From the NCBI GenBank assembly GCA_035502015.1, contig DATJVA010000001.1, positions 676 through 64,675 of the forward strand: a stretch of DNA of 64,000 bases. Reading direction: 5' to 3'. The translations under genes and the position numbers were made by a program. The notes beneath the pieces were generated by a model. The model was given only the letters and a program-made list of their open reading frames with translations, was not told where the DNA came from and did no database searches. The number at the start of each line of letters is the position of its first letter. The stretch's first letter is position 1. Shown piece by piece: positions 1 through 64,000 of this stretch. The DNA comes from Thermoplasmata archaeon. Its GTDB lineage: Archaea; Thermoplasmatota; Thermoplasmata; Lutacidiplasmatales; UBA184.

Positions 1-1
1 G

Positions 2-979
2 GACCCGAACGAGTTCGCGAAGGTCCTCGAGACGACGCCGTACGCCGACGACCTCGCCCGGGTCCGTGCGACCCACTCGGACGTCTCGCTCGTAGAGCTC
101 GCGATCAACCGCACGTTCGTTCGCCGCAACCGCCGGGCGTTCGAGTCGACCCCGTTCGCGGGGCGCGGTGTGGTCGGGGCGTATCTCGGACGTTGGGACA
201 TCCAGAACATCGAGATGATCCTCACCGCGAAAGCCCAGGGTAGGAGCGTCACCGAGACCGAGGACCACCTGGTCTCGAGCCGCGAGATCCCCGCCGGCCT
301 CTATGCCGGCGCGATGAACCTAGACGACTTCCGCATCCTTCTGAGCCAGCCCACGCTCGAAGCGATGGTCACTTCCCTCGTCAAGTACGGTTACGGAACG
401 ACGATCCTTCCGTTCCTCGAGCCGTTCGAGCGGACCCACAACATCTTCCCGATCCTGGTCGCGCTCGACAAGGAGTACTACCGTAACGTCGTCAGCCAGG
501 CGCGCTTCTTCCAGGGCGACGAGTGGGTCGTCCGGGGCCTCGTCCAGAGCGAGGTCGACGCTCGGAACGCTCTCCTGCTCCTGAAAGGGAAGGACCGCCG
601 CCTCGCGATGGACGACATCCTCCCCCGGTGGATCGACGGCGGCACGATGACGAGCGCGCAGGCGTCCGACCTCTTCTCGGCCCGAACGGTTCCCGAGCTC
701 GCCGACCGTCTCTCCTCCCGTTTCCCCTCGATCGGGGAGGGGACGAGCGAGTACGCGAGCGCCGACAGCCTGACGGGCTACGAGGTGGCGATCGAGCGCG
801 AGCGGGCGAGCACCGAGCTGAAGCGCCTGAGGACCTACCCGCTCTCCCTCAGCGTGATCTTCGCCTACCTGCTCCGTAACGAAGTGGAGCGAAGCGACCT
901 TCGCCGCGCGGTGTTCGGGCGCCTCTACGGCGTCCCGGCGGAGCGGCTCGCGCCCCTCCTTGTTTCCCCTCGGCTCTGA
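2..979 (+). CDS. atpC: A-type ATP synthase subunit C (5' end truncated by window edge; frame is open from nt 2)
   Basis: No stop in frame from nt 2. About 326 aa of AC39/subunit-C-like sequence. Converges on the atpFABDHI operon on the opposite strand, with a 12-nt gap. Confidence 0.6.
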   Translation, partial: DPNEFAKVLETTPYADDLARVRATHSDVSLVELAINRTFVRRNRRAFESTPFAGRGVVGAYLGRWDIQNIEMILTAKAQGRSVTETEDHLVSSREIPAGLYAGAMNLDDFRILLSQPTLEAMVTSLVKYGYGTTILPFLEPFERTHNIFPILVALDKEYYRNVVSQARFFQGDEWVVRGLVQSEVDARNALLLLKGKDRRLAMDDILPRWIDGGTMTSAQASDLFSARTVPELADRLSSRFPSIGEGTSEYASADSLTGYEVAIERERASTELKRLRTYPLSLSVIFAYLLRNEVERSDLRRAVFGRLYGVPAERLAPLLVSPRL

Positions 980-1002
980 CCGGGGCGGGGATCAGACCCC
1001 GG
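980..1002. terminator. Hairpin CCGGGG-11 nt-CCCCGG between convergent atpC and atpI; both stop codons lie in or beside it
   Basis: Inverted repeat read directly: ccggggcggggatcagaccccgg. It sits between two convergent stop codons (TGA at 977-979 on + and TGA at 992-994 on -). Confidence 0.3.
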
Positions 1003-2986
1003 ATTCCCGCATGATCGGTCCCGCGGGGGCCGCGCTCTCGTCCGCGAGAGGAGAGACCGTGCGGCTCCGGGCGGCACCGAACGGACGGAACACTTTGCCG
1101 TTGCCGCTGTAGAACTTCGAGAAGTACTCGACGAAGATCAGCCGCGCCCCCTGGATCCCGGGCTCGAACACCCCGATGATGACGTTGAAGCTCTGGCCGA
1201 CCACGATGATGACGAGGCCGGCGACGATCCCCACGACCGTGCCGCCGAGCACGAGGCCGCTGCCGATCTGGTTGATGACGAGAGCGAGGATGACGCTCGC
1301 GAGCAGGATGCCGACCAGTCGCGTGTAGGAGAGGATGTGGCTCACGACCTCGATGAGCCCCATCATTCCCATCTGGAGCCCCTCGCCGAGGAGCAACATC
1401 GCGAGTCCCACTCCGAGGCAGGCGTACCAGAGGACGATCAGCGGGTCCGCCGAGACCGAGGTGGCGCGGTGGATGACCGCGAGGCCGAAGAAGGCGACCC
1501 CGAAGGCGAAGATGATCCCGCCCGACTTCGCCACCACGCCGCGCTTGTGGTGGTGGAAGTACTCCTTGAGCGCCCCCATCAGGAAGCCGAGAACGACCAT
1601 CCCGAGCCCGACGTAGCCGGCGAAGAGGAGGTACGTCGGCACGGTCTTCTCGATCTCGATCCCCTTGAAGTGGAACAGCGGCGTGAGCAGGTGATAGCCG
1701 AAGAACTCGTTGGTGACGACCCCGAGCCCGATCGCGAGCAGGCAACCGGGGATGAGCGCGTAGGCGAGCTGCTGCATCCCTTTCGGTCCCATGATCATCT
1801 TGACGAAGTTGCGGCCGAACTTCGGGAGATGGGCGGCGCCCGGGAACCCGGCGATCATCCAGAGCGAGATCAGCAGGATGACGAGTCCGTAGCCCCAGTC
1901 GCTCAGCATGAACCCGAAGAAGATCGGGAAGGCGATCGCGAAGACGGTGGTCGGGTCCCACTCGGTCGCCTGGGGGATCGAGTAGAACCGGACGAAGAAC
2001 TCGAACCGTCGGATCCCGCGGGGGTTCGACATCATCGTCGGCGGCTCCTCGTCCGTCGGGACACGGTAGAAGAACGTCCGGCCCCCGCTCTCGCGGTCGA
2101 TGACCGTCTGGAGGCGGGCCACGTCCCGCTCGGGAACCCACGCCTCGAGGGCGAACGCCGAGTGGCTCGCACCGAGCTTGGCCACGACCTCCGCCTTCCG
2201 GTTCTCGATCTCGAGCGCCTCGCCGATCGCGCTGACGAGCGGGTACCACTCCTTCGAGATCGCGAGCAGGCGAGAAGCGATCTCCGCACGTCGCTGGCGG
2301 GTGGTTTCCTGGCGCGCGCGGAGGGCCGCGAGCTCCTCGGAGACCGTCCCCGCGAGGCGCGGTACCGCCGTCAGTCGCACCCCCCTCGCTTGGGAGAGCC
2401 GCGCGAGCGCGTCCGCTCCGGTCGGCGGGATCAGGATGAGGAACCGGACGATGTCCCCCGACGGCCCGAGCAGCAAGTGAACGTCCGTCTCGGCCGGCAG
2501 GGAGGCGGCGAACGCCGTGTAGCTGTCGGCCGTCGCGGTGCCGTAGAAGGTGTGGAAGTTCTTCGAATCGAGGAACTCGAGTCGGTCGGGATAGAACGAG
2601 ATCTTCTCGAGCAGCTCGGCCGTCGAGGCAGCCGCCTTCTCCTCCGTGGCGAGCCGGTCATCCTCGCGCCGCAGCTCGCCGACCTCGTCGTCGATCGTGA
2701 CGGTCTTCGCCGCGGCGAGGATCTCGGCGACCGAGTCGAAGAGGTGCGGCGGGCCACCGTGGACCGGCGGCAGCGCCGCGAGGAGTCCGCGGAACCGCAG
2801 GGTCTCGTCCCCGACCTGGCGGAGCGTCTCGGGGCCGCGCTCGGGCCCGAGCTCGGCCATCGTGGGCGGAGAGAGCGGTTCGATCTGCGCCACTCGGAGG
2901 TCGTGGAGGACGGTGAGGATCCGCTCCTCGTCGTCCTTGAGGCCAAGGAGGCCGACCTTGGCCATCCGGACCGGACGTAGCGCCAC
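992..2986 (-). CDS. atpI: A-type ATP synthase subunit I (membrane a-subunit)
   Basis: 664 aa. Hydrophilic N-terminal half plus a C-terminal polytopic membrane domain typical of the V/A-type a/I subunit. Alternative start at MAKVGLLGL (M8). Confidence 0.85.
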   Translation of the reverse strand: MALRPVRMAKVGLLGLKDDEERILTVLHDLRVAQIEPLSPPTMAELGPERGPETLRQVGDETLRFRGLLAALPPVHGGPPHLFDSVAEILAAAKTVTIDDEVGELRREDDRLATEEKAAASTAELLEKISFYPDRLEFLDSKNFHTFYGTATADSYTAFAASLPAETDVHLLLGPSGDIVRFLILIPPTGADALARLSQARGVRLTAVPRLAGTVSEELAALRARQETTRQRRAEIASRLLAISKEWYPLVSAIGEALEIENRKAEVVAKLGASHSAFALEAWVPERDVARLQTVIDRESGGRTFFYRVPTDEEPPTMMSNPRGIRRFEFFVRFYSIPQATEWDPTTVFAIAFPIFFGFMLSDWGYGLVILLISLWMIAGFPGAAHLPKFGRNFVKMIMGPKGMQQLAYALIPGCLLAIGLGVVTNEFFGYHLLTPLFHFKGIEIEKTVPTYLLFAGYVGLGMVVLGFLMGALKEYFHHHKRGVVAKSGGIIFAFGVAFFGLAVIHRATSVSADPLIVLWYACLGVGLAMLLLGEGLQMGMMGLIEVVSHILSYTRLVGILLASVILALVINQIGSGLVLGGTVVGIVAGLVIIVVGQSFNVIIGVFEPGIQGARLIFVEYFSKFYSGNGKVFRPFGAARSRTVSPLADESAAPAGPIMRESGV

Positions 2987-3013
2987 GAGAACCGCTCCTG
3001 ACCGACCTACGGA

Positions 3014-3373
3014 CTAATCCGACCCGAACGTGCCCAGGACGGCGGCGAGGATCTGGGTCTTCTTGTCGCTCGGACGTCGTCCCTCGCCGACCAGCGCCCG
3101 GTCGGCGGCCTTCTTGCCGTCCGCCAGGATCGCCGCGGCTTCCGTCTCGGTTTCGGTCCGGGCCTGGGTCACGCGGGCGACCCGGTCGCGGTCGGCCGCG
3201 GCCTGGGCCTCCTTCACGGCGGCGGCGGCCTCCGCGCGCAGCCGTGCGATCGACGCCTCGGCGTCCTGCCGTGCGGCCGCCAGGCGCGCATCCCATTCGT
3301 TCTCCGTCGCCTTCACTCGCTTGAGCGCCTCGACCGAGTCGGGCTCGGCCGCGCCGGACGTCGTCGTCGCCAT
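3014..3373 (-). CDS. atpH: A-type ATP synthase subunit H (coiled-coil stator subunit)
   Basis: Start chosen at MATTTSGAAEP..., preceded by GGAGGG at SD spacing. About 119 aa, Ala/Glu-rich coiled coil with ALKRVKATENEW. Lies between atpD and atpI. Confidence 0.55.
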   Translation of the reverse strand: MATTTSGAAEPDSVEALKRVKATENEWDARLAAARQDAEASIARLRAEAAAAVKEAQAAADRDRVARVTQARTETETEAAAILADGKKAADRALVGEGRRPSDKKTQILAAVLGTFGSD

Positions 3374-3490
3374 CGTCAGGACCCTCCGAGGAATCTCAGG
3401 ACGAACCACAGCAGGACCGCGACCGCCGCGATCTTCACGGCGAGGCTCACGGCCCACACACCGGCGAACCGCCGGACCGCAGGGTTCGCG

Positions 3491-4135
3491 TTAGGCGGCG
3501 GCCGCACTTTCCGCCTCCTGCTCGATCTTCCGCTTCACCGTCTTCAGCATGCTGAACGAGTCGCGTTCCATCTCGTCGAACCGGAACTTGATGTATCGCA
3601 CGACCCCCTCGAGACGCGGGACGAGAACGTTCTCGATCGCGCTCGCGCGACGCTTCGTCTTCTCGATCTCTTTGAGGAGCCGGCGCAGCGAGTTCTCCTT
3701 CTCGGCGATGTCGAGGACGATCCCGTAGATCCGCTGGAACCGGCGGACCGATTCTTGCACCGAGATGGGGAGGTCGAGGAGGTCGGCGGTCGAGACGGGC
3801 GAGTAGCCGCCGCGGTCGACCTGAGGGGTCCGCACGCCCATGACGTTCTTGGTCGTCACCGCGACCGGCGCGATATCCGGGAGGAGCATCGAGATGTTCT
3901 CGAGTCGGGTCGGGCCCTCGAGCATCTCGGCCATTCGGATCGATTCGTATCCCCGCTCGACCCTCGCCTTGAGGTCGCCGCGCAGCTTCATCGCCTCGCG
4001 CGAGGCAGCGAAGAACTCGACGATCAGCGCCGAGCGCTTCAGCTTGAGGAGGTTGAGGCCCTTCTTCGCGACGACGATCCGTCGGCGCGTCCTCAGGAGC
4101 TCGAGGCGGGTCGGTCGGACGGTTTCGGCGGGCAT
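3491..4135 (-). CDS. atpD: A-type ATP synthase subunit D (central stalk)
   Basis: 214 aa. Basic N-terminal helix (TRLELLRTRRRIVVAKKGLNLLKLKR) and C-terminal helix typical of V/A-type subunit D. Immediately downstream of atpB. Confidence 0.85.
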   Translation of the reverse strand: MPAETVRPTRLELLRTRRRIVVAKKGLNLLKLKRSALIVEFFAASREAMKLRGDLKARVERGYESIRMAEMLEGPTRLENISMLLPDIAPVAVTTKNVMGVRTPQVDRGGYSPVSTADLLDLPISVQESVRRFQRIYGIVLDIAEKENSLRRLLKEIEKTKRRASAIENVLVPRLEGVVRYIKFRFDEMERDSFSMLKTVKRKIEQEAESAAAA

Positions 4136-4162
4136 CGGCGGCCTCTTCGCGCTCCCTCGTAC

Positions 4163-5596
4163 CTACGACGGCGGCGCGGTCCCCTTCTTCGGCCGGTACT
4201 TCTCGATGAACTCGGGGCGGATCCGCTTCAGCTCGGAGTCGGGGAAGTCGGAGAGGATATCCCACGCGAGCGCGAGGCTCTCGTCGATCGTCCGGTCCTC
4301 GTCCGGGCGCTGGTTGACGAACTCCGTCTCGAACCGGTCGGCCATCCTGAGGTAGAGGCGGTCGGTCGCGCTGAGCGCCTCCTCGCCGACGATCGCGGAG
4401 AGCGACCGCTGGTCCTTTCCCGTCGCGTACGCCGCGAACAGTTGGTCGGAGAGCCCGCGGTGATCCTCCCGCGTCCGTCCCTTGCCGATCCCCTGGCCCA
4501 TCAGTCGCGAAAGGGACGGCAGGATGTCGATCGGCGGGTAGATGCCGCGACGCTGGAGGTCACGGCTGACGTAGACCTGGCCCTCGGTGATGTACCCCGT
4601 CAGGTCGGGGATCGGGTGCGTCACGTCGTCCGCGGGCATCGTCAGGATCGGGATCTGCGTGATCGACCCCTTGCGCCCGTGGATCTTGCCCGCGCGCTCG
4701 TACAGGGTCGCGAGGTCGGTGTAGAGATACCCCGGGTACCCCCGGCGGCCCGGCACTTCCTCGCGCGCGGCCGAGACCTCGCGGAGCGCCTCGCAGTAGT
4801 TCGTCATGTCGGTCAGCACGACCAGGATGTGGAGGTCGCGCTCGTAGGCGAGGAACTCGGCGGCGGTGAGCGCCATGCGCGGCGTCACGACGCGCTCCAT
4901 CGACGGGTCGGAGGAGAGGTTCAGGAAGACGACCGCGCGCTCGAGCGCACCGGTCGACTCGAACTCTTTGAGGAAGAAGTTCGCCTCCTCGCTCGTGATC
5001 CCCATCGCGGCGAAGACCACGGCGAACCCCTCGGAAGAGTCCCGGAGCTTCGCCTGCCGGACGATCTGAGCCGCGATCTGATTGTGCGGAAGGCCCGCGC
5101 CCGAAAAGATCGGGAGCTTCTGGCCCCGAACGAGCGTGTTGTTGACGTCGATGGTCGAGATCCCGGTCTGGATGAACTCGCTCGGCTCCTCGCGCGAGTA
5201 CGGGTTCATCGCGCTCCCGACGATCTCGAGCTGCGTCTCGCTGACGATCCTCGGGCCGCCGTCCCTCGGCTCGCCGAGGCCCGTGAAGACGCGACCGAGC
5301 ATCTCGTCCGAGACGGGAAGCTTCGCGACCTCACCGAGGAACTTGACGCTCGTCTTCTCGAGATTGATTCCCATCGTCGCGCCGAACACCTGGACGATGG
5401 CGAGCCCCTTGCGGGAGTCGAGCACCTGGCCCTGGCGCCGCTCGCCGGTCGGCAGCTGGACCTCGACGATCTCTCCGTAGGCCGCGTTCGCGACGTCGCG
5501 GACGAACAGAAGCGGTCCTGCGACCCGGTCGATCGTGCGGTAGTCGACGGGCACGGCCGAAACATCTCCCGCCGAGGAGGTACCTTTCGCCGCCAT
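4163..5596 (-). CDS. atpB: A-type ATP synthase subunit B (regulatory)
   Basis: 477 aa, clear A/V-type B-subunit sequence ([34 protein letters not shown]... [12 protein letters not shown]). Its start shares 1 nt with the atpA stop (TGATG). Confidence 0.95.
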
Positions 5597-8500
5597 CAGC
5601 TGCTCCCGGCGGCCGTGAGCGCTCCGACCGCGAGCTCGGTCTCCCGCTCAAGATCGTCGAACTGCTTGTCCGCCTCCGCCTCGGGAATCCACTTCATGCG
5701 CGAGAGCTTCGTGCGGACCGGCATCTGCTGCAGGTTCGCGACCGTCACGCCCTTTGCGACGGCATCCTGTTCGAGGTCACCGAACTTGAGGATCATGCGC
5801 AGCATCTTCGCCTGCTTGCCGATCGATGTGTACGTGTCGACCTCGTCGTACGCGCTCTGCTGGAGGTAGTCCTCCCGTAGCATCCGCGAGACGTCGAGGA
5901 TCGCTTTCTCCCGCTCGGGAAGCGCATCGACGCCGACGAGCTGCACGATCTCCTGGAGCTCGGCCTCCTTCTGGAGCGTCTCGAGCGCTTTCTGGCGGAG
6001 CGCGGAGAAGTCCTTCGAGAGCGACTGGGAGTACCACGACTCCAAGTCGCGCGTGTAGAGCGAATAGCTCTGGAGCCAGTTGATCGACGGGAAGTGGCGC
6101 CGGGACGCGAGCGAGGCATCCAGCGCCCAGAAGACGCGGGCGATTCGGAGCGTGTTCTGGCTCACCGGCTCCGACGTGTCTCCGCCGGGAGGTGAGACGG
6201 CTCCTACCACGGTGATGGACCCGGTGCGCCCCTCGGGGGAGACCGTGACGACGCGGCCCGAGCGCTCGTAGAACTCGGCGACGCGTCGACCGAGGTACGC
6301 GGGATATCCTTCCTCTCCGGGCATCTCCTCGAGGCGCCCGGAGATCTCGCGCATCGCCTCGGCCCATCGACTGGTCGAGTCGGCCATCAGCGCGACGTCG
6401 TAACCCATGTCCCGGTAATACTCGGCGATAGTGATCCCGGTGTAGACACTCGCCTCGCGGGCGGCGACCGGCATGTTCGAGGTGTTCGCGATCAGCACCG
6501 TCCGTTCCATCAGCGGTCGGCCCGATTTTGGGTCCTGGAGCTTCGGGAACGTTGCCAGCACTTCCGCCATCTCGTTGCCGCGTTCGCCACAGCCGACGTA
6601 GACAACGATGTCCGAGTCGGCCCACTTCGCGAGCTGCTGTTGGGTGACGGTGTTGTGCAGGAGGATGGCGCCGAACCCCCCGACGAAGTTCGCCCCAAAT
6701 TCCGGCAGCGCGAAGTCGAAGACGTCGAACGGACCCACCTCTTCCCGCACCTCGACGACCTCGTCGCAGAAGACCCATTCCAGCATGTCGCGCAGCCGCG
6801 AGGCGGCGGGCTCGAGCGAGTCCAGCGACCCGAGGGCGCGGTACGGGTTGATGAAGCGCTGGAAGGTGTATGCTCCCATGCGCTCGCCGTTCCCGATATA
6901 GTTGTGGATCTCGATGCCGTCCTCGAGGAGCGCGGAGTAGGTGAAGTGGTCCCGATAGAGTCTCTCGATCGCGTCGGGAGAAAGAGGGACAACGTCGGTG
7001 GCCGTGTAGGACGTGCGCTTCGACTCGGTGTACTGCCGGATCGCCGCGAGCTTGGGATGGTCAGCGCCCACGGCGTCGTAGAGCTTGTCCAGATTGAAGA
7101 TGCCCCGTACGAAGAGGCGGAAGTAGGTCGTGCCGTCGACGACGCGCCGTCCCATCGAGCAGGTGATTCCGAACCGAGAAAGGGCGTACGCGAGCTCGGT
7201 CTGGAGCGCCCCGCTCTTCGTACAGAACTCGATCTCGCCTTGCGACAGCCCGCCGTCGCCGAGGTAGTACCCCCGGAGGAACCCGCCGAGGACGTCGTTG
7301 TCGGAAGCAAGAACCGCGCCCGGGATGCGTTTCTCGCCGGAATTCCTCCCGGACCCGAACCAGTCCATGAGGTGGACGAGCGAGGTGCTTGCCACGAGCA
7401 CGTTCGGAGTCTTGCCGGGGGTTCGCTCAACCTTGCCCTCGATTCCGAAGAGATTGCGGGTGAGGGCGAGGAAGCGGCTCAGAAGCATCTCGTCCGAGTT
7501 GGTGAACACCACGGTCCGGTTGCCGCGGATGTAGCCTTCGGAGGCGAAGAGCCCCAAGAACTCTCCGAGTTCCTCCGACATGGCGTCGGGAATCCGTAGG
7601 GCCTTCCCCTTTCGCTGAAGTTCCGGTGGCTGCGGTCGGAGCGCTCGGGTCCCGACGGGGCTCGGGGTTCGACGAACCGATGCGATGTAGTCTCCTGGTC
7701 GCAGGTCGCGGGCGGCCCTCTCCTGGAGCGCGCCGTCCGGGGTGAACGCGAAGAGTCGGTGCACCGGAGTGACGCGGACGCTCTTCCCCGAGCGCGTCCG
7801 CACGCGTACGAGAGTGTCGCTCTTTCCCCTGTAGGCGGTGTGGGAGCGGCTTCGGACGAGCGACCCGTTGACCAGCGAGAACAGTTCGATTGGCTGCCGG
7901 AGGTCGACCCACTCATCGGAACCCTCCGAGCGTACTTCGCCCCTCGCCCGGACGGAAGCGTACAGCGTCTCGATGCTGACGACTTCCCCGGTGCCGAGTA
8001 GGACTGGGGTCTCTCCTCCGACACACTTGCCCGACCCGAACGGCCCCGGAATGCAGGCGGTCCCCCCCTTGGCCACGGGATAGAACGTATCGATCACTCT
8101 CTGCCCGGTCACGAGCGGAATGTCGGGCGCGAGTTTCTGGGTGACCGGGCGAGGGATTCGGACGACCCACTTGTGGGAGAGATAGAGCGGGACCGTCCCG
8201 GTCGCCGTCGTGAGCGAGCCGATCGGGTCGCGGATCGTGTACTTGCCGCTCTTCAGGTCGGCCAGGGTCCCGCGGAGTCCGGGCGGCACTAGGATCTTGT
8301 GAACGATGAGCGCGGTCTCCTGGACCGTGCCGAGTATTGTCCCGGGGGTGACCTCCGTGCCGACCTTGGCGGTCGCGGAGAACTCCCAGACGGCCTTCTC
8401 GTCGAGCGGGGTCGCCGACGTTCCGCGGGTGATGAAGTCGCCCACGGACTTCTGGACGACGTCGAGCGGGCGCTGGATCCCGTCGTAGATCGACTTCAGG

Positions 8501-8772
8501 AGCCCCGGCCCGAGCTCGACGCTGAGCGCTTGGCCGGTGCTCTCGACCGGGTCGCCCGGCCGGATACCGGTAGTGTCCTCGTAGACCTGAACGGTGGCCG
8601 TCCCCTCCACGAGGCGGATGATCTCTCCGACGAGGCCCAGCGTCCCCACGCGGACGACGTCGTACATCTTCGCATCGACCAATCCCTCGGCGATGACCAC
8701 GGGGCCGGAAACTCGTGCTACCGATCCTGCCATGTTCTTCCCTTCGCTCGATTCGAGTGATTCGTAAGACAC
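5596..8772 (-). CDS. atpA: A-type ATP synthase catalytic subunit A, interrupted in-frame by a 458-aa intein (extein about 600 aa)
   Basis: N-extein ends ...GPFGSGK (P-loop), followed by Cys. C-extein resumes at [32 protein letters not shown] after ...LLHN. The ATG abuts the atpF stop. Confidence 0.95.
6652..8025 (-). mobile_element. Full-length intein with LAGLIDADG homing-endonuclease domain, inserted in the AtpA P-loop (GPFGSGK|C ... HN|T; VMA-a-type site)
   Basis: Cys+1 at codon 250 (nt 8025-8023), verified against the DNA. Terminal His-Asn at codons 706-707, next residue Thr. Two LAGLIDADG blocks ([10 protein letters not shown] and [14 protein letters not shown]). Confidence 0.85.
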
Positions 8773-8774
8773 GT

Positions 8775-9110
8775 CTACGTCGCGACCGAGAGCGTCACGC
8801 CCAGGACCCGCTTCGCAAGCGCCTCGATGCTCTCGACCTCGTATTCACCGCTCGGAGTGGGAACGAAGACGACGAGCGGGTGGAGGGAGGCGTCGGCGCT
8901 GGCGCGCTGGGACTCGGAGAGCTGCGCGCGGATCGATTGGGTCGCAATGACGAGCGAGAAACCGCCTGCCATCGCCCTTTCGAACTCCGAAACCGCGTTG
9001 TCCGGCGTGACCTCGACGACGTCCTTGAGGCCGATCAGGCGGAACCCGATCGCGAGCTCCCGCTCGCCGACCACGATCGTACGCCCCGGCTCTTTCGGCG
9101 TCTCGGGCAC
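8775..9110 (-). CDS. atpF: A-type ATP synthase subunit F
   Basis: 111 aa. First gene of the minus-strand atpF-A-B-D-H-I string. The F-subunit-like sequence ends 2 nt before the atpA ATG. Confidence 0.8.
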   Translation of the reverse strand: MPETPKEPGRTIVVGERELAIGFRLIGLKDVVEVTPDNAVSEFERAMAGGFSLVIATQSIRAQLSESQRASADASLHPLVVFVPTPSGEYEVESIEALAKRVLGVTLSVAT

Positions 9111-9129
9111 GGTAGCGTCGGCGGAGCCC

Positions 9130-9146
9130 CAGCGTATTTAAGGCCT
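9130..9146 (-). promoter_or_regulatory. TATA-like element (TTAAATA on coding strand) about 28 nt upstream of the atpF ATG; probable leaderless promoter of the atpFABDHI operon
   Basis: Forward gtatttaagg at 9134-9143. No SD before the atpF ATG at 9110. Confidence 0.35.
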
Positions 9147-9767
9147 ACCGGAGGCGCGCTGACGGTGGACCGGTCGAGGAGCCACTTCCCCCGGAAGTAG
9201 GAGCGCCGGAGGGACGGTTTCCCGAACGCACGCGTCGATCAATGAGGCGAACCGACGCTCTCGGGTCTCGGGGCGGACGGCGCTCATCACCCAGAACGTT
9301 GCCCGCTTTCGGAACCCCCGGTTCCGAGACCGGAAGAACCGGTCCGCGGGGGCGTTCGCCCGAAGGCGTGCCGAGAATGCCGGAGAGAAGCGGTAGGTGC
9401 CCCCGCTCGTGAACTGCCGGGGTTGATGGGTCGGGCGCTGCTCGAACGCGCGACGTCCCGACGGGCGGACCCGACCCGCCCGGTCGAGCTCGGCGAACCG
9501 TCGCCGGTTCACCTCGCTCCAGTTGCTCCCCGGTCGGCGGGGCGTGAAGCGGTTCGCGTAGCGGTCGTCGTCGATCCGGCGAATGGTGGTGTCGATCCAT
9601 CCGAAGCAGAGCGCCTCGTCGACCGCCTCGGGGTAGACCACTCCCCGGCGGTCGGTGTGCGCCTTGTAGAACCCGACCCAGAGCTCGTTCGCTTCGGCGT
9701 GGTGGGCCTCAAACCACGCGCGGAGCTCGCTCGGGGAATCGAAGAAGCGAGCGGGTACGACCGACAT
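9138..9767 (-). CDS. YdeI/OmpD-associated family protein (PF13376-like)
   Basis: Start at MSVVPARFFDSPSELRAWFEAHH..ELWVGFYK...EAVDEALCFGWID...RFTPRRPGSNWS..N, which matches the conserved core of that family. The upstream Arg/Pro-rich ORF extension was rejected. Confidence 0.55.
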   Translation of the reverse strand: MSVVPARFFDSPSELRAWFEAHHAEANELWVGFYKAHTDRRGVVYPEAVDEALCFGWIDTTIRRIDDDRYANRFTPRRPGSNWSEVNRRRFAELDRAGRVRPSGRRAFEQRPTHQPRQFTSGGTYRFSPAFSARLRANAPADRFFRSRNRGFRKRATFWVMSAVRPETRERRFASLIDACVRETVPPALLLPGEVAPRPVHRQRASGRP

Positions 9768-9778
9768 CGTCGGGGCGG

Positions 9779-10057
9779 TTACTTGTAGACCGAGAAGTGG
9801 ACGTGGTTCTCGTCGTCGGTGATCAGGATGCACTCGCCTTCGCACTCGAAGAGACACGCCTCGCAGACGATGCATTCCGGGCCGTTCACCGCGAGCGACT
9901 TCTCGCCCCGGAACTGGAACTTCGCCCCGACCGCGGGGTCGTCGACCACGTCCGGGACCTGGTCGCGGGGACGAAGGTCGAAGACGTTCACCGGGCAGAC
10001 GTCCTTGCAATGCGAGCAGCCCGTGCACTTGGCGATGTCGATGTCGACTTGGACCAT
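9779..10057 (-). CDS. 2x[4Fe-4S] ferredoxin
   Basis: 92 aa with CTGCSHCKDVCP and CIVCEACLFECEGEC cluster motifs. Confidence 0.8.
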   Translation of the reverse strand: MVQVDIDIAKCTGCSHCKDVCPVNVFDLRPRDQVPDVVDDPAVGAKFQFRGEKSLAVNGPECIVCEACLFECEGECILITDDENHVHFSVYK

Positions 10058-10222
10058 CGGTCGCCTCTGGGCCCGCCGGGGCGGGGCGGACTATTAGGGT
10101 TTTCCCGCCGCCGGTATCGGCTTTTCCAGGGCCCGCGCAGTCCGTTCCAGCCCCTTCCCGAGCCCCTTCCTATCGAGCGCAATCTTTACCGGGCCGGACG
10201 ACGTTCCGGTGGGCAGCAGCGG

Positions 10223-10990
10223 ATGACCGATATCCTCCTGGGGACGAGCGGTTGGGACTACCCGGAGTGGGTCGGGCGGGTCTACCCGCCCCGGGGGGCG
10301 ACCGACCGGCTCCGGTACTATGCGGGGATGTTCTCGATCGTCGAGGTCAACTCGACGTTCTACCGTCTGCCTCCCCCTTCGGTCGCGGTGTCGTGGGTGA
10401 AGCGGACCCCGGCGGGGTTCCGGTTCGCCGCGAAGTTCCCCCAGACGATCACCCACGACCTTCGCCTCGTCCGGACCGAGGAGGAGCTCGCCCGGTTCCT
10501 CGCCGTCCTGAAACCGATTCGGGAGGCGGGCAAGTTCGCCGCGGCGCTCCTCCAGCTCCCTCCGTCCCTCCCGTTCGAACCGACGACCGTCCGGCGCTTC
10601 TACGAGTCGCTGCCCCGCGACCTCCCCGTCGCCGTCGAGTTTCGCGAGCGTTCGTGGCTGAACCCGGTGTCGGTCGCGCTCCTGCGCGAGTTCGGCCTCG
10701 CCTACGTCATCGTGGACGGCCCGCACCTACCGGTGGCGCTCGAGGTGACCGCCCCGTTCGCGTACATCCGCTGGCACGGTCACGGGAACCCACTGTGGTA
10801 CGACTACACCTACTCGCCCGCGGAGCTCTCCGCATGGGTCCCGCGCGTCCGCGCGCTCAGCGAGAACGTGGCGACCCTCTACGGGTTCTTCAACAACCAC
10901 TTCCGGGGCGACGCGGCGGTGAACTGCCGAACGCTCTCGGAGGAGCTCGGGCTCTCGCCTCCGGTCCGTCGGGGCCGGCTCGACGCGTGA
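10223..10990 (+). CDS. DUF72 (UPF0759/YecE-like) family protein
   Basis: MTDILLGTSGWDYPEW...FYRLP... matches the DUF72 hallmark. Confidence 0.8.
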   Translation: MTDILLGTSGWDYPEWVGRVYPPRGATDRLRYYAGMFSIVEVNSTFYRLPPPSVAVSWVKRTPAGFRFAAKFPQTITHDLRLVRTEEELARFLAVLKPIREAGKFAAALLQLPPSLPFEPTTVRRFYESLPRDLPVAVEFRERSWLNPVSVALLREFGLAYVIVDGPHLPVALEVTAPFAYIRWHGHGNPLWYDYTYSPAELSAWVPRVRALSENVATLYGFFNNHFRGDAAVNCRTLSEELGLSPPVRRGRLDA

Positions 10991-11004
10991 GCGACCCGGG
11001 ACAC

Positions 11005-11934
11005 CTAGCCGGTCCCGCTCGGTCGCGCGGCGACGGGAGCGCCGGATAGCGGTGCGGCGACCGGTGTCCCGGGCACTGGCTGTGCGGCGGAGACGGTCGT
11101 GTTTCCGCAGGCGGCCGTGTTGTTGATGGTGACGCCGCTCACCGCGCCCGTCAAGGCGTTCACGGTGGCGTTGAACTGTTCACCGGTCCCGGAGGGCGTT
11201 GCGCTCAGCGCGCACGTGGTGTAGATGACGGACCATTCGGCGGGGATGCTCTGGCCGAACAGCGAAACGCTCCCGAGAAGCGCGAACTCGCCGGAGGCGT
11301 CCGGGTGGGCCGAAAGGAACGTGGCCGCGTACGTCCATACCGCAGCCGCCGCCGCCGAACTGTCGATCACGTTCCCCGGAATGGGGGTGAGCAGCTGGGC
11401 GAAGATGGCGCACTCCGTCCCCGTGATGGTGGCGAGCACCGACCCGCTGCCGTTGATCACCGAGGCGATCGCGAGCGCGTCCGTCCCGTTGCGGTAGCCG
11501 AACTCCCATGCGGAGGCGGCGCCCGAAGAACGGTTGCCGGTGTAGGGCGGCACGGTGTACGTGCTCGCACTGGTAACGATGGTGTAGGTGCAACCCGCGG
11601 AGCTCAAGTTGCCGAGGGCCGAGGTGTTCGTCGGGATCGACTCTCCCGTGGGGGTGACGAGGCCCGCGGCGAACAGCAGGGTCCAGCCCCCGCCCTGGAA
11701 TCCGGACATCGTGCGGTCGGCGACCGGTCGAGCCCCGGAGTAGGTGAGGGCTCCGCTGGCCCCGGAGCCGGACGATGTGAGGGTCGGCAGGACGACGAAC
11801 GCGACCAGAAGGACCACGACGACCACGACCGCCACCATCACGTAGAGCATCTTTCGGCCCGGGGACGCGGGGGTGGTCGGCGGGGCGGGTGGGGACGGGG
11901 ACGCCGGAGGATTGGTCGGGGTCGACATGGGCAC
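11005..11934 (-). CDS. Membrane-anchored Ser/Thr/Ala-rich extracellular protein, probable surface glycoprotein
   Basis: Single N-terminal TM (MLYVMVAVVVVVVLLVAFVVL). Low-complexity S/T/A/G-rich ectodomain with at least 9 N-x-S/T sequons. Alternative start at MLYVM (nt 11850). Confidence 0.45.
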   Translation of the reverse strand: MPMSTPTNPPASPSPPAPPTTPASPGRKMLYVMVAVVVVVVLLVAFVVLPTLTSSGSGASGALTYSGARPVADRTMSGFQGGGWTLLFAAGLVTPTGESIPTNTSALGNLSSAGCTYTIVTSASTYTVPPYTGNRSSGAASAWEFGYRNGTDALAIASVINGSGSVLATITGTECAIFAQLLTPIPGNVIDSSAAAAAVWTYAATFLSAHPDASGEFALLGSVSLFGQSIPAEWSVIYTTCALSATPSGTGEQFNATVNALTGAVSGVTINNTAACGNTTVSAAQPVPGTPVAAPLSGAPVAARPSGTG

Positions 11935-12099
11935 CTTCCCGACAGAGACGCCGGAGCGGCGGGATAAGGGTTGGCATTTTCCCGAAGTTAGCGGAGGCCA
12001 CCGTCCCTGAAACCCCCCGTTCTCAGGGCTGTTTCAACCTCTCCCGAACCGCCGCTTTAGAGCGGCCCGGCCGATTCTCTTCTCGGTCGCTCTCGATCG

Positions 12100-12966
12100 A
12101 TGATGGCCGACGCTGTGCTCACCGAGCCCGCACCGGAGGAGCTCCTCGCGGAGGAGCGCTTCCGATTCGAGCCCCGGCCGGTCCCTGCCTCCGCTCCTCC
12201 GGCCCATCCGAGGCTCGCTCCCCATCCCCGGCGGACCCGCGCTGTCCCGCTCCTTCCGACGGAGCCGTCGCTCTTCCCGTGGCTCGCGCGCCGGTTCGCT
12301 CCGGGCGAGGCGACCGTCTGGACCGGCCCGTCGGTCGCGGTCGAGCCGGTCCTCGAGCTCCTCTACGCCGGGAACGCCCGGGCCCGGGGCCGGATCTCGC
12401 TCCTCGAGGGCGAGAACCGGTTCCATCCGTATCGCATCGGCGAGCTCGGCCGGTCGTTCGGGGTCGATGCCGCGGAGACGCTGCGCCGCATCCGCCTCGC
12501 CCGCGCGTTCACCGCCTACCAGATGGTCGCGCTCGTGGACGGGTGGGCCGCGGAGGTCCGACGCCACGCCCCGACGCTCCTGGTCGGCCACGGCATTCCC
12601 GCCCTCTTCGCGGACGCGGAGATTCCCGACGACGAACGCACCGCGCTCCTCGGCCACGTCGCTCGGACCCTCGCCGCGCTCGCCCGCGAGGTCCGCGTCC
12701 CGCTCCTGTTGACGCTCACTCCGGAGGAGTTCGCACGGTTCCGCGCGCTCGCCGACGAGGGACCTCCCTGGTCGGACCTGATCACGTTCGTCCGAGGCCC
12801 CGGGGTCCTGCGCCTGCGCGCGCTCCGGGACGACGGCCGGGTCGCCCTCGTGCCCCGTCCGCCCGGCCAGACCGGCATGGAACAGTTCGGCGGAGAGTTC
12901 GCCGAGGAGGTGATCGCGTGGGACGTACCGCACCGACCTACCGCCAGGCGCTCGAGGAGCGGATGA
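12100..12966 (+). CDS. Hypothetical protein; weak resemblance to a RecA/RadA/KaiC-fold domain with degenerate Walker A (TVWTGPSVAVEP)
   Basis: Coding-like codon usage. First gene of a coupled string ending in PolB. Has GP..... where GPPGSGKT would be expected. The domain call is inference only. Confidence 0.4.
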   Translation: MMADAVLTEPAPEELLAEERFRFEPRPVPASAPPAHPRLAPHPRRTRAVPLLPTEPSLFPWLARRFAPGEATVWTGPSVAVEPVLELLYAGNARARGRISLLEGENRFHPYRIGELGRSFGVDAAETLRRIRLARAFTAYQMVALVDGWAAEVRRHAPTLLVGHGIPALFADAEIPDDERTALLGHVARTLAALAREVRVPLLLTLTPEEFARFRALADEGPPWSDLITFVRGPGVLRLRALRDDGRVALVPRPPGQTGMEQFGGEFAEEVIAWDVPHRPTARRSRSG

Positions 12967-13172
12967 AGCGCTGGGACGAGTTCGCGCGACTCCTCACGAG
13001 CCCCGAGGAGCGGGAGGCGTTCGAGATGGTCCGGACCGGCGCCCGCCGCTACGTCGCGCAGGCGACGTACGTCGGGAGCCCGGACCTCCTAGAGTCGATC
13101 CTCCTCTCCGTCCTCACCGACCTCGCGGTCCGGGTCCGGGCCGAGGCTTCGACGCCGGACGAACATCGCTGA
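12963..13172 (+). CDS. Small hypothetical protein (69 aa)
   Basis: Its ATG overlaps the upstream TGA (ATGA at 12963-12966). It ends 2 nt before the PolB ATG. MKRWDEFARLLTSPEEREAFEMVRTG... Confidence 0.35.
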   Translation: MKRWDEFARLLTSPEEREAFEMVRTGARRYVAQATYVGSPDLLESILLSVLTDLAVRVRAEASTPDEHR

Positions 13173-13174
13173 CG

Positions 13175-15520
13175 ATGGCGGCGTCCCCGGCCGCGACGGC
13201 GGTTGCACCGGACGGCTGGCTCCTCGACATCACGGAGAGCGACGACGGTCGGTCGGTCGTCCTCTGGACGAAGGAGCGGCGGAGCGGCCGCGTTCGGAGG
13301 AGCGCGGTCGAGTACCGGCCCCCGTTCCTCGTCTCGGGTACGCGGAACGACCTCGCGCTCCTCGCCCGGCGATTGACCGACCACCCCGACGTCGAGTCGG
13401 TCGCGCTCGGTTCGGGCCGCCCGTCGCTCTACGACCGGCGGAACCGCCCCGTCCTGTCGGTCGTCCCGGCCCGCAACCCGGCCCGCCGCACGCTCGCGCG
13501 AAGCGTCGATGCGCTCGGCGGCTACGAGCGGTTCTCGCTCTACGACGTCGACCTCGGGCCACCGCAGCTCTACCACCTCGCCCATGCCCTCTACCCGTTC
13601 GCGCCCGTGGTCGGGCGGGCACCCGCGCTCCGCGCGACCGAGCCGCCCGAGACGATCGACTACGCGTCCCCGCCGTTGCGCGTCGCCCCGCTCGAGGTGC
13701 ACCTCGCCGGGGAGCGGAGAGGTCGCATTCCGCCTCCGGACGCGCGGCTCGGCGCGGTGCGGCTCGACGACGTGACGATCGACGGGCCGGAGGAGGACGT
13801 CCTGCGCGCGCTCGTCGACGCGCTCGCGCGCACCGACCCGGACGTCCTCCTTACGGAGGGCGGTGACGCGTTCGACCTTCCCTGGCTGTACCGCCGCGCG
13901 GCCGCCTGCGGGCTCTCGCCCGCGGAGTTCACCCTGGGGCGCGAGCGCGTGAGGTTCCGGCCGACCCGACCGGCCCGTTCGTTCGAGTCGTACGGACGGG
14001 TCCTCCACCGGGACGCCTACTATCCGCTGCCCGGCCGGTTCCACGTCGACCGGGAGAACTCGTTCCTCTACCGCGACGCCGAGATCGCCGGGCTCGTTGA
14101 CGCCGCCCGGCTCTCCCGCCTCTCGCTCACGACGGTCGTGCGCCAATCGCCGGGGACCTGCTTCACCGCGATGGAGATGGCCCATGCGCTCGAGCTCGGG
14201 GCGCACGTCCCCTGGAAGAAGAACCGGCCCGAAGGGTTCCGGCGGGCGGACCGGCTCGTCGCCGCCGACCGCGGCGGGGTGATCTTCCTCCCGCCGGTCG
14301 GGGTGCACGACCACGTCGACGAGTTCGATTTCGCGAGCCTCTACCCGCACATCATGGTCACGAAGAACCTCTCCGCGGAGACGCTCGAGTGCCGATGCTG
14401 TCCGGAAAGCCCGCTCCGCGCGCCCGGCCTCGGCTACCGCTCCTGCACGCGGCGCACCGGCCTCATTCCCCGTACCCTCGCGCCGCTCCTCGAGCGTCGC
14501 TTGGCCTACAAGGCGGCGCTCAAACGGCCGGGGGTCGAGCCGGAGGAAGCGGTCCGCCTGAAGCGGCGGGTCAAGATGCTCAAGTGGATCCTCGTCACCG
14601 CGTTCGGCTACCAGGGATACCGGAACGCCCGGTTCGGGCGGATCGAATGCCACGAGGCGATCAACGCCTACGCACGCGACCTATTGGCCCGGCTCCTCCC
14701 GGAGGCGGAGCGGGCCGGCTACTCGGTCCTCCACGGGATCGTCGATTCCCTCTGGCTGCGCCCGAACGACGTCGCGCACCCGCCGGACCCGGAGGCGTTC
14801 GCGCGCAGGATGAGCGAGAAGGTCGGGATGCCGCTCGGCTACGAGGGGCGGTACCGCTGGATCGTCTTTCTGCCGGCGGTGACCCACGGGCTCGGTGTCC
14901 CGAACCGCTACTACGGCTACTACGAGCACGGCGAGTTCAAGCTGCGCGGGATCGGCGCCCGACGGCACGACACGACCGGGCTCGTCCGCCGGTTCGAGGC
15001 GGAGGTGCTCGCGCTCCTGAGGACCGCCCGGGACGCGAACGGGGTCCGCGCGCTCGTGCCGCGCGTGCTGGCCCGCGCCGACCTGTTCGCCCGAGAGGTC
15101 CGCGTCGGGTCGTGGCCCGTCGACGAGCTCCTCATCGCCCACCGGATCGGCCAGGCACCCGAGGCGTTCGTCACGTTCACCGACTCGGTCGCGGCGTTGC
15201 GGCAGCTCCGCGAGGCGGGGGCGGAGCGGGGGCCGGGCGAGGTGGTGCGGTTCGTCATCCTCGACCGGCGGAGCCGATCGTTCCGTGACCGGGTACGACC
15301 GGGCGAGCTCCTCGAGGGGAACGAACGGTACGATACCGGTGCGTACCTCGAGATCCTCGCCCGCTCCGCGGAGACCCTGCTCGCTCCGCTGGGGGTCGAC
15401 CGCGAGCAGCTCCGTGCGCGCTGGGGGATCGCGCCCGCCCCCGAGCGGGAGGAGTACCACTCTCCGGAGGAGCTCCACCAGTCGCGACTGGAACCGGCCG
15501 CGCCCGACGTGAGATATTAA
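13175..15520 (+). CDS. polB: Family-B DNA polymerase paralog, predicted catalytically inactive (motif C HGIVDS instead of Y.DTD.; Exo I D->P)
   Basis: 781 aa. Motif A DFASLYPHIMVTKNLSAETL is conserved. The KxxxNSxYG region is degenerate (KWILVTAFGYQG). Motif C YSVLHGIVDSLWL has lost the first catalytic Asp. The exonuclease I DxE is replaced by APLEVHL. Confidence 0.8.
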   Translation: MAASPAATAVAPDGWLLDITESDDGRSVVLWTKERRSGRVRRSAVEYRPPFLVSGTRNDLALLARRLTDHPDVESVALGSGRPSLYDRRNRPVLSVVPARNPARRTLARSVDALGGYERFSLYDVDLGPPQLYHLAHALYPFAPVVGRAPALRATEPPETIDYASPPLRVAPLEVHLAGERRGRIPPPDARLGAVRLDDVTIDGPEEDVLRALVDALARTDPDVLLTEGGDAFDLPWLYRRAAACGLSPAEFTLGRERVRFRPTRPARSFESYGRVLHRDAYYPLPGRFHVDRENSFLYRDAEIAGLVDAARLSRLSLTTVVRQSPGTCFTAMEMAHALELGAHVPWKKNRPEGFRRADRLVAADRGGVIFLPPVGVHDHVDEFDFASLYPHIMVTKNLSAETLECRCCPESPLRAPGLGYRSCTRRTGLIPRTLAPLLERRLAYKAALKRPGVEPEEAVRLKRRVKMLKWILVTAFGYQGYRNARFGRIECHEAINAYARDLLARLLPEAERAGYSVLHGIVDSLWLRPNDVAHPPDPEAFARRMSEKVGMPLGYEGRYRWIVFLPAVTHGLGVPNRYYGYYEHGEFKLRGIGARRHDTTGLVRRFEAEVLALLRTARDANGVRALVPRVLARADLFAREVRVGSWPVDELLIAHRIGQAPEAFVTFTDSVAALRQLREAGAERGPGEVVRFVILDRRSRSFRDRVRPGELLEGNERYDTGAYLEILARSAETLLAPLGVDREQLRARWGIAPAPEREEYHSPEELHQSRLEPAAPDVRY

Positions 15521-15542
15521 CCCCCGAATCGGTGGACGGTCG

Positions 15543-17039
15543 GTGGTCGACCACTCGCGCCGTCGCTCCCGCAAGGGTCCCGCCCGCCGGACCCCACCGC
15601 CCGCGGCCGGCTCTCCGTCGGCATCGGCCCGGGCCGCGGCGATCCGGGAGAGCGTCCAGGACGGCGCCATCGAGGACATCGGCCCGGTCCTGTTCGCGCT
15701 CAACGACCCGGTCCCCGGGGTCCGGGAGACGGCGGCGGTCGCGCTCGGTCGGCTCAAGGACCCGCGCGGATGCACAACGCTCGCGATCGCTCTCGCCGAC
15801 CCGGACGCGCGGGTGAGGGCGGCGGTGGTCGAGGCGCTCGGCGGGATCGGCCGGGCCGAGAGCCGGGAAGCGCTCGAACGCGCGCTCGACGACCCGGAGG
15901 CCGACGTGCGGGCGAAGGCGGTGTTCGCGCTCCTCGGGCTCGGGGACGCGCGGTCGAGGCCCGCGCTCGACCGTCGGGTCGATGACTCCGCGCCGGCGGT
16001 GCGGCGCGCGGTCGCCGCCGCGCTCGGCCGTATCGACCCGGATGCGTCGTTCCCCTCGCTCGAGCGTCTACTTGCCGACCCGATCGACCGGGTGCGGCGC
16101 GAGGCGGTGCTCTCGGTCGGTCGGTCGTCGGACCCGAGCCGGCTGGCCATCGTCCGCCGGTACCTGGGGGACCCGGCACGCCGGGTGCGCGTCGCGGCAG
16201 CCGTCGTGGTCGGGCGCCACCGCGACCGAGACAGCGTCGCATCGCTGCTCGCACTCCTTTCGACCCCCGAGACCTGGGAGAAGCCGGCGGTGCTCGTCGC
16301 GCTCGGCCGGATCGGGGACCCGTCCGCGGTACCGGCGCTCATCGAATGGGCCGAGCATCCGTCGCACTGGATCCGGGTCTGCGCGGTCCACGCGCTCGGC
16401 GACATGGGAGGGCCCGAGGCCCGGTCGGTCGCTCTCGCCCACCTCCACGACCCGTACTGGTCGGTCCGCGGCGCCGCCGCGGTCGCGCTCGGGACAGTCG
16501 GACGGCCGGACGACCTCTCCCCGCTCCTTTCGCTCCTGAAGGACGACCATCCGTGGGCCCGACGCGGGGCGATCTACGCCCTCGGGTCGCTCGGGCTCGC
16601 CGAGGCGGCCCCCCGGCTGCGCGAAGAGCTCCTGGACGCCGCCGCGGAGGTGCGCCTCGCGGCGGTGTGGGCGCTCGGGCGTCTCCAGGACGACGGGGCC
16701 CGCGACGACCTCATCCGCCTCCTCTACCAGACCCGGTCCGCACCAATCCGCCCCGCGCCGTCCGGCGCCGCCGAGGCGGAGGAGCGACTGGCCTCCGACG
16801 CGGAGAGCCGCCTCTTCGACGCCGTCGTCCAGGCGCTCGGCCGTCTTTCCCACGGCCTTCCCGACCCGCTCATCCATCGCTCGCTCGTGGACGCCCTCGG
16901 CCGGCTGAGCGATGAGGACCTCGACCGTCTCGCCCGCCTCCCGCTGCCCGAGGTCCGGTCCGACCAGCCGGCGCCGACGCTGCGCGCGCTGTTCGAGACC
17001 GCGCTCCCGTCCACCGCCGACGACGAGGACAGCTCGTAA
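15543..17039 (+). CDS. HEAT-repeat (PBS-lyase/E-Z type) protein
   Basis: At least 12 repeats of about 30 aa with the ...DP...VR..A..ALG.IG pattern. 23 nt downstream of the PolB stop. Confidence 0.75.
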   Translation: MVDHSRRRSRKGPARRTPPPAAGSPSASARAAAIRESVQDGAIEDIGPVLFALNDPVPGVRETAAVALGRLKDPRGCTTLAIALADPDARVRAAVVEALGGIGRAESREALERALDDPEADVRAKAVFALLGLGDARSRPALDRRVDDSAPAVRRAVAAALGRIDPDASFPSLERLLADPIDRVRREAVLSVGRSSDPSRLAIVRRYLGDPARRVRVAAAVVVGRHRDRDSVASLLALLSTPETWEKPAVLVALGRIGDPSAVPALIEWAEHPSHWIRVCAVHALGDMGGPEARSVALAHLHDPYWSVRGAAAVALGTVGRPDDLSPLLSLLKDDHPWARRGAIYALGSLGLAEAAPRLREELLDAAAEVRLAAVWALGRLQDDGARDDLIRLLYQTRSAPIRPAPSGAAEAEERLASDAESRLFDAVVQALGRLSHGLPDPLIHRSLVDALGRLSDEDLDRLARLPLPEVRSDQPAPTLRALFETALPSTADDEDSS

Positions 17040-17977
17040 TGCTGCGGGACCTTCGGCGGGCGGACGGTCCACCGTTCCTCGCGCTGATGGACCGCGGGTT
17101 TCCCGAGGAGTCCGCGCTGCTCGGCAACCGGCCCGAGGAGTTCGAGAAGATCTTCCGGCGCATCTTCCGCTGGGACACCCGTCTTCTCCTCGGCCTGATG
17201 GGCCTGTTCGGCCGGCCGATCGTTCGGGCGCTGGTCGTGGAGGCGGACGGCCACGTCGTGGCGACGACGCTCATCACGTTCCCTCCGGGCTCGGCGTACA
17301 TCAGCAACGTCACGGTCGACCCGGACCACCGCCGTCGAGGGTACGCCCGCGCGATGCTCGAGGAGGCCCGCCGCACGGCGCGCCGGAGGAAGCTCAGGTT
17401 CCTCGTGCTCGACGTACTCGAGCACAACACGGGGGCGCGGGCGCTCTACGACTCGCTCGGATACCAGCCGCTTCGCGCCCGCGTGCAACTGGTCCAGGAT
17501 GCGACGGCGAAGCTCAGCACGGCCCGACCGTCCAGTTCGTCGATCCGCCCGATGCGTCGGTCGGACATCCCGACGCTCGTGGAGATCGCCCGACGGCAGA
17601 GCCCCTCGGCGGTCGAGAAGGTGCTGCCGACGGGGCCGGACCGTTTTCTGGCGAGTGGCGTCGCGAACCGCATGCTGGCGTCCGAGGAGGCCTCCTGGGT
17701 CGTCGACCGGGGGCAGGGGCCCGAGGCGCACGTCGCCGCCACCGTGTCGGAGGCGATGGAGGCGGCGCACCTTACCGCGCCCACCCTCTCCGATTCGGTC
17801 GACGACCGCCTCGCGATCGAGCTCGTCTCGACAGCGGGGGCCTGGTGCGCGACCCGCAGGTCGCCGAGGATCCTGAGCATGGTCGCCGTCGACAATCCCC
17901 GGGGACGCGCCGCCCTTGAGGCGACGGGATTCCACGATGCCGTCTCGCTCTGGACGCTCTATCGGTCGGTCGACTGA
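17039..17977 (+). CDS. GNAT family N-acetyltransferase (N-terminal GNAT domain plus C-terminal extension)
   Basis: ISNVTVDPDHRRRGYARAMLEEA matches the acetyl-CoA motif. Start overlaps the HEAT stop (TAATG). Confidence 0.7.
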   Translation: MLRDLRRADGPPFLALMDRGFPEESALLGNRPEEFEKIFRRIFRWDTRLLLGLMGLFGRPIVRALVVEADGHVVATTLITFPPGSAYISNVTVDPDHRRRGYARAMLEEARRTARRRKLRFLVLDVLEHNTGARALYDSLGYQPLRARVQLVQDATAKLSTARPSSSSIRPMRRSDIPTLVEIARRQSPSAVEKVLPTGPDRFLASGVANRMLASEEASWVVDRGQGPEAHVAATVSEAMEAAHLTAPTLSDSVDDRLAIELVSTAGAWCATRRSPRILSMVAVDNPRGRAALEATGFHDAVSLWTLYRSVD

Positions 17978-19256
17978 CCGCCCCGCGACCCGGGGCGGTG
18001 TCGCCGTCTACCTCTTTCCCGCTGTGGTGGGTGGAGGGCTCGGGGACATCGAAGAGGTGCTCGCGGCTGGCCGATACCTCGCGCGCGCCGGGTTCCCTCT
18101 CTACCTCTATCGCGCGAAGGGTCGCCCTCTCCCGCCGCACGTGGCCGGTCCGTGGGAGTGGCCGCCGGTCGAGCGGTGTCGAACGCTCCGCCCCCGCGCC
18201 GGGTCGGCGCTCACGGTCTCGCCGTCGTGGGGAGTGAGCTCGGCGCCGAGCCGACCCGCCCGCTTCGGGCGCGGAGGCCCGTGGGAGGTGGAGTGCCGGG
18301 AGGTGGAGGCCGCCTACGGTTCGGAGCGGACGCTCCATATCAGTCTCGAGGAGTTCGCCCGCACGCTGCCGAGCCGGGCCGAGACGCGGGAGCGGTTTCG
18401 GGAAGGCGGGGTACCCGCGCGGGCGATCGGTCCGCGCCTCCGGGTCGCGGAGGCGGCCAAGGAGGTCGAAGCGTTCCGCAGGGCGTACCGGGAGTTCCGC
18501 GGGCTCGACCGACCGAACGTCCTCCACCTGTTCGCGACGTTCCGGCCCGACCGCGCGTTCGCTCGGGAGTTCCCCGAGGCCGTTCAGGTGGGACCTCTCG
18601 GCTCCGGCCACCCCGGTCGGGTCGCGGCGCAGGGCACCTCCCGGGAGTGGGTCTGGTACGCGAGCCCGGCGAGCGCGGAGCGGATCGCCCCGCAGGTCGT
18701 TGCGGGGCTCGCCGGCGCGAAGCCACCGGTACGATTGTTCGTTCGGTCCCCGCGGGCATGGCCGGGGATCGCGGGCGAGACCGGAGTCCAGGTCGTCACT
18801 TCGCCGATCCCACCGAACACGTGGCGCCCCCGTTTCCGGCGCGCCGAGCTGCGCATCGTCACGGGCAGTCGGACCCTGATCGAGGCGATGGAGGTCGGTG
18901 GACCGTTCCTCTACTTCAACGGGGTCCTGGGCCGAGGGTCCGGTCGACGGAGGCACCGTCCCGAGAAGTTCCGGGCCTGGGTCGCCCTCGCGAAGGATGC
19001 CGGAGCATCGCCCGCGCTGCTCCGGGACCTCTCCGACTTCGCCCGGGGTCGACGGGTCACCGAGGTCGTCCGCCGCGCCGCCGCCTCCTCCGACGGCTGG
19101 GCCCGGTTCCCGCCGGACCTGGGGCCGGTCGGGTTCCCTCCCGAGCGGCGGGACGCCGGCACGGTGGTGACGGCCGTGGCCAGGGAACTCGCTCGTCCCG
19201 CATCTCGGGCCGCCGAGGTCGTCGCTCGATGGCGTGCCTCGCATCCGTATCCTTAA
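17937..19256 (+). CDS. Hypothetical protein, possibly GT-B-fold glycosyltransferase-like; start uncertain
   Basis: ORF with coding-like composition. RTLIEAMEVGGPFLY resembles the C-terminal GT-B E-x7-E region. No in-frame ATG or GTG near the 5' end other than 17916 or 17937. Confidence 0.3.
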   Translation: MPSRSGRSIGRSTDRPATRGGVAVYLFPAVVGGGLGDIEEVLAAGRYLARAGFPLYLYRAKGRPLPPHVAGPWEWPPVERCRTLRPRAGSALTVSPSWGVSSAPSRPARFGRGGPWEVECREVEAAYGSERTLHISLEEFARTLPSRAETRERFREGGVPARAIGPRLRVAEAAKEVEAFRRAYREFRGLDRPNVLHLFATFRPDRAFAREFPEAVQVGPLGSGHPGRVAAQGTSREWVWYASPASAERIAPQVVAGLAGAKPPVRLFVRSPRAWPGIAGETGVQVVTSPIPPNTWRPRFRRAELRIVTGSRTLIEAMEVGGPFLYFNGVLGRGSGRRRHRPEKFRAWVALAKDAGASPALLRDLSDFARGRRVTEVVRRAAASSDGWARFPPDLGPVGFPPERRDAGTVVTAVARELARPASRAAEVVARWRASHPYP

Positions 19257-19285
19257 TCGGTCCGTCCCTCTCCTAGCGACGTCCC

Positions 19286-20395
19286 ATGCCGTCCGAGGAC
19301 GCCACTCCACCGGCCGTCGCTCGGGCGATCGTCGGAAGCGCGGTTGCTGCCCGACGGGGAGAGCACGTCGTCGTGGTCTCCTGGAACCACACCCTTCCCT
19401 GGGCGGCCGCCTGCGTCACCGAACTGCGCCGCGTCGGAGCCCGCGCGCTCCTCCTTCTCGAGGACGAGGGGGCGTTCTGGCGAAGCGTGGATAGCGCGGC
19501 GCCGACCCGTCGATGGGCGGGACTCACGCGACCGGTCCGTGCCGCGCTCGCCCATTCCGACGCGCTCGTCTACTTCCCCGGACCGGCCGACCGACCGCGG
19601 CTCCATGGTCTGCCTACCCACCTCCTCGCACCGTTCGTGGGAGCGGATGACGAGTGGTTCGCGGCGACCCGCCGCTCGGGTGTGAGGGCGGTCCGATGTC
19701 TGCTCGGATACGCCTCGGACGCGCAGGCCGAGCACTGGGGCGTCCCCGGGGCGATGTGGCGGAGCCAACTGATCCGAGGGATCACCGATGTCGATTACGG
19801 AGACCTCCGCAACGACGGCGAACGGGCTGCCGCGCTTCTCGCCCACGGTCGGGAGCTGCGTCTCACGGCGGCGAACGGCACTGACCTCAAGCTCCGCCTC
19901 CGGGGCCGTGGCCCTTGGGTGGACGACGGAGTCGTCGACGCCGCGGACCGCCGGCGGGGCCGGCTGCTGGCGAGCTCGCCGGCCGGCGCGGTGGTGGTGG
20001 CGGTCGACGAGGGGTCCGCCGAAGGGACGGTGGTCGCGAACCGCCCGAGCTACCTTTCGCCCGGCCGGGTCGACGGCGCGCAGTGGGAGGTCGAGGCCGG
20101 TCGCCTCCGCAACTACTGGTACACCGACGGGGGAGGGGCGTTCGAGACCGAGTTCTCGCGCGCGCCTCGCGGCCGGGAGACGGTCGGGCTGTTCGCCCTC
20201 GGACTGAATCCGGCATTACCCCCCGGAGTACCGCAGGCCGAGGACCAGGAGGCCGGGACGGTCACGCTGGCGATCGGAGGGAACACCCTCTACGGGGGAC
20301 GGAATCGGTGCCGGTTCCTCTCGTGGATCACCGTCGGGGAGGCGACGGTCGCCGTGGATGGCGCGCCGCTCTGCGACCGCGGCAAGGTCCTCTAG
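19286..20395 (+). CDS. Aminopeptidase, M29 (AmpS/PepS 'thermophilic metalloprotease') family-like
   Basis: From memory of AmpS: N-terminal ..G..VVV......P...A...E....GA, central NGTDL, and C-terminal TLAIGGN.. / ..DG blocks are co-linear. Confidence 0.5.
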   Translation: MPSEDATPPAVARAIVGSAVAARRGEHVVVVSWNHTLPWAAACVTELRRVGARALLLLEDEGAFWRSVDSAAPTRRWAGLTRPVRAALAHSDALVYFPGPADRPRLHGLPTHLLAPFVGADDEWFAATRRSGVRAVRCLLGYASDAQAEHWGVPGAMWRSQLIRGITDVDYGDLRNDGERAAALLAHGRELRLTAANGTDLKLRLRGRGPWVDDGVVDAADRRRGRLLASSPAGAVVVAVDEGSAEGTVVANRPSYLSPGRVDGAQWEVEAGRLRNYWYTDGGGAFETEFSRAPRGRETVGLFALGLNPALPPGVPQAEDQEAGTVTLAIGGNTLYGGRNRCRFLSWITVGEATVAVDGAPLCDRGKVL

Positions 20396-20984
20396 AACGG
20401 GAGCGGGCCGGCGGGCCGGTCGGCGATTCTTCGACCGCCCCGCGTCCCGGGTCGCCCGTGACCTTCTCGGGGCGGGGTTGGTCGTCCGGTCGGGCCGGAC
20501 GAAGAGGTCGGTCCGCATCGTCGAGACCGAAGCGTACGTACGGAACGACCCGGCGAGCCACGCCTTCCGGGGACCCACGACGCGGAACCGGTCGATGTTC
20601 TCCTTGCCGGGCACGCTCTACGTGTATCGGATCCACCAGGTCGTCTGCGCGAACCTGGTCGCTCGATGGGGAGAGGCGGTGCTGGTGCGGTCCGGCGCCG
20701 CTGTCGGCGTCCCCCCCGCGACCGCCTCGGGGCCCGGCCGGTTATGTCGGTATCTTGGGATCACGCACGCGGACGACGGGTCGGATGCCGTGGCCGGGGG
20801 TCGTGTCGAGGTTCGCCTTCCCAGGACGCCATCCCCTCCAGTGGTCGTCGGTCCCCGTATCGGTATCCGGAAGGCGGTCGACCGACCGCTCCGGTTCTAT
20901 GTCGCCGGCGAACCGGCCGTCTCTCGTCCGCGTCCCGTCCAGCGGTCCACGAGGGCGGCCCAACGGCCGCGCTCCGGCGACTGA
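20358..20984 (+). CDS. mpg: 3-methyladenine DNA glycosylase (Mpg/AAG family)
   Basis: FFDRPASRVARDLLG...RIVETEAY...DPASHAFRGPTTRNRSMF.LPGTLYVYRIHQVVCANLV is the Mpg signature. The annotated ATG overlaps the upstream gene by 38 nt, so the true start may be later. Confidence 0.75.
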   Translation: MARRSATAARSSRTGAGRRAGRRFFDRPASRVARDLLGAGLVVRSGRTKRSVRIVETEAYVRNDPASHAFRGPTTRNRSMFSLPGTLYVYRIHQVVCANLVARWGEAVLVRSGAAVGVPPATASGPGRLCRYLGITHADDGSDAVAGGRVEVRLPRTPSPPVVVGPRIGIRKAVDRPLRFYVAGEPAVSRPRPVQRSTRAAQRPRSGD

Positions 20985-20995
20985 GGACGGGCTAC

Positions 20996-21157
20996 CTACT
21001 TCAGCTTCTTCCAGTCGTACCCACGCCGTCGCGCGGTGTTGCCGAAGCCGCACGACGCGCAGACGTTCTTCTGGCGGTGGTACGAGTGGCGACCGCAGCG
21101 GCGGCAGATGATGTGAACGATCTTTCCTCCGCGGCGGGACGGTGTTCCCTTTCCCAT
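20996..21157 (-). CDS. rpl37e: 50S ribosomal protein L37e
   Basis: MGKGTPSRRGGKIVHIICRRCGRHSYHRQKNVCASCGF... C4 zinc-ribbon L37e. AAGGAGG SD 6 nt upstream. Only the 3' 53 codons of ORF 20996..22777 are real. Confidence 0.9.
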   Translation of the reverse strand: MGKGTPSRRGGKIVHIICRRCGRHSYHRQKNVCASCGFGNTARRRGYDWKKLK

Positions 21158-21168
21158 GGTTCGCCTCC

Positions 21169-21381
21169 TTACGGTGAGATGTAGACGATCGAATCGCCGC
21201 GCACGAGCGTCAGCCCGGAGCGAGGTGTCACTTGGTCCTTCACGACCTCTTCGGCCTGAGAGAGGACCAGGTTCAAGTGCTGGTCGAACGCGTCCAGATT
21301 GCCCCGGAACGAGCGTCCGCCCTTCAGCTCCACCAGGACGCGCTTGTGGAGGCTCTGCTGCAGGGCATCGAGCGGCTTCAT
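21169..21381 (-). CDS. Sm-like (LSm) archaeal protein
   Basis: 70 aa. Sm1/Sm2 motifs (RVLVELKGGRSFRGNLDAFDQHLNLVL). The LSm-L37e gene pairing is conserved in archaea. Confidence 0.9.
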   Translation of the reverse strand: MKPLDALQQSLHKRVLVELKGGRSFRGNLDAFDQHLNLVLSQAEEVVKDQVTPRSGLTLVRGDSIVYISP

Positions 21382-21413
21382 CGTTCGTCGCGAGGGAGCG
21401 GTGCAGACCGGGT

Positions 21414-21431
21414 GGGCTTTTTAACGGTTGG
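21414..21431 (-). promoter_or_regulatory. Promoter of the LSm-L37e operon: CCAACCG-TTAAAAAG (BRE/TATA-like) on the coding strand
   Basis: Forward gctttttaacggttgg. Shares the 11-mer TTAACGGTTGG with the S15 promoter at 28241-28251. Confidence 0.35.
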
Positions 21432-22140
21432 GGCCGACGACCGACCGGCGTGCCTTCCCCGTCCACCCCTCCAGAGTGGACACCACCGCGAGCGCCTCGG
21501 CCCGGGACGGACGCCGGGCCGCCCCCGCGCGGGAGAGAACCGCCTCGAGGTGACGCGCGAGGGAGACGGGTGCGGACCGCGCTCGGAGCTGGAAGAACCG
21601 GCCCGGGAGAACCTGGGGCAACACTTCCTCGAAGAGCATTCGCTCGAACCGGCCGACCGCCTCGTGCCGAGCCCGAAGTCGCCTCGGGTGGCGCTCCGCG
21701 TCCCGACGGGCGCGGGCGGCCCGCTCGCGGGCGGTCGTGTGGAGGTAGACCGTGAGGTCGGGGACCCCGAGGGCACCTCTCCGGACGAGCGACCGGGCAC
21801 TCCGGACGAGGGTCCGGCCCACGGACGCCGGGGAGCCACCGATCGTGACGAGGCCGAGCGTGTACGTGACGGGACCGAGGAAACCGGTGTCGGCCAGCAC
21901 GGTCTCCCCCTGCTCGCACAGCCGGCGCGCTTCCCGGTAGCGATGAGTCTCCTCTGCGAGCAGAGTCTCCTCGAGCCGCAAGAGCTCGAGAGAGGAGTCG
22001 AACTCGATCGACGGGGACGGGTCGAGGCGGTCGACGGCCTCGGAGAGGGGTCGCCAGCCGTATCGTCGCGCCGCGACGCGGACGAGCGTCGACTTTCCGG
22101 AGGCAGAGCCCCCCTCGAGCGCCACCAGCCGGCCCCGCAT
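21421..22140 (-). CDS. Thymidylate-kinase-fold P-loop kinase (divergent paralog)
   Basis: Start at MRGRLVALEGGSASGKST (Walker A). Also has Tmk-like LADTGFLGPVTYTLG and PDLTVYLHTTARERAARA. The upstream Arg-rich ORF extension was rejected; alternative start at 22200. Confidence 0.5.
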   Translation of the reverse strand: MRGRLVALEGGSASGKSTLVRVAARRYGWRPLSEAVDRLDPSPSIEFDSSLELLRLEETLLAEETHRYREARRLCEQGETVLADTGFLGPVTYTLGLVTIGGSPASVGRTLVRSARSLVRRGALGVPDLTVYLHTTARERAARARRDAERHPRRLRARHEAVGRFERMLFEEVLPQVLPGRFFQLRARSAPVSLARHLEAVLSRAGAARRPSRAEALAVVSTLEGWTGKARRSVVGPNR

Positions 22141-22240
22141 CTTCGCTTCTCCGCTCCGCCGTCGTAGTCCCTCGCCCGCGGAAAACCGTGCCGTCGTCAT
22201 CACCGCCAGCTTTTCCCGAACCGAGAGCATCCCCGGTGCG

Positions 22241-23533
22241 GTGCCCGAGCCTTCCGAGCCTTCCGCAGCGCGACGGCGCATTCCGGCCCGGGTCCTCGAG
22301 GTGGACTCCCTGGCCGACGTCGCCCGAGAGGTGGCGCGGACCGAAAGCGACCCCGAGGGGGTGGCGATCATGACCCGGAAGGGTCGGATCTATCCGGTCC
22401 GGCTGGACGGGATCTCGCTCAAGGCGGCCCCGCTCCTCAAACAGGAGACGCTCTCGGTCGGGGCCGACTCGGCGCACGCCCGCGGGATCGCCGACCACTC
22501 GGTCGCGACGACCTCGGTCGTGATCCTGGCGACGTGGGGACAGTACCAGCGGCTCCTCCCGAAGCTCCGGCGCCAACCGTTCCGCCTCGCGGACGCGGCC
22601 GCCGAGATCGACCACGCCCTGAGGGCCTACGTCGCGCGCACCCCGCGGACGGTCCGCGGCCCGCACCGCTCGTTCCTCGTCGGGGACCGGCCCCAGGTCA
22701 TGGGGGTCCTCAACGTCACTCCCGACTCGTTCTCGGATGGGGGCCTCCACATGGACCCGAAGGAGGCGGTCGCGCACGCCGAGCGCCTGGTCGACGAAGG
22801 GGCGGCGATGATCGACATCGGCGGGGAGTCGACCCGGCCGGGAGCGGCCCCTGTCTCTCCGGACGCGGAATGGGCTCGGGTCGGGCCGGTCCTCGCGGGA
22901 CTTTCCGGTCGCCTACCGGTCCCGATCTCGATCGACACGCGGCACGCGGAGGTGGCCGCCAAGGCGGTCGACGCGGGGGCCGATGTCGTGAACGACATCG
23001 AGGGCCTCCGGTCCGAGGCGATGCGTCGGGTCGTCGCGAAGAGCGGGGCGGCCGTGATCGCGATGCACATGCGCGGAGACCCGACGACGATGCAGTCGAA
23101 CCTGGTCTACGGCGACCTGCGCGGGGAGGTGTTCTCGTGGCTCGCGGCGTCGACGGAGCGGGCGATCGCGGAAGGGGTACCTGCCGACCGGATCCTCATC
23201 GACCCGGGCCTCGGGTTCGGAAAGTCCGCCGAACAGTCGCTCGAGCTCCTCCTGCACGTCGGGGAGTTCCGGAGCCTCGGATACCCGGTCGTGGTCGGAG
23301 CGTCGCGGAAATCGTTCCTCGGCTGGGTCCTCGGCATCGAGGCGCCGGGCCCTCGCCTTGAGGCGGGGATCGCCGCGGCCGTCGTCGCCGCGGAGCGGGG
23401 GGCGGCGATCGTCCGCACGCACGATGTGGGGCCGACCGTGCGAGCGCTCGAGGTCGTGCGGGCCGCGCGGGAGCTCGCGAACAGCGCACCGGCCGCGTCC
23501 GAGCTCGATGCGTCGGACCCGGACGCGCCCTAG
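22241..23533 (+). CDS. folP: Dihydropteroate synthase with an about 150-aa N-terminal extension domain
   Basis: VMGVLNVTPDSFSDGG...IDIGGESTRPGA...ISIDT...NDI is the DHPS/pterin-binding signature. The N-terminal extension was not recognised. Confidence 0.85.
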   Translation: MPEPSEPSAARRRIPARVLEVDSLADVAREVARTESDPEGVAIMTRKGRIYPVRLDGISLKAAPLLKQETLSVGADSAHARGIADHSVATTSVVILATWGQYQRLLPKLRRQPFRLADAAAEIDHALRAYVARTPRTVRGPHRSFLVGDRPQVMGVLNVTPDSFSDGGLHMDPKEAVAHAERLVDEGAAMIDIGGESTRPGAAPVSPDAEWARVGPVLAGLSGRLPVPISIDTRHAEVAAKAVDAGADVVNDIEGLRSEAMRRVVAKSGAAVIAMHMRGDPTTMQSNLVYGDLRGEVFSWLAASTERAIAEGVPADRILIDPGLGFGKSAEQSLELLLHVGEFRSLGYPVVVGASRKSFLGWVLGIEAPGPRLEAGIAAAVVAAERGAAIVRTHDVGPTVRALEVVRAARELANSAPAASELDASDPDAP

Positions 23534-23534
23534 G

Positions 23535-23756
23535 CTAGGCGTCGTCGGTCGGCGGAGGAGCGACCGGGCTCCCATCGTCCCGGACCTCGGTCTCGAAGAC
23601 GAGCGAGCCCATGTAGTCGCACTTCTGGCAGTGGTACACCTGGCCGACGATCGACCCGGCGATCAGCGAGACCCTCACCGACCCGCACTTCGGGCAGAGG
23701 AGGACGGTCTTACCCTGTTTTGCCCGACGACGCATCGTCGTCCTCCGCGTCGTCAT
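23535..23756 (-). CDS. Small zinc-ribbon protein
   Basis: CPKCG...(19)...CQKCDY C4 ribbon. Overlaps the gyrA 3' end by 25-46 nt depending on start. Confidence 0.45.
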
Positions 23757-26364
23757 CGCCCTCGTCGTCCGGAGCGGGAGTGTCGGAGCCGTCCTCCTCG
23801 GGGGTCTCCTCCTCGTCGGAGGTCTCCTCGTCCGCCGGAGGCTCAGGAGACTCCGGGCCCGGCTCGGGGGAAGGCTTCGCGCCGGACCCGGCCGGTGCGC
23901 TCGTTTCGATCGGGGGCTCGAGGATGACGGCGTCGCGCACGGTATCGCCCTCGCCGAGGCGGATGACGCGTACGCCGAGAGTGTTCCGGGCCTGGGACCG
24001 GATCCCCTTCACGGCCATGCGGATCGTGATCCCGTGCTCGGTCGTGACGAGCGCCTCGCTCGCGTCCGTCGTCGGGAGGACGGCGACGACCGACCCGTTG
24101 CGACCGCCGGTCTTGATCGTCCGGACCCCCTTCGCGCCGCGGCGCGTGCGGCGGTAGTCCGCGGTCGGGCTCCTCTTACCGTAGCCGGTCGTCGTGAGCG
24201 AGAGCAGCATCGGGAACCGTTCGTCGACGGGCGCCATCGCCACCACCTTGTCGCCCTTCTCCTCGGAGAGCCGGACCCCGATCACCCCGTACGTCGCGCG
24301 GCCCATCGGCCGCACCTCGGTGAGCGGGAACCGCACGAGCTGGCCGGCGAGCGTCGCGAGGATGATCTCGGTCGCCTCGTTCTCCACGAGGACGACGTCG
24401 ACGAGCTCGTCCCCCTCCTCGAGGAGGACCGCCTGGATGCCGTTCGTCCGGATGTTCTGGTACTCGTCGAGGTTCGTCCGCTTCACGATCCCCTTGCGCG
24501 TCGCGAAGACGAGCGAGCCCGCCGCGGCGATGTCCTTGAGCGGAAGCAGGGTCTGCACGCGCTCGCCGTCCTTGAGTTTCGGGAGGAGGTTGATCACCGC
24601 CTTCCCTTTCGAGTGGCGGCTCCCCTCGGGGAGCTCGTACGCCTTCAGCCGGTAGACGCGGCCGAGGTTGGTGAGGAACAGCACGTCGTCGTGCGTTCGC
24701 GTGACGAAGGTACGGATGACGAAATCCTCCTCCTTCGTCTCCATCTGGATCAGCCCTCGCCCTCCCCGGCGCTGGCGCCGGTACTGGTCGAGCGGGAGCC
24801 GCTTGACGTAGCCGTCCCGGGTGACCAGGACCACGACGTCCATGTCGGGGATCAGGTCCTCGAGGGTGCGCTCGGTGAACGCCGGGACGATGCGGGTCCG
24901 GCGCTCGTCCCCGAACCGCTTCTTGAGGTCGGTGAGCTCGTCCGCGATCAGCTGGTCGAGCAGCTTCGGGGAGGCGAGCACCGCCTTGAGCTGTTTCGCG
25001 AGGGCCTCCTTCTCCGCCTTCTCCTTCTCGACCGACTCGCGCTCGAGCGCGGTCAGACGCGCGAGCCGCATGTCGAGGATCGCCTTCGCCTGCTCGCTCG
25101 AGAGGAGGAACTTTCCCATCAGGTTCGTCTCGGCGACCTGGACGTCCTTCGAGCGGCGGATGATCCGGATCACCTCGTCGATGTGGTCGATCGCGGTGAG
25201 GAACCCCTCGAGAAGGTGGAGGCGCTCCTCGGTCTTCCGAAGGTCGAACTTCGTCCGGCGGGTGAGGATGGTCCGCCGGTGGTCGATGTGCAGCGCGAGC
25301 AGCTCGAGCAGCGAAAGGACCCTCGGGTGCCCTTCGACGAGACAGAGGTTGATCACGCCGAAGCTCGTCTCGAGCGGTGTGTGCTCGTACAGCCGGTTCA
25401 GGACGATCTCGGACGGAGCGTCGCGACGCAGCTCGAGCACGACGCTCGTCCCGTGGCGGTCCGATTCGTCCCTCAGGTCGGTGATCCCGTCGACCCGCTT
25501 TCCCTTGACAAGGTCGGCGATCAGCTGGAGAAGGTCGGCCTTGTTGACCTCGTACGGGATCTCGGTGAGGACGATCTCGTCCTTCCCCGCACGCTCGCGG
25601 ATCTCCGCGGTCCCGCGCAGGTGGATCATGCCGCGGCCGGTCTCGTACGCCTCTCGGATCCCTTCCGTCGAGAGGTAGCCGCCCGTCGGGAAGTCCGGTC
25701 CCGGAACGACCTTCATCACGTCGTCGAGGGTCGCATCGGGGTGGGCGAGGAGCAGAAGGAGCGCGTCGACGACCTCCCCGAGGTTGTGGGGGGGCATGTT
25801 GGTCGCCATGCCGACCGCGATGCCGGCCGAGCCGTTGACGAGCAGATTGGGGACCTTCGAGGGCAACAGGAGCGGTTCCTTCAGGGTCCCGTCGAAGTTG
25901 TCGTTCCACTCCACCGTCTCCTTCTCGATATCGAGAAGGAGCTCCTCGGCGATCGCCGACAGCCGCGCCTCGGTGTACCGCATCGCGGCGGGGGAGTCGC
26001 CGTCGATCGAACCGAAGTTCCCCTGACCGTCGATGAGCGGGTAGCGCAGGCTGAACGGCTGCGCCATCCGAACGAGCGCATCGTACACGGCGAGGTCGCC
26101 GTGCGGGTGGTACTTCCCGAGCACCTCGCCGACCGTGCGCGCGCTCTTGCGGTACGCCCGGTCGTGGGTCGCCCCGGACTCCCACATCGACCAGAGGATG
26201 CGTCGGTGGACCGGCTTCAGGCCGTCACCGGCGAGCGGCAGAGCCCGCCCGACGATGACGCTCATCGCGTAATCGATGTACGAGCGGTGCATCTCCTGCT
26301 CGAGCGCGCGGTCGTGGACCCGGTCGATCGGCGCTTCCGGGACCTCGGTCGGCGGCGCGCTCAT
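23710..26364 (-). CDS. gyrA: DNA gyrase subunit A
   Basis: Start at [16 protein letters not shown]. Has [34 protein letters not shown], six beta-pinwheel C-terminal repeats and an acidic tail. Its ATG overlaps the upstream TGA (ATGA). The 110-aa Arg-rich N-terminal ORF extension was rejected. Confidence 0.95.
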
Positions 26365-27758
26365 GGAGCGGACCCCTCGGTCGGACCGAGCTGCTCGGCG
26401 ATGACCCGGTCGGCCGCCGCGAGGAACGTGTCGCGCGTCCCGTGCGGGATCGTCGCCCCGCTCGCCACGCGATGGCCTCCTCCTTCGCCGCCGACGCTCG
26501 CGGCCGCGACCCGGCAGGCCGCCGCGAGGTCGAGGCCCCGGTCGACCTGCCGGAGCAGTCCCCGGGAGCTCACCTTGGTCGGTCCCGGGTCGCCGCTCGA
26601 GAAGACGAACACCGGATGGTCGGGCGGAAGAAGGTAGTTCATCGCGAGACCGGCCTGAGTGCCCGCGAGGGTGGTCTCGGGGCTCTCGAACCACCGGAGG
26701 AATCGCAGCGAATTAACCCCGTCGTTCTCGACCCTCAGGAGCCCCCGGAGGATGCCCGCCCGCCACTCGCTCTCCGCCGTGCGGACCCGTTCCGCGGAAC
26801 GGCCGTCGCCGAGGGCGTACGCGACCCCCACTCCCGGGACCCCCGCCCGACCGGCGGCGTTCTGAAGGTTCGCCACCTCCTCGGCGTCGAGCCCGAGCGA
26901 CGGCACGAACCAGCGTTCCTGGTCGACGACGTTCGCCGACTCGGGGACCACGCCGGCCCGGGTCAACCGTTCCTTGAGGGCCGTGACGAGTCTTCGGCCC
27001 TCCGTATCGGTGAGCTTGGCGGGCGAGCGGGCCGGGTCGAGTCCCAGCTCGTTCAGGAACGGCCCGACCGCCTCGCGGCGGCCGGAGAGCCCCCGGACGA
27101 ACGGGTCGATGCTGTTCGTGAGCGCGTCGCCGAGGCTCGGACCGAACAGCGCGACCCCGGGCCGGCGCACGATGTGCGACCGGCGCACGGCCTCGTCGAC
27201 GAGCAGCGCGTTGAGGCCGCGGAACCCGCCGATGTGCTGGCGGTCGGCGATCGCCCCGGAGAGTCCCCACGGGGCGTTGTCCCAGTTCACCGGGTCGAGG
27301 AAGACGGTGTAGAGCCACGTGAGCGTCGAGGCGCACAGCTCGTTCATCCCGTCGACGCCCCAGTCGAGAGGGTTCACGAACGCGACGTGCGGGGGAAGGG
27401 CCGGAGGGTTCGGCACCCCCGGGTACTTGTGGTGGTCGAGGACGACCACGGGCTGACGGTGCTCGGCGAACAGGTCGAGCCAGCTCGCGCCCGTATCGAC
27501 CACGAGCACCGGGCCCGCGGTCGCGCCGAGGAGAGCGGAGACCCGGTCCCGCTCGACGCCCGTGAGCGCGGTCGCCTGAGCCGGGTAGCCGAGGCGCTGG
27601 AGCGCGCGGAGGGCACAGGAAGCGGCCGCGATCCCGTCCCCGTCATAGTGGTAGATCACCCGCCAACGCTGAGGGTGGGCGAGGAGGACAGAGCGGGCGC
27701 GCTCGAACTCGTAAGTGTAGCGAGGGTCAGCGACGAGTCCGTCCGGACCCGAGGGCAT
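26361..27758 (-). CDS. DHH-family phosphoesterase, archaeal RecJ/GAN-like
   Basis: Start at [12 protein letters not shown] (shares 1 nt with the rps15 stop, TGATG). DHH motifs [13 protein letters not shown] and VVVLDHHK, plus a DHHA1-like C-terminus. Confidence 0.8.
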
Positions 27759-28213
27759 CACTCCACCTGGAGCGCCGCCGCGGCGGCCGTGTACCGCCAC
27801 GATTCGGGGATCCGCTTGCGCTGCCGGTAGTAGCGGGCCAGGCGGCGGATGCGGGACTCCATCAGCGTGAGGCCCCGGCGGTTCGAGAGGTCCTTCGGGT
27901 GCGACTCGAGGTGCCGCTGAAGGTGGACGACCCGCTTCAGGAGCGCCTGGAGGTCGTCCGGGATCTCGGAAGGGACGCCGGCCTCCTTGAGGAGCACCCC
28001 GAGTCGCTTTCCCGTGACCGCCCGCGCCGAGGGAACGCCAAAGCCGTCGCGCAGGTTCATCCCGACCTGCGCCGCGGAGATGCCCGCCTTCGACTGCTGG
28101 ACCGCCTGGGCGACCAGCTCCTCTTCGGTCACGGTGACCCACGCCGGCTTCGTGAGGGGGTACGGCCGGTGCGACCCGGCGCGCCCTTTGTGCCCGGAGT
28201 GGATCCGCGACAT
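27758..28213 (-). CDS. rps15: 30S ribosomal protein S15 (uS15), archaeal long form
   Basis: 151 aa. ...ESRIRRLARYYRQ...PESWRYTAAAA is an archaeal S15 hallmark. Confidence 0.9.
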   Translation of the reverse strand: MSRIHSGHKGRAGSHRPYPLTKPAWVTVTEEELVAQAVQQSKAGISAAQVGMNLRDGFGVPSARAVTGKRLGVLLKEAGVPSEIPDDLQALLKRVVHLQRHLESHPKDLSNRRGLTLMESRIRRLARYYRQRKRIPESWRYTAAAAALQVE

Positions 28214-28235
28214 GGGTTCGCGGGGACACTCGTCC

Positions 28236-28251
28236 GCTACTTAACGGTTGG
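28236..28251 (-). promoter_or_regulatory. Promoter of the rps15-DHH-gyrA string: CCAACCG-TTAAGTAG about 27 nt upstream of the ATG (leaderless)
   Basis: Forward ctacttaacggttgg. Same 11-mer as the LSm promoter. Confidence 0.35.
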
Positions 28252-28295
28252 TGCGTTCGGCCATTCTACCGAGGGTAAACCGGACGTCCGCGCGG

Positions 28296-28640
28296 TCAGC
28301 GGATGCGGTCGATCTGCTTCGAACTTTCGATGAGGAACCGCTTCCCCTCGGTCGTGATGCGGTACGCCGCGGGGGCGAGGCCACGGGACGGGGACGCCCC
28401 GGGACCGCCGGCCTGTACGTTGACCATCCCGTTGCGGACAAGGAGCCCGAGCACGAGGGGCACCTTCACCTGGTCGAGCTTGATCGCCCAGAAGTCGGAG
28501 AGGAGCCTCTCGATCTCCCGAAGCTCGAGCGTCTGGCGATGCTCGTGGCCCTCGTGCATCGACTCGACCCGGTTGAGCTGCTGCAGGACGGCGATCAGCG
28601 TGGCCCGTACCGGGTCGGGTTTCGCTTCCGCGGACGCCAT
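28296..28640 (-). CDS. PadR-like winged-helix small regulator (paralog 1)
   Basis: ...PLVLGLLVRNGMV...AYRITTEGKRFL resembles the PadR wing/helix pattern. Paralogous to the next gene. Confidence 0.45.
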   Translation of the reverse strand: MASAEAKPDPVRATLIAVLQQLNRVESMHEGHEHRQTLELREIERLLSDFWAIKLDQVKVPLVLGLLVRNGMVNVQAGGPGASPSRGLAPAAYRITTEGKRFLIESSKQIDRIR

Positions 28641-28706
28641 CCGGGCAAGTCTACGCGGGCCTCGGGTACTTAAACTGCGCCGCTTCGGCGCGGTGCACGT
28701 CGCCGA

Positions 28707-29045
28707 TTACTCGACGCGGCCCGTGCGGCGGAGCCGCGAGATGAGGAACGCCTTCCCCTGGGTCGTGATCGCGTAGCGCGTCGCGACGACCCGTCCCCGC
28801 TCCCACGAGTACGCGGGGTCCTCCAGGCAGCGGGCCAGTCCGTTCCCGACGAGCACGGTGACGGCCCTCTCGACGTCGGGGCACGTGACCATGGGAAGCG
28901 GCCCACGACCGAGGATGTGATGGAGCTCGTCGACCTCGAGACCCGAATCGGTCCCGGCCTCGTTTTCGGAACGGTTCAGCTGCTTCAGGACCTCAACGAG
29001 CTCGTCACCGAGCTCCGCGGCCGCTTCGAGCGGAGAGAGCGCCAT
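28707..29045 (-). CDS. PadR-like winged-helix small regulator (paralog 2)
   Basis: Start at MALSPLEAAAELG. LVEVLKQLNRSENEAG / YAITTQGKAFLIS is co-linear with paralog 1. Confidence 0.45.
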   Translation of the reverse strand: MALSPLEAAAELGDELVEVLKQLNRSENEAGTDSGLEVDELHHILGRGPLPMVTCPDVERAVTVLVGNGLARCLEDPAYSWERGRVVATRYAITTQGKAFLISRLRRTGRVE

Positions 29046-29138
29046 CGCGCCCAACGTTTCGTAGGAGGGGGCATTTGAACGTATCCTTCCAGCAGAGGAG
29101 CGGGCTTTTAGGTGCGCACGGCAGGTACCCTTTCGCCC

Positions 29139-29447
29139 ATGGCATGCACGTGCCGAAACCCGGCCCGATGTCCGATCTGCAACACGCCCGTGCGGGTTCC
29201 GCTGACGAACCTTGAGAGCTCGGCGGGGGCCGCGATCCTCGTGGAGAAGTTCGCTCGCCGGGACACCTCGTCGTCGCGCGAGGGGCTCCGTGGCCTGATC
29301 CAGGGATGGGCGAGCTGTCCGTCGTGCGGGCACACCATCTCGTTCGAGCACTCTCGGCAGTGCTTCGCGTCGGCGCTCAGCTCCGCCGGTGTCCCGATGG
29401 CCGAGCGTGAAGCGATCCTCTCCAAGATCACGTTCCCCGAGGGCTGA
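29139..29447 (+). CDS. Hypothetical zinc-ribbon protein upstream of trpS
   Basis: CPICN...(about 39 aa)...CPSCGH. High GC3 coding-like codon usage. Ends 11 nt before the trpS ATG. Alternative start at 29112. Confidence 0.4.
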   Translation: MACTCRNPARCPICNTPVRVPLTNLESSAGAAILVEKFARRDTSSSREGLRGLIQGWASCPSCGHTISFEHSRQCFASALSSAGVPMAEREAILSKITFPEG

Positions 29448-29458
29448 CGGGGACGCGC

Positions 29459-30607
29459 ATGCCCGAGCCGGACGAGTTCGTCGTCACGCCGTACGAGGTA
29501 CGCGGCCACATCGACTACGCCCGGCTGCGGGAGCTGTTCGGCACCCAGGAGCTGACGCCCGAGCTGCTCGCGAAGGTCCACCACATCGCGGGTGGCGACC
29601 TCCACCCGCTCCTGTCCCGAGGGATCTACTACTCGCACCGGGACCTCGCCGCGCTCCTCGACGGGTTCGCGAACGGGAAGCCGTTCTTCCTCTACTCTGG
29701 GCGCGGGCCCTCCGGACCGCTCCACACGTCGCACCTTGTCCCGTTCGACCTCTGTCAGTGGTTCCAGCGCCGGCTCGGGGTCCCGATGTATATCCAGATC
29801 ACGGACGACGAGAAGTTCTGGGCCCGGGCGGGGCTCACCCGGGAGGAGACCGCCCACTGGGGGCTCGAGAACCTCTACGACATCCTCGCCCTCGGCTTCG
29901 ACCCGAAGCGCACGCGCGTCTTCTTCGACTCCCGTTCGATCTCGGCGCTCTACCCGCTCGCGATCCGCGTCGCGCGGAAGATCCCGTACTCGACCGTGAA
30001 GGCGGTCTTCGGGTTCGAGCCGAGCACCAACATCGGCCTCGTCTTCTACACCGCCCTTCAGACGGTCCCGTGCTTCTGGCCGTCCTGGGCGGAGGGCCGG
30101 TCGGTCCCCTGCCTCATCCCGTGCGGGATCGACCAGGACCCGCACTTTCGGGTCACGCGCGACATCGCCGAGGGGCTCGGCTACCCAAAGCCGGCCCTCC
30201 TCCACAGCCAGATGATCCCGGGCCTGCTGGGCGAGGCGGCGATGTCCACCTCCGGGGACCGGCCCGACAACGCCCTCTTCCTGAACGACCCTCCCGAGGC
30301 CGTCGACCGGAAGGTCCGCAACGCGTTCACGGGGGGTCGCGCGACCGTCGAGGAGCAACGCCGGCTCGGCGCCACCCCCGAGGTCTGCTCGGTCTGGGCG
30401 CTTTGGCGGACCCGGTTCGCCGAGTCGGACGAGAAGTTCCAGGAGGTCACCGCCGGGTGCCGCTCGGGCGCACTCCTTTGTGGGGAGTGCAAGGGCCAGC
30501 TGCTCGAGCGTGTCCACGCCTTCTACCGGCACCACGCCGAGGCCCGCGAGAAGGTCAAGGGGTGGGCCGAGTCGACGATCGTGACGTCGGCCCCGAAGGC
30601 CCTGTAG
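29459..30607 (+). CDS. trpS: Tryptophan--tRNA ligase (archaeal/eukaryotic type)
   Basis: 382 aa. ...GRGPSGPLHTSHL (HIGH-like) and ...AMSTSGDRPDNALFL (KMSKS-like) are class-I motifs. Confidence 0.9.
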   Translation: MPEPDEFVVTPYEVRGHIDYARLRELFGTQELTPELLAKVHHIAGGDLHPLLSRGIYYSHRDLAALLDGFANGKPFFLYSGRGPSGPLHTSHLVPFDLCQWFQRRLGVPMYIQITDDEKFWARAGLTREETAHWGLENLYDILALGFDPKRTRVFFDSRSISALYPLAIRVARKIPYSTVKAVFGFEPSTNIGLVFYTALQTVPCFWPSWAEGRSVPCLIPCGIDQDPHFRVTRDIAEGLGYPKPALLHSQMIPGLLGEAAMSTSGDRPDNALFLNDPPEAVDRKVRNAFTGGRATVEEQRRLGATPEVCSVWALWRTRFAESDEKFQEVTAGCRSGALLCGECKGQLLERVHAFYRHHAEAREKVKGWAESTIVTSAPKAL

Positions 30608-30647
30608 TCCGGCACGCCCGTTCGCGGCGTTCGGTAACCTTGGGAAA

Positions 30648-31466
30648 CTACAGGATCTCCGGCCGGGGGAACCGTCGGCGGGGCGTCTCGGGGGGCTGGC
30701 GAGGGTCGCTCGGGCCGGGCGCTTCGGCGCCTTCCTCCGCCCCCTCCTGTACCGCGGTGATCAGCCGGAGCATCGGCCGGAACAGTGAGCGTCGAGCCCG
30801 CTCGGGGTCGAGCGTGTAGGCCCGCTCGTAGGCGGCGATCGCCTCCTCCTCGTCCCCGAGGCTCAGGAGCGAGAGGGCGAGGTCGAGCCAGCTCTTCGCC
30901 TCGCGGGCCCCTTCCCGCTCGCCGGTCTCCTCGAGGTGGTCGTCGGCGGGGGGACGGGAGGTGGAGCTCGGCCGGACCGGTGGCGCTGAGTTCGAAGGAG
31001 GGGTCGGGGGCTCGTGGGTCTCGGTCGGCAGGGGTGCCTCCCGCGAGAGGACGAGCGCCCGTTCGAACGCCACCGAGGCGGCCGGCTCGTCACCGGACTC
31101 GGCCAGGGCGACCCCGAGCCGGTGCCACGCGACCATGTCGTCCGGGGCGAGCGCGACCGCTCTCTGGTAGGCCATCGCCGCGGAGCTCCACTCGTCCCGC
31201 AGGGAGCGGGCCACGCCGAGGTGGAACCACGCCTCCGCGTTCTCCGGAGTAAGGGCGATCGCACGGCTCAGGGCCCCTTCGGCCTCCGCCGCCTCCCCGA
31301 GGTGCGCGAGGGAGATCCCGAGGTACGCCCACGCACGGCTGTCCGCGGGGCTTTCCCGGACGACGTCCCGGAACGCCGCGACGGCGCTCTCGTACTCGTG
31401 CCGCAGGAAGTAGTGAACGGCGATGTCGAAGCGGTGGGTCACACCCGGTACCCGAGCGCCGAACAC
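30648..31466 (-). CDS. TPR-repeat protein with Pro/Glu-rich C-terminal tail
   Basis: At least 5 TPR units (AWAYLGISLAHLGEAAEAEGALSRAIAL.. etc). Confidence 0.75.
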   Translation of the reverse strand: MFGARVPGVTHRFDIAVHYFLRHEYESAVAAFRDVVRESPADSRAWAYLGISLAHLGEAAEAEGALSRAIALTPENAEAWFHLGVARSLRDEWSSAAMAYQRAVALAPDDMVAWHRLGVALAESGDEPAASVAFERALVLSREAPLPTETHEPPTPPSNSAPPVRPSSTSRPPADDHLEETGEREGAREAKSWLDLALSLLSLGDEEEAIAAYERAYTLDPERARRSLFRPMLRLITAVQEGAEEGAEAPGPSDPRQPPETPRRRFPRPEIL

Positions 31467-31484
31467 GGCGGAGGCGGAAAAGCC

Positions 31485-31502
31485 TGCCGTCCGGACGGCA
31501 GC
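31485..31502. promoter_or_regulatory. Perfect 18-bp palindrome CTGCCGTCCGGACGGCAG, 19-36 nt upstream of the TPR gene ATG
   Basis: Read directly. It overlaps the expected BRE/TATA position of the minus-strand gene, so it is a candidate operator. Confidence 0.3.
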
Positions 31503-31705
31503 ACCGACCCCGGATCGGTTTCCGAGCGACGCCGGCGCACGGCGGCGGCTTTATATCCTACTCCCGGAGTCAGTCGTCCGAGGAATTCCGAAGCCATCCC
31601 GACCCGAGCGTCCCGCCCGTCCTATTTCTGCGACGAGTGTTCGCGCGAGAAGCGGTGCGCCAGGGCTCCTCGAAACAGAGAACGCGAAAGAAGAGGCGAC
31701 CCGAA

Positions 31706-32221
31706 ATGGTAGACAAACCCCTGACAAAAGTGCGAGACCTGACGCCGAACTCGAAGCAAGTGAACGTCCTAGCCAAAGTGGTCAACGTGGGCGAGCCCAA
31801 GGAAGTCATGGGCAAGTTCGGCGACCCGAGGAAGGTCTGTGAGGCGGTCGTCGGCGACGACACGGCCACGATCATCCTTTCGCTGTGGAACGAGCAGATC
31901 GGATCCATCGCGAAGGACGAGGTCATCCTCGTCGACAACGGCTACGTTTCCCTCGTGCGCGGCCACATGCGCCTGAACGTGGGCCGGTACGGGAACCTGT
32001 CGAAGTCCACGGAGGCGATTGCCGAGGTCAACTCGACGCTCGACATGAGCCAACAGGAGTTCGAGAGCGAGCGCCGCTCCTTCGGTGGCGGCGGTGGCTA
32101 CCGTGACCGCGGCGGAGGCGGCGGTGGCGGTGGATACGGCGGCGGCCGCTACGGTGGCGGCGGCGGTGGCGGTGGTGGGGGCGGAGGGCGCGAGCGCTCC
32201 GACTCCTACAAGCGCTACTGA
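31706..32221 (+). CDS. ssb: Single-OB-fold ssDNA-binding protein (SSB/RPA-like) with Gly-rich (GGY/RGG) C-terminal tail
   Basis: Start at MVDKPLTKVRDLTPNSKQVNVLAKVVNVGEPKEV... (OB fold as in crenarchaeal-type SSB). Tail is GGGGYRDRGGGGGGGGYGGGRYGGGGGGGGGGGGRERSDSYKRY. Confidence 0.7.
   Translation: MVDKPLTKVRDLTPNSKQVNVLAKVVNVGEPKEVMGKFGDPRKVCEAVVGDDTATIILSLWNEQIGSIAKDEVILVDNGYVSLVRGHMRLNVGRYGNLSKSTEAIAEVNSTLDMSQQEFESERRSFGGGGGYRDRGGGGGGGGYGGGRYGGGGGGGGGGGGRERSDSYKRY
32084..32190 (+). repeat. Low-complexity (GGN)n tract encoding the SSB Gly-rich tail
   Basis: ggtggcggcggtggc... repeated. The opposite strand gives an Ala/Val-rich shadow ORF. Confidence 0.8.
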
Positions 32222-32269
32222 GCGGGCGCGACGCATCGGCCGAAATCCGGTCGTCCCCCCGAACCCCTT

Positions 32270-32309
32270 CCCCCGCCCTCCGGGCGGGGGCCCTTCTCGG
32301 GTTTTGTTT
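32270..32309 (+). terminator. Stem-loop (CCCCCGCCC / GGGCGGGGG) followed by T-tract GTTTTGTTT downstream of ssb
   Basis: Read directly. A 9-bp perfect stem, 3-nt loop, then an oligo-T tract on the coding strand. Confidence 0.4.
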
Positions 32310-32341
32310 AAGTAGGTCCGCCCGCTGTTAGCTCGACCACC

Positions 32342-33007
32342 ATGCCCGATGATGCCCACGAGCTGACGCTTTACGTCCAGTCGAAGAGAGCCGTCACGTC
32401 GTTCTTCCGTCCCGGCCCCTCTTCGTCGCCGGAGTCCGTGCTGGCCGGCGTTTCGCCATCCAGCCCGGCGACGGGCGATGCGGTCGTCGATCAGACGGTC
32501 CTGTTCCTCTCGGACGACCAGGCCCGTTGCCAGGCGCTCGTGGAGGAGACCGCCGTCCAGCGCGGCTACCGCCTCCGCGTGATCGACATCGAGCGCGTCG
32601 GGCGCATCGAGCGCCTCGTCGCCGAGCACCTGCGCGGCGTCCAGAAGTTCCCCGTGCTCATCTCGCCGCTCGGCCGACGCCTCGAGGGCGTCGAGGCGTT
32701 CACCGAGGACGAGCTCGCGGCGATCATGCCGGCCGACCTGAAGAGCGTCCGGGCGTTCTCCTACCTCAAGGTCCGCGGCGGAGACCTCGACAAGATCAAG
32801 CGCCTGCTTGAGACGCTCGCTGAGGTGAAGGAGCTGCACTTCCTCACGGGCGACTGGGATATCCTGGTCGTGCTCGATTTCCAGCCGACCACCGCGAACA
32901 AGCGACGCGTCCTTGACTTCGTGACCGAACGGATCCGGGGGATCCCCGAGGTCATCGACACGTCGACGATCATCCCCGAGTACTCGCTGACGAAGTTCCC
33001 GCTGTAG
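32342..33007 (+). CDS. Fusion protein: N-terminal thioredoxin/glutaredoxin-like domain + C-terminal Lrp/AsnC RAM (ligand-binding) domain
   Basis: C-terminus AFSYLKVRGGDLDKIKRLLETLAEVKELHFLTGDWDILVVL...IPEVIDTSTII is an AsnC_trans_reg-like RAM domain. The N-terminal ...VLFLSDDQARCQAL...FPVLISPLG is Trx-fold-like; no HTH seen. Confidence 0.5.
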   Translation: MPDDAHELTLYVQSKRAVTSFFRPGPSSSPESVLAGVSPSSPATGDAVVDQTVLFLSDDQARCQALVEETAVQRGYRLRVIDIERVGRIERLVAEHLRGVQKFPVLISPLGRRLEGVEAFTEDELAAIMPADLKSVRAFSYLKVRGGDLDKIKRLLETLAEVKELHFLTGDWDILVVLDFQPTTANKRRVLDFVTERIRGIPEVIDTSTIIPEYSLTKFPL

Positions 33008-33026
33008 GGAAAGCGTCGCGACCGCC

Positions 33027-36000
33027 CTACTTCCGCTTCCCGCGCCGCGGGCGAGGACGCTTTCGACGTGGGGTCACCGGTAGCGCCGCCGGCCGATCCC
33101 CCGTCGCGCTCCCCGGCTCGGCCGTCCCGTAGAGCGGGTCCCCGGTGAGGGGATGCTCCTCGAGCCACGCGACCCCCTCGACGTACTCCGCGAACGCTTC
33201 CAGGCTGGTGAAGAGGGGAATCCCGAGCTCGACCGCCCGGCGTCGGAGGATGTACTCGTCCTCGAGCATCCGCTCGAACTTCTCCTGGGTGAGGGAGAGC
33301 GGGACGTTCAGGAGGAGGTCGATCCCGCCGCCGTCCAGCGCCTCGAGCACGTTCGGGTGACGCTCGGGCTCCGAGACCTTGTGGAGGACCCGGACCCCGC
33401 GGACGCTGCGCGCGGTGAGGAACGCCTGCGTGTCCTCGGTCGCGGTGATCCCGAGGCCGAGCGAGCGCAGCCGGACCGCCGTGGGGAGGAGCTGCTCCTT
33501 GAGGACGGGGCCCCCGACCGAGAGAAAGACGGTCCCCCGGCGCGGAACGAGCTTGACCCCGGTCGCCACGAGCGCCTTCACGAGCGCGTCCGAGAACGTC
33601 GGCCCGAAGCAGGCGACCTCCCCGGTCGACTGCATCTCGACGCCGAGCAAAGGGTCGGAGCCCGTCAGCTGCAGGAAGGAGAACTGGGGTACCTTCACTC
33701 CCCAGCGGTTCGGGGGCAGCGGGGCGACCCCCTCCTTCGAAAGGGGCTTTCCGAGCATCGCACGGGCGGCCTCCCGCAGGAGGGGCATCCCGGTCGCCTT
33801 CGTGAGGAACGGGAGCGACCGGCTCGCCCGGAGGTTGAGCTCGATCACCTGGTAGCCGTGGTCCTTCACGAGGAACTGGATGTTGAACGGCCCGCGGATG
33901 CGCAGGTTCCGGGCGAGGGCGCTCGCGGCCGAGAGGAGCTCCGCTTGGACCTCGGACGACGTGTGGCGCGGCGGCAGGCAGAAGATCGCGTCACCGGAAT
34001 GGACCCCGGCCCGTTCGACGTGTTCGAGGATGCCGCCGACGAGCACGCGCTGCCCGTCCGAGATCCCGTCGAGTTCGAGCTCGTCCGCCCCTTCGACGAA
34101 CTTCGTGATCACCACCGGGTGCTCCGGGGAGACCCGGGCCGCCTCAGAGAGGAACCGGCCGAGGTCGTTGCGGCCGGAGATCACCCGCATCGCCTGTCCG
34201 CTCAGCACGTAGGACGGCCGGACGAGGACCGGGTAGCCGACCTCGTCCGCGAACGAGCTCGCCTCGTCGACCGTCGTGAACGCACGCCACGCGGGCTGCG
34301 GGATGTGCAGCTTCTCGAGCAGCCGGGCGAACTGCGCCCGGTTCTCCGCCGTGTCGATCGACTCGGAGGCCGTCCCGAGGATCGGGATGCCGCACATGTG
34401 GAGGAGCGGTGTGAGGTTCTGGGCGAGCTGGCTCCCGACGCAAGTGACGACCCCGTCGAACGACTCGAAGTCCTGGATGTCGCGGACCCGTTCGAGCGTG
34501 ATCTCCTCGAAGTAGAGCCGGTCCGAGCGGTCGTAGTCGGTCGAGACGGTCTCGGGGTTCGAGTTGAGGACGGCGACCCCGGGCACGCCCTCCGCCTTCA
34601 ACCCGTCCACGAGGTTCATCGTCGACCAATCGAACTCGACGCTCGAACCGATCCGGTACGGCCCGGCGCCGATCACGAGCACGGAGCCCTTCGTCATCGG
34701 GCGCACATCGTCGGCGTCGGCGCGGTAGGTCAGGTAGAGGTAGTTGGTGCGCGCGGGCCACTCGCCGGCCAGTGTGTCGATCATCCGGACGCGCGGACGG
34801 ATGCCGGCCGCGAGACGGCGTCGGCGCACCTCCTCCTCATCGAGCCGGGCGGCGCGCGCGATCGCGCGGTCGGAGAGGCCGAGCTCCTTCGCTCGGCGGA
34901 CCAGGGGCTCGGATAGCCCCGAGCCACCGGCCGCCGCGACCGCCCGGTCGATCGCCTCGACCTCCCCGAGCGCATCGACGAACCACCGGTCGATGACGGC
35001 AAGGCGGCTCACCTCCTCCGCCGAGATCCCGGCGCGCAGCGCTTCGAGGACGTGGAACAGGATGTCCGGGGTCGGAGTGGTGAGGCCGGCGACGATCTCT
35101 TCCCGCGGTCGCGGCTCCGCGGGGGGCACGAGGTCCGCCCGGGGGTCCCCCATGCGGACCGCCTTCTCCATCGCCTCGGGGAACGACGCACCGATCCCCA
35201 TCACCTCCCCGACCGACTTCATCGCCGGCCCGAGCCGTCGGTCGGCCCGCTCGAACTTGGCGAGGTCCCAGCGGGGCAGCTTCACGACGACGTAGTCGAG
35301 CGCCGGTTCGAACGCGGCGGTCGTGACGCCGGTGATCCGGTTCTTCAGCTCGGGGAGGGAGTAGCCGAGGGCGAGCTTCGCGGCGACGTAGGCGAGCGGG
35401 TAGCCGGTCGCCTTGCTCGCGAGCGCGCTCGACCGGGAAAGACGCGCGTTCACCTCGATCGCGTAGTACTCCTCGCTGTTCGGGTCGAGGCAGAACTGGA
35501 TGTTGCACTCCCCCACGATCCCGCACGCGTCGGCGGCCCGGAGCGCCGCCTGCCGGAGCATCTGGTACTCGAAATCGGTGAGCGTCTGGCTCGGCGCGAT
35601 CACCACGTTGTCCCCGGTGTGCACGCGCATTCCGAGGACGTTCTCCATGTTGCAGACGGTGAGCGTGTTGCCCCGGAGGTCCCGGACGACCTCGTACTCG
35701 AGCTGCTTGAACTCCCCGACGTACCGCTCGAGGAGCACCTGCCCGACCGGGCTCGCACGGACACCGCGAGCGACGACGTCGCGCAGCTCCTCGCGCGTCC
35801 GAGCCACCCCTCCGCCGCGGCCGCCGAGAGTGAACGCGACGCGGACCATCACGGGGTAGCCGAGCACGTCGGCCGCGTCGAACGCCTCGTCGACGGAATA
35901 GACCGCCCGGCTGGGGAGGGTCGGAACGTGCGCTTTCGACATCACGCGGACGAACTTCGCACGGTCCTCGGTCGCCCGGATCCCGGCGAGAGGGGTTCCG

Positions 36001-36344
36001 AGCACCCGGGTCGAGGTCCTCTTCAGGATCCCTTGGTCGGAGAGCTGGACGCCGCAGTTGAGCGCCGTCTGTCCGCCGAACGAGAGCAGGATCCCCTCCG
36101 GGCGCTCGCTCGCAAGGATCGGCGCCACGAACTCGGGCGTGAGCGGTTGGAAGTACACGCGCCCGCGCTTCGGAGGGTCGGTCTGGAGCGTCGCGATGTT
36201 CGGGTTGATGATGACGGCGTAGACGCCCTCCTCGTCGAGGGCCTTGAGGCACTGGCTTCCCGAGTAGTCGAACTCGCCCGCCTCGCCGATCTTGAGCGCG
36301 CCGCTCCCGAGGAGGACGACCTTGGACGGCAGGGAGGGGCTCAT
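33027..36344 (-). CDS. carB: Carbamoyl-phosphate synthase large subunit
   Basis: Start at MSPSLPSKVVLLGSGALKIGEAGEFDYSG (ATGA overlap with the carA stop). Two ATP-grasp halves plus an MGS-like domain. Extra basic tail PRRKRPRPRRGKRK. Confidence 0.95.
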   Translation of the reverse strand: MSPSLPSKVVLLGSGALKIGEAGEFDYSGSQCLKALDEEGVYAVIINPNIATLQTDPPKRGRVYFQPLTPEFVAPILASERPEGILLSFGGQTALNCGVQLSDQGILKRTSTRVLGTPLAGIRATEDRAKFVRVMSKAHVPTLPSRAVYSVDEAFDAADVLGYPVMVRVAFTLGGRGGGVARTREELRDVVARGVRASPVGQVLLERYVGEFKQLEYEVVRDLRGNTLTVCNMENVLGMRVHTGDNVVIAPSQTLTDFEYQMLRQAALRAADACGIVGECNIQFCLDPNSEEYYAIEVNARLSRSSALASKATGYPLAYVAAKLALGYSLPELKNRITGVTTAAFEPALDYVVVKLPRWDLAKFERADRRLGPAMKSVGEVMGIGASFPEAMEKAVRMGDPRADLVPPAEPRPREEIVAGLTTPTPDILFHVLEALRAGISAEEVSRLAVIDRWFVDALGEVEAIDRAVAAAGGSGLSEPLVRRAKELGLSDRAIARAARLDEEEVRRRRLAAGIRPRVRMIDTLAGEWPARTNYLYLTYRADADDVRPMTKGSVLVIGAGPYRIGSSVEFDWSTMNLVDGLKAEGVPGVAVLNSNPETVSTDYDRSDRLYFEEITLERVRDIQDFESFDGVVTCVGSQLAQNLTPLLHMCGIPILGTASESIDTAENRAQFARLLEKLHIPQPAWRAFTTVDEASSFADEVGYPVLVRPSYVLSGQAMRVISGRNDLGRFLSEAARVSPEHPVVITKFVEGADELELDGISDGQRVLVGGILEHVERAGVHSGDAIFCLPPRHTSSEVQAELLSAASALARNLRIRGPFNIQFLVKDHGYQVIELNLRASRSLPFLTKATGMPLLREAARAMLGKPLSKEGVAPLPPNRWGVKVPQFSFLQLTGSDPLLGVEMQSTGEVACFGPTFSDALVKALVATGVKLVPRRGTVFLSVGGPVLKEQLLPTAVRLRSLGLGITATEDTQAFLTARSVRGVRVLHKVSEPERHPNVLEALDGGGIDLLLNVPLSLTQEKFERMLEDEYILRRRAVELGIPLFTSLEAFAEYVEGVAWLEEHPLTGDPLYGTAEPGSATGDRPAALPVTPRRKRPRPRRGKRK

Positions 36345-37498
36345 GCGCGACGCCTCACCTTCCCGACGAACCGGTCGAAGACGAATCCGGCCTCCTGGGG
36401 GCCGGGGTGGCCCTCGGGGTGCCCCTGGAGGGCGAGTACCCGACCGGCCCCGTCCCGGAGCCCCTCGAGGGTCCCGTCGTCGGGGTTCGTCGCCCACGCG
36501 TCCAGGCCGGTGCCGTGGAGCGACCGAGCGTCGACCGCGTAGCCGTGGTTCTCGCTGACGATGATCGCTCGCCCGTCCTCGAAGCAGACCGTCTTGTTCT
36601 GCCCGCGGTGGCCGTACTTGAGCTTGAACGTCGTGGCGCCCCGCGCGAGGGCGATCAGCTGGTGCCCAAGGCAGATGCCGAGGGTCGGTAGCGCGCGGGT
36701 CGACGGGCGACGGAGCTCGGCGACGGTAGCGCCGAGCTCCGCGGGGTCCCCGGGGCCGTTCCCGACGACGAGGCCGACCACCCGACGGCCCTCGAACCGG
36801 GCCGGGACCGTCGCATCGTACGGGAGGCGGAGGACGCTCATCCCCCGGTCGAGCAGCGCGCGCAGGATGCTCGCCTTGACGCCGCAGTCGAGCACCGCCA
36901 CGAGGGGGCCTTTCGAGGGGCCGAGGAGCTTCGGCCGCTTCGGGGCGACCTCTGCCATGTAGTTCTCTTCGGCGTACGCCGGGGCGTTCGCGATCGACCG
37001 CGCGAGCTCCTCGTCCGACGGCACCTCGTCGGCCCCTCCGACGTGGAGAACCCCGCGAAGCACTCCGCCCGAACGCAGGTGCTGGGTCAGCCGCCGGGTG
37101 TCGACCCCACGGACCGCCGGGACCCCTTCTTCGAGGAGCCAGTCGTCGAGCGACCGAGCGCTCGACCAGTGGCTCGGCCCGGCGGTGCCCCGCATCACGA
37201 CCCCGCGGACCTGGACCTCCTCGCTCTCGAGCACCGGGAGTCCCCAGCCGTCGCGCGCGCCGGCCCCTGGCACCCCGTAGTTCCCGAGGAGCGGGTAGGT
37301 GAACGTGAGCAGTTGACCGCGGAACGAAGGGTCGGTGAGCGATTCGGGGTACCCGACCATCCCGGTCGTGAAGACCACCTCGCCGACGTGGCGGGACGGC
37401 GCGCCGAACCCCTCTCCCTCGAACCGTGTCCCGTCCTCGAGAAAAAGGGTCCCCCGGAGAGAGTCCTTGCCGGGGCGATTCGGCACGGGCGGTGACAA
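36341..37498 (-). CDS. carA: Carbamoyl-phosphate synthase small (glutaminase) subunit
   Basis: 385 aa. CPSase_sm N-terminus plus class-I GATase (ICLGHQL...HGYA). Confidence 0.95.
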   Translation of the reverse strand: MSPPVPNRPGKDSLRGTLFLEDGTRFEGEGFGAPSRHVGEVVFTTGMVGYPESLTDPSFRGQLLTFTYPLLGNYGVPGAGARDGWGLPVLESEEVQVRGVVMRGTAGPSHWSSARSLDDWLLEEGVPAVRGVDTRRLTQHLRSGGVLRGVLHVGGADEVPSDEELARSIANAPAYAEENYMAEVAPKRPKLLGPSKGPLVAVLDCGVKASILRALLDRGMSVLRLPYDATVPARFEGRRVVGLVVGNGPGDPAELGATVAELRRPSTRALPTLGICLGHQLIALARGATTFKLKYGHRGQNKTVCFEDGRAIIVSENHGYAVDARSLHGTGLDAWATNPDDGTLEGLRDGAGRVLALQGHPEGHPGPQEAGFVFDRFVGKVRRRA

Positions 37499-37624
37499 CC
37501 CGGGCGCCCCGAGGATACGATTCGGCCTTAACGCTTACCCTTCCCCGGACGCGAAATCCGCGCGACCGCGACCCCGCGGGGCCGGCGAGCCATCAAATCC
37601 CCGGACCGGCTGCTCGCGGTCGCG

Positions 37625-38620
37625 ATGCCCGGATTCCCTCGCCTTCAGGAGCGCTACGACATCATCGTCGTCGGCGGGGGCCACGCCGGCCTCCAAGCGG
37701 CGGTGAAGGCCGCCCTCCTCCAGCATACGACCGCCCTTCTCGACCGGGGCCCGAAGTACTCGCGTTCGTACTATGCCCCGCATATGATGAACGTCCCGGG
37801 GTTCCCGGACGGTGTCTCGGGCCACCACCTGCTCGACCAGCAGATCGCCGCGGTCCGGAAGTTCGAGGACAAGGTCGGCTACTTCACTCCGGCCGCGGTG
37901 ACCTCGGTCGAGAGGGGGCCGGACGACTTCGTCGTGACGTTCGAATGGCTGAAGCGGACGCACGTGACGCGGGGCCGGGCCGTGGTTCTCGCGATGGGCG
38001 TCGTCGACCGGATCCCGGTCGTCGGCGGCAAGATCGACACGATATTCCCCTGGGCGAACCAGGCGATCGTCGACTTCTGCCTCGTCTGCGATGGTTGGGA
38101 CCTCGTCGATCGGTCGGTCGCGGTGCTGGGCCATGACGCGTTCGCGGCGCGTACCGCGCTCGACATCCTCTCGTTCCGGCCGAAGTCGGTCGAACTGCTG
38201 ACCCACGGCCGCCCGCTGCTCGACGGAGTGCCCGAGCCCGACCGGTCCACCCTCGCGGCCGCTCTCATCGAGCACGGGATCCCGCACCTCACCTCCGAGA
38301 TGGTCGGCTTCGACGGCATCCGGGAAAAGCAGTTCGTCGTCCGGTTCGCGGACGGGACGCACCGGACCTACGACCGAGGGTTCAGCGGCCTTGGCTGGTA
38401 CGACATGCACCAGACGATCCCGCGCTCGCTCGGTTGCCGGTTCGACGCGGACGGGTATGTCGTCACGGACGACGACTGCCGCGCCCTGTCGGAAGCGACC
38501 GGTGAGCCGATCCCCGGCCTCTACTGCGTCGGGGACCAACGCAACGGTTGGAACCAGATCCCCGAGGCGTGGGCGACCGCCGAACGGGCGGTCGTTCACG
38601 CGTGGGCGTCGTACCTCTAG
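37625..38620 (+). CDS. trxB: Thioredoxin-reductase-like FAD/NAD(P)-dependent disulfide oxidoreductase
   Basis: YDIIVVGGGHAGLQAA (FAD GxGxxG) and FCLVCDGWD (CxxC redox site, cf. TrxR CATCDG). Confidence 0.7.
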   Translation: MPGFPRLQERYDIIVVGGGHAGLQAAVKAALLQHTTALLDRGPKYSRSYYAPHMMNVPGFPDGVSGHHLLDQQIAAVRKFEDKVGYFTPAAVTSVERGPDDFVVTFEWLKRTHVTRGRAVVLAMGVVDRIPVVGGKIDTIFPWANQAIVDFCLVCDGWDLVDRSVAVLGHDAFAARTALDILSFRPKSVELLTHGRPLLDGVPEPDRSTLAAALIEHGIPHLTSEMVGFDGIREKQFVVRFADGTHRTYDRGFSGLGWYDMHQTIPRSLGCRFDADGYVVTDDDCRALSEATGEPIPGLYCVGDQRNGWNQIPEAWATAERAVVHAWASYL

Positions 38621-38627
38621 CCGCGTG

Positions 38628-39380
38628 TCAGCCGACGAGCGGCGACGGGGAGGCGATCGTGAGGTGGTGCAACAGCTCCGGAAGGTCCTTCGCGATCGCG
38701 GAGGCTCCCGCGGCGAGGAACCGGTCCTCGCTCATCGTCGAGTGGGTCGCCTCGGCCTCGCTCGGGTCGGGCATCAGCGCATAGAAGCGCACGCGCGCGC
38801 GTCGGGCGCACTCCGCGTCGAGCAGATGGTCCCCGATGTAGAGCGCCCGGTCGATCGGGACCTCCATCTCCTTGAGGAGCAACAGGAGCGCCTCGGGGGA
38901 CGGTTTCGCCGGCCCGGCCGAGCTCCGGCTCCGCAGGTAGGTGAAGTACGGCGCGAGCTGTGTTCGGAGGAGCGATTGACGGGCGAACGTCTCCGAGCTT
39001 CGAGTGAGCAGCCCGAGCCGGAACCCGCGGTCGGAGAGCGTCTTGAGAAGCTCGACGGCACCGGGGCGCGGTACCGTCCTCGGCAGCGCCTCCAGCTCGA
39101 TCGTGTCGATGCTCTTCTGGTAGTCCGCCTCGAATCGGTAGAGGACCCCGTCGGGTACGCCCGCGTTCCGCATCTCCTCCCGGGCGGCCTCGACGATGCG
39201 GTGGATCGGTTCCGTCACCGAGAGATGGCCCGGCATCACGCCGTACCGTTCGGCGATCCGGATCACCTCGGAGCGCATCCTCCCGAAGTCGTGGTGGGAG
39301 AGCACGAGCGTTCCATCGAGGTCGAAGACGACCCCGAGCAGCGGCTCCAAGAACTTCGGCTGGGAACCTGGGGGTGGCAT
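38628..39380 (-). CDS. HAD-superfamily hydrolase (phosphatase)
   Basis: VVFDLDGTLV (motif I DxD), ...LLTRS (motif II) and ...YIGDHLLD (motif IV). Confidence 0.8.
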   Translation of the reverse strand: MPPPGSQPKFLEPLLGVVFDLDGTLVLSHHDFGRMRSEVIRIAERYGVMPGHLSVTEPIHRIVEAAREEMRNAGVPDGVLYRFEADYQKSIDTIELEALPRTVPRPGAVELLKTLSDRGFRLGLLTRSSETFARQSLLRTQLAPYFTYLRSRSSAGPAKPSPEALLLLLKEMEVPIDRALYIGDHLLDAECARRARVRFYALMPDPSEAEATHSTMSEDRFLAAGASAIAKDLPELLHHLTIASPSPLVG

Positions 39381-39460
39381 TTCCCCTCCGTGACCGCTGC
39401 GAAGACGCGTGGCGCGATACGTTAATTGTTTGCCTCGAGGAGAACAGCCGGCGCGGCCGG

Positions 39461-39748
39461 TCAGGGGCTCAGGTGGTAGGCGAGCCCGTACCAGCTGCCC
39501 TGTTCCTTATCGAAGGTCGTGCCGCACTGGAAGCAGAAGAAGACCCGGAACGGGGGTTCCTTCGGTTCGACCTCCATGACTCCGCCGCAGATCGGGCAGC
39601 AGAGCTTACGGCCGACCTCGGGAAACCCATGCCAGGAGTCGCGCTTGCGGTCGTAGACGACCCCGTCGTTCCCGCAGACGAACATCGGGAACGGGACGTT
39701 CGGGGAGGTCGGTCCGCTCATCACCCGGCCGCAGACGGGGCAGAACAT
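39461..39748 (-). CDS. Tandem zinc-ribbon small protein (internal duplication)
   Basis: Start at MFCPVCG. Two copies of CP.CG.VM...F.C..CG..YD/FDK...W.. Confidence 0.45.
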   Translation of the reverse strand: MFCPVCGRVMSGPTSPNVPFPMFVCGNDGVVYDRKRDSWHGFPEVGRKLCCPICGGVMEVEPKEPPFRVFFCFQCGTTFDKEQGSWYGLAYHLSP

Positions 39749-39792
39749 TCGAACCCGGTACCGTCGCTCGGGTCGGAAAAACTTACCGCGCG

Positions 39793-41331
39793 CTAGGCGG
39801 CTCCCCGCGGTCGCTCGAGCGTGACGATCGATTCGCGCAGCTCGAAGCTCCGGCGCTGGCCGCTCCGGCGGCGACGAGCGACCTCGACCGAGGCGATTCT
39901 GAAGCCGCGCTCGGCCCCGAGGCGGGCAAGCAGGAGGTCTCCGGGGACGTACGCCCCGGCGAGCAGGGAATCCCCGACGACCACGACGAACCGTCCTCCC
40001 GGGACGAGGGCGCGGTAGACTCCGTCCAGTACAGGACGCAGGTCGGAGAAGTAGCGGTGGACGACCGCGTGCATATCGTCGCGGCGATACGACCCCTTCC
40101 GGGCAAGGTTCTCCCGGATGCGCGAAAGCACCTCCGAAAGCCAGGGGTCGGAGACCCGGCTCGTGTCGAGGTAGGCGGCCGCCTCGCGTCGGGGAAGGTT
40201 GTCGCACGCCACCTGCGCCCGACGGATCGCCGCGAGGTCGGCGTACGAATGCGCGTACCCCAGCCACGCGAGGTCGACCTTGTAGTTCATCACGTAGTCC
40301 ATCCCGTTCACGTACGGCGGGCTCGTGACCGCGAGCGCGACCGACCGAGCCCGCCAGCCACCGTGTCTCGCGTCCCGCGTCGTCACCTCCGCCGGGGGGC
40401 CCCAGCGGACCCGGTCCGCCTGCAAAGTGCCGAGGTCAACGACCATCTCGTCGACCGCGGTGCGGAACCGCTCCATCGGCGAGACCGCGGGCTCCTCCCG
40501 CGCCCTTCCGTAGCCGAGGCACGGGGACCGGTGGAGGCGGCTCGACGGGATGAGGATTCGACCGAAGGCGAGTCGCAGCGCCTCCGAGAGCGGGTCGACC
40601 TCTCGAGGGAGCGCATCGCGAAGTCGGGTGAGGTCCCGGAGCGCCGCCGAGGAGAACTGACGACGCGTCTCGCGAAGGAACGGCAGGCTCCCCACGGGGC
40701 GCCGCGCCGCCCGGCGGAGGACCCGCTCGGCCGCGGACGGGAGAGCTCGGGGGTCGAGTTCGAAGTGCGTCTTCACCCGGGCCGCGAGCGCCGCGGGGCC
40801 GAGAAGCTCCGTACCTACGGCGTGAGCGCCGGCGCGCCGTGCCTCGACGAGCGTGGTCCCGCTGCCGGCGAACGGGTCGAGGACGGTGGCGCGGTATGGA
40901 AGGTCGGCCTGGGCGATCACGCCCGCGACGAACTCGGCCGAGTACCCTTGGACGTACGGCCACCATCGGTGAACGGGAAGCGACTCGTTCGAGCGGAACG
41001 TGATCGGCCCGCGGTAGCGACCGAGGGTGACCCCGTTCTCCTTCTCGAACCGTTCCGCGAACTGCTGGGGGTCGACGAAGTCGTGGCGCTCGGCCAGCCG
41101 CTCGTAGTCCCGCAGGACGAACAGCCCTCGGCCCATCCGCAGCACGTCGCCCCGGCTCCGCATTGCGTCGAGGACGGTGGCCACGCGGTCGGCGCGGTCG
41201 TCGAGGCGAGAGGCGATCTGACGGACCGTGGCCCCGATCGCCCCGGTCTCCCCGAGGACCTCCCGTACCGCCCCCGCGAGGCTCTCGTGGTCCGAACCGG
41301 CCATCGCCGCCGGAGGACGCCACGAGGTCAT
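39793..41331 (-). CDS. Amino-DNA methyltransferase (N4-C/N6-A; motif I FAGSGTT then motif IV TSPPY) with N-terminal winged-helix domain; no cognate endonuclease seen
   Basis: VLDPFAGSGTTLVEARRAG (AdoMet motif I, about aa 150) and LAVTSPPYVNGMDY (motif IV, about aa 340). The order I...IV with about 190 aa between suggests an alpha-like architecture. Confidence 0.6.
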   Translation of the reverse strand: MTSWRPPAAMAGSDHESLAGAVREVLGETGAIGATVRQIASRLDDRADRVATVLDAMRSRGDVLRMGRGLFVLRDYERLAERHDFVDPQQFAERFEKENGVTLGRYRGPITFRSNESLPVHRWWPYVQGYSAEFVAGVIAQADLPYRATVLDPFAGSGTTLVEARRAGAHAVGTELLGPAALAARVKTHFELDPRALPSAAERVLRRAARRPVGSLPFLRETRRQFSSAALRDLTRLRDALPREVDPLSEALRLAFGRILIPSSRLHRSPCLGYGRAREEPAVSPMERFRTAVDEMVVDLGTLQADRVRWGPPAEVTTRDARHGGWRARSVALAVTSPPYVNGMDYVMNYKVDLAWLGYAHSYADLAAIRRAQVACDNLPRREAAAYLDTSRVSDPWLSEVLSRIRENLARKGSYRRDDMHAVVHRYFSDLRPVLDGVYRALVPGGRFVVVVGDSLLAGAYVPGDLLLARLGAERGFRIASVEVARRRRSGQRRSFELRESIVTLERPRGAA

Positions 41332-41348
41332 AACGGCACGACCGCGGT

Positions 41349-42239
41349 TCAGCGACGAGAGACGGAAGGACGGGTCGCCGGGGTCTCCGGAAGGCGAACG
41401 GCCGTGTCGAGGGATCCGAGGATCTGTTTTCGTCTTCGCCGTCGGTCGTCCCGGAGTTGCTCGGCCCAGTCGGTCTTCCGGACGTCGTCGTCCAGCCCGA
41501 CGAGGATCATGTCAAGGTCGTGGAGGTCCCCGAGGTCCTTCTGGAGCCGGGCGAGAGAGCTCGGGAACGCGCGCTCGTGCTCCGGGTCGAGCACGACCGC
41601 GAGGTCGGAGAATTGGCGGGCCCGACGGATTCGTATCCGCAGTCGGTGCAGACGTTCCATGGTCGGACGGCGAACCGCTTTGCGATGGGCCGCCGCCAGC
41701 TTCTGGTGAGTGCGGTCGTGGGCGGCTCGCACGGCCCGACGACTGTCCCGGAACGAACCCGAGCGGGGAAGGCTCCGGAGCCGCTCGGCGACGTCGTCGA
41801 GGAGCCGTGCCTGGCGCTCAGAGCGGAGGAAGGCGCGCAGGAGCTCCCGTCCCGTCCGGGCATCGTCCTGTACCCTCTTTCGGTACTGTTCGACCCGCTC
41901 GGTGTCCCGACGGGACGCCGACGCCCGGTCGAACCGCTGGAGGAGGGCGAGCGCGATGTCCCGGTCGCGGATCCGTCCAACGAGACGCGAAAGGCGCTTC
42001 ACGCGGACGTCCAGCGGGTGGAGGAGCTCGCGCTCCGCGCCGGGGAGCAGCGCTTCCCAAAGGGCGAGGCCGGTCCGCAACTTGCGCATCTGACGATGGA
42101 GGCGATGAAGGCTCTCCGGGGACGGGTGAGGGGCGGCGACCACGAAGTCGACCGCCTTCGTGACATCCTCGAGGATCCGCGCGATTTCGCGTGCGACGAG
42201 CTCGGGACGGATGGCGCCGTTGCGCTCGCTCGGGGCCAT
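41349..42239 (-). CDS. CHAD-domain protein (conserved histidine alpha-helical domain; polyphosphate-associated)
   Basis: All-helical, Arg/His-rich with repeated H.LR..R.LR patterns (ESLHRLHRQMRKLRTGLALWE..., ...RLHRLRIRIRRARQ). Divergent from ppx. Confidence 0.65.
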   Translation of the reverse strand: MAPSERNGAIRPELVAREIARILEDVTKAVDFVVAAPHPSPESLHRLHRQMRKLRTGLALWEALLPGAERELLHPLDVRVKRLSRLVGRIRDRDIALALLQRFDRASASRRDTERVEQYRKRVQDDARTGRELLRAFLRSERQARLLDDVAERLRSLPRSGSFRDSRRAVRAAHDRTHQKLAAAHRKAVRRPTMERLHRLRIRIRRARQFSDLAVVLDPEHERAFPSSLARLQKDLGDLHDLDMILVGLDDDVRKTDWAEQLRDDRRRRRKQILGSLDTAVRLPETPATRPSVSRR

Positions 42240-42328
42240 CCGGAACCCTCGGCCGGGCAGACCAAGTCCCCCACCTAAACCATTCGGAAGGGGCGGTCCC
42301 TAAGCCGGATTTCACCCGAGCCCTCATA

Positions 42329-42342
42329 GAGACGTACGTCTC
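42329..42342. promoter_or_regulatory. Perfect 14-bp palindrome GAGACGTACGTCTC in the CHAD/ppx divergent promoter region
   Basis: Read directly. Lies just 3' of a TATA-like TCATAGAG positioned about 27 nt upstream of the 42353 ATG. Confidence 0.35.
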
Positions 42343-42352
42343 TCGTCTCCTC

Positions 42353-43909
42353 ATGCACCGGGCCCGTCTCGCTGACCTCGAGCGAGACGGTCGTCCGGCC
42401 CGCTCGGAGTCGACCATCGGCGTGATGGACATCGGCTCGAACACGGCCCGGTGCGTTGTGTTCGACGCCTCGACGGCGGGTACGGTGCGACCGGTCTACG
42501 AAACGAAGGACGCGCCTCGCCTCGGCTCCGGGACCGGGGCCGATGGGAGCCTCTCTCCCGAGGCGATGGTGCGCGGCGTCACGACCGTCCGCCGTTTCGC
42601 GCGCACGCTGCGGGCGTTCAAGGTGCCGAAGACGCTCGCCGTGGCGACGAGCGCTGTCCGGGACGCTCCGAACGGCCCCGACTTCGTCCGGGACGTCGCA
42701 CGGGCGACCGGGGTGACGCTCCGAACGATCTCGGGAACCGAGGAAGCGCGGTACGCCTACCTCGGGCTCGCGAGCGCCTGGGAGCTCTCAAACGACCTCG
42801 TCTGCGACCTGGGCGGTGGGTCGCTCCAGATCGCGGAGGTGCGTGACGGAGCGCTCCGCAACTCCGTGAGCCTTCCCCTCGGAGCCTTGCGGCTCTCCCA
42901 GCGGTTCTTCGACCACGACCCTCCGAAGCGCCGGGAGTACGACGCGCTGCGCGAGCACGTGCAGGGGACGCTCGCCTCCGTACTCGAGGCGTTCGGTGGG
43001 ACCCGCTACCGTCTCTTCGGGGTCGGGGGCACCGTCCGGTCGCTCGCCCGCGCGGCGATCGAGTTCCGCGAGTACCCCGTGCGCCGGGTCCATGGCTATC
43101 CGCTCTACGAGAACGACATCGAGGCGCTCGAGGAGCTCCTCGGAGAGATGCCGAGCACGCGGCGTCGCGCGATCCCCGGCATCGGGGGCGACCGAGCGGA
43201 CGTCGTGCTCGCGGGGATCGTCGTCTTCTCCGAGCTTCTGCGCGCGGTGAAGGTGGACCGGATCATCGTCTCGGGCACGGGGATCCGGGAAGGGATCGCG
43301 CTCGAGTCGGTCGGGGCAAAGCTCCCGGCGCCGGCCGAGACGCTCGCCGCGCGGTCGGCCGCGGCCGCCTCCGAGTCGTTCGCTTTCGACCTCGAGCACG
43401 GGCGCGAGGTCGCCGATACGGCGACGACGCTGTTCCGTCTCCTCGCCGACCGTTTCGAGGCGGGGCGGAGCGAGGAGCTGGCGCTCCGCGTCGCCGCGTG
43501 GATGCACGACGCGGGGGTGGCAGTCGACCTGTGGAACCACGCCCGACACTCCTCCTACCTGATCCAGAACTACCCGATCTGGGGGCTCGACCAGCGGGAA
43601 GTGCTTCTCGCCGCGATGGCGGCGTACCTTCACGAAGGGACCGCGGCTCCCTCCGAGTGGAAGAAGGGGTTCCTTCCGATCATCCATCCTCCCGACCTGG
43701 AGAACGCGGTCCGCCTCGGCGCGATCCTCGGGGTCGCGGAGATCCTTGCCCCCGTCCACCCCCGGTTCTCCCTCGCGGGCGACGGTCGCACGCTGGCAGT
43801 GAGCTTTTCTACGACGAGCAGTACGACCCTTCCCCCGCGGTGGGCCGAGAAGGTTCGCAAGCCGATGGAACGGGTGTTCGAGCTCGAGGTGCGTCATCGA
43901 GATGCCTGA
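42353..43909 (+). CDS. ppx: Ppx/GppA-family exopolyphosphatase/guanosine pentaphosphatase with C-terminal HD-like domain
   Basis: MDIGSNTARCVVF (actin-fold phosphate-1 motif), ...DLGGGS..., and C-terminal WMHDAGVAVDLWNHARHS. Start 42353 (leaderless) or 42422/42425. Confidence 0.85.
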   Translation: MHRARLADLERDGRPARSESTIGVMDIGSNTARCVVFDASTAGTVRPVYETKDAPRLGSGTGADGSLSPEAMVRGVTTVRRFARTLRAFKVPKTLAVATSAVRDAPNGPDFVRDVARATGVTLRTISGTEEARYAYLGLASAWELSNDLVCDLGGGSLQIAEVRDGALRNSVSLPLGALRLSQRFFDHDPPKRREYDALREHVQGTLASVLEAFGGTRYRLFGVGGTVRSLARAAIEFREYPVRRVHGYPLYENDIEALEELLGEMPSTRRRAIPGIGGDRADVVLAGIVVFSELLRAVKVDRIIVSGTGIREGIALESVGAKLPAPAETLAARSAAAASESFAFDLEHGREVADTATTLFRLLADRFEAGRSEELALRVAAWMHDAGVAVDLWNHARHSSYLIQNYPIWGLDQREVLLAAMAAYLHEGTAAPSEWKKGFLPIIHPPDLENAVRLGAILGVAEILAPVHPRFSLAGDGRTLAVSFSTTSSTTLPPRWAEKVRKPMERVFELEVRHRDA

Positions 43910-44600
43910 GATCCCCTCACCGAACCACGGCTTTCCCGGTCGGTTGCTGGTCTTTGAGGGCCTCGACGGGAGCGGCAAGTCGACCCAGGCGGCGCTGCTC
44001 GGGAAGTGGCTCCAGTCGAACGGCTACCGGGTCTTCTTCACCGAGTGGAACTCCTCCGAGCTCGTCTCGAGCACGATCCGGCGCGGAAAGAAGAAGGGCC
44101 TTCTCACGCCCACGACCTTCTCGCTCCTGCACGCGGTCGACTTCGCGGACCGGTTCGAGCGGAAGATCCTGCCGCCCCTGCGGGCGGGGTATCTTGTCGT
44201 CTGCGACCGGTACGCCTACACGGCGTTCGTCCGGGACGCGGCCCGTGGCTGCGACCCGGCGTGGGTCCGCATGATCTACTCGTTCGCTCCGCGACCGGAC
44301 CGCGTGTTCTACTTCCGGGTCCCGGTGGCGGTGACGCTGAAGCGCAAGCTCGCCTCGCGCCTCAAGATGAACTACTACGAGGCCGGGATGGACCTGGGAC
44401 TCTCGGACGACCTCGTCGAGAGCTACCAGCGGTTCCAGGGGCGCCTGAAGCGCGAATACGACCGCCTCTCGACGATCGACGACTTCCGGGTGATCGACGC
44501 GACGCGCTCGGTCGAGGCGATCCAGGCGAACCTGCGCGCCGACCTGAAACCCCTGCTCGCAAAGTTCCCGACGGGAACGCGGTTGATGCATGATGGATAG
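43902..44600 (+). CDS. tmk: Thymidylate kinase family protein (paralog 1)
   Basis: LVFEGLDGSGKST (P-loop), ...LTPTTFSLLHAVDFADRFERKILPPLRAGYLVVCDRYAYTAFV (DRY motif), PDRVFYFRVP (lid). Overlaps the ppx stop by 8 nt. Confidence 0.75.
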   Translation: MPEIPSPNHGFPGRLLVFEGLDGSGKSTQAALLGKWLQSNGYRVFFTEWNSSELVSSTIRRGKKKGLLTPTTFSLLHAVDFADRFERKILPPLRAGYLVVCDRYAYTAFVRDAARGCDPAWVRMIYSFAPRPDRVFYFRVPVAVTLKRKLASRLKMNYYEAGMDLGLSDDLVESYQRFQGRLKREYDRLSTIDDFRVIDATRSVEAIQANLRADLKPLLAKFPTGTRLMHDG

Positions 44601-45306
44601 GACGTACGGTACCCGGCTTCCCGGGATGACGGAGGACGAGCTCGTCGGGAAGCTCGTCGTCGTCGAAGGGGCCGACGGTTCGGGACGGACGACCGAGGTC
44701 GCCCTCCTCCGGCAGTGGCTCGAGGTCGAGGGCCACGCGGTCGTCGATACCGGGTTGCGTCGCTCCGACCTCGTGAGCGGCGAGATCGACCGCGCGAAGC
44801 AGGGCCACACGCTCGCGTCGACCACCATGGCGCTCCTCTACGCCGCCGACTTCGCCGACCAGCTCGAGAACAAGATCGTCCCGGCGCTCGCGGCCGGAAG
44901 CACCGTCCTCGCCGACCGGTACATCTACACCCTGATGGCGCGCGCGATCGCCCGCGGCGCCTCCCGGGAGTACGCCCGCCAGCTGTACGGCTTCGCCCTC
45001 CGTCCCGACCTGGTCGTCTTCCTCGATGCCCGTCCCGAGATCCTGCTCCACCGGTCGATCGGGAAGTACGGGTCCCTCGACTACTGGGAGTCCGGGATGG
45101 ACCTCTGCCTCTCCCGCGACCTCTTCGAGAGCTTCTTCCTCTACCAGGACCTCCTCTCGAAGGAGTTCGAGTGGATGGCCGCGAAGTACGGATTCCACAC
45201 CGTCGACGCGAACGGCAGTCCGGAGCAGGTCCACGCGGACGTCCAGCGACTGGTGGCCCCCCTGTACGACCCACCGCGTCGCGCGGCCCGACGACGGCGA
45301 CGCTGA
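44590..45306 (+). CDS. Thymidylate kinase family protein (paralog 2)
   Basis: VVVEGADGSGRTT, ...ALLYAADFADQLENKIVPALAAGSTVLADRYIYT, PDLVVFLDARP. Overlaps paralog 1 by 11 nt. Confidence 0.7.
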   Translation: MMDRTYGTRLPGMTEDELVGKLVVVEGADGSGRTTEVALLRQWLEVEGHAVVDTGLRRSDLVSGEIDRAKQGHTLASTTMALLYAADFADQLENKIVPALAAGSTVLADRYIYTLMARAIARGASREYARQLYGFALRPDLVVFLDARPEILLHRSIGKYGSLDYWESGMDLCLSRDLFESFFLYQDLLSKEFEWMAAKYGFHTVDANGSPEQVHADVQRLVAPLYDPPRRAARRRRR

Positions 45307-45356
45307 CGGTACGGTCTACCTGGTCGGCCGCTCGTGCAACGGCGGTGGGAACGACC

Positions 45357-45893
45357 CTAGTCGCGTTTCGCGGCGAGCTGTTTTCGAGTCAGTAGCCAGA
45401 CGAGGCGTCCCGCACCCGGGCGAACCGAGTTCGAGAACTCGAGACAGACCGCTCCACCTTTCGTGAGGTGGACCACGGAGAGGCCCTCTCCGGTGAGCGC
45501 CTCGCCCACGAACTCCGCGAGCGTCGGCTCGTGCCCGACCAGCACGACGGTCTCCTTCGGATGCGCTGAGCGACGGATCCGGTCGAAGATCGGGGTCGCC
45601 AGGTTGCCCGGCGCGAGCTCCTCCCACGTCTCGGGAGTAGGAGCCTTCGACAGCTCCCGACGGATCAGTTCCGCCGTGCGGAGGGCGCGGTCGGCCGAAC
45701 TGGACGCGAGCCGGTCGGCGGAGCGGACGACGTGGGCGAGCCCCTTCGCCGCCCGGCGTGTCTCGCCCTCGCCCTTGCGAGTGAGCGGCCGAAGGTCGTC
45801 ATCCGGCCAACGAGCGGGGTCCCGGACCTCGGCGGGGCCGTGACGAACGGCGATGACACGAATCGCTTTGGAGCGAACCTGCTTGCGCGGCAC
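45357..45893 (-). CDS. Histidine-phosphatase superfamily protein (SixA/phosphohistidine phosphatase-like)
   Basis: VIAVRHGPAE (RHG catalytic motif) ... VVLVGHEPTL (second His), about 178 aa. Confidence 0.7.
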   Translation of the reverse strand: MPRKQVRSKAIRVIAVRHGPAEVRDPARWPDDDLRPLTRKGEGETRRAAKGLAHVVRSADRLASSSADRALRTAELIRRELSKAPTPETWEELAPGNLATPIFDRIRRSAHPKETVVLVGHEPTLAEFVGEALTGEGLSVVHLTKGGAVCLEFSNSVRPGAGRLVWLLTRKQLAAKRD

Positions 45894-45946
45894 GGGTCCG
45901 TAGGGGGACCCAAGGCAGGCGTCGTGGTAGAAAATCTCTCCGCTGG

Positions 45947-46882
45947 CTATGGAGGCTGGGCCGGGATCGCGGCAATACGTCGTCCGTGCGCTTTTGCGTC
46001 GGACCCGGCCGCCGGGGCACAGCGGTCGAGCGCAACTTGCGCGATGTCCTGGGAGTAGGCGACCGTCCGGCCGATCGATTCGAGGATCCGGGTCACCGCG
46101 GCGGCGGTCGCCGGGGGCATCGTTCCACCCCCGACCGCCGGGAGCAGACGCTCGGAAAGGGCCCGACCGGAAGCCTGGAGCGCCTCGCCAATGTCGAGCA
46201 GGTCGTTCGCCGCCGCGTCGTTCGCGACCTCGAGAACCCCTTCGAGATGCTCCATCGCTTGATGGTGGAACTGGTGGAGGGTCGTCACGGGTCCGCCCCC
46301 GCTCGGAAGGTCAACAAGCCGCCGTCCCACCTCGCCGATCACGACCGCGTGGTCGGCAATCCGCTCAAGGCTCCGTGCGGTCGTCCACGGGCCCAGCCAC
46401 TCAGACCCCCGTCCGCCGGCGCCAAGGCGGATCACCGCGACCCGTTCTACGTACCACGCCTCTCGGTCGATCTCGTCGTCGCGTCGTTCCCAGTACCCGT
46501 CCTCCAGGAACGGAAGATGGGACCAGCTCTCCACGGCCTCTCGGTGGAAGTCGACAACGAGCCGCCCCATGCGGACGATCCGCTGCTCGAGGGGGATCGG
46601 GCTTTCGAACGCGAGGTCGCGCAGCTGGACGGAGCCCGGCTCGTCCGAAATGATCTCGGGCTGGCGGGTCCTCCGGCAGAAGGTGCGGACCACGTCCCGC
46701 GTGCCGGCACTGATCGTCGGACGCTCCCGCACCGAGAACTGGCGGGCTCCGGCAAGGTACGCTCCCAGGAGGCGGCGGAAGAGGTGCTCGGATGGCTCTC
46801 CTCGGCTCACGTAGAGGACCACCTCTTCGATTGCGGCCGTTTGGTCGATCGGATCGCGCTTTGCGCCGGACGCCGCGCGCAT
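45947..46882 (-). CDS. PhoU-domain phosphate-uptake-regulator-like protein (start uncertain: 46882, 46984 or 47011)
   Basis: Two PhoU-type helical repeats (IVRMGRLVVDFHREAVESW and SLERIADHAVVIGEVGRRL, cf. ERIGDHA.NIAE). Confidence 0.6.
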   Translation of the reverse strand: MRAASGAKRDPIDQTAAIEEVVLYVSRGEPSEHLFRRLLGAYLAGARQFSVRERPTISAGTRDVVRTFCRRTRQPEIISDEPGSVQLRDLAFESPIPLEQRIVRMGRLVVDFHREAVESWSHLPFLEDGYWERRDDEIDREAWYVERVAVIRLGAGGRGSEWLGPWTTARSLERIADHAVVIGEVGRRLVDLPSGGGPVTTLHQFHHQAMEHLEGVLEVANDAAANDLLDIGEALQASGRALSERLLPAVGGGTMPPATAAAVTRILESIGRTVAYSQDIAQVALDRCAPAAGSDAKAHGRRIAAIPAQPP

Positions 46883-47009
46883 CCCGCTGGAACGCTCGGG
46901 TCGGTGCTCACTTGGCCAACGGGGGGGACCCGGCGGCGACGTGGAAGAGCCTCCGCTCGCCCCCTCGGGAATCTTGGTCTTCATCGGTACAGGAATGGCC
47001 GCCGTGCGC

Positions 47010-47066
47010 ATATATAGAGTTTGAATTTAGACTATAGTTCATACTATAGCTATTGTTTACCTATCG
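47010..47066 (-). promoter_or_regulatory. AT-rich island (about 25% GC) with TATATAGAG and two ACTATAG direct repeats (CTATAG palindromic cores) immediately upstream of the PhoU-like ORF
   Basis: tatatagagtttgaatttagactatagttcatactatagctattgtttacc. It is the only strongly AT-rich stretch in the window. Confidence 0.45.
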
Positions 47067-47268
47067 GGACGCCCGATGCGCGGCTCTGCCCATTCGTAGT
47101 GGCCGAGGGCGCTTTCTGAGCCGGTCGGGCGGAGTTCGGCCACGGGTTCGAGGTCCGCGCGCCGGACGTCGCACACTGGCGTGATGGTTCCCCCATCGGC
47201 GAGAAAGTGCCGGACGGCACGTCAGGGCAGAGTCCATAAGCGGGGTCCGCATCCCTCGCGGTAAGGTC

Positions 47269-47832
47269 ATGTCGACCTCCCGCCGCTTTGCGCGGTACCG
47301 ACCCACCGAAGGCGAGGTCGGGGGACGCCGCGTCTGGGCCGTCCCGCGCGCCGGCATGTGCCTGTCGGTGTTCGTGCTCGTCGGGGACCCGAAGAACCCG
47401 AACCTGGTCGTGCTCGGTCGTCCGGCGCCCTCCGCGCCATGGGACGAGATCGGGAACCTTGAGCCCGCGTCCCTCGAGGCGCTTCAGGAGCACTGGGTGC
47501 TCCCGGCGTGCCATCTTGTCGAGTTCGAGGGCCCGCGGGCGGCCGCCGAGCGGGTCGTACGGGAGCAGCTCGGTCTCGAGCACCTCGAGCTCCGGGGGCC
47601 CGAGGTGTTCTCGGACGCGTACCCGTCCGCGACTTCTCCAGAGAGCGGCTCTCACTGGGACATCGATTTCCTGTTCCATGCGGACTGGCCCCACGGCCGC
47701 GAGCTTCACTCACCGGCGTTCCGGGAGCTCCGTCTGATCGACACCCGGACGATCGGCGCTCCCAATCTCGGGCGGGGGCACGGGGACGTCCTGATCCTCG
47801 CAGGATATCCTCTCGGCGCCCGGATGACCTGA
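47269..47832 (+). CDS. NUDIX hydrolase
   Basis: ...EFEGPRAAAERVVREQLGLE fits the Nudix box G.5E.7REvxEExGu with one E->Q. Confidence 0.55.
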   Translation: MSTSRRFARYRPTEGEVGGRRVWAVPRAGMCLSVFVLVGDPKNPNLVVLGRPAPSAPWDEIGNLEPASLEALQEHWVLPACHLVEFEGPRAAAERVVREQLGLEHLELRGPEVFSDAYPSATSPESGSHWDIDFLFHADWPHGRELHSPAFRELRLIDTRTIGAPNLGRGHGDVLILAGYPLGARMT

Positions 47833-47912
47833 CCGCCGCCCGCCACCGCCCGGAAGTGGGGTCCGGGTCAGTCACCTCGAACTGTTATGTCGACTGCCGC
47901 GGTCGGAGCTCC

Positions 47913-48581
47913 ATGGAGTTCCGGCGCGAATGCGAGCGCTGCCATGCCGCGCTGACGGACGATGGGTCTGCCTACCATTGCACCCGCGAGTGCACGTTCT
48001 GCTCCGCTTGCTACCGACACCTCCACGGCGTCTGCCCGAACTGTTCTGGAGAGCTCGTGCGCCGCCCGCGTTCCGGCCCCGCTCATCGGTCTACCCACCG
48101 ACCCTCGCCCCCACCGCTCGACCCGCAGATCTGCGTCCGCAGGGCGGAGCGGGAGGACGTGCCACGGCTGGCCCCTCTCTTCGATGCGTACCGGCAGTTC
48201 TACGAACAATCCTCCGACATAGCCGCCTCCGAGAAGTTCCTCGACGACCGACTGGTCCGGGGAGAGTCGGTCGCGTTCCTCGCGGAGGAAGGTGGTGTGA
48301 CGGTCGGGTTCGTGCAGCTCTACCCGATCTTCTCGTCGACCTCGCTCGGTCGGGTGTACGTCCTCAACGACCTTTTCGTGGTACCCGGGGCCCGGCGGAA
48401 GGGGGTCGGCGGCCTCCTGCTCGAGGCGGCGCGGAACTGGAGCGACCGAGAAGGCGCTCTCTACCTCGAGCTCTCGACCGCCGTCGACAACCCCGCCCAG
48501 CGTCTCTACGAAGCCCACGGGTGGATGCCCGACCTCGAGTTCCTCCACTACGAGCTCCCGGTTCGAAAGCGCCCCGAGTGA
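47913..48581 (+). CDS. GNAT N-acetyltransferase with N-terminal Cys-rich zinc-binding domain
   Basis: MEFRRECERCHAALTDDGSAYHCTRECTFCSACYRHLHGVCPNCSGEL (8 Cys) then GNAT motif A VLNDLFVVPGARRKGVGGLLLEAA. Frame verified in the DNA. Confidence 0.7.
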   Translation: MEFRRECERCHAALTDDGSAYHCTRECTFCSACYRHLHGVCPNCSGELVRRPRSGPAHRSTHRPSPPPLDPQICVRRAEREDVPRLAPLFDAYRQFYEQSSDIAASEKFLDDRLVRGESVAFLAEEGGVTVGFVQLYPIFSSTSLGRVYVLNDLFVVPGARRKGVGGLLLEAARNWSDREGALYLELSTAVDNPAQRLYEAHGWMPDLEFLHYELPVRKRPE

Positions 48582-48638
48582 GCGGCGCTCGGCTGGGCAG
48601 TCCCGTCGAGGGTGGACCGGGCGTCCGGGTCGTTCGAT

Positions 48639-49517
48639 CTACAACCGGACTCGGGTCGTCGGGGCCTCGGGGAGGTCGCGAGCGGTGCCTCCCCGAGCCT
48701 TCTCCATCGCGTCGGTGAGGCGAAGGTTCACCTCGGCCATCACCGGCTCGCGGTCCTCGGGTTTACGGACCATGACCGTGAGCACGAGGTCGGTCGATTG
48801 CGGCGAGCGTGCCTTCACGGTGAAGACCGGAGGATAGCGCCGGTCGAGTCGAATGCGCAACCGGGAGAGCGCCTTCAACATGTCGCTCTCGAACACCGCG
48901 AGCTCGGCCGAGCCGGGGAGCGTGATCGGGATCACCACCTCCTTCCACGCCTGGGGAGTCAGGTTGATCACCGGCTCTCGCAGGAAGATCGAGTTCGGCA
49001 GTCCGACGAGACGGTCGTCGTCGGTGAGAATGACCGTGCTCATCGCGTTCACCTCGATGACCCGCCCGGCCTGGTCCCCGACCCGGATCGTGTCGCCGAG
49101 CTTGAACGGGGCGTAGAGGTCGGCGAAGTACTTCGCCCCGAAGTTCTCGAGCGGCTGGCGCAGCGCCACGACCGCCGCCACGCCGAGAAGGGCGATCACG
49201 AGGAGAAGGATGTCGACGCTGACGCCGAGCTCCTGCACCGCGAGGACGATGCCGACGAGCCAGACGATGACGACCCCGAGCCGCTGGGCCGCGACGGTGA
49301 TCTGCGGATTGCTCTGGCGCATGAACCCCCAGATCAGGAGTTCCACGACGTACGAGAACAGCCAGGTGAGCCCGAGGATCACCCCGAAGTAGAGGAGCGG
49401 AAGGATGTACGACGGCACGTCGAACAATCGCCTATCCCTCCTGGACCCGACGGAACAGCCGCGCCTCGCTTCGTACCGCCGCCTCGATCGAGCAGCGACG
49501 GGCCGTTCGCCGGCCAT
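48639..49517 (-). CDS. mscS: Small-conductance mechanosensitive channel (MscS family)
   Basis: 3 TM helices then YAPFKLGDTIRVGDQAGRVIEVNAMSTVILTDDDRLVGLPNS (MscS beta-domain). The annotated start overlaps the GT4 gene; a TTG at 49427 would remove the overlap. Confidence 0.8.
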   Translation of the reverse strand: MAGERPVAARSRRRYEARRGCSVGSRRDRRLFDVPSYILPLLYFGVILGLTWLFSYVVELLIWGFMRQSNPQITVAAQRLGVVIVWLVGIVLAVQELGVSVDILLLVIALLGVAAVVALRQPLENFGAKYFADLYAPFKLGDTIRVGDQAGRVIEVNAMSTVILTDDDRLVGLPNSIFLREPVINLTPQAWKEVVIPITLPGSAELAVFESDMLKALSRLRIRLDRRYPPVFTVKARSPQSTDLVLTVMVRKPEDREPVMAEVNLRLTDAMEKARGGTARDLPEAPTTRVRL

Positions 49518-50964
49518 GGCGGCTCAGGCGCTCCCGCAGCGGCCCCGGGTCGTGCAGGAGTCGAGTCATCGCGTGCTCCAGTCCCACCGGATCGTCCGGA
49601 TCGAAGAGCAGTCCGTTCTGTCCGTCGTCGATGAGGTCAGCGATCCCCGCCCTCCGGCTGACGACCGCCGGCTTACCGAACAGCCAGCTCTCCACCACCA
49701 CGAGCCCAAACCCCTCCCGGACGGACGGAAGGACGGTGAACGCACATCGCTCGTACAGGCACTCAAGCTCCCGCTGAGTGACGTGACCGGTGAAGACGAC
49801 GCGGTCCGAGACGCCGTGCTCTTCGGCCACCTCCTCAAGGTGGCGACGCCAGGATTCGGACTTCGATAGCCGTAGACCCACCCGGCTGTTGGAGAAGCTG
49901 CCGTTCCCGGCGAGCACGAGACGGAGGTGTGGGAACGAGTGCACGAGCTTCGCGACCGCGGCGATCACCCGGTCCTGAGCTTTTGCCGGGTCCATGCGGG
50001 CGACGACCAGTACCACGTCGGCGTCGGCCGCGATCTGGAATCGTTCGCACGTCGCCTGGACATCCGTCGCGCTCGGCCGTCCGTACTCGCTCGGGTCCAC
50101 GTAGGGGTAGAGCAGGGCCACGGGTCCCCGGTGTCCGTACCGCTTCAGCGCCGAACGGTACCGGTCCGCGCTCACGACCACGACGTCGTAGGCGCTCAGA
50201 TACGAGGAGATCGGAGCCCGCCAGGAGGCGGGGATCGCGCGCACGTCGAACGGGATGTGCCACCGGAACAGCTTGGGCTTGACGGTGCCGAGCATCTGTC
50301 CGACCGGCAGCTGCTGGAAGTCGTGGATGTAGAACGCGTCGAAGTCGACACGACGGTCGAGCTCCCGGATGAGCTCCGCCGTGGTTCGGTTGTAGTAGGT
50401 GTACTCGGTGAAGTCGTCGGTCCAGAAGAGGTCCGTAGGCTGGGTCGGTGACGGCACGCCGTGCACTCTCGTCCAGATCGTCTCCTTGGCCTTCCCGTAG
50501 CCGTCCAGCCGTCCGGGGTCGACCGAGATGTTGTGAAGCGTGATCCCGTCGGTGAGGTGAACGGTCTCGGGAGCCTGCGGGTTGAGCGCGACCCAGTGGA
50601 CCTCCTCCCAGACGCCTTCCGCCAACAGACGCTTCGCGAGCGGATAGACCATCCGAGTGACGCCACCGGGAGAGAACCGGTAGTCGACCCCTTCTTCGAG
50701 CTTTGAGAAATCCGGCTCGAGTTCCCACATCGCGCGACCGTCCTTCGCGGCCGCGGCGAACTGGAGGAGGGGCGTCTGCGTGTTGATGCACACGCGCATC
50801 GCCTCGGGGCGCCCGTCACCCACGGAGTTCGCGAGGGGGAGGACGTCCCCCTCTCCGTCCGCGTGATCGACGAGCGTTGTCTTGTTCACGAGTCCCGTAT
50901 CACTGTCCGCTGGGGAGTCCGGGAGCGGAGCCTCCGGCGAGGGGCTCGTCTTGCTTTCTCGCAT
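49432..50964 (-). CDS. GT-B-fold glycosyltransferase, family GT4-like
   Basis: C-terminal ...LPSVREGFGLVVVESWLFGKPAVVSRRAGIADLI (E-x7-E region). GAGGAAG SD before the ATG at 50964. Alternative starts are GTG 51030 or ATG 50799. Confidence 0.7.
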   Translation of the reverse strand: MRESKTSPSPEAPLPDSPADSDTGLVNKTTLVDHADGEGDVLPLANSVGDGRPEAMRVCINTQTPLLQFAAAAKDGRAMWELEPDFSKLEEGVDYRFSPGGVTRMVYPLAKRLLAEGVWEEVHWVALNPQAPETVHLTDGITLHNISVDPGRLDGYGKAKETIWTRVHGVPSPTQPTDLFWTDDFTEYTYYNRTTAELIRELDRRVDFDAFYIHDFQQLPVGQMLGTVKPKLFRWHIPFDVRAIPASWRAPISSYLSAYDVVVVSADRYRSALKRYGHRGPVALLYPYVDPSEYGRPSATDVQATCERFQIAADADVVLVVARMDPAKAQDRVIAAVAKLVHSFPHLRLVLAGNGSFSNSRVGLRLSKSESWRRHLEEVAEEHGVSDRVVFTGHVTQRELECLYERCAFTVLPSVREGFGLVVVESWLFGKPAVVSRRAGIADLIDDGQNGLLFDPDDPVGLEHAMTRLLHDPGPLRERLSRHGRRTARRCSIEAAVRSEARLFRRVQEG

Positions 50965-50995
50965 GGTGCTTCCTCGGAGACACTCACTTCGTGGT

Positions 50996-51009
50996 CCCGG
51001 GGCCCCGGG
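50996..51009. repeat. Perfect 14-bp palindrome CCCGGGGCCCCGGG between the C2H2 and GT4 genes
   Basis: Read directly. Possible hairpin (intergenic terminator/attenuator) on the minus-strand transcript. Confidence 0.3.
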
Positions 51010-51034
51010 TCCTTGCGTTACCCCTTCCACACTA

Positions 51035-51295
51035 TTAGTAGAGCGGCTGACGCCGGGGAGTTGGTCGAGGACGGGGCGTGGTCGACGGGTGGGGGCTCAG
51101 GTTGTGTCGCGTGAGGGCGTCCATGGTGGAGAACCGACGTCCGCACAGCGCGCAGACGAGGCCCGCCCGGTGAGACTCGGGGTTCATCGCAAGGCTGTCA
51201 CGAGCGTTCCCGCCCGAATGCGCCTTTCGAAGGTGAAGGATCACTTCCGCGGGCGAGCCGAACCAGGCGCCGCAGTCGGCGCACATCTCTGCCAT
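51035..51295 (-). CDS. Tandem classical C2H2 zinc-finger protein (2 fingers) with Pro/Arg-rich tail
   Basis: Start at MAEMCADCG (GGGAGAGG SD 8 nt upstream). Finger 1 is C-x2-C-x12-H-x4-H (CADCGAWFGSPAEVILHLRKAH). Finger 2 is C-x2-C-x12-H-x5-H (CALCGRRFSTMDALTRHNLSPH). Confidence 0.6.
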   Translation of the reverse strand: MAEMCADCGAWFGSPAEVILHLRKAHSGGNARDSLAMNPESHRAGLVCALCGRRFSTMDALTRHNLSPHPSTTPRPRPTPRRQPLY

Positions 51296-51590
51296 GTTCT
51301 CGCCTCTCCCATCGTAGGTGCGTCTCCACCTCCCGGCCCCCTTCTTGTAGATTTGTCCCACCGGAACCGGACCCCCGGCAATCGCCGGACCCGGGGGCCT
51401 AGGAATACCCCGATTGTCGAACTCTTCGGCGAGCGGATCTCGCCGGAATCACGGAAGAGATCGCAGCGTTGGACAAGGGTTGAAATAACATCGTCCCGGC
51501 TGGCCGCTTTGCCCTCGCCGAACTTCCCGCGCGCAACGAAGCGGGAGGAGCACGACGGGGAGTGAATTCTCAAGGAGGTGAAAAAGCAAA

Positions 51591-51986
51591 GTGACAGAAT
51601 TGACCGAACAGAGGCTCGGCTACGGATTCGGGCTACTCGGAGGCGCCCTCATCGCCCTCGGTGGGCTGGTGAGCCTGATCGTCGGCACGGCGGACCTCAT
51701 CCTGGGCCGGCCGAACGGGGCCATCAGCGCTGCGAGCAGCGCCGTGGTCCTCTTCGTGGTCGGCGGTCTCGCGATCTTCTTCGCGTGGCTCGCTCGACAC
51801 GACTGGAGCGCTCGTCCGCTCGCGAGCGGCGTGCTGCTGGTCGTGCTCGCCGTGGTCGGATGGGCGATCGTCGGGATCGACGCGAGCCTCCTAGCGCTGG
51901 TCGGCTCGCTGTTCGCCTTCTTGGCTGGAGTGCTGTTCCTGATACAGCCCGTGAAGAAGGCGGCCGAGCTCGCGGTCGCGGCGTAG
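51591..51986 (+). CDS. Small polytopic membrane protein (about 4 TM), GTG start
   Basis: AAGGAGGTG SD 13 nt upstream of the GTG. Gly/Ala/Leu-rich TM helices. Confidence 0.55.
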   Translation: MTELTEQRLGYGFGLLGGALIALGGLVSLIVGTADLILGRPNGAISAASSAVVLFVVGGLAIFFAWLARHDWSARPLASGVLLVVLAVVGWAIVGIDASLLALVGSLFAFLAGVLFLIQPVKKAAELAVAA

Positions 51987-52157
51987 CGTAGGGCGGAGCA
52001 ATCGCCCTGCGAATGCCCGGAGGGCGCGGGCAGCTTCGCGGCCCCACGAACCCATTCCCGCTCGTCATCGCCGTAGGTGGAAGTCGGGCGCTCACCGTGC
52101 AGGGAGGATTCCGTGCGCGAACCGTTATCTGAACGGAGGGTCCGATATCGGGCGGTC

Positions 52158-52703
52158 ATGGAGGACCCGATCGTCGTCGTCCGGTACGACCCGGCCTGGC
52201 CCAACGAGTTCCGTCACATCGGTGGGCGGTTGCGCGCGATCCTTGGCCCAGTGGCCCGCCGGATCGATCACGTCGGTTCCACCGCCGTGCCCGGACTCGA
52301 TGCGAAACCGGTCATCGACGTGCAGGTCTCGGTCGCCACGCTGGTCCCCGAAACGCCGTACCTCGAGCCCCTCGAGGCGAAGGGGTACCGCTGGCATCGC
52401 GACAATCCGGACCGTACGAAGCGGTTCTTTCGCGAGCCGGAAGGGGATCCGCGCACGCACGTGCACGTTCGTGTCGAGGGCGGATTTGACGAGCAGCTCA
52501 ACCTGCTCTTGAGAGACTACCTTCGGAACCATCTCGAATCGGCGGCCGAATACGCCCGGGCAAAGAGGAGCCTCGCCGAGAAGTTCCGAAACGACCGGGA
52601 AGGGTATGTTCGCGCGAAGGAACCGTCGGTCTGGGAGCTGATTCGGAGGGCGCACGACTGGGCTCAGGAGACCGGCTGGGGCCCGGGGCCGAGCGATGCC
52701 TGA
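52158..52703 (+). CDS. GrpB-family (UPF0157) nucleotidyltransferase-fold protein
   Basis: Start at MEDPIVVVRYDPAWP..F......L........IDHVGSTAVPGL.AKPVIDV... (GrpB hallmark). Confidence 0.75.
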   Translation: MEDPIVVVRYDPAWPNEFRHIGGRLRAILGPVARRIDHVGSTAVPGLDAKPVIDVQVSVATLVPETPYLEPLEAKGYRWHRDNPDRTKRFFREPEGDPRTHVHVRVEGGFDEQLNLLLRDYLRNHLESAAEYARAKRSLAEKFRNDREGYVRAKEPSVWELIRRAHDWAQETGWGPGPSDA

Positions 52704-52869
52704 CGGGACGCGCGAACCGTTGCGAGCGGCCACGCGTTAAGCGGCGCGCCGGACGACCCGAGGGTCGGCGCACCAGGGAATCGCTTAGATACTTCGAGCG
52801 CAACTCCGGTTCGGCCACGGGCCAGGAGGTTCACGGGAAGATGGCAGTTGAAGTGGATGCCAGCGTCCC

Positions 52870-53694
52870 GTGGACCGACTGAACAACGTCCGCCCGCGGA
52901 CCTGGCCGCCGCGTTCGATCCTCTACCGAATCTCCGGACCCGGGCCGGGTCAACCGATGCCCAACGAGGGATACCTGGACGAGAGCGTTCACTGGAAAGT
53001 GCGGAGCGGCCAGCTCGGCTTCGCCGAGCCGACGCACCGCGAGGTAGCGGAAGCGATCGAGGAAGCCGGGCTCGCCACCGAGGTCGGCCAACGCCTCGGC
53101 TCCGGAAAGGAAGCCGATGTCTATCTCTGTCGCGACGGCCGCAGCCTACTGGTGGTCAAGGTCTACCGACAGTACCGGACCGCCCACCGCGGGGGCGGGC
53201 CGATCAAGCTCGAATCGATGGGCCAGCGAGCGTCGAGGGAGTTCGAGCTGCTCGGTTACGCCTGGCAGGGTGGGGCCCGGGTCCCGAAGCCCGGTCGTCG
53301 TGTCGAGAACATGTTCTCGATGCAGTACCTCGGAACTCCCGCGGCGGCGGCGCCCATGCTGCAGCACGCTCGGGTCCGGGACCCTGAGCGGTTCCTGCGC
53401 TCGGTGACCGGAGGGGTGGAGGGGCTCGCGGAAGCGGGCGTCGTGCACTCGGACCTGAGCCCCTTCAACATCCTGGTCCACGAAGGAGAGCCGTGGTTCA
53501 TCGACCTGGCCGCCGGGATTCGGGTGGACCGTCTCGGAAACCCTGCGTGGGTCCGCCTGAACGAGGCGCTGACCGCCGTCGAGGCGGGTGCCCGGTCCCT
53601 GCAACGCTACTTCCGTCGGTACGACCTGGAGCTCGATATCGCGGACCTTCTCGCTCGGGTTCGCACTAAGATCGACCTGTTCCGAGTGGTGTAG
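52870..53694 (+). CDS. rio: RIO-type serine/threonine protein kinase
   Basis: LGSGKEADVY (P-loop), VHSDLSPFNILV (catalytic loop), FIDLAAG (metal-binding). Start possibly at 52954. Confidence 0.8.
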   Translation: MDRLNNVRPRTWPPRSILYRISGPGPGQPMPNEGYLDESVHWKVRSGQLGFAEPTHREVAEAIEEAGLATEVGQRLGSGKEADVYLCRDGRSLLVVKVYRQYRTAHRGGGPIKLESMGQRASREFELLGYAWQGGARVPKPGRRVENMFSMQYLGTPAAAAPMLQHARVRDPERFLRSVTGGVEGLAEAGVVHSDLSPFNILVHEGEPWFIDLAAGIRVDRLGNPAWVRLNEALTAVEAGARSLQRYFRRYDLELDIADLLARVRTKIDLFRVV

Positions 53695-53697
53695 CGC

Positions 53698-54474
53698 GTG
53701 CCCGCTGGGCCGGGACGGACTCGAATCGCCCGGCGGATCGAGTCGTCGCTGGGATTGAATAGCGCGACCCTGCTCCGCCGGGCGAGTATGGGAGGGTACT
53801 ACCGGAACCATCTCGTCGGCTCCGACCTCCAGCGGGTGTACGGGATCGCCTCCCCAAGGATCCGCCAATACCTTCGGGCCGAGATCCGGAACGTCGTGGA
53901 TCGGGTAAACGGGCTCGACCGAATCCTAGAGCTTGGGTGTGGATACGGGCGCATCCTCGGAGAGGTCGCCCCGTACGTCGGCCGAGCGGTGGGGATCGAT
54001 ATCGCTCGGGGCAATCTCCGGTCGGCTGCGTCGTATCTGCGGGCCCATCGAAACTGCGACCTAGCGGTCATGAACGCGGCCCATCTGGGGTTCCGGGACG
54101 CGCAATTCGACGCCACGATCTGCGTGCAGAACGGAATTTCGGCGTTCGGGGTCAACCGTTCCACGCTGATCGCCGAAGCGGTCCGCGTGACGAGAGAAGG
54201 GGGCCGGATTCTCTTCTCGACCTATTCGCCTCGAATCTGGGCGGACCGTCTCGATTGGTTTCGGGCACAGGCGCGGGCCGGACTCATCGGAGCGCTCGAC
54301 GAATCGCGAACCCAGGAGGGAACGATCGTTTGTCAGGACGGACTTCGTCTGACCACCGCCAGCGCGGAGGAGTTCCGCACCCTGTTTGGCGACCAGGGCC
54401 AGCGGGCTCAAATTCGCGAGATTGACGGCTCGTCGATCTTCGCGGAGGTTACGAAACGGGAGTTCTCTCGTTGA
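53698..54474 (+). CDS. Class I SAM-dependent methyltransferase (GTG start, coupled to rio)
   Basis: ILELGCGYGRIL (motif I) ... VGIDIA (motif II) ... FDATICV (motif III). Starts 3 nt after the rio stop. Confidence 0.7.
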   Translation: MPAGPGRTRIARRIESSLGLNSATLLRRASMGGYYRNHLVGSDLQRVYGIASPRIRQYLRAEIRNVVDRVNGLDRILELGCGYGRILGEVAPYVGRAVGIDIARGNLRSAASYLRAHRNCDLAVMNAAHLGFRDAQFDATICVQNGISAFGVNRSTLIAEAVRVTREGGRILFSTYSPRIWADRLDWFRAQARAGLIGALDESRTQEGTIVCQDGLRLTTASAEEFRTLFGDQGQRAQIREIDGSSIFAEVTKREFSR

Positions 54475-54572
54475 CCCAACTGATGCGGTGACCTCTCTCG
54501 TCGGTTGCGGAGGTGCGATCCGCCGCTCCCTCCATCGGTCCACGACTGTCGTTTCAGAATCTGGGAAACCGA

Positions 54573-54645
54573 TGGGCCGGGACGGATTCGAACCGTCGAT
54601 CTCCGCGTTGTAAGCGCGGCGTCCTCACCGCTAGACGACCGGCCC
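54573..54645 (-). tRNA. tRNA-Val (anticodon TAC); no encoded CCA
   Basis: Cloverleaf folded by hand: acceptor GGGCCGG/CCGGCCC, D-arm GTCT/GGAC, anticodon stem CCGCG/CGCGG, loop CTTACAA, T-arm GACGG-TTCGAAT-CCGTC, discriminator A. Confidence 0.85.
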
Positions 54646-56499
54646 TGCGTCCGAAGAAGACCGCTCCTCGGTCATGGGGCTGTCGGTCGGGGCGTGCTCA
54701 CGGTGTCGAACGCTCACCGCGAGCCCGCGGCCGAGCTCGGTCATGAGCGCGCCCGGCAGCTCCGCTTCTCCGACTCCCGCGAGCCGTCCGTCCCGGAGCA
54801 GAACCACCGCATCCCCGACCCGGATCCGTTCGTCCGCCCGCCGGACTCCCGGAGCGAACAGGTCCCCCTCGAGAGTGACCCCCGGGTCGACCTCGACCGC
54901 GAGAGGAGGGTCGGGCATCCAGCGTCGAGCGCCAGCCACTGTCAGCTGGAACAGTCCGCGCTCCTCGCGCCACGTCGCGAGGTCGTTGTGGCCGTCGGTC
55001 AGCCGTTGGAACCAGGGCCGGCCGCTGAGCCGGATCGGAGGGATGAACAATCGACGGGCACCCTCCCGGCCGAACTGGACCGCGGCCACGGCCTCGAGCT
55101 CCTCCCTCACGACCGAGAGCGGGCCTCCCGACACGGAGGTCTCGTCCGCGAGCGCGCGCTCGGTCTCGTGCCGCAGCGCGGCGACCGCCTCGTTCGTGGT
55201 CGTTCGACCGTCCTTCAGCGTCCAACGAACCGTGTCGGACGGCGGAAGCTCCTCCTCGAGGAACGAGTACTCCGACGGGTCGAGGTGCACGATCACGGAG
55301 CGGTACTGCCCCAGGCCGAGGAGGTGGGCGAGCGCGGTGCGAACGTACGCCCGCTCGCTCTCCTCCCACTCACCGGTGACGGGAATGTCGTAGTGCCGCG
55401 CGGGCGGCATGTCCTCGAGCTCGCGGGGCACAAGACCGATCGGCGAGCTGACCGAGACGACGTGGACCCGCTCGACAGCCCGGAGACCCTCGAGCGCGCC
55501 CCAGAACCGTCGGTGGCTGCGCGACCTGCGGTACGGTTTCGTCTTCGAGCACGGCACGAGCAGGAGCACCGTCTTGGAAGGTGGCGGGCGGTACCGTTCG
55601 ACGAGACGCGAGCGGAACCGCGCCATCTCCGGACGTCGGTGGGACTCGAGAAGGACGTAGTCACGAGAGCCCGAGGACGCGACCGGTGCCCGCTCATCGA
55701 GGAGGTCCCGAAGCTCCCGGTCCGCGTAACGGAGCATCTCGGCGAGCGCCGGCTCTGCGACGAGGTGGGCCTCTACGAGCTCGCGCAGTCGTCCTGCCCG
55801 CGCGGCGGCCCGCGTCTGAGCAAGGGCTTGACGCGAGGCAGCGACCGCATGCTCCGAAAGCGAACCGCCCGTCTCCGACCGGCAGGCAGGACAATCGCAG
55901 GAGCGATCTTCGTGAGCCGGTGCCGGGCGCCGTGCCCCGAGCAACGGGTCGAGGAAGGCTCCATCGGCCGCCGCGAGATGGGCCTCGGTCGTGTCGAGGA
56001 GGTCGACGCCGAGATAGACGAGCAGCGGGATCCGATGCGGCAGAGCGAGCCGGGGTGTCCAGAGGAGCGGGGACGCGCCGAGGAGCCGGCGGACTTCGCC
56101 CACGGCACGAACGAACGGGAGGCCGTCCGCCCACAGAGCCCGCGCGTTCCCGAGAACGACCAGCTCCGGGTGCTCCGCCCGCGCCGCCACGGCGGCCTCG
56201 GCGGTGATCGGCGAGTGGACCAACAGCGCCCGGGGTCCGACCGAATAGATGCCGGGGCCCTCCGCGCGGACCTCCGGGGAGAGGATAGGGGTCTCAAGCG
56301 CGAAGTGGGCCGTGCCGTCCGAGATCTCGAACCGACGTGTTCCCGCCGGGGCCGGCACCACGTTGCGTAGGGAGAATCCCGGCCCGTCCTCGCCAGCGAG
56401 GCGGCTCTCGAGAAGCCCGGGCGTGGTCAGGGCGAGCGGTCCGAGGGTCGCTCCCCCAAGGAGCCCAAGCCCCTCGAGGCGTTCCACCGTACGGGGCAT
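54631..56499 (-). CDS. arcS: Archaeosine synthase ArcS-like (TgtA2 paralog: TGT-like Zn site, PC-x3-KPY motif, C-terminal PUA)
   Basis: Start at MPRTVERLEG. SCDCPACR zinc motif. LVPCSKTKPYRRSRSH matches the ArcS signature. C-terminal ...IRVGDAVVLLRDGRLAGVGEA is a PUA domain. The last 5 codons (GPVV*) are the tRNA-Val 5' end. Confidence 0.7.
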   Translation of the reverse strand: MPRTVERLEGLGLLGGATLGPLALTTPGLLESRLAGEDGPGFSLRNVVPAPAGTRRFEISDGTAHFALETPILSPEVRAEGPGIYSVGPRALLVHSPITAEAAVAARAEHPELVVLGNARALWADGLPFVRAVGEVRRLLGASPLLWTPRLALPHRIPLLVYLGVDLLDTTEAHLAAADGAFLDPLLGARRPAPAHEDRSCDCPACRSETGGSLSEHAVAASRQALAQTRAAARAGRLRELVEAHLVAEPALAEMLRYADRELRDLLDERAPVASSGSRDYVLLESHRRPEMARFRSRLVERYRPPPSKTVLLLVPCSKTKPYRRSRSHRRFWGALEGLRAVERVHVVSVSSPIGLVPRELEDMPPARHYDIPVTGEWEESERAYVRTALAHLLGLGQYRSVIVHLDPSEYSFLEEELPPSDTVRWTLKDGRTTTNEAVAALRHETERALADETSVSGGPLSVVREELEAVAAVQFGREGARRLFIPPIRLSGRPWFQRLTDGHNDLATWREERGLFQLTVAGARRWMPDPPLAVEVDPGVTLEGDLFAPGVRRADERIRVGDAVVLLRDGRLAGVGEAELPGALMTELGRGLAVSVRHREHAPTDSPMTEERSSSDAGPVV

Positions 56500-56539
56500 C
56501 GCGAGGGCCTCCTGGGCGCGATCCGACCGAGACGGGCGG

Positions 56540-56892
56540 CTACTCCTCGCTCTTGTTCGCCCGGCGTCGCGCGCGAACGGTAGGGGTGGGGCTCGGGAAG
56601 AACTCCTCCCACTGCGCGACCAACGCTTCGCGTCGGTCCGCTCCGGCCTCGGAGCGTCCACGACGTCCGAACAACGGGTCGTGCACATCCCGCACTTCCC
56701 GTAGGAATCCGGCCGGGTCCGCGCTCGCCTTCTCGAAACCATACAGAATGAGCTGACGTAAGAACGACGACCGGCCCCGCCAGCCGATGCGTCGGCGGAC
56801 CGCCGGGTTCAGGTGGCGCTTCGCGAGGCGCCAGACCTCGTTCGTCGTCCGATAGTCACGGGCTGAGAGGCCGATCATGACCTGAGGCATAC
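56540..56892 (-). CDS. Hypothetical protein (117 aa) between ubiA and arcS
   Basis: Real-looking codon usage. It is the 3' part of shadow ORF 56540..58102. MPQVMIGLSARDYRTTNEVWRLAKRHLNP... Confidence 0.35.
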
Positions 56893-56958
56893 CGATCGGT
56901 CCCCGCGAGCCCGGAGGAGCTATTGAGCTAGTTCCCGAGCTCCAACCTTGCAATTCGC

Positions 56959-57846
56959 TTAGAGAACCCACGCCGGGCCGAGCGGAACGAATACGGCCAA
57001 CGCAACTCCCGCAAGATAGAACAGGCTCATCGCGAAGTGGCGCTCGAACGGGACCCTCGCCGCGGTCGGGTTCTTCGCGAGGTCCCGGTCGGTGACCACG
57101 ATGAGCAGGCCGATCGCGACGATCGCCACGAAGTAGGCGGTCGTCAGGTGGAGCGCGAGCCCGAACGCCACGAAGAGCGCGAGCGCGGTCGCGTGGAGGG
57201 CGGGGACGAGGCGCACGGAAGCGGGAACGCCCCAGCGGACCGGGACGGAGAACAGTCCGAGCGCGCGGTCGCTCTCGACGTCGCCCAGGCTGTGGATCGT
57301 CTCGAAGGCGGTGCCCCACGCGAGCAGGGCCGCGACGGCGATCAACACCTCGAGCGGCAAGCTCCCCGTGACCGCGATGTAGACGGCCGCCGGGGTGATC
57401 GCCTGGACGAGGCCGAGGAAGGCGGTCGTGAACGTGGTGACGCGTTTCGTGTAGCTGTAGCCGAGGACGATCACGAGCGCGACCGGGGCGAGCACGAAGG
57501 CTAGCGGGTTCAGCAGGTACGCCGCCACGACCAGGAGCGCGGAATTCGCCGCGCAGAACACAAGAGCGAAGGCGGGCGAGTACCGGCCGGTGACGAGGGC
57601 CCGCTGCTGGGTCCGCGGGTTCGCCGCGTCGAGCCGGCGGTCCGCCCATCGGTTGAACGAGTGGCCGGCGTTCCGCGCGGCCACGAACGCGACCACGACC
57701 CACAGGAGCGTCCAGCCGCTGGGGCGACCGTTCGAGGCGAGGAGGAGGAAGGCGAGCGCGAAGGAGAGGTTGAGGCCGAGGGTCTGGATCTCCAGGAAGC
57801 GGCCGAGGCTCTTCGCCGCCCCCTCCGTCGGTGCGGGCGCCGTCAT
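56959..57846 (-). CDS. ubiA: UbiA-family aromatic prenyltransferase
   Basis: 295 aa, 8-9 TM. NRWADRRLD (first Asp-rich motif) and ...GDVESD (second). Its start shares 1 nt with the ubiD stop. Confidence 0.85.
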   Translation of the reverse strand: MTAPAPTEGAAKSLGRFLEIQTLGLNLSFALAFLLLASNGRPSGWTLLWVVVAFVAARNAGHSFNRWADRRLDAANPRTQQRALVTGRYSPAFALVFCAANSALLVVAAYLLNPLAFVLAPVALVIVLGYSYTKRVTTFTTAFLGLVQAITPAAVYIAVTGSLPLEVLIAVAALLAWGTAFETIHSLGDVESDRALGLFSVPVRWGVPASVRLVPALHATALALFVAFGLALHLTTAYFVAIVAIGLLIVVTDRDLAKNPTAARVPFERHFAMSLFYLAGVALAVFVPLGPAWVL

Positions 57847-59375
57847 CACGGCTTCGACCGGCCGAGGAGCCGGGCGAGGACCGGGTCGTCTCGAAGAACG
57901 CGTTCCGCCGTGGCGGCGGCGGTCGGGTCCGAGCGGATCTCCTCGGGCCAGGGTCGGGGAAAGCCGTCCTCCGGTCGCTTGCGCGTCGCGTCGATGCCGA
58001 CCTTTGCCCCAAGGTTCGGCACGGGATTCGAGATCGAGAGCTGGTCGACCGGGCCGCGCGAGAGCTCGAAGTCCGTGCCGGGGTCGGCCTGCAGCCCCAC
58101 ACGATAGAGGACCTCGGAGAGGTCGTGGACGTCCACGTCGTCGTCGACGACGATGAGGTACCGGACGAACATCATCTGGCCTAGGCCCCAGAGGGCGTGC
58201 ATCACCTTCCGGGGGTGGTCGGGGTACGCCTTCCGGATGGAGACGATCCCGACGTTGATGAACAGCCCCTCCATCGGGAGGTTCATGTCGACGACCTCGG
58301 GGAGGACCATCCGGATCACGGGTCGGAAGACCCGCTCCACGGCCTTGCCGAGGACCGCGTCCTCGGTGGGTGGTTTCCCGGTGACCGTGGTCAGATAGAC
58401 CGGCCGGCTCCGATGGGTGATGCGGGTCACGTGGAAGACCGGGAACGGCTCCGGGGCCGAGTAGTATCCCGTGTGGTCCCCGAACGGCCCCTCCACGGTC
58501 CGCTCGACCGGGTCGACGTATCCCTCGAGAACGACCTCGGCGTTCGCCGGTACTTCGAGGTCGACCGACCGCGCCGGCACGAGCTCGACCGATTCGCCCC
58601 GCAGAAAGCCGGCGAAGACGAAGTTGGAGATCCCTTCGGGCACGGGAGCAAGGCCCGAGAACAACGTCGCGGGGTCGGTGCCGATCACCGCGGCGACGGG
58701 CATCCGTTCTCCCCGCGCGGCCCACTTGCGGTAGTTGTTCGCCCCGACGCGGTGCACCTGGAAGTGCATCCCGAGCGTGTCGGGCCCGTACTGCTGGAGG
58801 CGGTAGATGCCGGTGTGGGACTCGCCGGTCTCCGGGTCCTTGGTGATGACGACCGGGAAGGTGACGGTCCGGCCACCGTCCTTCGGCCAGCATTTCAGGA
58901 TCGGGAGCCGGCCCAGGTCGACCGAGCTCTCCTCGACCTCCTGGCAAGGAGCTGAACGGACCCTCTTCGGGGCGAGCGAGCGGAGCGTCGAGAGAGCGTC
59001 GATGGTACCGGAGAGGTCCCGAACGGCTCCGAGGATCCCGGCGGGCGGACGCAGGTGCACGAGGCGCTCGACGCGGTCGGCCACCTCCTCGACCGAGCGG
59101 GCGTCGAGGGCCGCCGCGATGCGTCGCGTCGACCCGAGGAGGTTCGTGACGACCGGCATGGTTGCTCCCGGAACGTTCTCGAAGAGGAGAGCCGGACCGT
59201 CCGCGCGAAGGACCCGTTGCGTGACCTCGGTGACCTCGAGGTCTCTCGAGACCGGCGTCTTGACCCGCACGAGGTCGCCCTGCGCTTCGAGCGACGAGAG
59301 GAACTCCCCGAGGGACCGGAACGTCACGAACGCCGTCGAACCGCCCAACTTATTAAACGAGGGGGAGGGGGTCAA
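57846..59375 (-). CDS. ubiD: UbiD-family (prenylated-FMN-dependent) decarboxylase; non-ATG start (TTG at 59375 or GTG at 59327)
   Basis: ...FRSLGEFLSSLEAQGDLVRVKTPVS... is a UbiD N-terminus; about 500 aa. Confidence 0.85.
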   Translation of the reverse strand: MTPSPSFNKLGGSTAFVTFRSLGEFLSSLEAQGDLVRVKTPVSRDLEVTEVTQRVLRADGPALLFENVPGATMPVVTNLLGSTRRIAAALDARSVEEVADRVERLVHLRPPAGILGAVRDLSGTIDALSTLRSLAPKRVRSAPCQEVEESSVDLGRLPILKCWPKDGGRTVTFPVVITKDPETGESHTGIYRLQQYGPDTLGMHFQVHRVGANNYRKWAARGERMPVAAVIGTDPATLFSGLAPVPEGISNFVFAGFLRGESVELVPARSVDLEVPANAEVVLEGYVDPVERTVEGPFGDHTGYYSAPEPFPVFHVTRITHRSRPVYLTTVTGKPPTEDAVLGKAVERVFRPVIRMVLPEVVDMNLPMEGLFINVGIVSIRKAYPDHPRKVMHALWGLGQMMFVRYLIVVDDDVDVHDLSEVLYRVGLQADPGTDFELSRGPVDQLSISNPVPNLGAKVGIDATRKRPEDGFPRPWPEEIRSDPTAAATAERVLRDDPVLARLLGRSKP

Positions 59376-59407
59376 GGTTCATATCGGAACCTCCGGTCGG
59401 CCCGTCG

Positions 59408-60142
59408 ATGCAGACCGTCACCCTCGAGGTCCGGACGGAGGACCTCGCCCTCCTCGGCTTGATCCCGGAAGGGTTGTTCGAGAAGTACGAGGAGGTCGAG
59501 CTCCTCGAGACGCTCCGTCTGGAGCAGGGGTGGCGCCTCCAGCTCCTGCGGGTTCGCCGGCGCGGGCCGCTGCGGACCGCCTCCGAACTCGAGCGCGAGT
59601 CCCGACGGATCCGGTCGGTCTACGGCCTCGAGAGCTTCGAGCTCGTCGAACGGCGTCCCCGCACCCACGACTACATCCTCCTCGTCCGGCAGCGCAACCC
59701 CGAACGCCTCCGCCGGCTCCTCTCGCTCGCGGGAGGCGAGATCTCCCCGACCGCCCCGTTCCGGCTCACGGCCGAGAAGGTCATCGCCACGTTCCATGGC
59801 CAGGAGCGAGCGCTTCGGCGCGTGCTGAAGCGTCTCGACCGCGAGGAGTTCCCATACCGCGTGGTCCGGGCGTCGGGGCGGCCGTACGTCCCCGACGAAG
59901 GGGCGACGCCGCTCACGCCGCTCCAGTCGCGGCTGCTCGCGCGGGCGTGGGTGATGGGCTACTATGCGGTACCGAGACGGATCACGCTGACCCGGCTCGC
60001 TCAGCAGACCGGTCGCAGCGCTCCGGCGCTCGGAAAAGTGCTACGTCGGGCCGAGGGTCGCATCGTGGCCCGATGGCTCGCGACCGAAGGTACGGTTCCC
60101 GAGAGCGACCCGGCCGAGCCGACGGCCGCGCGGGAATCGTAA
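59408..60142 (+). CDS. Transcriptional regulator with C-terminal HTH_10 (Bat/DmsR-type) domain
   Basis: LTPLQSRLLARAWVMGYYAVPRRITLTRLAQQTGRSAPALGKVLRRAEGRIV is an HTH_10 signature. Divergent from ubiD. Confidence 0.65.
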   Translation: MQTVTLEVRTEDLALLGLIPEGLFEKYEEVELLETLRLEQGWRLQLLRVRRRGPLRTASELERESRRIRSVYGLESFELVERRPRTHDYILLVRQRNPERLRRLLSLAGGEISPTAPFRLTAEKVIATFHGQERALRRVLKRLDREEFPYRVVRASGRPYVPDEGATPLTPLQSRLLARAWVMGYYAVPRRITLTRLAQQTGRSAPALGKVLRRAEGRIVARWLATEGTVPESDPAEPTAARES

Positions 60143-60167
60143 AGAGACCGGCGAGCTCCCGACCTCC

Positions 60168-60611
60168 GTGCCACGCCGGGCGCGGACCGTACGGGTAGAG
60201 CGGGTCCCCGGGGCCAGCGAGGTTCCCCTTCCCGCGCGAGCGACCCGGGGCTCCGCGTGCTTCGACCTCGCGAGCGCGGAAGCGGTCGACCTCGAGCACG
60301 GCCGAGTCACGCTCGTGCGGACGGGGCTCAAGATGCGCTGCCCCCGCGGGACGTTCCTCGAGGTTCGTCCTCGCAGCGGCCTCAGCAGCCGAGGGGTCCT
60401 CATGGTGAACGCGCCGGGAACGATTGACTCCGACTACTCCGGCGAGGTCCGGGTCCCGATGACGTTCCTTTTCGAGGGGCGGTATCGCATCGAGGTGGGG
60501 GACCGGATCGGACAGGTGCGTCTCGTCTCGGACGAACCGGCCGTCTTCCGCCCCGGTCGGGTGGACACCGTGCGCTCCCGGGCCGGCGGCTTCGGCAGCA
60601 CGGGTCGCTAA
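60168..60611 (+). CDS. dut: dUTP diphosphatase (trimeric dUTPase)
   Basis: All five dUTPase motifs: SACFDL, RPRSGLSSRG, GTIDSDYSGE, GDRIGQV, RAGGFGSTG. Confidence 0.9.
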   Translation: MPRRARTVRVERVPGASEVPLPARATRGSACFDLASAEAVDLEHGRVTLVRTGLKMRCPRGTFLEVRPRSGLSSRGVLMVNAPGTIDSDYSGEVRVPMTFLFEGRYRIEVGDRIGQVRLVSDEPAVFRPGRVDTVRSRAGGFGSTGR

Positions 60612-62212
60612 GGGAACTCCGACAGGATCCTCTGCCTGCGCTTCGGCTCGGGAGGCGGAGGGGGCCGACCCTTCACCACCTCATCCTGGATCTCCTCGAG
60701 CATCTCGTGCATCCGACGTTCCCGCGAGAAGGCGGAGCGGTTGAGCCCGACGTCCCGGGTCCCTTCCGCAACGAGCACGACGGCGCGCCCGGTCCGGGCC
60801 CGGCCGGTCCGCCCGCGGCGTTGGATCGTACGGATCACGTCCGGGACCGGCTCGTAGAAGACGACGAGGTCGGTCGCGGGAATGTCGAGCCCTTCCTCGG
60901 CGACCGAGGTGGCGACGAGACAATTGACCGTACCCGCGCGGAACTGGTCGAGGATCGCGACCTGGTCGCGTTGCGAGATCCCGAGGTCCGTTCCCCGGCT
61001 CGCTTGGCCCACGAACCGGGCCGCCCGGACCTCGGGGTCCCCTAGCCGCTGCGCTTCCGCGACGATCCGGTCGACGGTCTCACGGTACTGGGCGAAGACG
61101 ATCACTCTCGCCCGGGGGTTGCGGTGAAGTTCCCCGCTGAGGACCTCCATCGTCTTCGCGAGCTTCGGTAGCTCCACCTTCAGGGTCGGGAGCCGACGCA
61201 CCACCTCCTCAACGTCCGGGTCCTGGAAGAACGCCCGAAGCGACGGGGTCCAACGCTTCCCTTCGCCGGGTCGCTGACGGCGGAGATAGTCGCGAAGGGA
61301 GTCGACCCCTTGCGTCTCGACCAGGAGGAGGGCATGGAGGCCCTTCATCGCGGCGGCCTGCGCGGTCACCGCTTTCCACAGAGGTCCCGACGCCGTGCCC
61401 GACCGGGCCTGCTCCGCCTCGATCTGGTGATGCACGCGGCTGCGTACCTCGAGGAGCACGCGGCGGGTCGCCTCGCCCGGCGGCAGCAGGTCCAGGCTCC
61501 GGAGGACGTCCACCTGACGCTGGACCGCGGCGCGAAGTAGGACCGCAAGGTGGCGTACTTCCGGGGGTACGGGCACCTCGACGGTCTCGACACCGACCCC
61601 ATGGATGTACGGGGCGACGTCCGGACTCGTTTCGGTCCGATATTCGAACCGCTCGATCCCGAGGTTCGCCCACACCTCCCGGATCCGTCGACGACTACCA
61701 CCGGGGGACGCCGTCATGGCGAGCACCCGGGCCTTGGGCCCCTCACGGTTGGCCTTCGCGATCGCGACGTACGGGTAATCCCCGACCGCCCGGTGCGCCT
61801 CGTCAAAGACGATCAGGGAGAACGTGTCGAGCGGGAACTGCCGCGCCTCGAGGTCGTTTCCGATGACCTGCGGGGTCGCCACGACGACCTGCGGAGGGTG
61901 CAGGAGGGCGGCGCGCCGATCGGGTGGGATCGCGCCCGTGAACGTGAGCGGATCCGGAGCGAGGAGAGTGCGCGCGACCTCCCGAGCATGCTGGACGACC
62001 AGCGGTCGGGTCGGTGCCAGGAACAGCACCGACTGCGTGGGCGCGCGGCGAAGGTACTCCGCGGCCACCCGGAGCGCGACCGGGGTCTTGCCGAGGCCGG
62101 TCGGAAGGACGACCAGGGTGTTGTGCTCGGCAGCGGTCTCCGCGATGCTGGCCTGGTAGAGCCGCTCCTCGAGAGTGCCCGGACGGACCCGAGGATGCTC
62201 TACGGAGGTCAT
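60608..62212 (-). CDS. hef: Hef/FANCM-family DEAH helicase (helicase domains only; no ERCC4 nuclease/HhH2 in this ORF)
   Basis: ERLYQ...LPTGLGKT (motif I), FDEAHRAVG (II), MTASPG (III), helicase-C with QRRGRTGR (VI). 534 aa. Confidence 0.8.
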   Translation of the reverse strand: MTSVEHPRVRPGTLEERLYQASIAETAAEHNTLVVLPTGLGKTPVALRVAAEYLRRAPTQSVLFLAPTRPLVVQHAREVARTLLAPDPLTFTGAIPPDRRAALLHPPQVVVATPQVIGNDLEARQFPLDTFSLIVFDEAHRAVGDYPYVAIAKANREGPKARVLAMTASPGGSRRRIREVWANLGIERFEYRTETSPDVAPYIHGVGVETVEVPVPPEVRHLAVLLRAAVQRQVDVLRSLDLLPPGEATRRVLLEVRSRVHHQIEAEQARSGTASGPLWKAVTAQAAAMKGLHALLLVETQGVDSLRDYLRRQRPGEGKRWTPSLRAFFQDPDVEEVVRRLPTLKVELPKLAKTMEVLSGELHRNPRARVIVFAQYRETVDRIVAEAQRLGDPEVRAARFVGQASRGTDLGISQRDQVAILDQFRAGTVNCLVATSVAEEGLDIPATDLVVFYEPVPDVIRTIQRRGRTGRARTGRAVVLVAEGTRDVGLNRSAFSRERRMHEMLEEIQDEVVKGRPPPPPEPKRRQRILSEFP

Positions 62213-62239
62213 CGGCCGCGCTCGGCCCGTGCAGCGGCC

Positions 62240-62256
62240 ACGGCTTTAATAGGGGA
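62240..62256 (+). promoter_or_regulatory. TATA-like TTTAATA about 24 nt upstream of the GT2 ATG (leaderless promoter candidate)
   Basis: ggctttaatagggg read directly. Confidence 0.3.
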
Positions 62257-62271
62257 CGTCTGCGGCGAGCG

Positions 62272-63414
62272 ATGGTCCCCCTCTGGGTCGAACTCGTGCT
62301 CCTCGCAATTTCCGTGGGGGTGCTCCTCTACCAGGGATTCGCGCTCCTCTTGGCAGCCCAGATGCCCCGCCTCGACCCTTCCCCCCCGACCACGGTTCGG
62401 GATGCGCTTCCGACCGTCAGCGTGATCATCGCGGCTAGGAACGAGGAACAGGACCTGCCGGCGACGCTCGACGACCTCCTCGTCCAGGACTACCCGGGCC
62501 TCGAGATCATCGTGGTGGAGGACGGCTCCACGGACCGCACGGGAGCCGTGATCGACGCCCGCGCGCCGGCCGTGCGTCGGGTCGACCCTCCCCCGCTCCC
62601 CGACGGATGGGTCGGAAAGAGCTGGGCCTGCTGGAACGGCGCCCGGGCGGCGACCGGCGAATGGTTCCTCTTCATGGACGCGGACGTGAGGACCCACCCG
62701 ACCGCGGTGCGCACCACGATGGAGTGGGCGCTCCGGGAGCACGCGGACCTCACAACGATCGCTCCCCAGGTCGAGATGAGGACGTTCTGGGAGCGACTCG
62801 TCCTGCCGTTCTACATCCAGGTGGTGCTGACGTACTTCCGGACTCCGCACGTCAACCGCCCCGGCTCGAAGACCGCGATGGCGAACGGACAGTACTGGCT
62901 CACGCCCCGAACGACCTACGAGGCGATGGGCGGTCACGAGGCGATCCGGTCGATCGTCCTCGAGGACGTCGCGATCGCCCGTCGCTACCGGGCGGCGGGG
63001 CGAGCGATCCGCGTGGCATGGGCCCCCCGCCTCGCTGAGACCCGGATGTACCGGAACCGCAAGGAGATGTTCGAGGGACTCCTCAAGAACATCCACGGTA
63101 CCGAGTTCTCGGCCGCGCGACTCGTCGGGTCGATCGCGGGCCTCATCGGACTGTTCCTGCTGCCCCTTGGGCTGCTACCGCTCGGGCTGCTGACCGGCTC
63201 GCTCGCGCTCACGGTGATGGGCGGGATCCTGTACTTTGCGTTGTTCGGTAAGCACGTGGTCTTCGCGCGCGCGGTCGGGTCCCGGGCGGTGTACGGGCTT
63301 CTCTTCCCCATCGCGGTCGCCTACTACGTCGTGCTGGTCGCCACCTCGCTCGGTCGCGGCCTCCGGGGAAAGCCGGTCGCGTGGAAGGGTCGCGCGTACC
63401 CGATGCACCCGTAG
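62272..63414 (+). CDS. Family-2 glycosyltransferase with C-terminal TM helices
   Basis: VSVIIAARNEE ... VEDGSTD ... FMDADV (DxD) is the GT2/GT-A signature. Frame verified. Confidence 0.8.
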   Translation: MVPLWVELVLLAISVGVLLYQGFALLLAAQMPRLDPSPPTTVRDALPTVSVIIAARNEEQDLPATLDDLLVQDYPGLEIIVVEDGSTDRTGAVIDARAPAVRRVDPPPLPDGWVGKSWACWNGARAATGEWFLFMDADVRTHPTAVRTTMEWALREHADLTTIAPQVEMRTFWERLVLPFYIQVVLTYFRTPHVNRPGSKTAMANGQYWLTPRTTYEAMGGHEAIRSIVLEDVAIARRYRAAGRAIRVAWAPRLAETRMYRNRKEMFEGLLKNIHGTEFSAARLVGSIAGLIGLFLLPLGLLPLGLLTGSLALTVMGGILYFALFGKHVVFARAVGSRAVYGLLFPIAVAYYVVLVATSLGRGLRGKPVAWKGRAYPMHP

Positions 63415-63465
63415 CGCGGCGCCCCGAACCTCTAAGAGGTCCTCCGGCCGTGGCGGCGCGCTGCC

Positions 63466-64000
63466 ATGGCCGCTCGCATCGACTCGAGGTTCGAGCTCGT
63501 CATCGAAGGTCACGAGGTCCCGGGTACTCGGGGGGAACACCGTCCGGTCGTCGACCCGGCGACCAACCTCCCGTTCGCCGAGGTGGCGGTGGCCACCCGG
63601 GACGACGCACGCCACGCGATGGAGGTCGCCGACCGCGCTTTCCGCGAGTCGAACTGGGCGGCGGACGATGGCGCGCGTCGAGGGAAGGCGCTCTACCGAC
63701 TCGCCGCATTGCTCGACGGGCAGTCGGAAGAGTTCGCCCGCCTCGAGACGCTGAACGTCGGCAAGCCGCTGCGCGAGTCGCGCGTCGACATCGGCTACGT
63801 GGTCCGCACGCTCGAGTACTTCGCGGGCGCCGCCGACAAGCTCGAGGGCGAGACGATCGCCGTCCCCGGCCCCCGGTTCGACTACACGCTGCGCGAGCCG
63901 CTCGGCGTGACGGTCCACATCGCCCCCTGGAACTACCCGCTGCTCCTCGCCATACGCGCGGTCGCCCCCGCGCTCGCCGCGGGGAACGCTGTCGTGCTCA
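63466..64000 (+). CDS. Aldehyde dehydrogenase family protein (3' end truncated by window edge)
   Basis: ...EVAVATRDDARHAMEVADRAF..W...RGKALYRLA..L......LE..NVGKPL..S..D... is an ALDH N-terminal pattern. Confidence 0.8.
   Translation, partial: MAARIDSRFELVIEGHEVPGTRGEHRPVVDPATNLPFAEVAVATRDDARHAMEVADRAFRESNWAADDGARRGKALYRLAALLDGQSEEFARLETLNVGKPLRESRVDIGYVVRTLEYFAGAADKLEGETIAVPGPRFDYTLREPLGVTVHIAPWNYPLLLAIRAVAPALAAGNAVVL

Follow-up and report, generated by a model that had tools for sequence, protein, structure and literature searches.

A probable class-1 VMA-b intein with a LAGLIDADG endonuclease domain in the ATP synthase subunit A gene of a soil Thermoplasmata archaeon

The window analysed here, a stretch of 64,000 nucleotides from an uncultured Thermoplasmata archaeon, carries on its reverse strand ATP synthase genes in the order atpF-A-B-D, as in relatives. 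The gene atpF (8775..9110; exact match to HTT44393.1, V-type ATP synthase subunit F) lies directly upstream of atpA, as it does in the related loci L065 and L067. Directly downstream atpB (4163..5596; exact match to HTT44391.1) overlaps the atpA stop codon. The reading frame of atpD (3491..4135) was taken from the ORF list, and the syntenic gene of L065 carries PF01813 (ATP-synt_D). All features described below are on this reverse strand.

The maximal atpA ORF in the ORF list of the window (5596..8772) codes for 1058 amino acids. Its first possible start, GTG 8772, follows the atpF stop at a distance of 3 nt and lacks a Shine-Dalgarno-like sequence. Upstream of ATG 8733, i.e. Met14 of this ORF, a Shine-Dalgarno-like GAAGGGAAG is present, the N-termini of related AtpA proteins begin at the equivalent start, and the resulting 587-aa extein has the length of the closest intein-free homologues. 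The true start is probably Met14. The ORF of the original prediction does exist, yet the lengths of its product (1058 aa) and extein (600 aa) probably have to be corrected to 1045 and 587 aa, in which case the precursor gene spans 5596..8733 (1045 codons and stop). The 1045-aa product is identical to HTT44392.1 from a Thermoplasmata archaeon MAG, which is labelled in GenBank as V-type ATP synthase subunit A only.

Within the 1058-aa ORF the motif GPFGSGK (aa 243-249) is followed by an in-frame insert of 458 aa (aa 250-707; 6652..8025). The 236-aa N-extein (8026..8733) ends with this first part of Walker A and matches Pfam ATP-synt_ab_N, ATP-synt_ab_Xtn and the first positions of ATP-synt_ab. 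The C-extein (5596..6651; 351 aa and stop) starts with Thr+1; with this threonine Walker A is complete (GPFGSGK-T). Removal of the insert gave a contiguous AtpA: the joined exteins aligned with the 587-aa intein-free homologue P0043 without gaps at 93% identity, and matched PDB 1VDZ as well as NF003220 (884.5 bits, cut-off 470) in one contiguous stretch. The match to TIGR01043 was also a single stretch, at 928 bits slightly below the equivalog cut-off of 972. Based on these alignments the host protein can be identified as the catalytic subunit A of an A-type/V-type ATP synthase. The whole precursor was matched over residues 16-1037 by NCBIfam NF011287, the equivalog model of intein-containing V-type ATP synthase subunit A, with 1089.3 bits against a cut-off of 1238. 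Judging by the roughly 32% identity to Thermococcales inteins, the cut-off was missed because the sequence is too diverged; the layout agrees. PolB (13175..15520), GyrA (23710..26694), CarB (33027..36497) and the other long ORFs of the window had no HINT or LAGLIDADG match.

The insert (458 aa, 50.6 kDa) begins with Cys1 (codon 8023-8025), directly after GPFGSGK, and ends in LLHN with His457-Asn458 (Asn codon 6652-6654); the Thr+1 codon follows at 6649-6651. The original prediction of a 458-aa element with Cys1, two LAGLIDADG blocks, His-Asn and Thr+1 was correct to the base. All four profiles which bear on it scored above their cut-offs: LAGLIDADG_3 (PF14528, 55.5 bits, cut-off 22.5, in two stretches), Intein_splicing (PF14890, 48.4 bits, cut-off 35.8), TIGR01445 intein_Nterm (48.2 bits, cut-off 24.5) and TIGR01443 intein_Cterm (16.0 bits, cut-off 15.6).

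Five segments can be distinguished. The N-terminal part of the HINT domain (aa 1-118, 7672..8025; approximate boundary) contains block A with Cys1 and block B with T86-P-V-H89 (7759..7770); TIGR01445 covers aa 1-92, and the segment superimposes on the TvoVMA mini-intein 4O1S with 45% identity and an rmsd of 1.1 Å. A basic linker follows (aa 119-146, 7588..7671; pI 12), which is poorly conserved with a mean family identity of 44%. The homing-endonuclease (HEN) domain (aa 147-315, 7081..7587), covered by PF14528 in two stretches, has LAGLIDADG motif 1 at aa 153-166 (7528..7569; Glu163 codon 7537-7539) and motif 2 at aa 246-260 (7246..7290; Asp257 codon 7255-7257). The helical accessory domain (ACD; aa 316-417, 6775..7080; approximate boundaries) is homologous to the helix-turn-helix-like ACD of TliVMA, as judged from the end-to-end alignment to 7QSS and from helices at 324-414 in the structural model; it has a conserved motif. 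The C-terminal part of HINT (aa 418-458, 6652..6774; TIGR01443) contains block F (6676..6729) with Asp437 and block G, GAILLHN (6652..6672), with His457-Asn458. Thus, blocks A, B, F and G were all found and the class-1 residues are complete (Cys1, T86-P-V-H89, D437, H457-N458, Thr+1). The Trp/Cys/Thr triad of class 3 was absent from the intein, and position F:4 is Asp. Profiles, residues and flanks agree with the original prediction of a class-1 intein with a LAGLIDADG endonuclease in the P-loop of A-ATPase subunit A, and the sequence evidence supports a class-1 intein with a nested double-motif endonuclease domain which splits Walker A. Base composition was considered as a sign of recent foreign origin; it gave no signal, the intein having the same GC (0.651 versus 0.653 and 0.663 in the exteins) and GC3 (0.84 versus 0.87) as its host gene.

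The junction reads GPFGSGK/[intein]/TVTQQQ and lies between extein residues K236 and T237. The original prediction had named this the 'a' site, which was a mislabelling. The K/T site in the archaeal P-loop (P. horikoshii K240/T241) is VMA-b, and VMA-a is the site of yeast PI-SceI, the Gly/Cys bond of VG/CGERGNEM (P. horikoshii G260/C261) (Swithers 2009, PMC2814812; Beyer and Iwai, 2022, PMC8966425). The VMA-a equivalent of the window atpA, extein G256/C257, is located 20 residues downstream of the P-loop site and is uninterrupted; by insertion site the window intein is no VMA-a member. Searches with phmmer matched the same-site inteins 7QSS (E = 3e-57, end to end), 7QST (E = 1.8e-37) and 4O1S (E = 1.1e-34). 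By position and homology, the window intein can be assigned to the VMA-b allelic family. The reconstituted intein-less DNA site reads TGCATTCCGGGGCCGTTCGGGTCGGGCAAG/ACCGTCACCCAACAGCAGCTCGCGAAGTGG.

An AF2 model of the intein, built from a 28-sequence alignment of database matches, had a pLDDT of 91.2 and a pTM of 0.91. In Foldseek its best PDB match was 7QSS (E = 1.5e-40, TM 0.82/0.87, rmsd 3.6 Å), and the HINT fold was supported by matches to 7QSS, 4O1S, 6RPP and 4E2T. In the modelled HEN domain the elements alpha-beta-beta-alpha-beta-beta-alpha occur twice, with matches to I-DmoI at a TMt of about 0.7.

The closest known system is TliVMA from Thermococcus litoralis (7QSS, PMC8966425). It shares the host protein, the VMA-b K/T point, Thr+1 and the modules HINT, LAGLIDADG HEN and helical ACD, at about 32% identity. 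An acidic residue is present at both LAGLIDADG motif positions in either intein, with Glu in motif 1 of the window copy and Asp in that of TliVMA. In other LAGLIDADG enzymes, e.g. I-DmoI, a Glu does not preclude activity. Further differences concern length (458 versus 429 aa), block F (GANF, without His, versus THNF), residue 420 (Cys versus Phe), pI (6.5 versus 10.2) and host, a GC-rich soil Thermoplasmata archaeon versus a hyperthermophile. PhoVMA of Pyrococcus horikoshii (7QST; TM 0.66/0.82) occupies the same site on a HINT and HEN scaffold. In this 376-aa intein the LAGLIDADG aspartates are gone, DNA is neither bound nor cut, and the ACD is different (PMC8966425); both acidic residues and an ACD resembling that of TliVMA are retained in the window intein. 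The Thermoplasma mini-inteins TvoVMA (4O1S) and Tac VMA (Senejani et al., 2001, as cited in PMC2814812) have the class Thermoplasmata and the VMA-b site in common with the window intein; with about 170-185 aa, however, they lack the endonuclease and the ACD. PI-SceI in Saccharomyces VMA1 resembles the window intein in its homologous host (V-ATPase subunit A), its class-1 and LAGLIDADG make-up and its size (454 aa), yet is no allelic relative: identity is 11-13%, TM about 0.5, its +1 residue is Cys instead of Thr, and its HINT domain harbors the DNA-recognition region as an insertion. The yeast precursor 9cop_A agrees with an insertion at the different, downstream site: its best stretch aligned query position 251 with chain position 732, which, counted by offset, places extein Cys257 at chain position 738.

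In 47 related loci the same K/T site holds an intein which is intact and encoded in a single frame. Carriers are about 45 species of soil Thermoplasmata and some Micrarchaeota; a homologous intein at the same codon is present in a bacterial V-type ATPase from a Margulisiibacteriota single-cell genome. For some Micrarchaeota, dependence on Thermoplasmatales hosts has been reported. In the set of 48 sequences, i.e. the 47 related loci and the window, overall identity was 42-72%, and T86, H89, E163, K232, D257 and D437 were invariant in all. H457 and N458 were invariant as well, the extraction pattern itself having required Cys1 and the terminal His-Asn. On average the HEN domain was as conserved as HINT-N (61% and 63% identity), and the intein dN/dS was 0.12-0.22. 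Mini-inteins of 158 aa were detected at the same site in other soil archaea (P0036-P0040). Many homologues were fragments, in some cases two ORFs on one contig (P0016 and P0031, P0023 and P0030). Split inteins or pseudogenes were considered for these and rejected; because the ends are out of frame and frameshifts occur also inside the essential extein, assembly indel errors account for them.

The distribution is patchy. On a neighbor-joining tree of 161 exteins, 41 with and 120 without intein, parsimony required at least 22 presence/absence changes, a rough count given the NJ/Fitch procedure, and the six exteins nearest to the window atpA were all intein-free. Carriers and non-carriers were thus interleaved in a manner which fits an ongoing homing cycle. 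No intein-free allele of the same species was found among the relatives; the nearest, the syntenic locus L065, had 85% nucleotide identity in atpA. We looked for a co-conversion tract around the junction by nucleotide identity to L065 and for an 'immune' target site. No clear tract emerged, and junction sequences of intein-free alleles displayed the same range and the same synonymous variants as the reconstituted sites. The intein dS (1.2-2.0) exceeded that of the flanking exteins (0.66-1.16). Taken at face value this could make the intein lineages older than the host divergence, from which transfer would follow; as the values approach saturation, we did not rely on them.

What the analysis shows directly is the anatomy, the homology, the predicted fold, the conserved catalytic residues and the patchy occurrence in close relatives; splicing and DNA cleavage by the window intein we infer. 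Very probably, the element is a canonical class-1 VMA-b intein of uncultured, GC-rich soil Thermoplasmata, composed of HINT-N, basic linker, LAGLIDADG domain, TliVMA-type ACD and HINT-C. In the 1045-aa precursor no P-loop would be formed before splicing. An N-S acyl shift at Cys1, aided by Thr86 and His89 of block B, would be followed by attack of the Thr+1 hydroxyl on the thioester, yielding a branched intermediate. Cyclisation of Asn458, aided by His457 and Asp437 of block F, would then release the intein, and an O-N shift would restore the peptide bond. The predicted products are a 587-aa AtpA (63.8 kDa) and the free 50.6-kDa intein. The latter is, on balance, likely to be still a site-specific endonuclease. 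In homing, it would cut an intein-less atpA across GGC AAG/ACC, and repair from an intein-carrying copy would duplicate the element. This part of the proposal leans on TliVMA, which cuts its reconstituted homing site in vitro (PMC8966425); the acidic overall pI of the window intein is a caveat. The term 'selfish mobile element' of the original prediction is appropriate at the population level, where carriers and non-carriers are intermingled within the closely related group; for the window copy itself, endonuclease activity is what we infer.

A tentative, though serious, alternative is that the intein splices but its endonuclease is dead. The element would then be fixed in its lineage and solely vertically inherited, with HEN and ACD as baggage or as parts on which HINT depends. 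Intein and extein divergence correlated with r = 0.86, so much of the history was vertical, as this explanation expects. It is also favored by charge: the intein has a pI of 6.47 and its HEN domain of 5.91, and the HEN domains of the window copy and its nearest relatives L067 and L001 are acidic (pI 5.5-6.0) against a family median of 9.0; active TliVMA has a pI of 10.23 and the non-binding PhoVMA of 5.45 (PMC8966425). Yet the DNA-facing beta-strands of the window intein carry a net charge of +5 (family median +4), and just one family-conserved basic position of this saddle is lost. This weakens a conclusion of HEN degeneration from the acidic pI, which we did not adopt; the pI remains a caveat. 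Four near-identical population variants had 2-5 amino acid changes in the intein and 0-1 in the larger extein, again in line with a dead endonuclease. Furthermore, deletion of the HEN domain largely abolishes splicing of TliVMA (PMC8966425), so purifying selection on HEN could stem from splicing alone. However, such structural dependence alone would not demand the invariance of Lys232 and the two catalytic acidic residues throughout 48 of 48 sequences which differ as widely as these do. In addition, with intein-free nearest exteins and interleaved carriers, a dead endonuclease would need repeated gain or precise loss.

A domesticated intein whose conditional splicing controls ATP synthase assembly post-translationally, e.g. 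gated by redox state or pH via Cys1 and Cys420, appears very unlikely. Cys420 is indeed Cys in 46 of the 48 family members and Phe in the Thermococcales homologues, and because the intein breaks the P-loop the precursor must be inactive. Conditional splicing is known from other inteins, such as that of mycobacterial DnaB, described in PMC6195587 as an oxidative stress sensor. The closest relatives thrive without the intein, which speaks against a function adopted by the host, and retention of the active site of the endonuclease points to selection for mobility. A broader scenario, in which an active, long-lived VMA-b homing cycle in soil Thermoplasmata crosses phylum and domain borders and is combined with redox-conditional splicing of the ATP synthase via Cys420, is improbable, if less so. 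That the insert is no intein at all, i.e. an assembly chimera, a transposon or insertion sequence, or an inserted domain which does not splice, can practically be dismissed; we found no points in its support. The same in-frame layout recurs in 47 independent assemblies and in four near-identical sequences from NCBI, ENA and JGI. Around 6652 and 8025, direct and inverted repeats and target-site duplications were limited to short, chance-sized matches, and a transposon-like insertion was rejected on these grounds. GC and GC3 match the host gene, the splicing residues are all in place, and a permanently split Walker A would disable an essential enzyme.

The window intein is a known kind of selfish element at a well-known archaeal site, real but ordinary. 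Its mechanistic weight is small: intein and site are textbook cases, and the protein is already in GenBank. For annotation it is relevant that in these MAGs atpA genes with an intein are frequently called as fragments or carry no label other than 'LAGLIDADG family homing endonuclease, partial'. Protein engineering may be able to draw on the family for mesophilic LAGLIDADG enzymes and for a splicing domain which tolerates Thr+1. Full-length VMA-b inteins with HEN and ACD are extended from the hyperthermophilic Thermococcales to a large mesophilic clade of soil Thermoplasmata, with at least about 45 species-level genomes. As close intein-free alleles exist, this clade offers a natural system in which the homing cycle may be studied.

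In an uncultured soil Thermoplasmata archaeon, atpA is interrupted by a true class-1 intein of the VMA-b type, which contains both an accessory domain and a LAGLIDADG endonuclease. It comprises 458 residues directly after GPFGSGK, running from a Cys (codon 8023-8025) to the Asn of ...GAILLHN (codon 6652-6654), and is followed by Thr; the originally predicted coordinates, 6652..8025 (minus strand), matched these codons exactly. All four profiles for the splicing and LAGLIDADG domains scored above cut-off, in agreement with the predicted domains: Pfam LAGLIDADG_3 (two stretches; 55.5 bits, cut-off 22.5), Pfam Intein_splicing (48.4 bits, cut-off 35.8), TIGR01445 (48.2 bits, cut-off 24.5) and TIGR01443 (16.0 bits, cut-off 15.6). 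Two LAGLIDADG-type motifs occupy intein residues 153-166 and 246-260. The predicted class-1 assignment was confirmed as well; Cys1, T86-x-x-H89 of block B, Asp437 of block F, His457-Asn458 of block G and Thr+1 are all in place and a class-3 signature is absent from the intein. Upon removal of the 458 residues the flanks aligned without a gap to P0043, an intein-free AtpA of 587 residues, with 93% identity. The spliced sequence matched NF003220 in one contiguous stretch (884.5 bits, cut-off 470), as it did 1VDZ, the mature A subunit of P. horikoshii, and TIGR01043; in the full unspliced precursor ATP-synt_ab was matched as two stretches. The original prediction thus withstood the two checks named for its refutation, that for domain hits and that for contiguous flanks. 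The syntenic locus L065 (DUF72, ferredoxin, OmdA, atpF, atpA, atpB, atpD) is intein-free and its atpA is 85% identical in nucleotides. Another kind of insertion is not suggested because neither flanking repeats nor a compositional difference between insert and host gene were found. A search of PolB, GyrA, CarB and other long ORFs of the window for further inteins was negative.

With two exceptions, the name given to the site and the choice of start codon, the original prediction was thus supported. It had assigned the intein to site 'a'. In P. horikoshii numbering the archaeal site 'b' is Lys240/Thr241 and the yeast site 'a' Gly260/Cys261 (Swithers et al., 2009; PMC2814812), and VMA-b is located in the P-loop (Beyer and Iwai, 2022; PMC8966425). 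Here, the intein is inserted at extein K236/T237, i.e. site b, and the a-site, G256/C257 of VVYVG/CGERGNEM, is uninterrupted; therefore, the 'a' label was wrong. In the yeast precursor 9cop_A the best stretch begins at query 251/chain 732, placing extein Cys257 at chain 738 by offset rather than by a residue-level alignment, which agrees with the intact a-site. The distinction matters because PI-SceI is no allelic relative (11-13% identity, TM about 0.5). The predicted 1058-residue frame does exist as the maximal ORF (5596..8772, minus strand), but its start codon was most likely incorrect. GTG 8772 is 3 nt beyond the atpF stop and lacks a ribosome-binding sequence, ATG 8733 (Met14) is preceded by GAAGGGAAG, the AtpA N-termini of relatives begin at the stretch matching Met14, and the resulting product is 100% identical to GenBank HTT44392.1 ('V-type ATP synthase subunit A [Thermoplasmata archaeon]', from a 65,358-nt MAG contig). 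Therefore, the precursor most likely has 1045 and the extein 587 residues.

The gene order is atpF-A-B-D, then atpI (V_ATPase_I, 992..2986), with genes at 992-2986 and 3491-9110, all on the minus strand. Directly upstream of atpF an OmdA/YdeI-like gene and a ferredoxin replace atpE/atpC; in L065 atpC and atpE are found past atpI on the other strand. Because of the 65-70% GC content, spurious ORFs of up to 704 residues overlap real genes in other frames or strands (3755-5869 (+), 6640-7599 (+), 5777-6778 (-) and many more); thus, ORF length alone is no evidence for a gene in the window. The tRNA-Ala(CGC) at 38106-38195 (+), 90 nt long with the anticodon given at position 38, probably contains an archaeal tRNA intron.

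With phmmer against PDB sequences the intein matched that of Thermococcus litoralis, TliVMA, end to end (7QSS, E = 3e-57). PhoVMA (7QST) was matched too, as was the mini-intein of Thermoplasma volcanium (4O1S), with 45% identity across HINT-N. AlphaFold gave a model of moderate quality when 6 sequences were used (pLDDT 70); with 28 homologues, a second model had a pLDDT of 91.2 and a pTM of 0.91. The best PDB match of this second model was 7QSS over the whole chain (E = 1.5e-40, TM 0.82/0.87, rmsd 3.6 Å). It also matched the endonuclease-containing inteins PI-TkoII and PI-PfuI; the HINT part superimposed on mini-inteins with an rmsd of 1-2 Å and the endonuclease part on I-DmoI with a TMt of about 0.7. 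Sequence and structure matches therefore indicate a five-part architecture with approximate boundaries: HINT-N (residues 1-118), a basic, variable linker (119-146), the LAGLIDADG endonuclease (147-315), a helical accessory domain with a conserved 14-residue motif (316-417) and HINT-C (418-458). End-to-end homology, whole-chain fold and the type of accessory domain are shared with TliVMA. At about 32% identity to the nearest characterised intein, this intein is a new and divergent representative of an established family.

Scanning a single genome for each GTDB species gave 64 loci. The same K/T junction was occupied by an intact intein in one frame in 47 of 67 loci collected, mostly soil 'Thermoplasmata archaeon' MAGs (456-462 residues, 55-69% identical to the window copy); the intein of L067 (P0001) was 72% and those of Micrarchaeota about 43-45% identical. 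T86, H89, D437, K232 and both LAGLIDADG acidic residues, E163 and D257, were kept in 48/48 sequences, window included. Cys1 and His-Asn were set by the search pattern and are not independent evidence of conservation. Larger K/T inteins of 526-530 residues (L041:6001-7578, L043:6001-7581, L046:5556-7145) and the likewise enlarged one of L047 (ORF around 6001-7008) carry an extra ~70-100 residues between HINT-N and endonuclease. The hosts are Thermoplasmataceae, Micrarchaeota and one Margulisiibacteriota single-cell genome, the latter with a bacterial V-type ATPase A subunit (GPFGAGK/CVTGETPV...IILHN/TVIQHQ); therefore, the same intein family crosses phyla and domains. MAG SMAG_U14971 has two different intein-bearing atpA loci (L018, DATJRQ010000025; L033, DATJRQ010000014), either from a bin of two mixed populations or as two atpA copies. 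Archaeal atpA with intein on short contigs named 'Acidimicrobiales bacterium' (L026, DASPVS010000484, 3.8 kb; P0005) most likely reflects MAG mis-binning. In relatives, atpA genes with the intein are often called as ORFs that are cut short or broken in two and end out of frame (P0002, P0006, P0012, P0016+P0031, P0023+P0030), with frameshifts within the extein, too. These fragmentary or duplicated ORFs are artefacts of indel errors in the assemblies and not split inteins; their annotation reads no more than 'LAGLIDADG family homing endonuclease, partial'.

Mean pairwise identity was 61% for the endonuclease, 63% for HINT-N and 50% for the accessory domain, and intein dN/dS against five relatives was 0.12-0.22. 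The equal conservation of endonuclease and HINT-N and the low dN/dS are seen as signs of purifying selection. Intein and extein divergence go together (Pearson 0.86), with the intein changing roughly twice as fast; thus, a good part of the history was vertical. Intein dS exceeded that of the flanking extein, with values near saturation. The best 120 extein matches in the protein database (82-94% identity) were all intein-free, as were the six exteins nearest to the window, and on a rough NJ tree comprising 161 exteins at least 22 presence/absence changes were required. Junctions of intein-free alleles fall within the range of reconstituted sites. Such a distribution would be expected if the intein went through a homing cycle, in which it invades and is lost time and again. 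The expected end-stage of this cycle are mini-inteins of 158-179 residues without endonuclease at the same P-loop site (GGFGTGK/C...LLHN/T) in other soil archaea (P0033, P0036-P0040, among them Euryarchaeota archaeon 13_1_20CM_4_64_14).

On balance, and with some reservation, we predict that this copy has an active endonuclease. The residues for catalysis are conserved, the net charge of the beta-saddle strands is +5 (family median +4) and just one family-conserved basic position is lost. TliVMA, the closest characterised homologue, cleaves its reconstituted site, PhoVMA, having lost the LAGLIDADG aspartates, does not, and the central base pairs cleaved by TliVMA and reactivated PhoVMA are AAAA and AAGA (PMC8966425); the window junction GGC AAG/ACC supplies AAGA. 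Against activity, the copy is among the most acidic of the family, with a pI of 6.47 overall and 5.91 for the endonuclease (family median 9.0, TliVMA 10.23, PhoVMA 5.45), and no intein-free allele of the same species was seen among the alleles compared. Further, purifying selection on the endonuclease could stem from an interdependence of HINT and endonuclease as reported for TliVMA (PMC8966425).

At the start of HINT-C, in the motif CDE, Cys420 (window 6766-6768) is shared by 46 of the 48 sequences of the family, whereas the Thermococcales inteins TliVMA and PhoVMA have a Phe. If Cys420 lay near Cys1, a redox switch would be possible.

Follow-up and report, generated by a model that had tools for sequence, protein, structure and literature searches.

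The closest described relatives of the locus considered here are the archaeal PolB2 operons, in which three gene families, iRadA, PPB2, and PolB2, occur together. The trio has been known since 2013/14, when it was described as an operon (PMC4104785), and a 2025 study modelled it as a heteropentamer, the "PolB2 mutasome", made of PolB2, iRadA, and three PPB2 subunits (PMC11791011), an architecture that comes from AlphaFold models of 40 complexes (Timinskas et al. 2025). An analogy with the E. coli Pol V mutasome (UmuD'2C-RecA-ATP) has also been drawn (PMC11791011). Regarding function, Dpo2 of S. islandicus is an active translesion extender polymerase that is exonuclease-deficient (PMC8764526), and work cited in that paper reports that the Dpo2 family is required for damage-induced, or targeted, mutagenesis in Sulfolobus.

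The window analysed here, i.e., the whole stretch of 64 kb, belongs to a Thermoplasmata MAG contig with a GC content of about 70%. We consider it very likely that positions 12100-15520 form a type-1a PolB2 operon (iRadA-PPB2-PolB2), the archaeal B-family counterpart of a translesion "mutasome", and that the genes for the HEAT, GNAT, GT-B, M29, and MPG proteins are separate from it. Judged from its sequence, the locus is an ordinary member of a known system, with all of the hallmarks tested being present. The features discussed are the following:

10223-10990, + strand: DUF72 protein, TIM-barrel, UV-damage-endonuclease-like (PF01904, E 1.3e-64)
12009-12035, + strand: dyad GAAAC-N17-GTTTC, candidate operator for the PolB2 genes, 20 nt ahead of the TATA-like box
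12054-12063, + strand: TATA-like box GCTTTAGAGC, putative promoter, 36 nt before the iRadA ATG
12100-12966, + strand: iRadA, Rad51/RadA-fold protein without ATPase site, 288 aa (Pfam, PDB, Foldseek)
12868-12891, + strand: PIP-like box QTGMEQFG near the C-terminus of iRadA, a conserved motif
12906-12914, + strand: Shine-Dalgarno sequence GGAGGTGAT for PPB2, within the iRadA coding sequence, conserved in most related loci
12918-13172, + strand: PPB2 (arCOG07300 / DUF8156), 84 aa, with the arm M-G-R-T-A-P-T-Y-R carrying Arg3 and Arg9 (conservation, PF26485)
13175-15520, + strand: PolB2, 781 aa (Pfam, PDB, NCBIfam NF004418, alignment)
15512-15521, + strand: TATA-like box AGATATTAAC, AT-rich, including the stop codon of PolB2, 22 nt ahead of the GTG of HEAT
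15543-17039, + strand: HEAT-like repeat protein (alphaRep/MTH187/PBS-lyase type), 498 aa (Pfam HEAT_2, E 2e-69)
17039-17977, + strand: GNAT acetyltransferase, 312 aa (Acetyltransf_1, E 5e-17; RimI-like, E 1.6e-12)
17937-19256, + strand: GT-B-fold glycosyltransferase-like protein, 439 aa (AF2 and Foldseek)
19286-20395, + strand: M29-like protein, aminopeptidase T / NicX-like (Peptidase_M29, E 8.7e-8, 31.8 bits)
20358-20984, + strand: methylpurine DNA glycosylase, MPG/AAG family (Pur_DNA_glyco, E 8.8e-44)

An initial annotation had described five genes between 12100 and 17977, joined by ATGA and TAATG overlaps or small gaps. An ORF check of the window confirmed the five co-directional frames, and inspection of the junctions bore out this layout: the genes are real, ATGA lies at the 3' junction of iRadA (12963-12966), PPB2 and PolB2 are 2 nt apart, PolB2 and HEAT 22 nt, and HEAT and GNAT overlap in TAATG. 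The array does not end at GNAT but continues with the GT-B-fold, M29-like, and MPG genes to 20984, the last of them overlapping the M29-like gene by 38 nt. Tight coupling of the first gene, the small ORF, and the polymerase, whose products probably form a complex, was rightly proposed. Upstream, a DUF72 gene is found in most loci of the lineage, and DUF72 is known as an enriched, frequent neighbour of polB2 (PMC11791011).

The product of the first gene matches Pfam Rad51 (E 2.7e-7, 30.6 bits, cutoff 22 bits) and, in a sequence search of the PDB, RadA/DMC1/Rad51 (E 2e-5), while the top 50 Foldseek matches of its model are all Rad51/DMC1/RadA cores; this single-chain model has low confidence outside residues 90-220, and the N-terminal ~60 residues are Pro-rich with pLDDT <50. 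The Walker A position reads GPSVAVEP (12325-12348), with no P-loop, and the Walker B position TLLVGHGI (12574-12597). Thus, of the RecA/KaiC fold with a destroyed Walker A that had been suggested, membership in the RecA superfamily and the loss of a functional Walker A stand, and the relationship is to Rad51/RadA, not to KaiC. The PIP-like box follows the pattern Q-x-G-[MIL]-[ED]-x-F-G in 120/120 iRadA homologs of the lineage, and ends in F-G instead of two aromatic residues. No PIP box was found in the PolB2 sequence itself, so the pair matches the published "either-or" distribution of this motif between subunits, in which iRadA can carry it (PMC11791011).

The small ORF, previously taken to be 69 aa long, has 84 residues. 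Its start is the GTG at 12918, preceded by the perfect Shine-Dalgarno sequence and overlapping the 3' end of iRadA by 49 nt; the ATG at the ATGA junction is its internal Met16. The resulting N-terminus, MGRT[AV]PTYR or MGRT, recurs in about 70 of 82 loci, from Thermoplasmata, Methanomassiliicoccales, Bathyarchaeia, Methanoperedens, and bacteria, homologs have a precomputed PF26485 match, and the NCBI annotation in the related locus L001 is the 84-aa form. PPB2 is predicted to be translationally coupled through the strong Shine-Dalgarno sequence inside iRadA. It is under purifying selection (dN/dS 0.12), as is PolB2 (~0.15 against L001).

PolB2 matches Pfam DNA_pol_B (E 2e-19), archaeal PolB in the PDB (E 4.5e-38), and, over its full length, NCBIfam NF004418 (E 1e-123), and it is 75-90% identical to many Thermoplasmata MAG proteins. 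Its N-terminal half can be aligned over the entire length with a listed Natrialba PolB2 (E 3e-45), whereas the alignment with Thermococcus PolB begins only at residue 200. The earlier placement in the "inactivated PolB" family of Rogozin et al. (2008), today named PolB2, is therefore upheld, and the string from motif B to motif C agrees with the Thermoplasmata PolB2 entries in the table of Timinskas et al. (HGIVDSLW, IVD).

Synteny of the three genes is kept in most of the 82 loci, which cover five archaeal lineages and bacteria. HEAT and GNAT, whose identities had been recognized correctly (Pfam HEAT_2 and Acetyltransf_1), are found behind PolB2 only in a single Thermoplasmata clade, the one whose PolB2 is at least 63% identical; they are absent beside PolB2 in the sister lineages at 51-61% identity (L015, L017, L018, L019, L035), with convergent genes after PolB2 in L015, and in every other archaeon or bacterium that the locus comparison sampled. 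Their inclusion in the same conserved unit is thus not sustained, also in view of the promoter-like box of HEAT, and the five genes from HEAT to MPG look like a neighbouring, clade-specific array, a separate cluster outside the conserved complex.

A single functional module in this clade, an extended DNA-damage island running from DUF72 through the trio to MPG, is a doubtful alternative. MPG and DUF72 would, for example, create or process abasic or incised sites past which PolB2 extends, and regulation or modification of the polymerase complex or its clamp would fall to HEAT, as a scaffold, and to the acetyltransferase and glycosyltransferase. The adjacency is kept in all long-enough loci of the clade except L046, even where iRadA-PPB2 is split off and PolB2 still adjoins HEAT (L013); at either end of the array stands a bona fide or suspected repair gene, DUF72 or MPG, the latter following M29 in 10 related loci and also in L083 and L085; and read-through from PolB2 to HEAT is possible because inspection revealed no oligo-T terminator between them. 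Against this stand, besides the restriction to one clade, insertions of 4.4 kb between PolB2 and HEAT (L046) and of 4.5 kb between GT-B and M29 (L013), and the strong TATA-like box before HEAT. This box is one of just four sites with at least 7/8 A/T in 9000-21500, all four intergenic, and its spacing of 22-23 nt, kept in 9 relatives, tracks the HEAT start and not the PolB2 stop; it would be HEAT's own promoter, with a leaderless start, and HEAT probably opens a separate unit. A pattern search of the 64-kb window found no GAAAC-N17-GTTTC dyad before HEAT. In published PolB2 neighbourhoods Acetyltransf_1 does occur, in just 59 of 1823, and HEAT is not within the top-20 domains (PMC11791011). 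Moreover, HEAT, GNAT, GT-B, and M29 lack a detectable DNA-repair signature: the HEAT protein matches alphaRep, DOHH, PBS lyase, and YibA in the PDB, AlkD is not among these matches, and its AlkD-type similarity (16.5 bits) is below cutoff; GNAT has an N-terminal GNAT domain and ~160 C-terminal residues without a match; the GT-B-fold protein, of a clade-restricted family, has no Pfam match, resembles SenB, GlgM, WaaG, MshA, BshA, and EarP in the PDB by Foldseek (E ~1e-7; AF2 pLDDT 88), and is 100% identical to an NCBI Thermoplasmata MAG protein; and the M29-like protein has no match among PDB sequences.

Returning to the PolB2 operon, the state of the polymerase follows from these sites, with residue counts taken from an alignment of 56 diverse PolB2 sequences:

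13664-13672, + strand: Exo I equivalents A164/P166, replacing D141/E143
14237-14248, + strand: FRRA, FxxA motif (F355-A358), preceding D365-R366
14267-14272, + strand: D365-R366 (D365 in 56/56, R/K in 53/56)
14327-14329, + strand: D385 of motif A, DFASLYP (D in 56/56)
14390-14446, + strand: CxCC...C motif
14582-14584, + strand: K470 of motif B, KWILVTAFG (K in 55/56)
14732-14749, + strand: motif C, HGIVDS (second Asp, D524, in 56/56)

The alignment agrees with the initial annotation in that motif A is kept, HGIVDS stands at motif C, and the Exo I acidic residue is replaced. The KxxxNSxYG motif is degenerate as far as its Asn and Tyr are concerned (V474, F477), and retains the catalytic Lys. 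That a dead PolB paralog, a dead RecA-like protein, a small protein, HEAT, and GNAT make up a non-enzymatic structural or DNA-binding complex is very improbable. It would fit the loss of the first motif C Asp (Ile522), of the motif C Tyr (His520), of the motif B residues, and of the whole 3'-5' exonuclease site, the Exo III region being deleted, as well as the close spacing of the five genes and the view published in 2008-2014. However, position 522 is I/L in 54/56 PolB2s, the three phosphoryl-transfer residues are invariant or almost invariant, which is hard to reconcile with a dead enzyme, and Dpo2 with the same I-I-D motif C equals the replicase Dpo1 in activity (PMC8764526). The PolB2 here retains every residue that Dpo2 retains (D385, K470, D524, and Ile for the first motif C Asp), so the label "catalytically dead" is outdated; the exonuclease site alone is destroyed. 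By analogy with Sulfolobus relatives, ~30-40% identical at best, this PolB2 is very probably still functional, serving in damage tolerance. Least probable of all is that the trio serves to initiate or regulate replication, or to restart stalled forks, and not to carry out translesion synthesis (Makarova et al. 2014): orc1/cdc6 genes do neighbour many euryarchaeal PolB2 operons, but none was found in the 64-kb window, Sulfolobus genetics ties Dpo2 to targeted mutagenesis, and the Orc1-2 paralog is a DNA-damage regulator that induces dpo2 (PMC6061795), so that damage regulation explains this neighbourhood.

In the mutasome proposed for this operon, a single PolB2 and a single iRadA would assemble with a trimer of PPB2, a putative three-helix protein, as in the family models. 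PolB2 would dock on iRadA through FxxA, as Rad51 subunits do with each other, one PPB2 N-terminal arm would be inserted between the two, beside D365-R366 and the DNA, and iRadA would tether the complex to PCNA. Mismatched or lesion-opposed primer ends would then be extended without proofreading, as inferred from Sulfolobus Dpo2, leading to damage-induced mutagenesis.

The Dpo2 operon (SiRe_0614-0616; Makarova 2014; Feng 2022; Timinskas 2025) shares with the locus the three gene families, the I-x-D motif C with its second Asp, the dead exonuclease, FxxA followed by D(K/R), the MGRT arm of PPB2, the RadA homolog that lacks a P-loop and bears a PIP-like box at its C-terminus, and the DUF72 neighbour. 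It differs in gene order (PPB2-PolB2-iRadA, type 3a), and the locus has a fuller N-terminal, exo-like region of PolB2, lacks an orc1/cdc6 neighbour, carries the downstream HEAT...MPG array, and represents a Thermoplasmatota system known from sequence alone. The Pol V mutasome is similar in that its polymerase serves in damage tolerance and holds a single subunit of the RecA family by an oligomerisation motif like that of filaments, that a small oligomeric subunit inserts an N-terminal arm near the active site, and that the clamp is bound; in contrast, its catalytic subunit is of the Y-family, its RecA is the active housekeeping recombinase instead of an inactive paralog dedicated to the complex, UmuD' forms a dimer and is unrelated to PPB2, and UmuC carries the clamp motif. 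Eukaryotic Pol zeta (Rev3-Rev7(2)-Pol31-Pol32) is likewise a multisubunit B-family polymerase with an inactivated proofreading domain that extends after lesion insertion and is responsible for damage-induced mutagenesis, whereas its accessory subunits are unrelated, none is of the RecA family, and Rev3 keeps DxD in motif C. The closest solved structures are those of replicative PolB3 (Thermococcus/Pyrococcus; PDB 1TGO, 4K8Z, and others; E ~1e-38 over residues 310-748), which has the same palm, fingers, and thumb, but has Exo I-III, YxDTD, and KxxxNSxYG intact, its own C-terminal PIP box, and no iRadA or PPB2 partners.

The conserved dyad upstream of the operon is a minor new point, and the putative clade-specific repair-gene neighbourhood is another. 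GAAAC-N17-GTTTC has a single match in the whole window, and in 14 related loci of the lineage its strict form precedes iRadA by 54-113 nt, with 24 matches in total in 1.38 Mb; in a group at 77-79% identity a variant, GGAAC...GTTCC with GTTTCAAC, takes its place. The Dpo2 operon has instead a single ANTTTC element. Relatives have GCTTTAGAGC or CTTAAG 35-36 nt before the iRadA start, with sequence and spacing conserved, and we infer that this box is the iRadA promoter. Expression would be damage-inducible, probably through the dyad upstream of this promoter, and the split operon of L013 has a duplicate of the dyad before PolB2.

The locus considered here belongs to a kind that is already known. 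Makarova et al. described a conserved predicted operon made of an inactive RadA paralog, a small helical protein (arCOG07300), and the B-family DNA polymerase PolB2 (PMC4104785), and Timinskas et al. named the two partners iRadA and PPB2 and modeled them with PolB2 as a heteropentamer, the so-called mutasome, containing one PolB2, one iRadA, and three PPB2 (PMC11791011). The locus in the window is a member of this PolB2 mutasome family, with the gene order iRadA-PPB2-PolB2 that corresponds to type 1a of Timinskas et al., and it opens a run of eight co-directional genes on the + strand (12100-20984), listed here after the DUF72 gene:

10223-10990, DUF72 gene, upstream of iRadA
12100-12966, + strand, Rad51-like gene (iRadA)
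12918-13172, + strand, small gene (PPB2)
13175-15520, + strand, B-family polymerase (PolB2)
15543-17039, + strand, HEAT-repeat protein
17039-17977, + strand, GNAT
17937-19256, + strand, 439-aa protein (predicted GT-B fold)
19286-20395, + strand, M29-like protein
20358-20984, + strand, methylpurine DNA glycosylase (MPG)

The whole window has a GC content of about 70% and is an archaeal contig; the close homologues of its genes all come from “Thermoplasmata archaeon” MAGs, and one of its gene products shares 100% identity with an NCBI MAG protein. To our knowledge, the PolB2 mutasome family has so far been characterized experimentally in Sulfolobales only, and the present locus adds to it a well-resolved Thermoplasmata example.

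The first gene of the trio had been read in the initial annotation as encoding a RecA-like protein with a destroyed Walker A motif, and this reading is borne out. Its product, iRadA, has the Rad51/RadA ATPase-core fold: it scores 30.6 bits against Pfam Rad51 (cutoff 22), it matches RadA, DMC1, and Rad51 chains in the PDB, and the top 50 Foldseek hits of its AlphaFold model (pLDDT 59 overall, confident only for residues ∼90-220) are all Rad51-family ATPase cores, with E ∼2e-8 and an rmsd of 3-4 Å over ∼160 columns. The Walker A position carries GPSVAVEP instead of GxxGxGK[TS], and the Walker B position TLLVGHG instead of hhhhD, both kept as such in the lineage, and the catalytic residues of the two motifs are missing. 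The N-terminal helical (HhH) domain of RadA is also absent, as the matches in PDB, Pfam, and NCBIfam begin at residue 93-97, i.e., at the ATPase core, and residues 1-60 are Pro/Ala-rich, weakly conserved, and modeled with pLDDT below 50. Near the C-terminus, the string Q257-T-G-M-E-Q-F-G264, found in 120 of 120 lineage homologues, is a candidate PIP-like box; the second aromatic residue is absent, and the string resembles QSHLEAFG of another Thermoplasmata iRadA, which Timinskas et al. scored as PIP. Clamp-binding motifs are reported to be commoner in iRadA than in PolB2 (PMC11791011), and a search for a PIP-like motif at the C-terminus of the window PolB2 found none.

The small gene had been described as a 69-aa ORF joined to the preceding gene by an ATGA overlap. 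The ATGA is real in the DNA, but this ORF was mis-started: its ATG encodes the internal Met16, and the true form has 84 aa, starting at the in-frame GTG at 12918, preceded by the SD sequence GGAGGTGAT (12906-12914), and beginning with MGRTAPTYR. This N-terminus recurs together with its SD in ∼70 related loci from several phyla, and the protein of one relative is annotated by NCBI in the 84-aa form. A hallmark of PPB2 is an “MGRT” arm with Arg3 and Arg9 (PMC11791011), and both arginines are found in the arm M-G-R-T-A-P-T-Y-R; the size (84 aa, with ∼80-100 aa expected) and the place between iRadA and PolB2 are also those of the family. A PPB2 is further expected to be a three-helix protein that would form a trimer. 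Neither Pfam nor NCBIfam returned a match for the small ORF, whether scanned as 69 or as 84 aa, and the Pfam scan was likewise silent for close homologues that have a precomputed match to PF26485 (DUF8156), which is carried by homologues of up to 94% identity; the Pfam copy scanned therefore seems to lack this model. The assignment as PPB2 is based on the conservation of the MGRT arm and of the SD rather than on a profile match. Translational coupling of the trio is visible in the SD lying inside iRadA, in the 49-nt overlap of PPB2 with iRadA, and in the 2-nt gap between PPB2 and PolB2. The overlap (12918-12966) is dual-coding, and the last 16 codons of iRadA (the EEVIAWDVPHRPTARRSRSG tail) correspond, in the other frame, to the MGRTAPTYRQALEER arm of PPB2; the conservation of the iRadA C-terminal tail is probably due to this dual-coding constraint.

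Along its full length, the polymerase shows homology to B-family DNA polymerases, as seen with Pfam DNA_pol_B (E 2e-19), with archaeal PolB in the PDB (E 4.5e-38, spanning residues 200-750), and with NCBIfam NF004418 (E 1e-123, residues 23-749). The first 450 aa can be aligned throughout with one of the listed haloarchaeal PolB2 proteins, that of Natrialba (E 3e-45), whereas the alignment with the PolB3 of KOD begins at residue 200 only (E 6e-23); this comparison and the common family signatures argue for a grouping with PolB2, and not with PolB1 or PolB3. The motif B-C string is also nearly identical to those of the Thermoplasmata PolB2 entries in the table of Timinskas et al. The active site was aligned with those of 56 diverse PolB2 relatives and of the Thermococcus KOD polymerase, the numbering of the latter serving as reference; the KOD sequence used agrees with PDB alignments of archaeal PolB.

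Table. Active-site positions of KOD, their counterparts in the window PolB2, and conservation in the PolB2 alignment
Motif A, D404: D385; D in 56/56
Motif B, K487: K470; K in 55/56
Motif B, N491 / Y494: V474 / F477; V in 52/56 / F in 56/56
Motif C, Y538: H520; H in 55/56
Motif C, D540: I522; I/L in 54/56
Motif C, D542: D524; D in 56/56
Exo I, D141 / E143: A164 / P166; variable / Pro in 52/56
Exo III, Y/D segment: deleted; deleted in 56/56

Motif C thus reads H520-G-I522-V-D524-S, with the first Asp of the DxD replaced and the second retained, and IVD and IID strings at this motif are also listed for PolB2 by Timinskas et al. The Exo II Asp is not kept across the family in the same alignment, and the exonuclease domain is present with its active site gone. 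Replacement of the first DxD Asp and decay of the exonuclease domain are both PolB2 hallmarks, as is a D(K/R) motif located after a Rad51-oligomerisation-like element that docks on iRadA (Timinskas et al., PMC11791011). In the window protein these elements are, at the sequence level, F355-R-R-A358 (FxxA) followed by D365 (56/56) and R366 (R/K in 53/56), for which the iRadA-docking role is predicted. The alternative candidate D292-R293 (GRFHVDR) was rejected, as D292 is kept in the family but the residue after it is not K/R, and D365-R366 fits.

The initial annotation considered this polymerase catalytically dead, a view that is now superseded. The changes it had noted in motif C and in the exonuclease domain are upheld by the alignment, but motif B keeps its lysine, K470, and the catalytic D385 and D524 are retained as well. 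In other B-family structures, the metals are bound by the motif A Asp and by the second Asp of motif C (PMC8764526). Dpo2, the PolB2 of Sulfolobus, has I-I-D at motif C and incorporates nucleotides with an activity equal to that of the replicase; without any exonuclease activity, it extends mismatched or lesion-opposed ends very efficiently (Feng et al., PMC8764526). Earlier genetics cited in the same work made Dpo2 solely responsible for damage-induced mutagenesis. Because D385, K470, and D524 vary hardly or not at all in the family, and because the gene is under purifying selection (dN/dS ∼0.15), we infer that the window PolB2 is an active, proofreading-deficient extender polymerase. The family evidence for proofreading-less activity, efficient mismatch and lesion extension, and damage-inducible expression comes from Sulfolobus Dpo2 only (PMC8764526, PMC6061795). 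The annotation should be corrected: the trio probably codes for an error-prone complex around a translesion polymerase, and not for a dead polymerase.

The sequence-level hallmarks of a PolB2 mutasome are present in the window trio, the clamp-binding motif of iRadA as a candidate. On the published models, PolB2, iRadA, and PPB2 would assemble into a complex in which the PPB2 arm would be inserted, and which iRadA may tether to PCNA. DUF72, SRAP, and orc1/cdc6 are listed as neighbors of PolB2 operons (PMC11791011); in the window, PolB2 is encoded beside its two partners with DUF72 upstream, and a search of the 64 kb for PolD, PolB3, and orc1/cdc6 found none. The mutasome would resemble Pol V in having a RecA-family partner engaged via a filament-type motif and a small subunit with an arm near the active site, and Pol zeta in being an exonuclease-dead B-family extender. 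It belongs to neither, however.

Right behind motif A, a CxCC...C cluster (C406, C408, C409, and C424; 14390-14446) is about invariant in the 56 PolB2 sequences and may be a metal site; Thermococcus PolB has two Cys only at this position. The PolB2 representatives P0243, P0244, P0269, P0272, and others are ∼1250-1300 aa long, with matches that break near query residue 477, within motif B (FGY), which suggests inteins in the PolB2 of other lineages. Elsewhere in the window, the catalytic subunit A of an A-type ATPase (5596-8844, - strand) measures 1082 aa, against 586 aa in the close relative L001, and is interrupted by an intein that includes a homing-endonuclease domain of the LAGLIDADG type (Intein_splicing, LAGLIDADG_3).

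Upstream of iRadA lies the dyad GAAAC-N17-GTTTC (12009-12035), 20 nt before the TATA-like GCTTTAGAGC. It is the sole strict match in the 64-kb window, which gives no basis for inferring a regulon. Over the 1.38 Mb that the related loci make up, the strict form occurs 24 times, 14 of them at 54-113 nt upstream of an iRadA of the clade; the remaining close relatives have a related palindrome variant upstream, and the form conserved in the clade, upstream of the PolB2 operon promoter, is GAAAC-N(15-19)-GTTTC. In the related locus L013, where two membrane-protein genes split iRadA-PPB2 from PolB2, a second dyad with similar flanks is found directly before PolB2 (the two copies are at 5407-5432 and 9906-9931). 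These findings are good circumstantial evidence that the dyad is an operator keeping the three genes co-regulated. Its half-site is similar to the ANTTTC element to which Orc1-2 binds to induce dpo2 in Sulfolobus (PMC6061795). Duplication in the split operon makes the dyad a testable candidate for a damage-response operator of Thermoplasmatota. In the related loci L084 and L085, DUF72 and the operon run in the same direction, and the divergent membrane-protein gene that the window has between DUF72 and iRadA is not called; in L084, a small extra GNAT gene (2634-3062) lies there.

The inclusion of the HEAT and GNAT genes in the polymerase operon, also proposed initially, is not supported. In the 82 loci retrieved by a PolB2 profile, HEAT-GNAT-GT-B-M29 comes after PolB2 only if the polymerase has 63% or more identity to the query. 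Within 10 kb of PolB2, this array is absent in sister lineages at 51-61% identity, and it is not found near PolB2 in any of the Methanomassiliicoccales, Bathyarchaeia, Methanoperedens, Hadarchaeota, or bacterial loci sampled. Convergent genes come after PolB2 in L015, 4.4 kb lie between PolB2 and HEAT in L046, and 4.5 kb between GT-B and M29 in L013; Pfam was uninformative on the genes inserted in L046 and on those downstream of PolB2 in L015. In the window, the 22-nt gap before the GTG of HEAT holds an AT-rich, TATA-like box, AGATATTAAC (15512-15521), with the PolB2 stop codon inside it and a distance of exactly 22 nt to that GTG. This is one of four strongly AT-rich octamers in 12.5 kb, all four at intergenic, promoter-like positions, and nine relatives have an equivalent box 22-23 nt before the HEAT start, irrespective of the position of the PolB2 stop. 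With such a spacing, which is the archaeal TATA and leaderless-mRNA geometry, HEAT probably begins its own transcription unit, with a leaderless transcript and its own promoter. No oligo-T terminator is visible between PolB2 and HEAT, and read-through may occur. The PolB2 neighborhood table of Timinskas et al. includes no HEAT family, and Acetyltransf_1 is entered there for 59 of 1823 loci (PMC11791011). Because of the limitation to one clade, the promoter-like box, and the lack of a HEAT family in that table, we treat the genes from HEAT to MPG as a neighboring, clade-specific array.

Regarding the products of this array, the HEAT protein is of a generic alphaRep/PBS-lyase type. Its candidacy as an AlkD-like DNA glycosylase was rejected, given a DNA_alkylation score of 16.5 bits, below the cutoff of 21, and PDB matches of the alphaRep, PBS-lyase, and DOHH types. 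The GNAT is RimI-like, and the product of 19286-20395 is M29/NicX-like. The clade-restricted 439-aa protein has no Pfam or NCBIfam match and is predicted to adopt a GT-B glycosyltransferase fold (pLDDT 88), its nearest structures being SenB, GlgM, WaaG, MshA/BshA, and EarP. The last gene belongs to the MPG/AAG family (E 9e-44) and shares 38 nt with the end of the M29-like gene; MPG comes after the M29-like gene in 10 related loci of the PolB2 scan (L014 is not among them) and in L083 and L085, and it was missed by the gene callers in L001 and L002. A second, weaker AT-rich box, TATCCTTAAT (19248-19257), takes in the GT-B stop codon and lies 29 nt upstream of the M29-like ATG. Since M29-MPG stand 4.5 kb apart from HEAT-GNAT-GT-B in L013, they may form a sub-unit driven by a promoter of their own.

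A broader reading would join DUF72, the trio, and the array into a larger damage-response island with the clade-specific GAAAC-N17-GTTTC operator and read-through from PolB2, in which the HEAT scaffold, the acetyltransferase, and the glycosyltransferase would serve a B-family translesion polymerase as new accessory or regulatory factors. We consider this improbable, leaving a modest chance to a functional repair island because the array sits between the mutasome and MPG, with DUF72 upstream; the clade-wide HEAT-GNAT-glycosyltransferase-M29-MPG adjacency, flanked by DUF72 and MPG, may mark one. With the locus seen as a PolB2 mutasome operon beside a neighboring array, the new elements are minor: the corrected PPB2 start, the candidate operator and its duplication in the split operon, the probable separate HEAT promoter, the GT-B fold predicted for the 439-aa protein, and the synteny from DUF72 to MPG across the clade. 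Farther along the window, two thymidylate kinase paralogs are adjacent and overlap each other (43803-44600 and 44587-45306).

Follow-up and report, generated by a model that had tools for sequence, protein, structure and literature searches.

The 64,000-nucleotide stretch of DNA analysed here (the window) comes from an uncultured Thermoplasmata archaeon of high GC content and very probably contains a locus for polyphosphate (polyP) metabolism, centred on a polyphosphate kinase of the PPK3 type. The host is a soil archaeon, and on sequence grounds the two thymidylate-kinase-like genes beside ppx, Tmk1 and Tmk2, encode the catalytic (cPPK3) and regulatory (rPPK3) subunits of PPK3; because the pair corresponds to PPK3 subunits, the island would represent a known kind of polyP operon. 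Pfam and NCBIfam domain calls found at the locus all the genes listed by the first-pass annotation, namely CHAD, Ppx/GppA, two overlapping Tmk-like, SixA-like and PhoU-like genes, and each assignment is supported by a domain match. In Sulfolobus acidocaldarius the operon has the order sixA-ppx-cPPK3-rPPK3-CHAD (saci_2017-2021; Hofmann et al., J Biol Chem 2026, PMC12995831), and PPX, SixA, CHAD and NUDIX genes occur in PPK3 neighbourhoods (PMC12995831). The order ppx-Tmk1-Tmk2 is kept in 22 Thermoplasmata species, one Sumerlaeota MAG, one Myxococcales MAG and four Sulfolobaceae-type genomes.

The CHAD gene (41349..42239, minus strand; PF05235, E=1.7e-21), which belongs to a polyP-granule-associated family, is divergent from ppx, as had been proposed, with a 113-bp spacer between the two; it is syntenic in most Thermoplasmata loci and is also part of the S. 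acidocaldarius polyP operon (PMC12995831). On the minus strand, the A/T-rich sequence GGTTTAGG (42274..42281), some 40 nt before the CHAD ATG, is a candidate TATA box of this gene, and similar A/T boxes are found at the same place in locus L006 and in other loci. The first gene of the operon, ppx (42353..43909, plus strand), encodes a 518-aa exopolyphosphatase of the Ppx/GppA family (PF02541, E=1.3e-58; PF21447, domain III, E=6.9e-14), whose score of 277.9 bits against the TIGR03706 'exopolyphosphatase' model lies below the cut-off of 307. The ppx reading frame opens at 42191 and the true start is the ATG at 42353, as indicated by gene callers and by the conservation of the N-terminal peptide from this position.

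Tmk1 (43902..44600, plus strand; PF02223, E=2.6e-26), annotated as 'dTMP kinase', overlaps the ppx stop by 8 nt and is in turn overlapped by Tmk2 (44590..45306, plus strand; PF02223, E=8.7e-21) over 11 nt, which bears out the earlier description of two overlapping Tmk-family paralogs co-operonic with ppx. The two proteins are 41% identical. Tmk1 matches STK_15430 of Sulfurisphaera tokodaii (PDB 2plr/5h70, and also 4nzy and 4rzx), a crystallised cPPK3 homologue deposited as 'probable thymidylate kinase', with E=4.6e-57 and 49% identity over ~200 residues; both share the P-loop, TEWNSS, KKK-LLTP-TFSL-HA-DF-DR, DRY-YTA and the insertion near E-A-G-D, whereas Tmk1 is extended by ~12 residues N-terminally and ~15 C-terminally. 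The TEWNSS, KKK and DRY signatures are all present in Tmk1, and Thermoplasmata and Sulfolobaceae show no variation at the cPPK3 residues E48-W49-N50-S51-S52, K63-K65, H77, F81, R84, D102-R103, R111-D112 and R115; the Walker-A lysine is found in 29/29 cPPK3.

In a neighbour-joining tree (60 bootstraps) with E. coli Tmk as outgroup, the cPPK3 clade including Tmk1 and STK_15430 has 100% support, as does the separation of PPK3 as a whole from canonical dTMPKs, and the rPPK3 clade, which joins Tmk2 to the Sulfolobaceae genes downstream of cPPK3, has 83%. PPK3 is its own clade within the dTMPK superfamily. Biochemical work in S. acidocaldarius showed that Saci_2019 (cPPK3) converts ATP to polyP and, in the opposite direction, polyP and ADP to ATP; Saci_2020 (rPPK3), though inactive, forms an alpha2beta2 complex with Saci_2019 and stimulates it about 10-fold (PMC12995831).

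That the two genes encode duplicated thymidylate kinases of the ordinary type, incidentally adjacent to ppx, is extremely improbable. Tmk1 and Tmk2 do match PF02223, they exceed the cut-off of the TIGR00041 dTMP-kinase equivalog (98.3 and 84.0 bits, cut-off 83.25, NCBIfam), which counts against PPK3, their database homologues are named 'dTMP kinase', and they share with the canonical enzyme (PF02223 / TIGR00041) the fold and the P-loop/DRX/lid architecture. However, at the columns identified from established TMPK structures the dTMP-site residues are replaced in both kinases ((K/x)-E-P by E-W-N, the stacking Phe by His, the Arg of FxxxR by Phe, AYQ by AFV), a 13-residue insertion (YYEAGMDLGLSDD) is present, the clade is separate from canonical dTMPKs, the synteny with ppx is kept across phyla, and neither Saci_2019 nor Saci_2020 shows dTMPK activity (PMC12995831). 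A comparison of Tmk and PPK2 profiles had been suggested as a check; the Tmk models score above cut-off, and the PPK2 model gives no match. Quite improbable, too, is that the pair consists of two independently active Tmk-fold kinases which phosphorylate dTMP or other NMPs with polyP in the manner of PPK2 (PF03976). PolyP is indeed the phosphoryl donor of PPK3 to nucleotides, and the arginine of DRY, kept in Thermoplasmata rPPK3, makes some residual activity conceivable. Against it, neither Tmk1 nor Tmk2 matches PF03976, and the characterised acceptor of PPK3 is ADP, with GDP used weakly, and not an NMP (PMC12995831); to this are added the lost dTMP-site residues and an rPPK3 Walker-A substitution common to the inactive Sulfolobus-type subunit. 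PPK2 and PPK3 do function alike, as P-loop kinases that phosphorylate nucleotides with polyP, and the class II two-domain PPK2, with its inactive N-terminal domain, likewise pairs an active module with an inactive one; the ADP and polyP sites of PPK3 are swapped relative to PPK2 (PMC12995831). The guess of a polyP-linked nucleotide phosphorylation was therefore essentially right, since the pair is orthologous to the PPK3 subunits (polyP + ADP <-> ATP), but the relationship to PPK2 and the dTMP acceptor do not stand. Because the S. acidocaldarius enzymes have no dTMP kinase activity and the dTMP-site residues are replaced here, ADP is, by analogy, the likely acceptor of Thermoplasmata PPK3.

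Tmk2 is assigned as the regulatory, probably inactive subunit. Its Walker-A motif reads GSGRTT, with arginine in place of lysine in 28/28 rPPK3. The inactivity of rPPK3 has been attributed to the loss of the DRX arginine (PMC12995831); this residue is Gly in 4/4 Sulfolobaceae, whereas all 22 Thermoplasmata and both bacterial rPPK3 sequences keep D102-R103-Y104, so a purely regulatory role is less certain in Thermoplasmata. With this arginine intact, Tmk2 could be a second, differently specialised catalytic subunit rather than a dead regulatory one, which we consider unlikely: besides the Walker-A replacement, the conserved basic residues of cPPK3 have been exchanged (K64->Q, K65->G, R84->Q, R87->N), and Tmk2 shares its clade with the inactive Sulfolobus-type subunit.

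A third Tmk-fold kinase had been reported at 21421-22140 (minus strand). The protein has no Tmk match, only borderline AAA_28/AAA_33 matches, and shares with the cPPK3 profile only a 21-column P-loop; against solved structures it gave no kinase match, and at E<=1 only six marginal ABC-transporter hits (E~0.2). It was rejected as a generic P-loop protein.

A second unit, convergent with the operon, consists of a PhoU-like gene (45947..46984, minus strand; PF01895, E=9e-7) and, downstream of it, a gene for a SixA-like histidine phosphatase with an RHG motif (45357..45893, minus strand; PF00300, His_Phos_1, E=2.1e-8), which scores 70.4 bits against TIGR00249 sixA, below the cut-off of 74.5. Thermoplasmata loci show synteny for the SixA-like gene, and the Sulfolobaceae loci as well as S. 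acidocaldarius (PMC12995831) have sixA ahead of ppx. The PhoU-like protein is 100% identical to P0121 over the shared residues, and because P0121 is 345 aa long, the MKTK start at 46984, giving 345 aa, was adopted. A low-complexity N-terminal tail, which is not conserved, is followed by a beta-alpha-beta-alpha-beta-beta domain and then by the six-helix PhoU module, which is complete; the protein has a fold match to full-length PhoU. The structure model of the PhoU-like protein (pLDDT 88.2) matches in the C-terminal part the PhoU structures 1xwm, 2i0m and 4q25, and the model of the N-domain (pLDDT 91.4) has fold-level matches to YhbY, Alba and IF3-C. The two-repeat six-helix module, with E-R-I-A-D-H-type motifs, is shared with bacterial PhoU and with archaeal AbrB(SpoVT)-PhoU 'phosphate uptake regulator' proteins, and the middle alpha/beta domain with the AbrB-PhoU homologues of loci L017-L021, L025 and L145. 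The AbrB DNA-binding domain, carried by the deeper-branching homologues, is missing, and the low-complexity tail stands at its position; moreover the gene adjoins sixA and ppk3, not pst genes.

Upstream of the PhoU-like/SixA unit lies an A/T-rich promoter element, CTATAG-N7-TATAGTCTAAATTCAAACTCTATATAT (47010..47049, minus strand), whose TATA box ends 26 nt before the ATG at 46984. Eleven loci fit the consensus CTATrG-N9-TATAGTCTAAATTGAAAtTCTATATAT, and the element occurs once in the window against 0 occurrences expected; of 80 copies in metagenome contigs, 58 lie upstream of a PhoU-like gene and three upstream of pstS-pstC. On the evidence of three taxonomically unassigned pstS contigs, this conserved 27-nt element is a candidate Pho-regulon element, and because it also precedes pstSC in related contigs, the PhoU-like/SixA unit, and not ppx-ppk3, probably belongs to the phosphate-starvation regulon of the lineage. 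Divergent from the PhoU-like gene is a 187-aa, weakly NUDIX-like ORF (47269..47832, plus strand; PF00293, 19.2 bits, below the cut-off of 21.1) with a degenerate NUDIX box (RVVREQ), detectable by tblastn among the species loci only in L006 and found beside PhoU in many metagenome contigs; its membership in the island is uncertain.

The ppx-ppk3 operon has a TATA-like box, CATAGAG (42325..42331, plus strand), at -28..-22 from the ATG at 42353, so its mRNA would be leaderless or near-leaderless. The box is conserved: over 17 orthologous ppx promoters, positions -27..-25 have an A/T fraction of 0.94 and positions -24..-23 one of 0.71-0.76, compared with a background of ~0.25. The palindrome noted beside it is exact and measures 16 bp rather than 14 (AGAGACGTACGTCTCT, 42328..42343). 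Being a perfect 16-mer between TATA box and start codon, the usual position for archaeal repressor binding, it could be an operator through which the PhoU-like protein represses ppx-ppk3 in response to phosphate; we regard this as very improbable. The palindrome is missing from 16/16 orthologous ppx promoters, among them the promoter of L006, the closest relative, with a cPPK3 of 93% identity, no second copy with up to 2 mismatches exists within the 64-kb window, and the supposed binder lacks the AbrB domain. Perfect palindromes are also frequent in the window, with 7 having arms of at least 8 (3.65+/-2.1 expected) and 26 having arms of at least 7 (12.7+/-3.9 expected). The most likely reading of the palindrome is a chance feature restricted to this species, with no sign of function; the earlier idea of phosphate signalling at this island finds independent support in the element common to the PhoU-like gene and pstSC and none in the palindrome.

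PPK3 has already been described (PMC12995831); what is new here is a Thermoplasmata locus with its own rPPK3, PhoU-like and promoter details. The same five gene families as in the SaPPK3 operon of S. acidocaldarius (PMC12995831) are present, ppx, cPPK3 and rPPK3 are adjacent in identical order, the cPPK3 signature residues are common, and the Walker-A change of rPPK3 is that of the Sulfolobaceae orthologues examined. On the other hand, Thermoplasmata is not named as a PPK3 host in the main text of that paper, CHAD is divergent and SixA convergent here while both are co-directional with ppx in S. acidocaldarius, the rPPK3 keeps its DRX arginine, and the conserved Thermoplasmata neighbourhood includes a PhoU-like gene. 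Thermoplasmata PPK3 proteins are closer to the bacterial ones (53-57% identity) than to those of Sulfolobaceae (45-47%).

In the proposed mechanism, a single TATA-box promoter would yield a leaderless mRNA of the overlapping ppx, cPPK3 and rPPK3 genes, and the convergent unit encodes the AbrB-less PhoU-like protein and the SixA-like phosphohistidine phosphatase. Judged from the orthologous S. acidocaldarius enzyme, the P-loop of cPPK3 would bind ATP/ADP as in dTMP kinase, and the conserved basic cleft replacing the dTMP pocket would bind polyP. As a dimer, the catalytically impaired paralogue rPPK3 would anchor two cPPK3 subunits and increase their activity within the alpha2beta2 complex so formed. 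Ppx would release Pi from polyP by hydrolysis, and the CHAD protein, encoded divergently, would coat polyP granules; cPPK3 would reversibly transfer the terminal phosphate, polyP(n) + ADP <-> polyP(n-1) + ATP, with the formation of ATP favoured at low energy charge.

The two thymidylate-kinase-family genes lying downstream of ppx, Tmk1 (43902-44600, +) and Tmk2 (44590-45306, +), belong to the polyphosphate kinase family PPK3, and by orthology with the enzyme of S. acidocaldarius a reversible polyP:ADP activity and an alpha2beta2 assembly are predicted for their products. The description of PPK3, until then the missing polyP kinase of Crenarchaeota, dates from February 2026; its abstract names Sulfolobaceae and Nitrososphaeraceae as the main hosts, besides a few bacteria (PMC12995831). 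In S. acidocaldarius two 'thymidylate kinase' genes adjoining ppx encode this heteromeric enzyme: Saci_2019 (cPPK3) is the catalytic subunit, and Saci_2020 (rPPK3), inactive alone, joins cPPK3 in an alpha2beta2 complex and raises the activity of the latter about ten-fold (PMC12995831). The reaction is reversible, with formation of ATP from polyP and ADP being favoured, and both proteins lack dTMP kinase activity; the inactivity of rPPK3 was put down to the loss of the DRX arginine (PMC12995831). The S. acidocaldarius operon has the order sixA-ppx-cPPK3-rPPK3-CHAD, and typical PPK3 neighbours are PPX, SixA, CHAD and NUDIX (PMC12995831). A host of PPK3 would be expected to encode a canonical dTMPK separately and, in most cases, no PPK1 or PPK2. 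Neither version of that paper names Thermoplasmata in its main text, and our literature search found no paper joining PPK3 with Thermoplasmata.

The genes that the first-pass annotation had listed as a polyphosphate and phosphate-signalling island are all present according to domain and profile matches. A CHAD gene (41349-42239, -) adjoins ppx, whose reading frame opens at 42191 and whose start is placed at the ATG at 42353 by gene callers and N-terminal conservation (42353-43909, +). The stop of ppx overlaps Tmk1 by 8 nt and Tmk1 overlaps Tmk2 by 11 nt; therefore ppx, Tmk1 and Tmk2 form one translationally coupled operon. On the opposite strand follow a SixA-like histidine phosphatase (45357-45893, -), which carries the RHG motif (VRHGPA) and scores 70.4 bits on TIGR00249 against a cut-off of 74.5, and a PhoU-domain protein of 345 aa (45947-46984, -). 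As in described PPK3 neighbourhoods, ppx is directly upstream of the Tmk pair, and CHAD and the SixA-like gene lie next to it. A weak NUDIX-like ORF nearby, which scores below the Pfam cut-off and has a degenerate NUDIX box, is a doubtful member of the island. The window, whose G+C content is about 70%, also contains a RIO1 kinase gene, and its proteins are almost identical to proteins of public MAGs labelled 'Thermoplasmata archaeon', which identifies the source as an uncultured member of this class. On the other side of CHAD there is a gene for a 512-aa N6/N4 DNA methyltransferase-like protein (39793-41331, -; PF01555, split hit); most Thermoplasmata loci have this gene in synteny with the polyP island, at 65-78% identity.

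Assignment of the pair to PPK3 is based on similarity, gene order and phylogeny. Tmk1 matches STK_15430 of Sulfurisphaera tokodaii, a crystallised homologue of cPPK3 (PDB 2plr/5h70), with E=4.6e-57 and 49% identity, as against about 1e-14 for canonical TMPKs; STK_15430 and its Sulfolobaceae orthologues served as stand-ins for Saci_2019 in the clade comparison. A homologue scan in which each species was represented by a single genome gave hits in 22 Thermoplasmata species at 67-93% identity, in four Sulfolobaceae-type genomes at 45-47% and in two further MAGs, one of Sumerlaeota (57%) and one of Myxococcales (53%); in every one of them the order is ppx, Tmk1-like gene, Tmk2-like gene. The tandem cPPK3-rPPK3 pair is kept in all compared loci (L006-L033). 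Besides the 22 species-level genomes, over 120 clusters of proteins at 81% identity or above were found. A neighbour-joining tree (52 sequences, 60 bootstraps) was built with canonical dTMPKs taken from the loci compared, except for the outgroup, the Tmk of E. coli. In this tree the first genes of the pairs and STK_15430 form one clade (100%), the second genes form another (83%), and both PPK3 clades together are split from the single-copy canonical dTMPKs (100%). Tandem Tmk-like pairs inside the PPK3 clade are also found in one Gracilibacteria locus (L034) and two of Altarchaeum (L035/L036); these keep the Walker-A lysine in both copies, have no ppx detected nearby, and may show the PPK3 duplication in another state, or in an earlier one.

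The reading that competes with PPK3 is the one carried by public databases, where the genes are named 'dTMP kinase' because both proteins exceed the NCBIfam dTMP-kinase cut-off of 83.25 bits (TIGR00041/PF02223), with 98.3 and 84.0 bits. The residues of the dTMP site speak strongly against it. Canonical dTMPKs keep E-P and the arginine in 49 of 50 sequences, and in both window proteins the whole set, composed of (R/K)EP, the stacking Phe with the FxxxR Arg, and S-x-AYQ, is replaced. The same annotation had compared the Tmk fold with that of PPK2 kinases and proposed a profile comparison between the two families. Membership in PPK2 is rejected, since neither protein matches PF03976 at E<=0.01. 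Its idea of a polyP-driven nucleotide kinase was nevertheless correct in substance, the pair being orthologous to PPK3, although such an enzyme had already been published under that name.

The catalytic subunits of the three lineages, Thermoplasmata, bacterial and Sulfolobaceae, share a common set of substitutions. In all of them the P-loop is GSGKS and there is a 13-residue insertion, YYEAGMDLGLSDD. The T-(K/R)-E-P of canonical enzymes is replaced by T-E-W-N-S-S, the thymine-stacking Phe by His77, the FxxxR arginine by Phe81, and Y-Q by R111-D112; the triplet K63-K64-K65, R84 and D102-R103-Y104 are likewise common to all. The ATP-site residues K26, D102 and R103 are kept. Residues K63-65, R84, R87, R111 and R115 do not vary among cPPK3 sequences, whereas rPPK3 has lost most of them (K64 to Q, K65 to G, R84 to Q, R87 to N). 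Judged from these alignments, Tmk1 has preserved the ATP machinery, lost the dTMP pocket and kept the conserved basic residues, which corresponds to the published description of cPPK3.

The second subunit differs from that description in one respect. The Walker-A lysine is changed to Arg in 28 of 28 rPPK3 sequences of all lineages (GSGRTT), and because the change is common to all of them the orthology of the subunit stands. The DRX arginine, in contrast, is absent only from the Sulfolobaceae proteins, where it is Gly in four of four (ADGY); it is kept in 22 of 22 Thermoplasmata (ADRY in the window) and in both bacterial sequences. Unlike Saci_2020, which is stated to be without it, the rPPK3 of the window thus retains the DRX arginine, and the inactivity of rPPK3 therefore cannot in general be due to loss of this residue. 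What all the rPPK3 sequences have in common is the Walker-A substitution, which may be the general cause.

The PhoU-domain protein is 100% identical over shared residues to its homologue P0121, whose length sets the start; the first 50 residues or so are of low complexity and not conserved. In the structural model (pLDDT 88.2) a beta-alpha-beta-alpha-beta-beta domain comes first and then a PhoU module with all six helices, which matches 1xwm, 1t8b, 2i0m and 4q25 with a TM score (target) of 0.6-0.73 and Pfam PF01895 with E=9e-7; on TIGR02135 the protein reaches 16.6 bits, the cut-off being 130. The N-terminal domain modelled alone (pLDDT 91.4) has matches at the level of the fold only, to YhbY, Alba/Sso10b and IF3-C (E>=0.011, TM about 0.6). 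PhoU homologues near ppx in three deeper-branching Thermoplasmata loci (L020, L021, L025) have 39-46% identity; these homologues, and paralogues in L017-L019, carry an N-terminal AbrB/SpoVT domain ahead of the same middle domain as the window protein. PF04014, the AbrB domain, is scored at 30.7 bits in L017 and 17.8 bits in L020, and it is without a match in the window protein even at E<=10. The AbrB/SpoVT domain has thus been lost from the window protein, so that direct binding to DNA by the AbrB route is unlikely. No pst genes were found within the annotated 10 kb on either side of the gene.

Upstream of the PhoU-like gene there is an A/T-rich block, CTATAG-N7-TATAGTCTAAATTCAAACTCTATATAT (47010-47049, -), with a TATA box whose end lies 26 nt ahead of the ATG. 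Its consensus, CTATrG-N9-TATAGTCTAAATTGAAAtTCTATATAT, is near-invariant in 11 loci, and conservation does not extend into the 25 nt that follow. Besides the window, the element is seen in L006, the closest relative, and in L009, L010, L013-L015, L017, L018, L020, L024 and L025. One copy is present in the window, where none is expected, and one in each of ten loci that have its 12-nt core; neither the ppx nor the CHAD promoter has it. The Rfam scan of the window reported one tRNA and nothing else, and therefore no known RNA lies in the A/T-rich spacer. ARAGORN places a tRNA-Ala(CGC) of 90 nt at 38106-38195, which has no Rfam match at the gathering threshold and whose length suggests an archaeal intron.

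A metagenome scan with the 27-nt pattern TATAGTCTAAAT-N7-CTATATAT gave 109 stretches, 80 of which were examined (L087-L166). A PhoU-like gene follows the element in 58 of the 80 and seven are too short; another 11 are low-GC contigs, where the match is probably due to chance. The remaining four are high-GC contigs, and in three of them the element lies 90-170 nt upstream of pstS: L108 (253.7 bits) and L153 (162 bits), both on TIGR00975 with a cut-off of 205, and L119, called by the broader PBP_like_2 only. In L108 the gene after pstS is pstC (196.1 bits, TIGR02138). In the fourth, L145, the element precedes a partial ORF of 111 aa with an AbrB-like N-terminus and the middle domain of the AbrB-PhoU proteins, the AbrB-like part being read by eye, as Pfam gave no hit on the 111 aa. 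Since it stands ahead of PhoU-like genes and of pstS, the element is a candidate phosphate-regulon (Pho) promoter of the lineage, which would link the PhoU-like/SixA unit to pstSC. Nothing relevant on AbrB-PhoU archaeal Pho promoters was found in the literature.

The other candidate for regulation, proposed in the first-pass annotation, was a 14-bp palindrome acting as operator between CHAD and ppx. The palindrome is real and perfect, and in fact extends over 16 bp (42328-42343), but such a size is common in the window: first-order Markov simulations predict 3.65+/-2.1 perfect palindromes with arms of at least 8, and seven are found; for arms of at least 7 the prediction is 12.7+/-3.9 and the count 26, about twice as many. 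It is present in none of 16 orthologous ppx promoters, the closest species included, and a search for further copies found no second one; the operator is consequently rejected. The longest perfect palindrome of the window, CTCCTTCTCGATATCGAGAAGGAG, of 24 bp, is located at 25918-25941. The TATA-like box noticed beside the ppx palindrome is, on the other hand, upheld by 17 ppx promoters, in which the A/T fraction is about 0.25 on both sides but reaches 0.94 at positions -27..-25. Conserved also in its spacing from the start codon, this box is taken as an archaeal TATA box, and the ppx transcript is predicted to be leaderless or near-leaderless. A third Tmk-fold kinase, claimed for 21421-22140 (-), is likewise discarded. 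This ORF, with the P-loop ALEGGSASGKST, has borderline or weak AAA_28/AAA_33 matches only, just 21 P-loop columns align with the cPPK3 profile, and no solved kinase matches it, PDB hits at E<=1 being marginal ABC-transporter chains (E about 0.2); phmmer searches with Tmk1 and Tmk2 across the window returned no further Tmk homologue. The ORF adjoins a Pterin_bind (folP-like) gene at 22241-23533. Apart from this kinase and the weight given to the palindrome, the initial observation was largely correct, and its interpretation right in part.

A possible arrangement can be outlined from these elements. TATAGTCTAAAT-N7-CTATATAT would be an archaeal 'Pho box' of pstSC, of the AbrB-PhoU regulator gene and of the AbrB-less PhoU-like/SixA unit; this unit abuts ppx-ppk3, and the PPK3 of soil and peat Thermoplasmata would in this way be wired to phosphate. 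The AbrB-less PhoU paralogue, with its Alba/YhbY-like N-terminal domain, might act as a Pi or polyP sensor modulating PPK3/PPX, or alternatively might titrate the AbrB-PhoU regulator. That a PPK3 module on a lineage-specific phosphate regulon, a PhoU paralogue as sensor and the Walker-A change as the general cause of inactivity should all hold jointly is a tentative proposal, which we consider rather unlikely.

The novelty of these results is modest. They add to PPK3 one more group of hosts, which seems to be a large one, together with the distinction between Walker-A and DRX in rPPK3, the AbrB-less PhoU paralogue and the element common with pstSC. The complete PPK3 module is widespread also in uncultured high-GC Thermoplasmata of soils and peat, and because its kinase genes there are all annotated 'dTMP kinase', the capacity for polyP synthesis is at present invisible in these archaea. 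For the family, the account of rPPK3 inactivity by DRX loss fails, the common change being Walker-A Lys to Arg instead, and for the lineage the element common with pstSC offers a testable handle on phosphate regulation in uncultured archaea.
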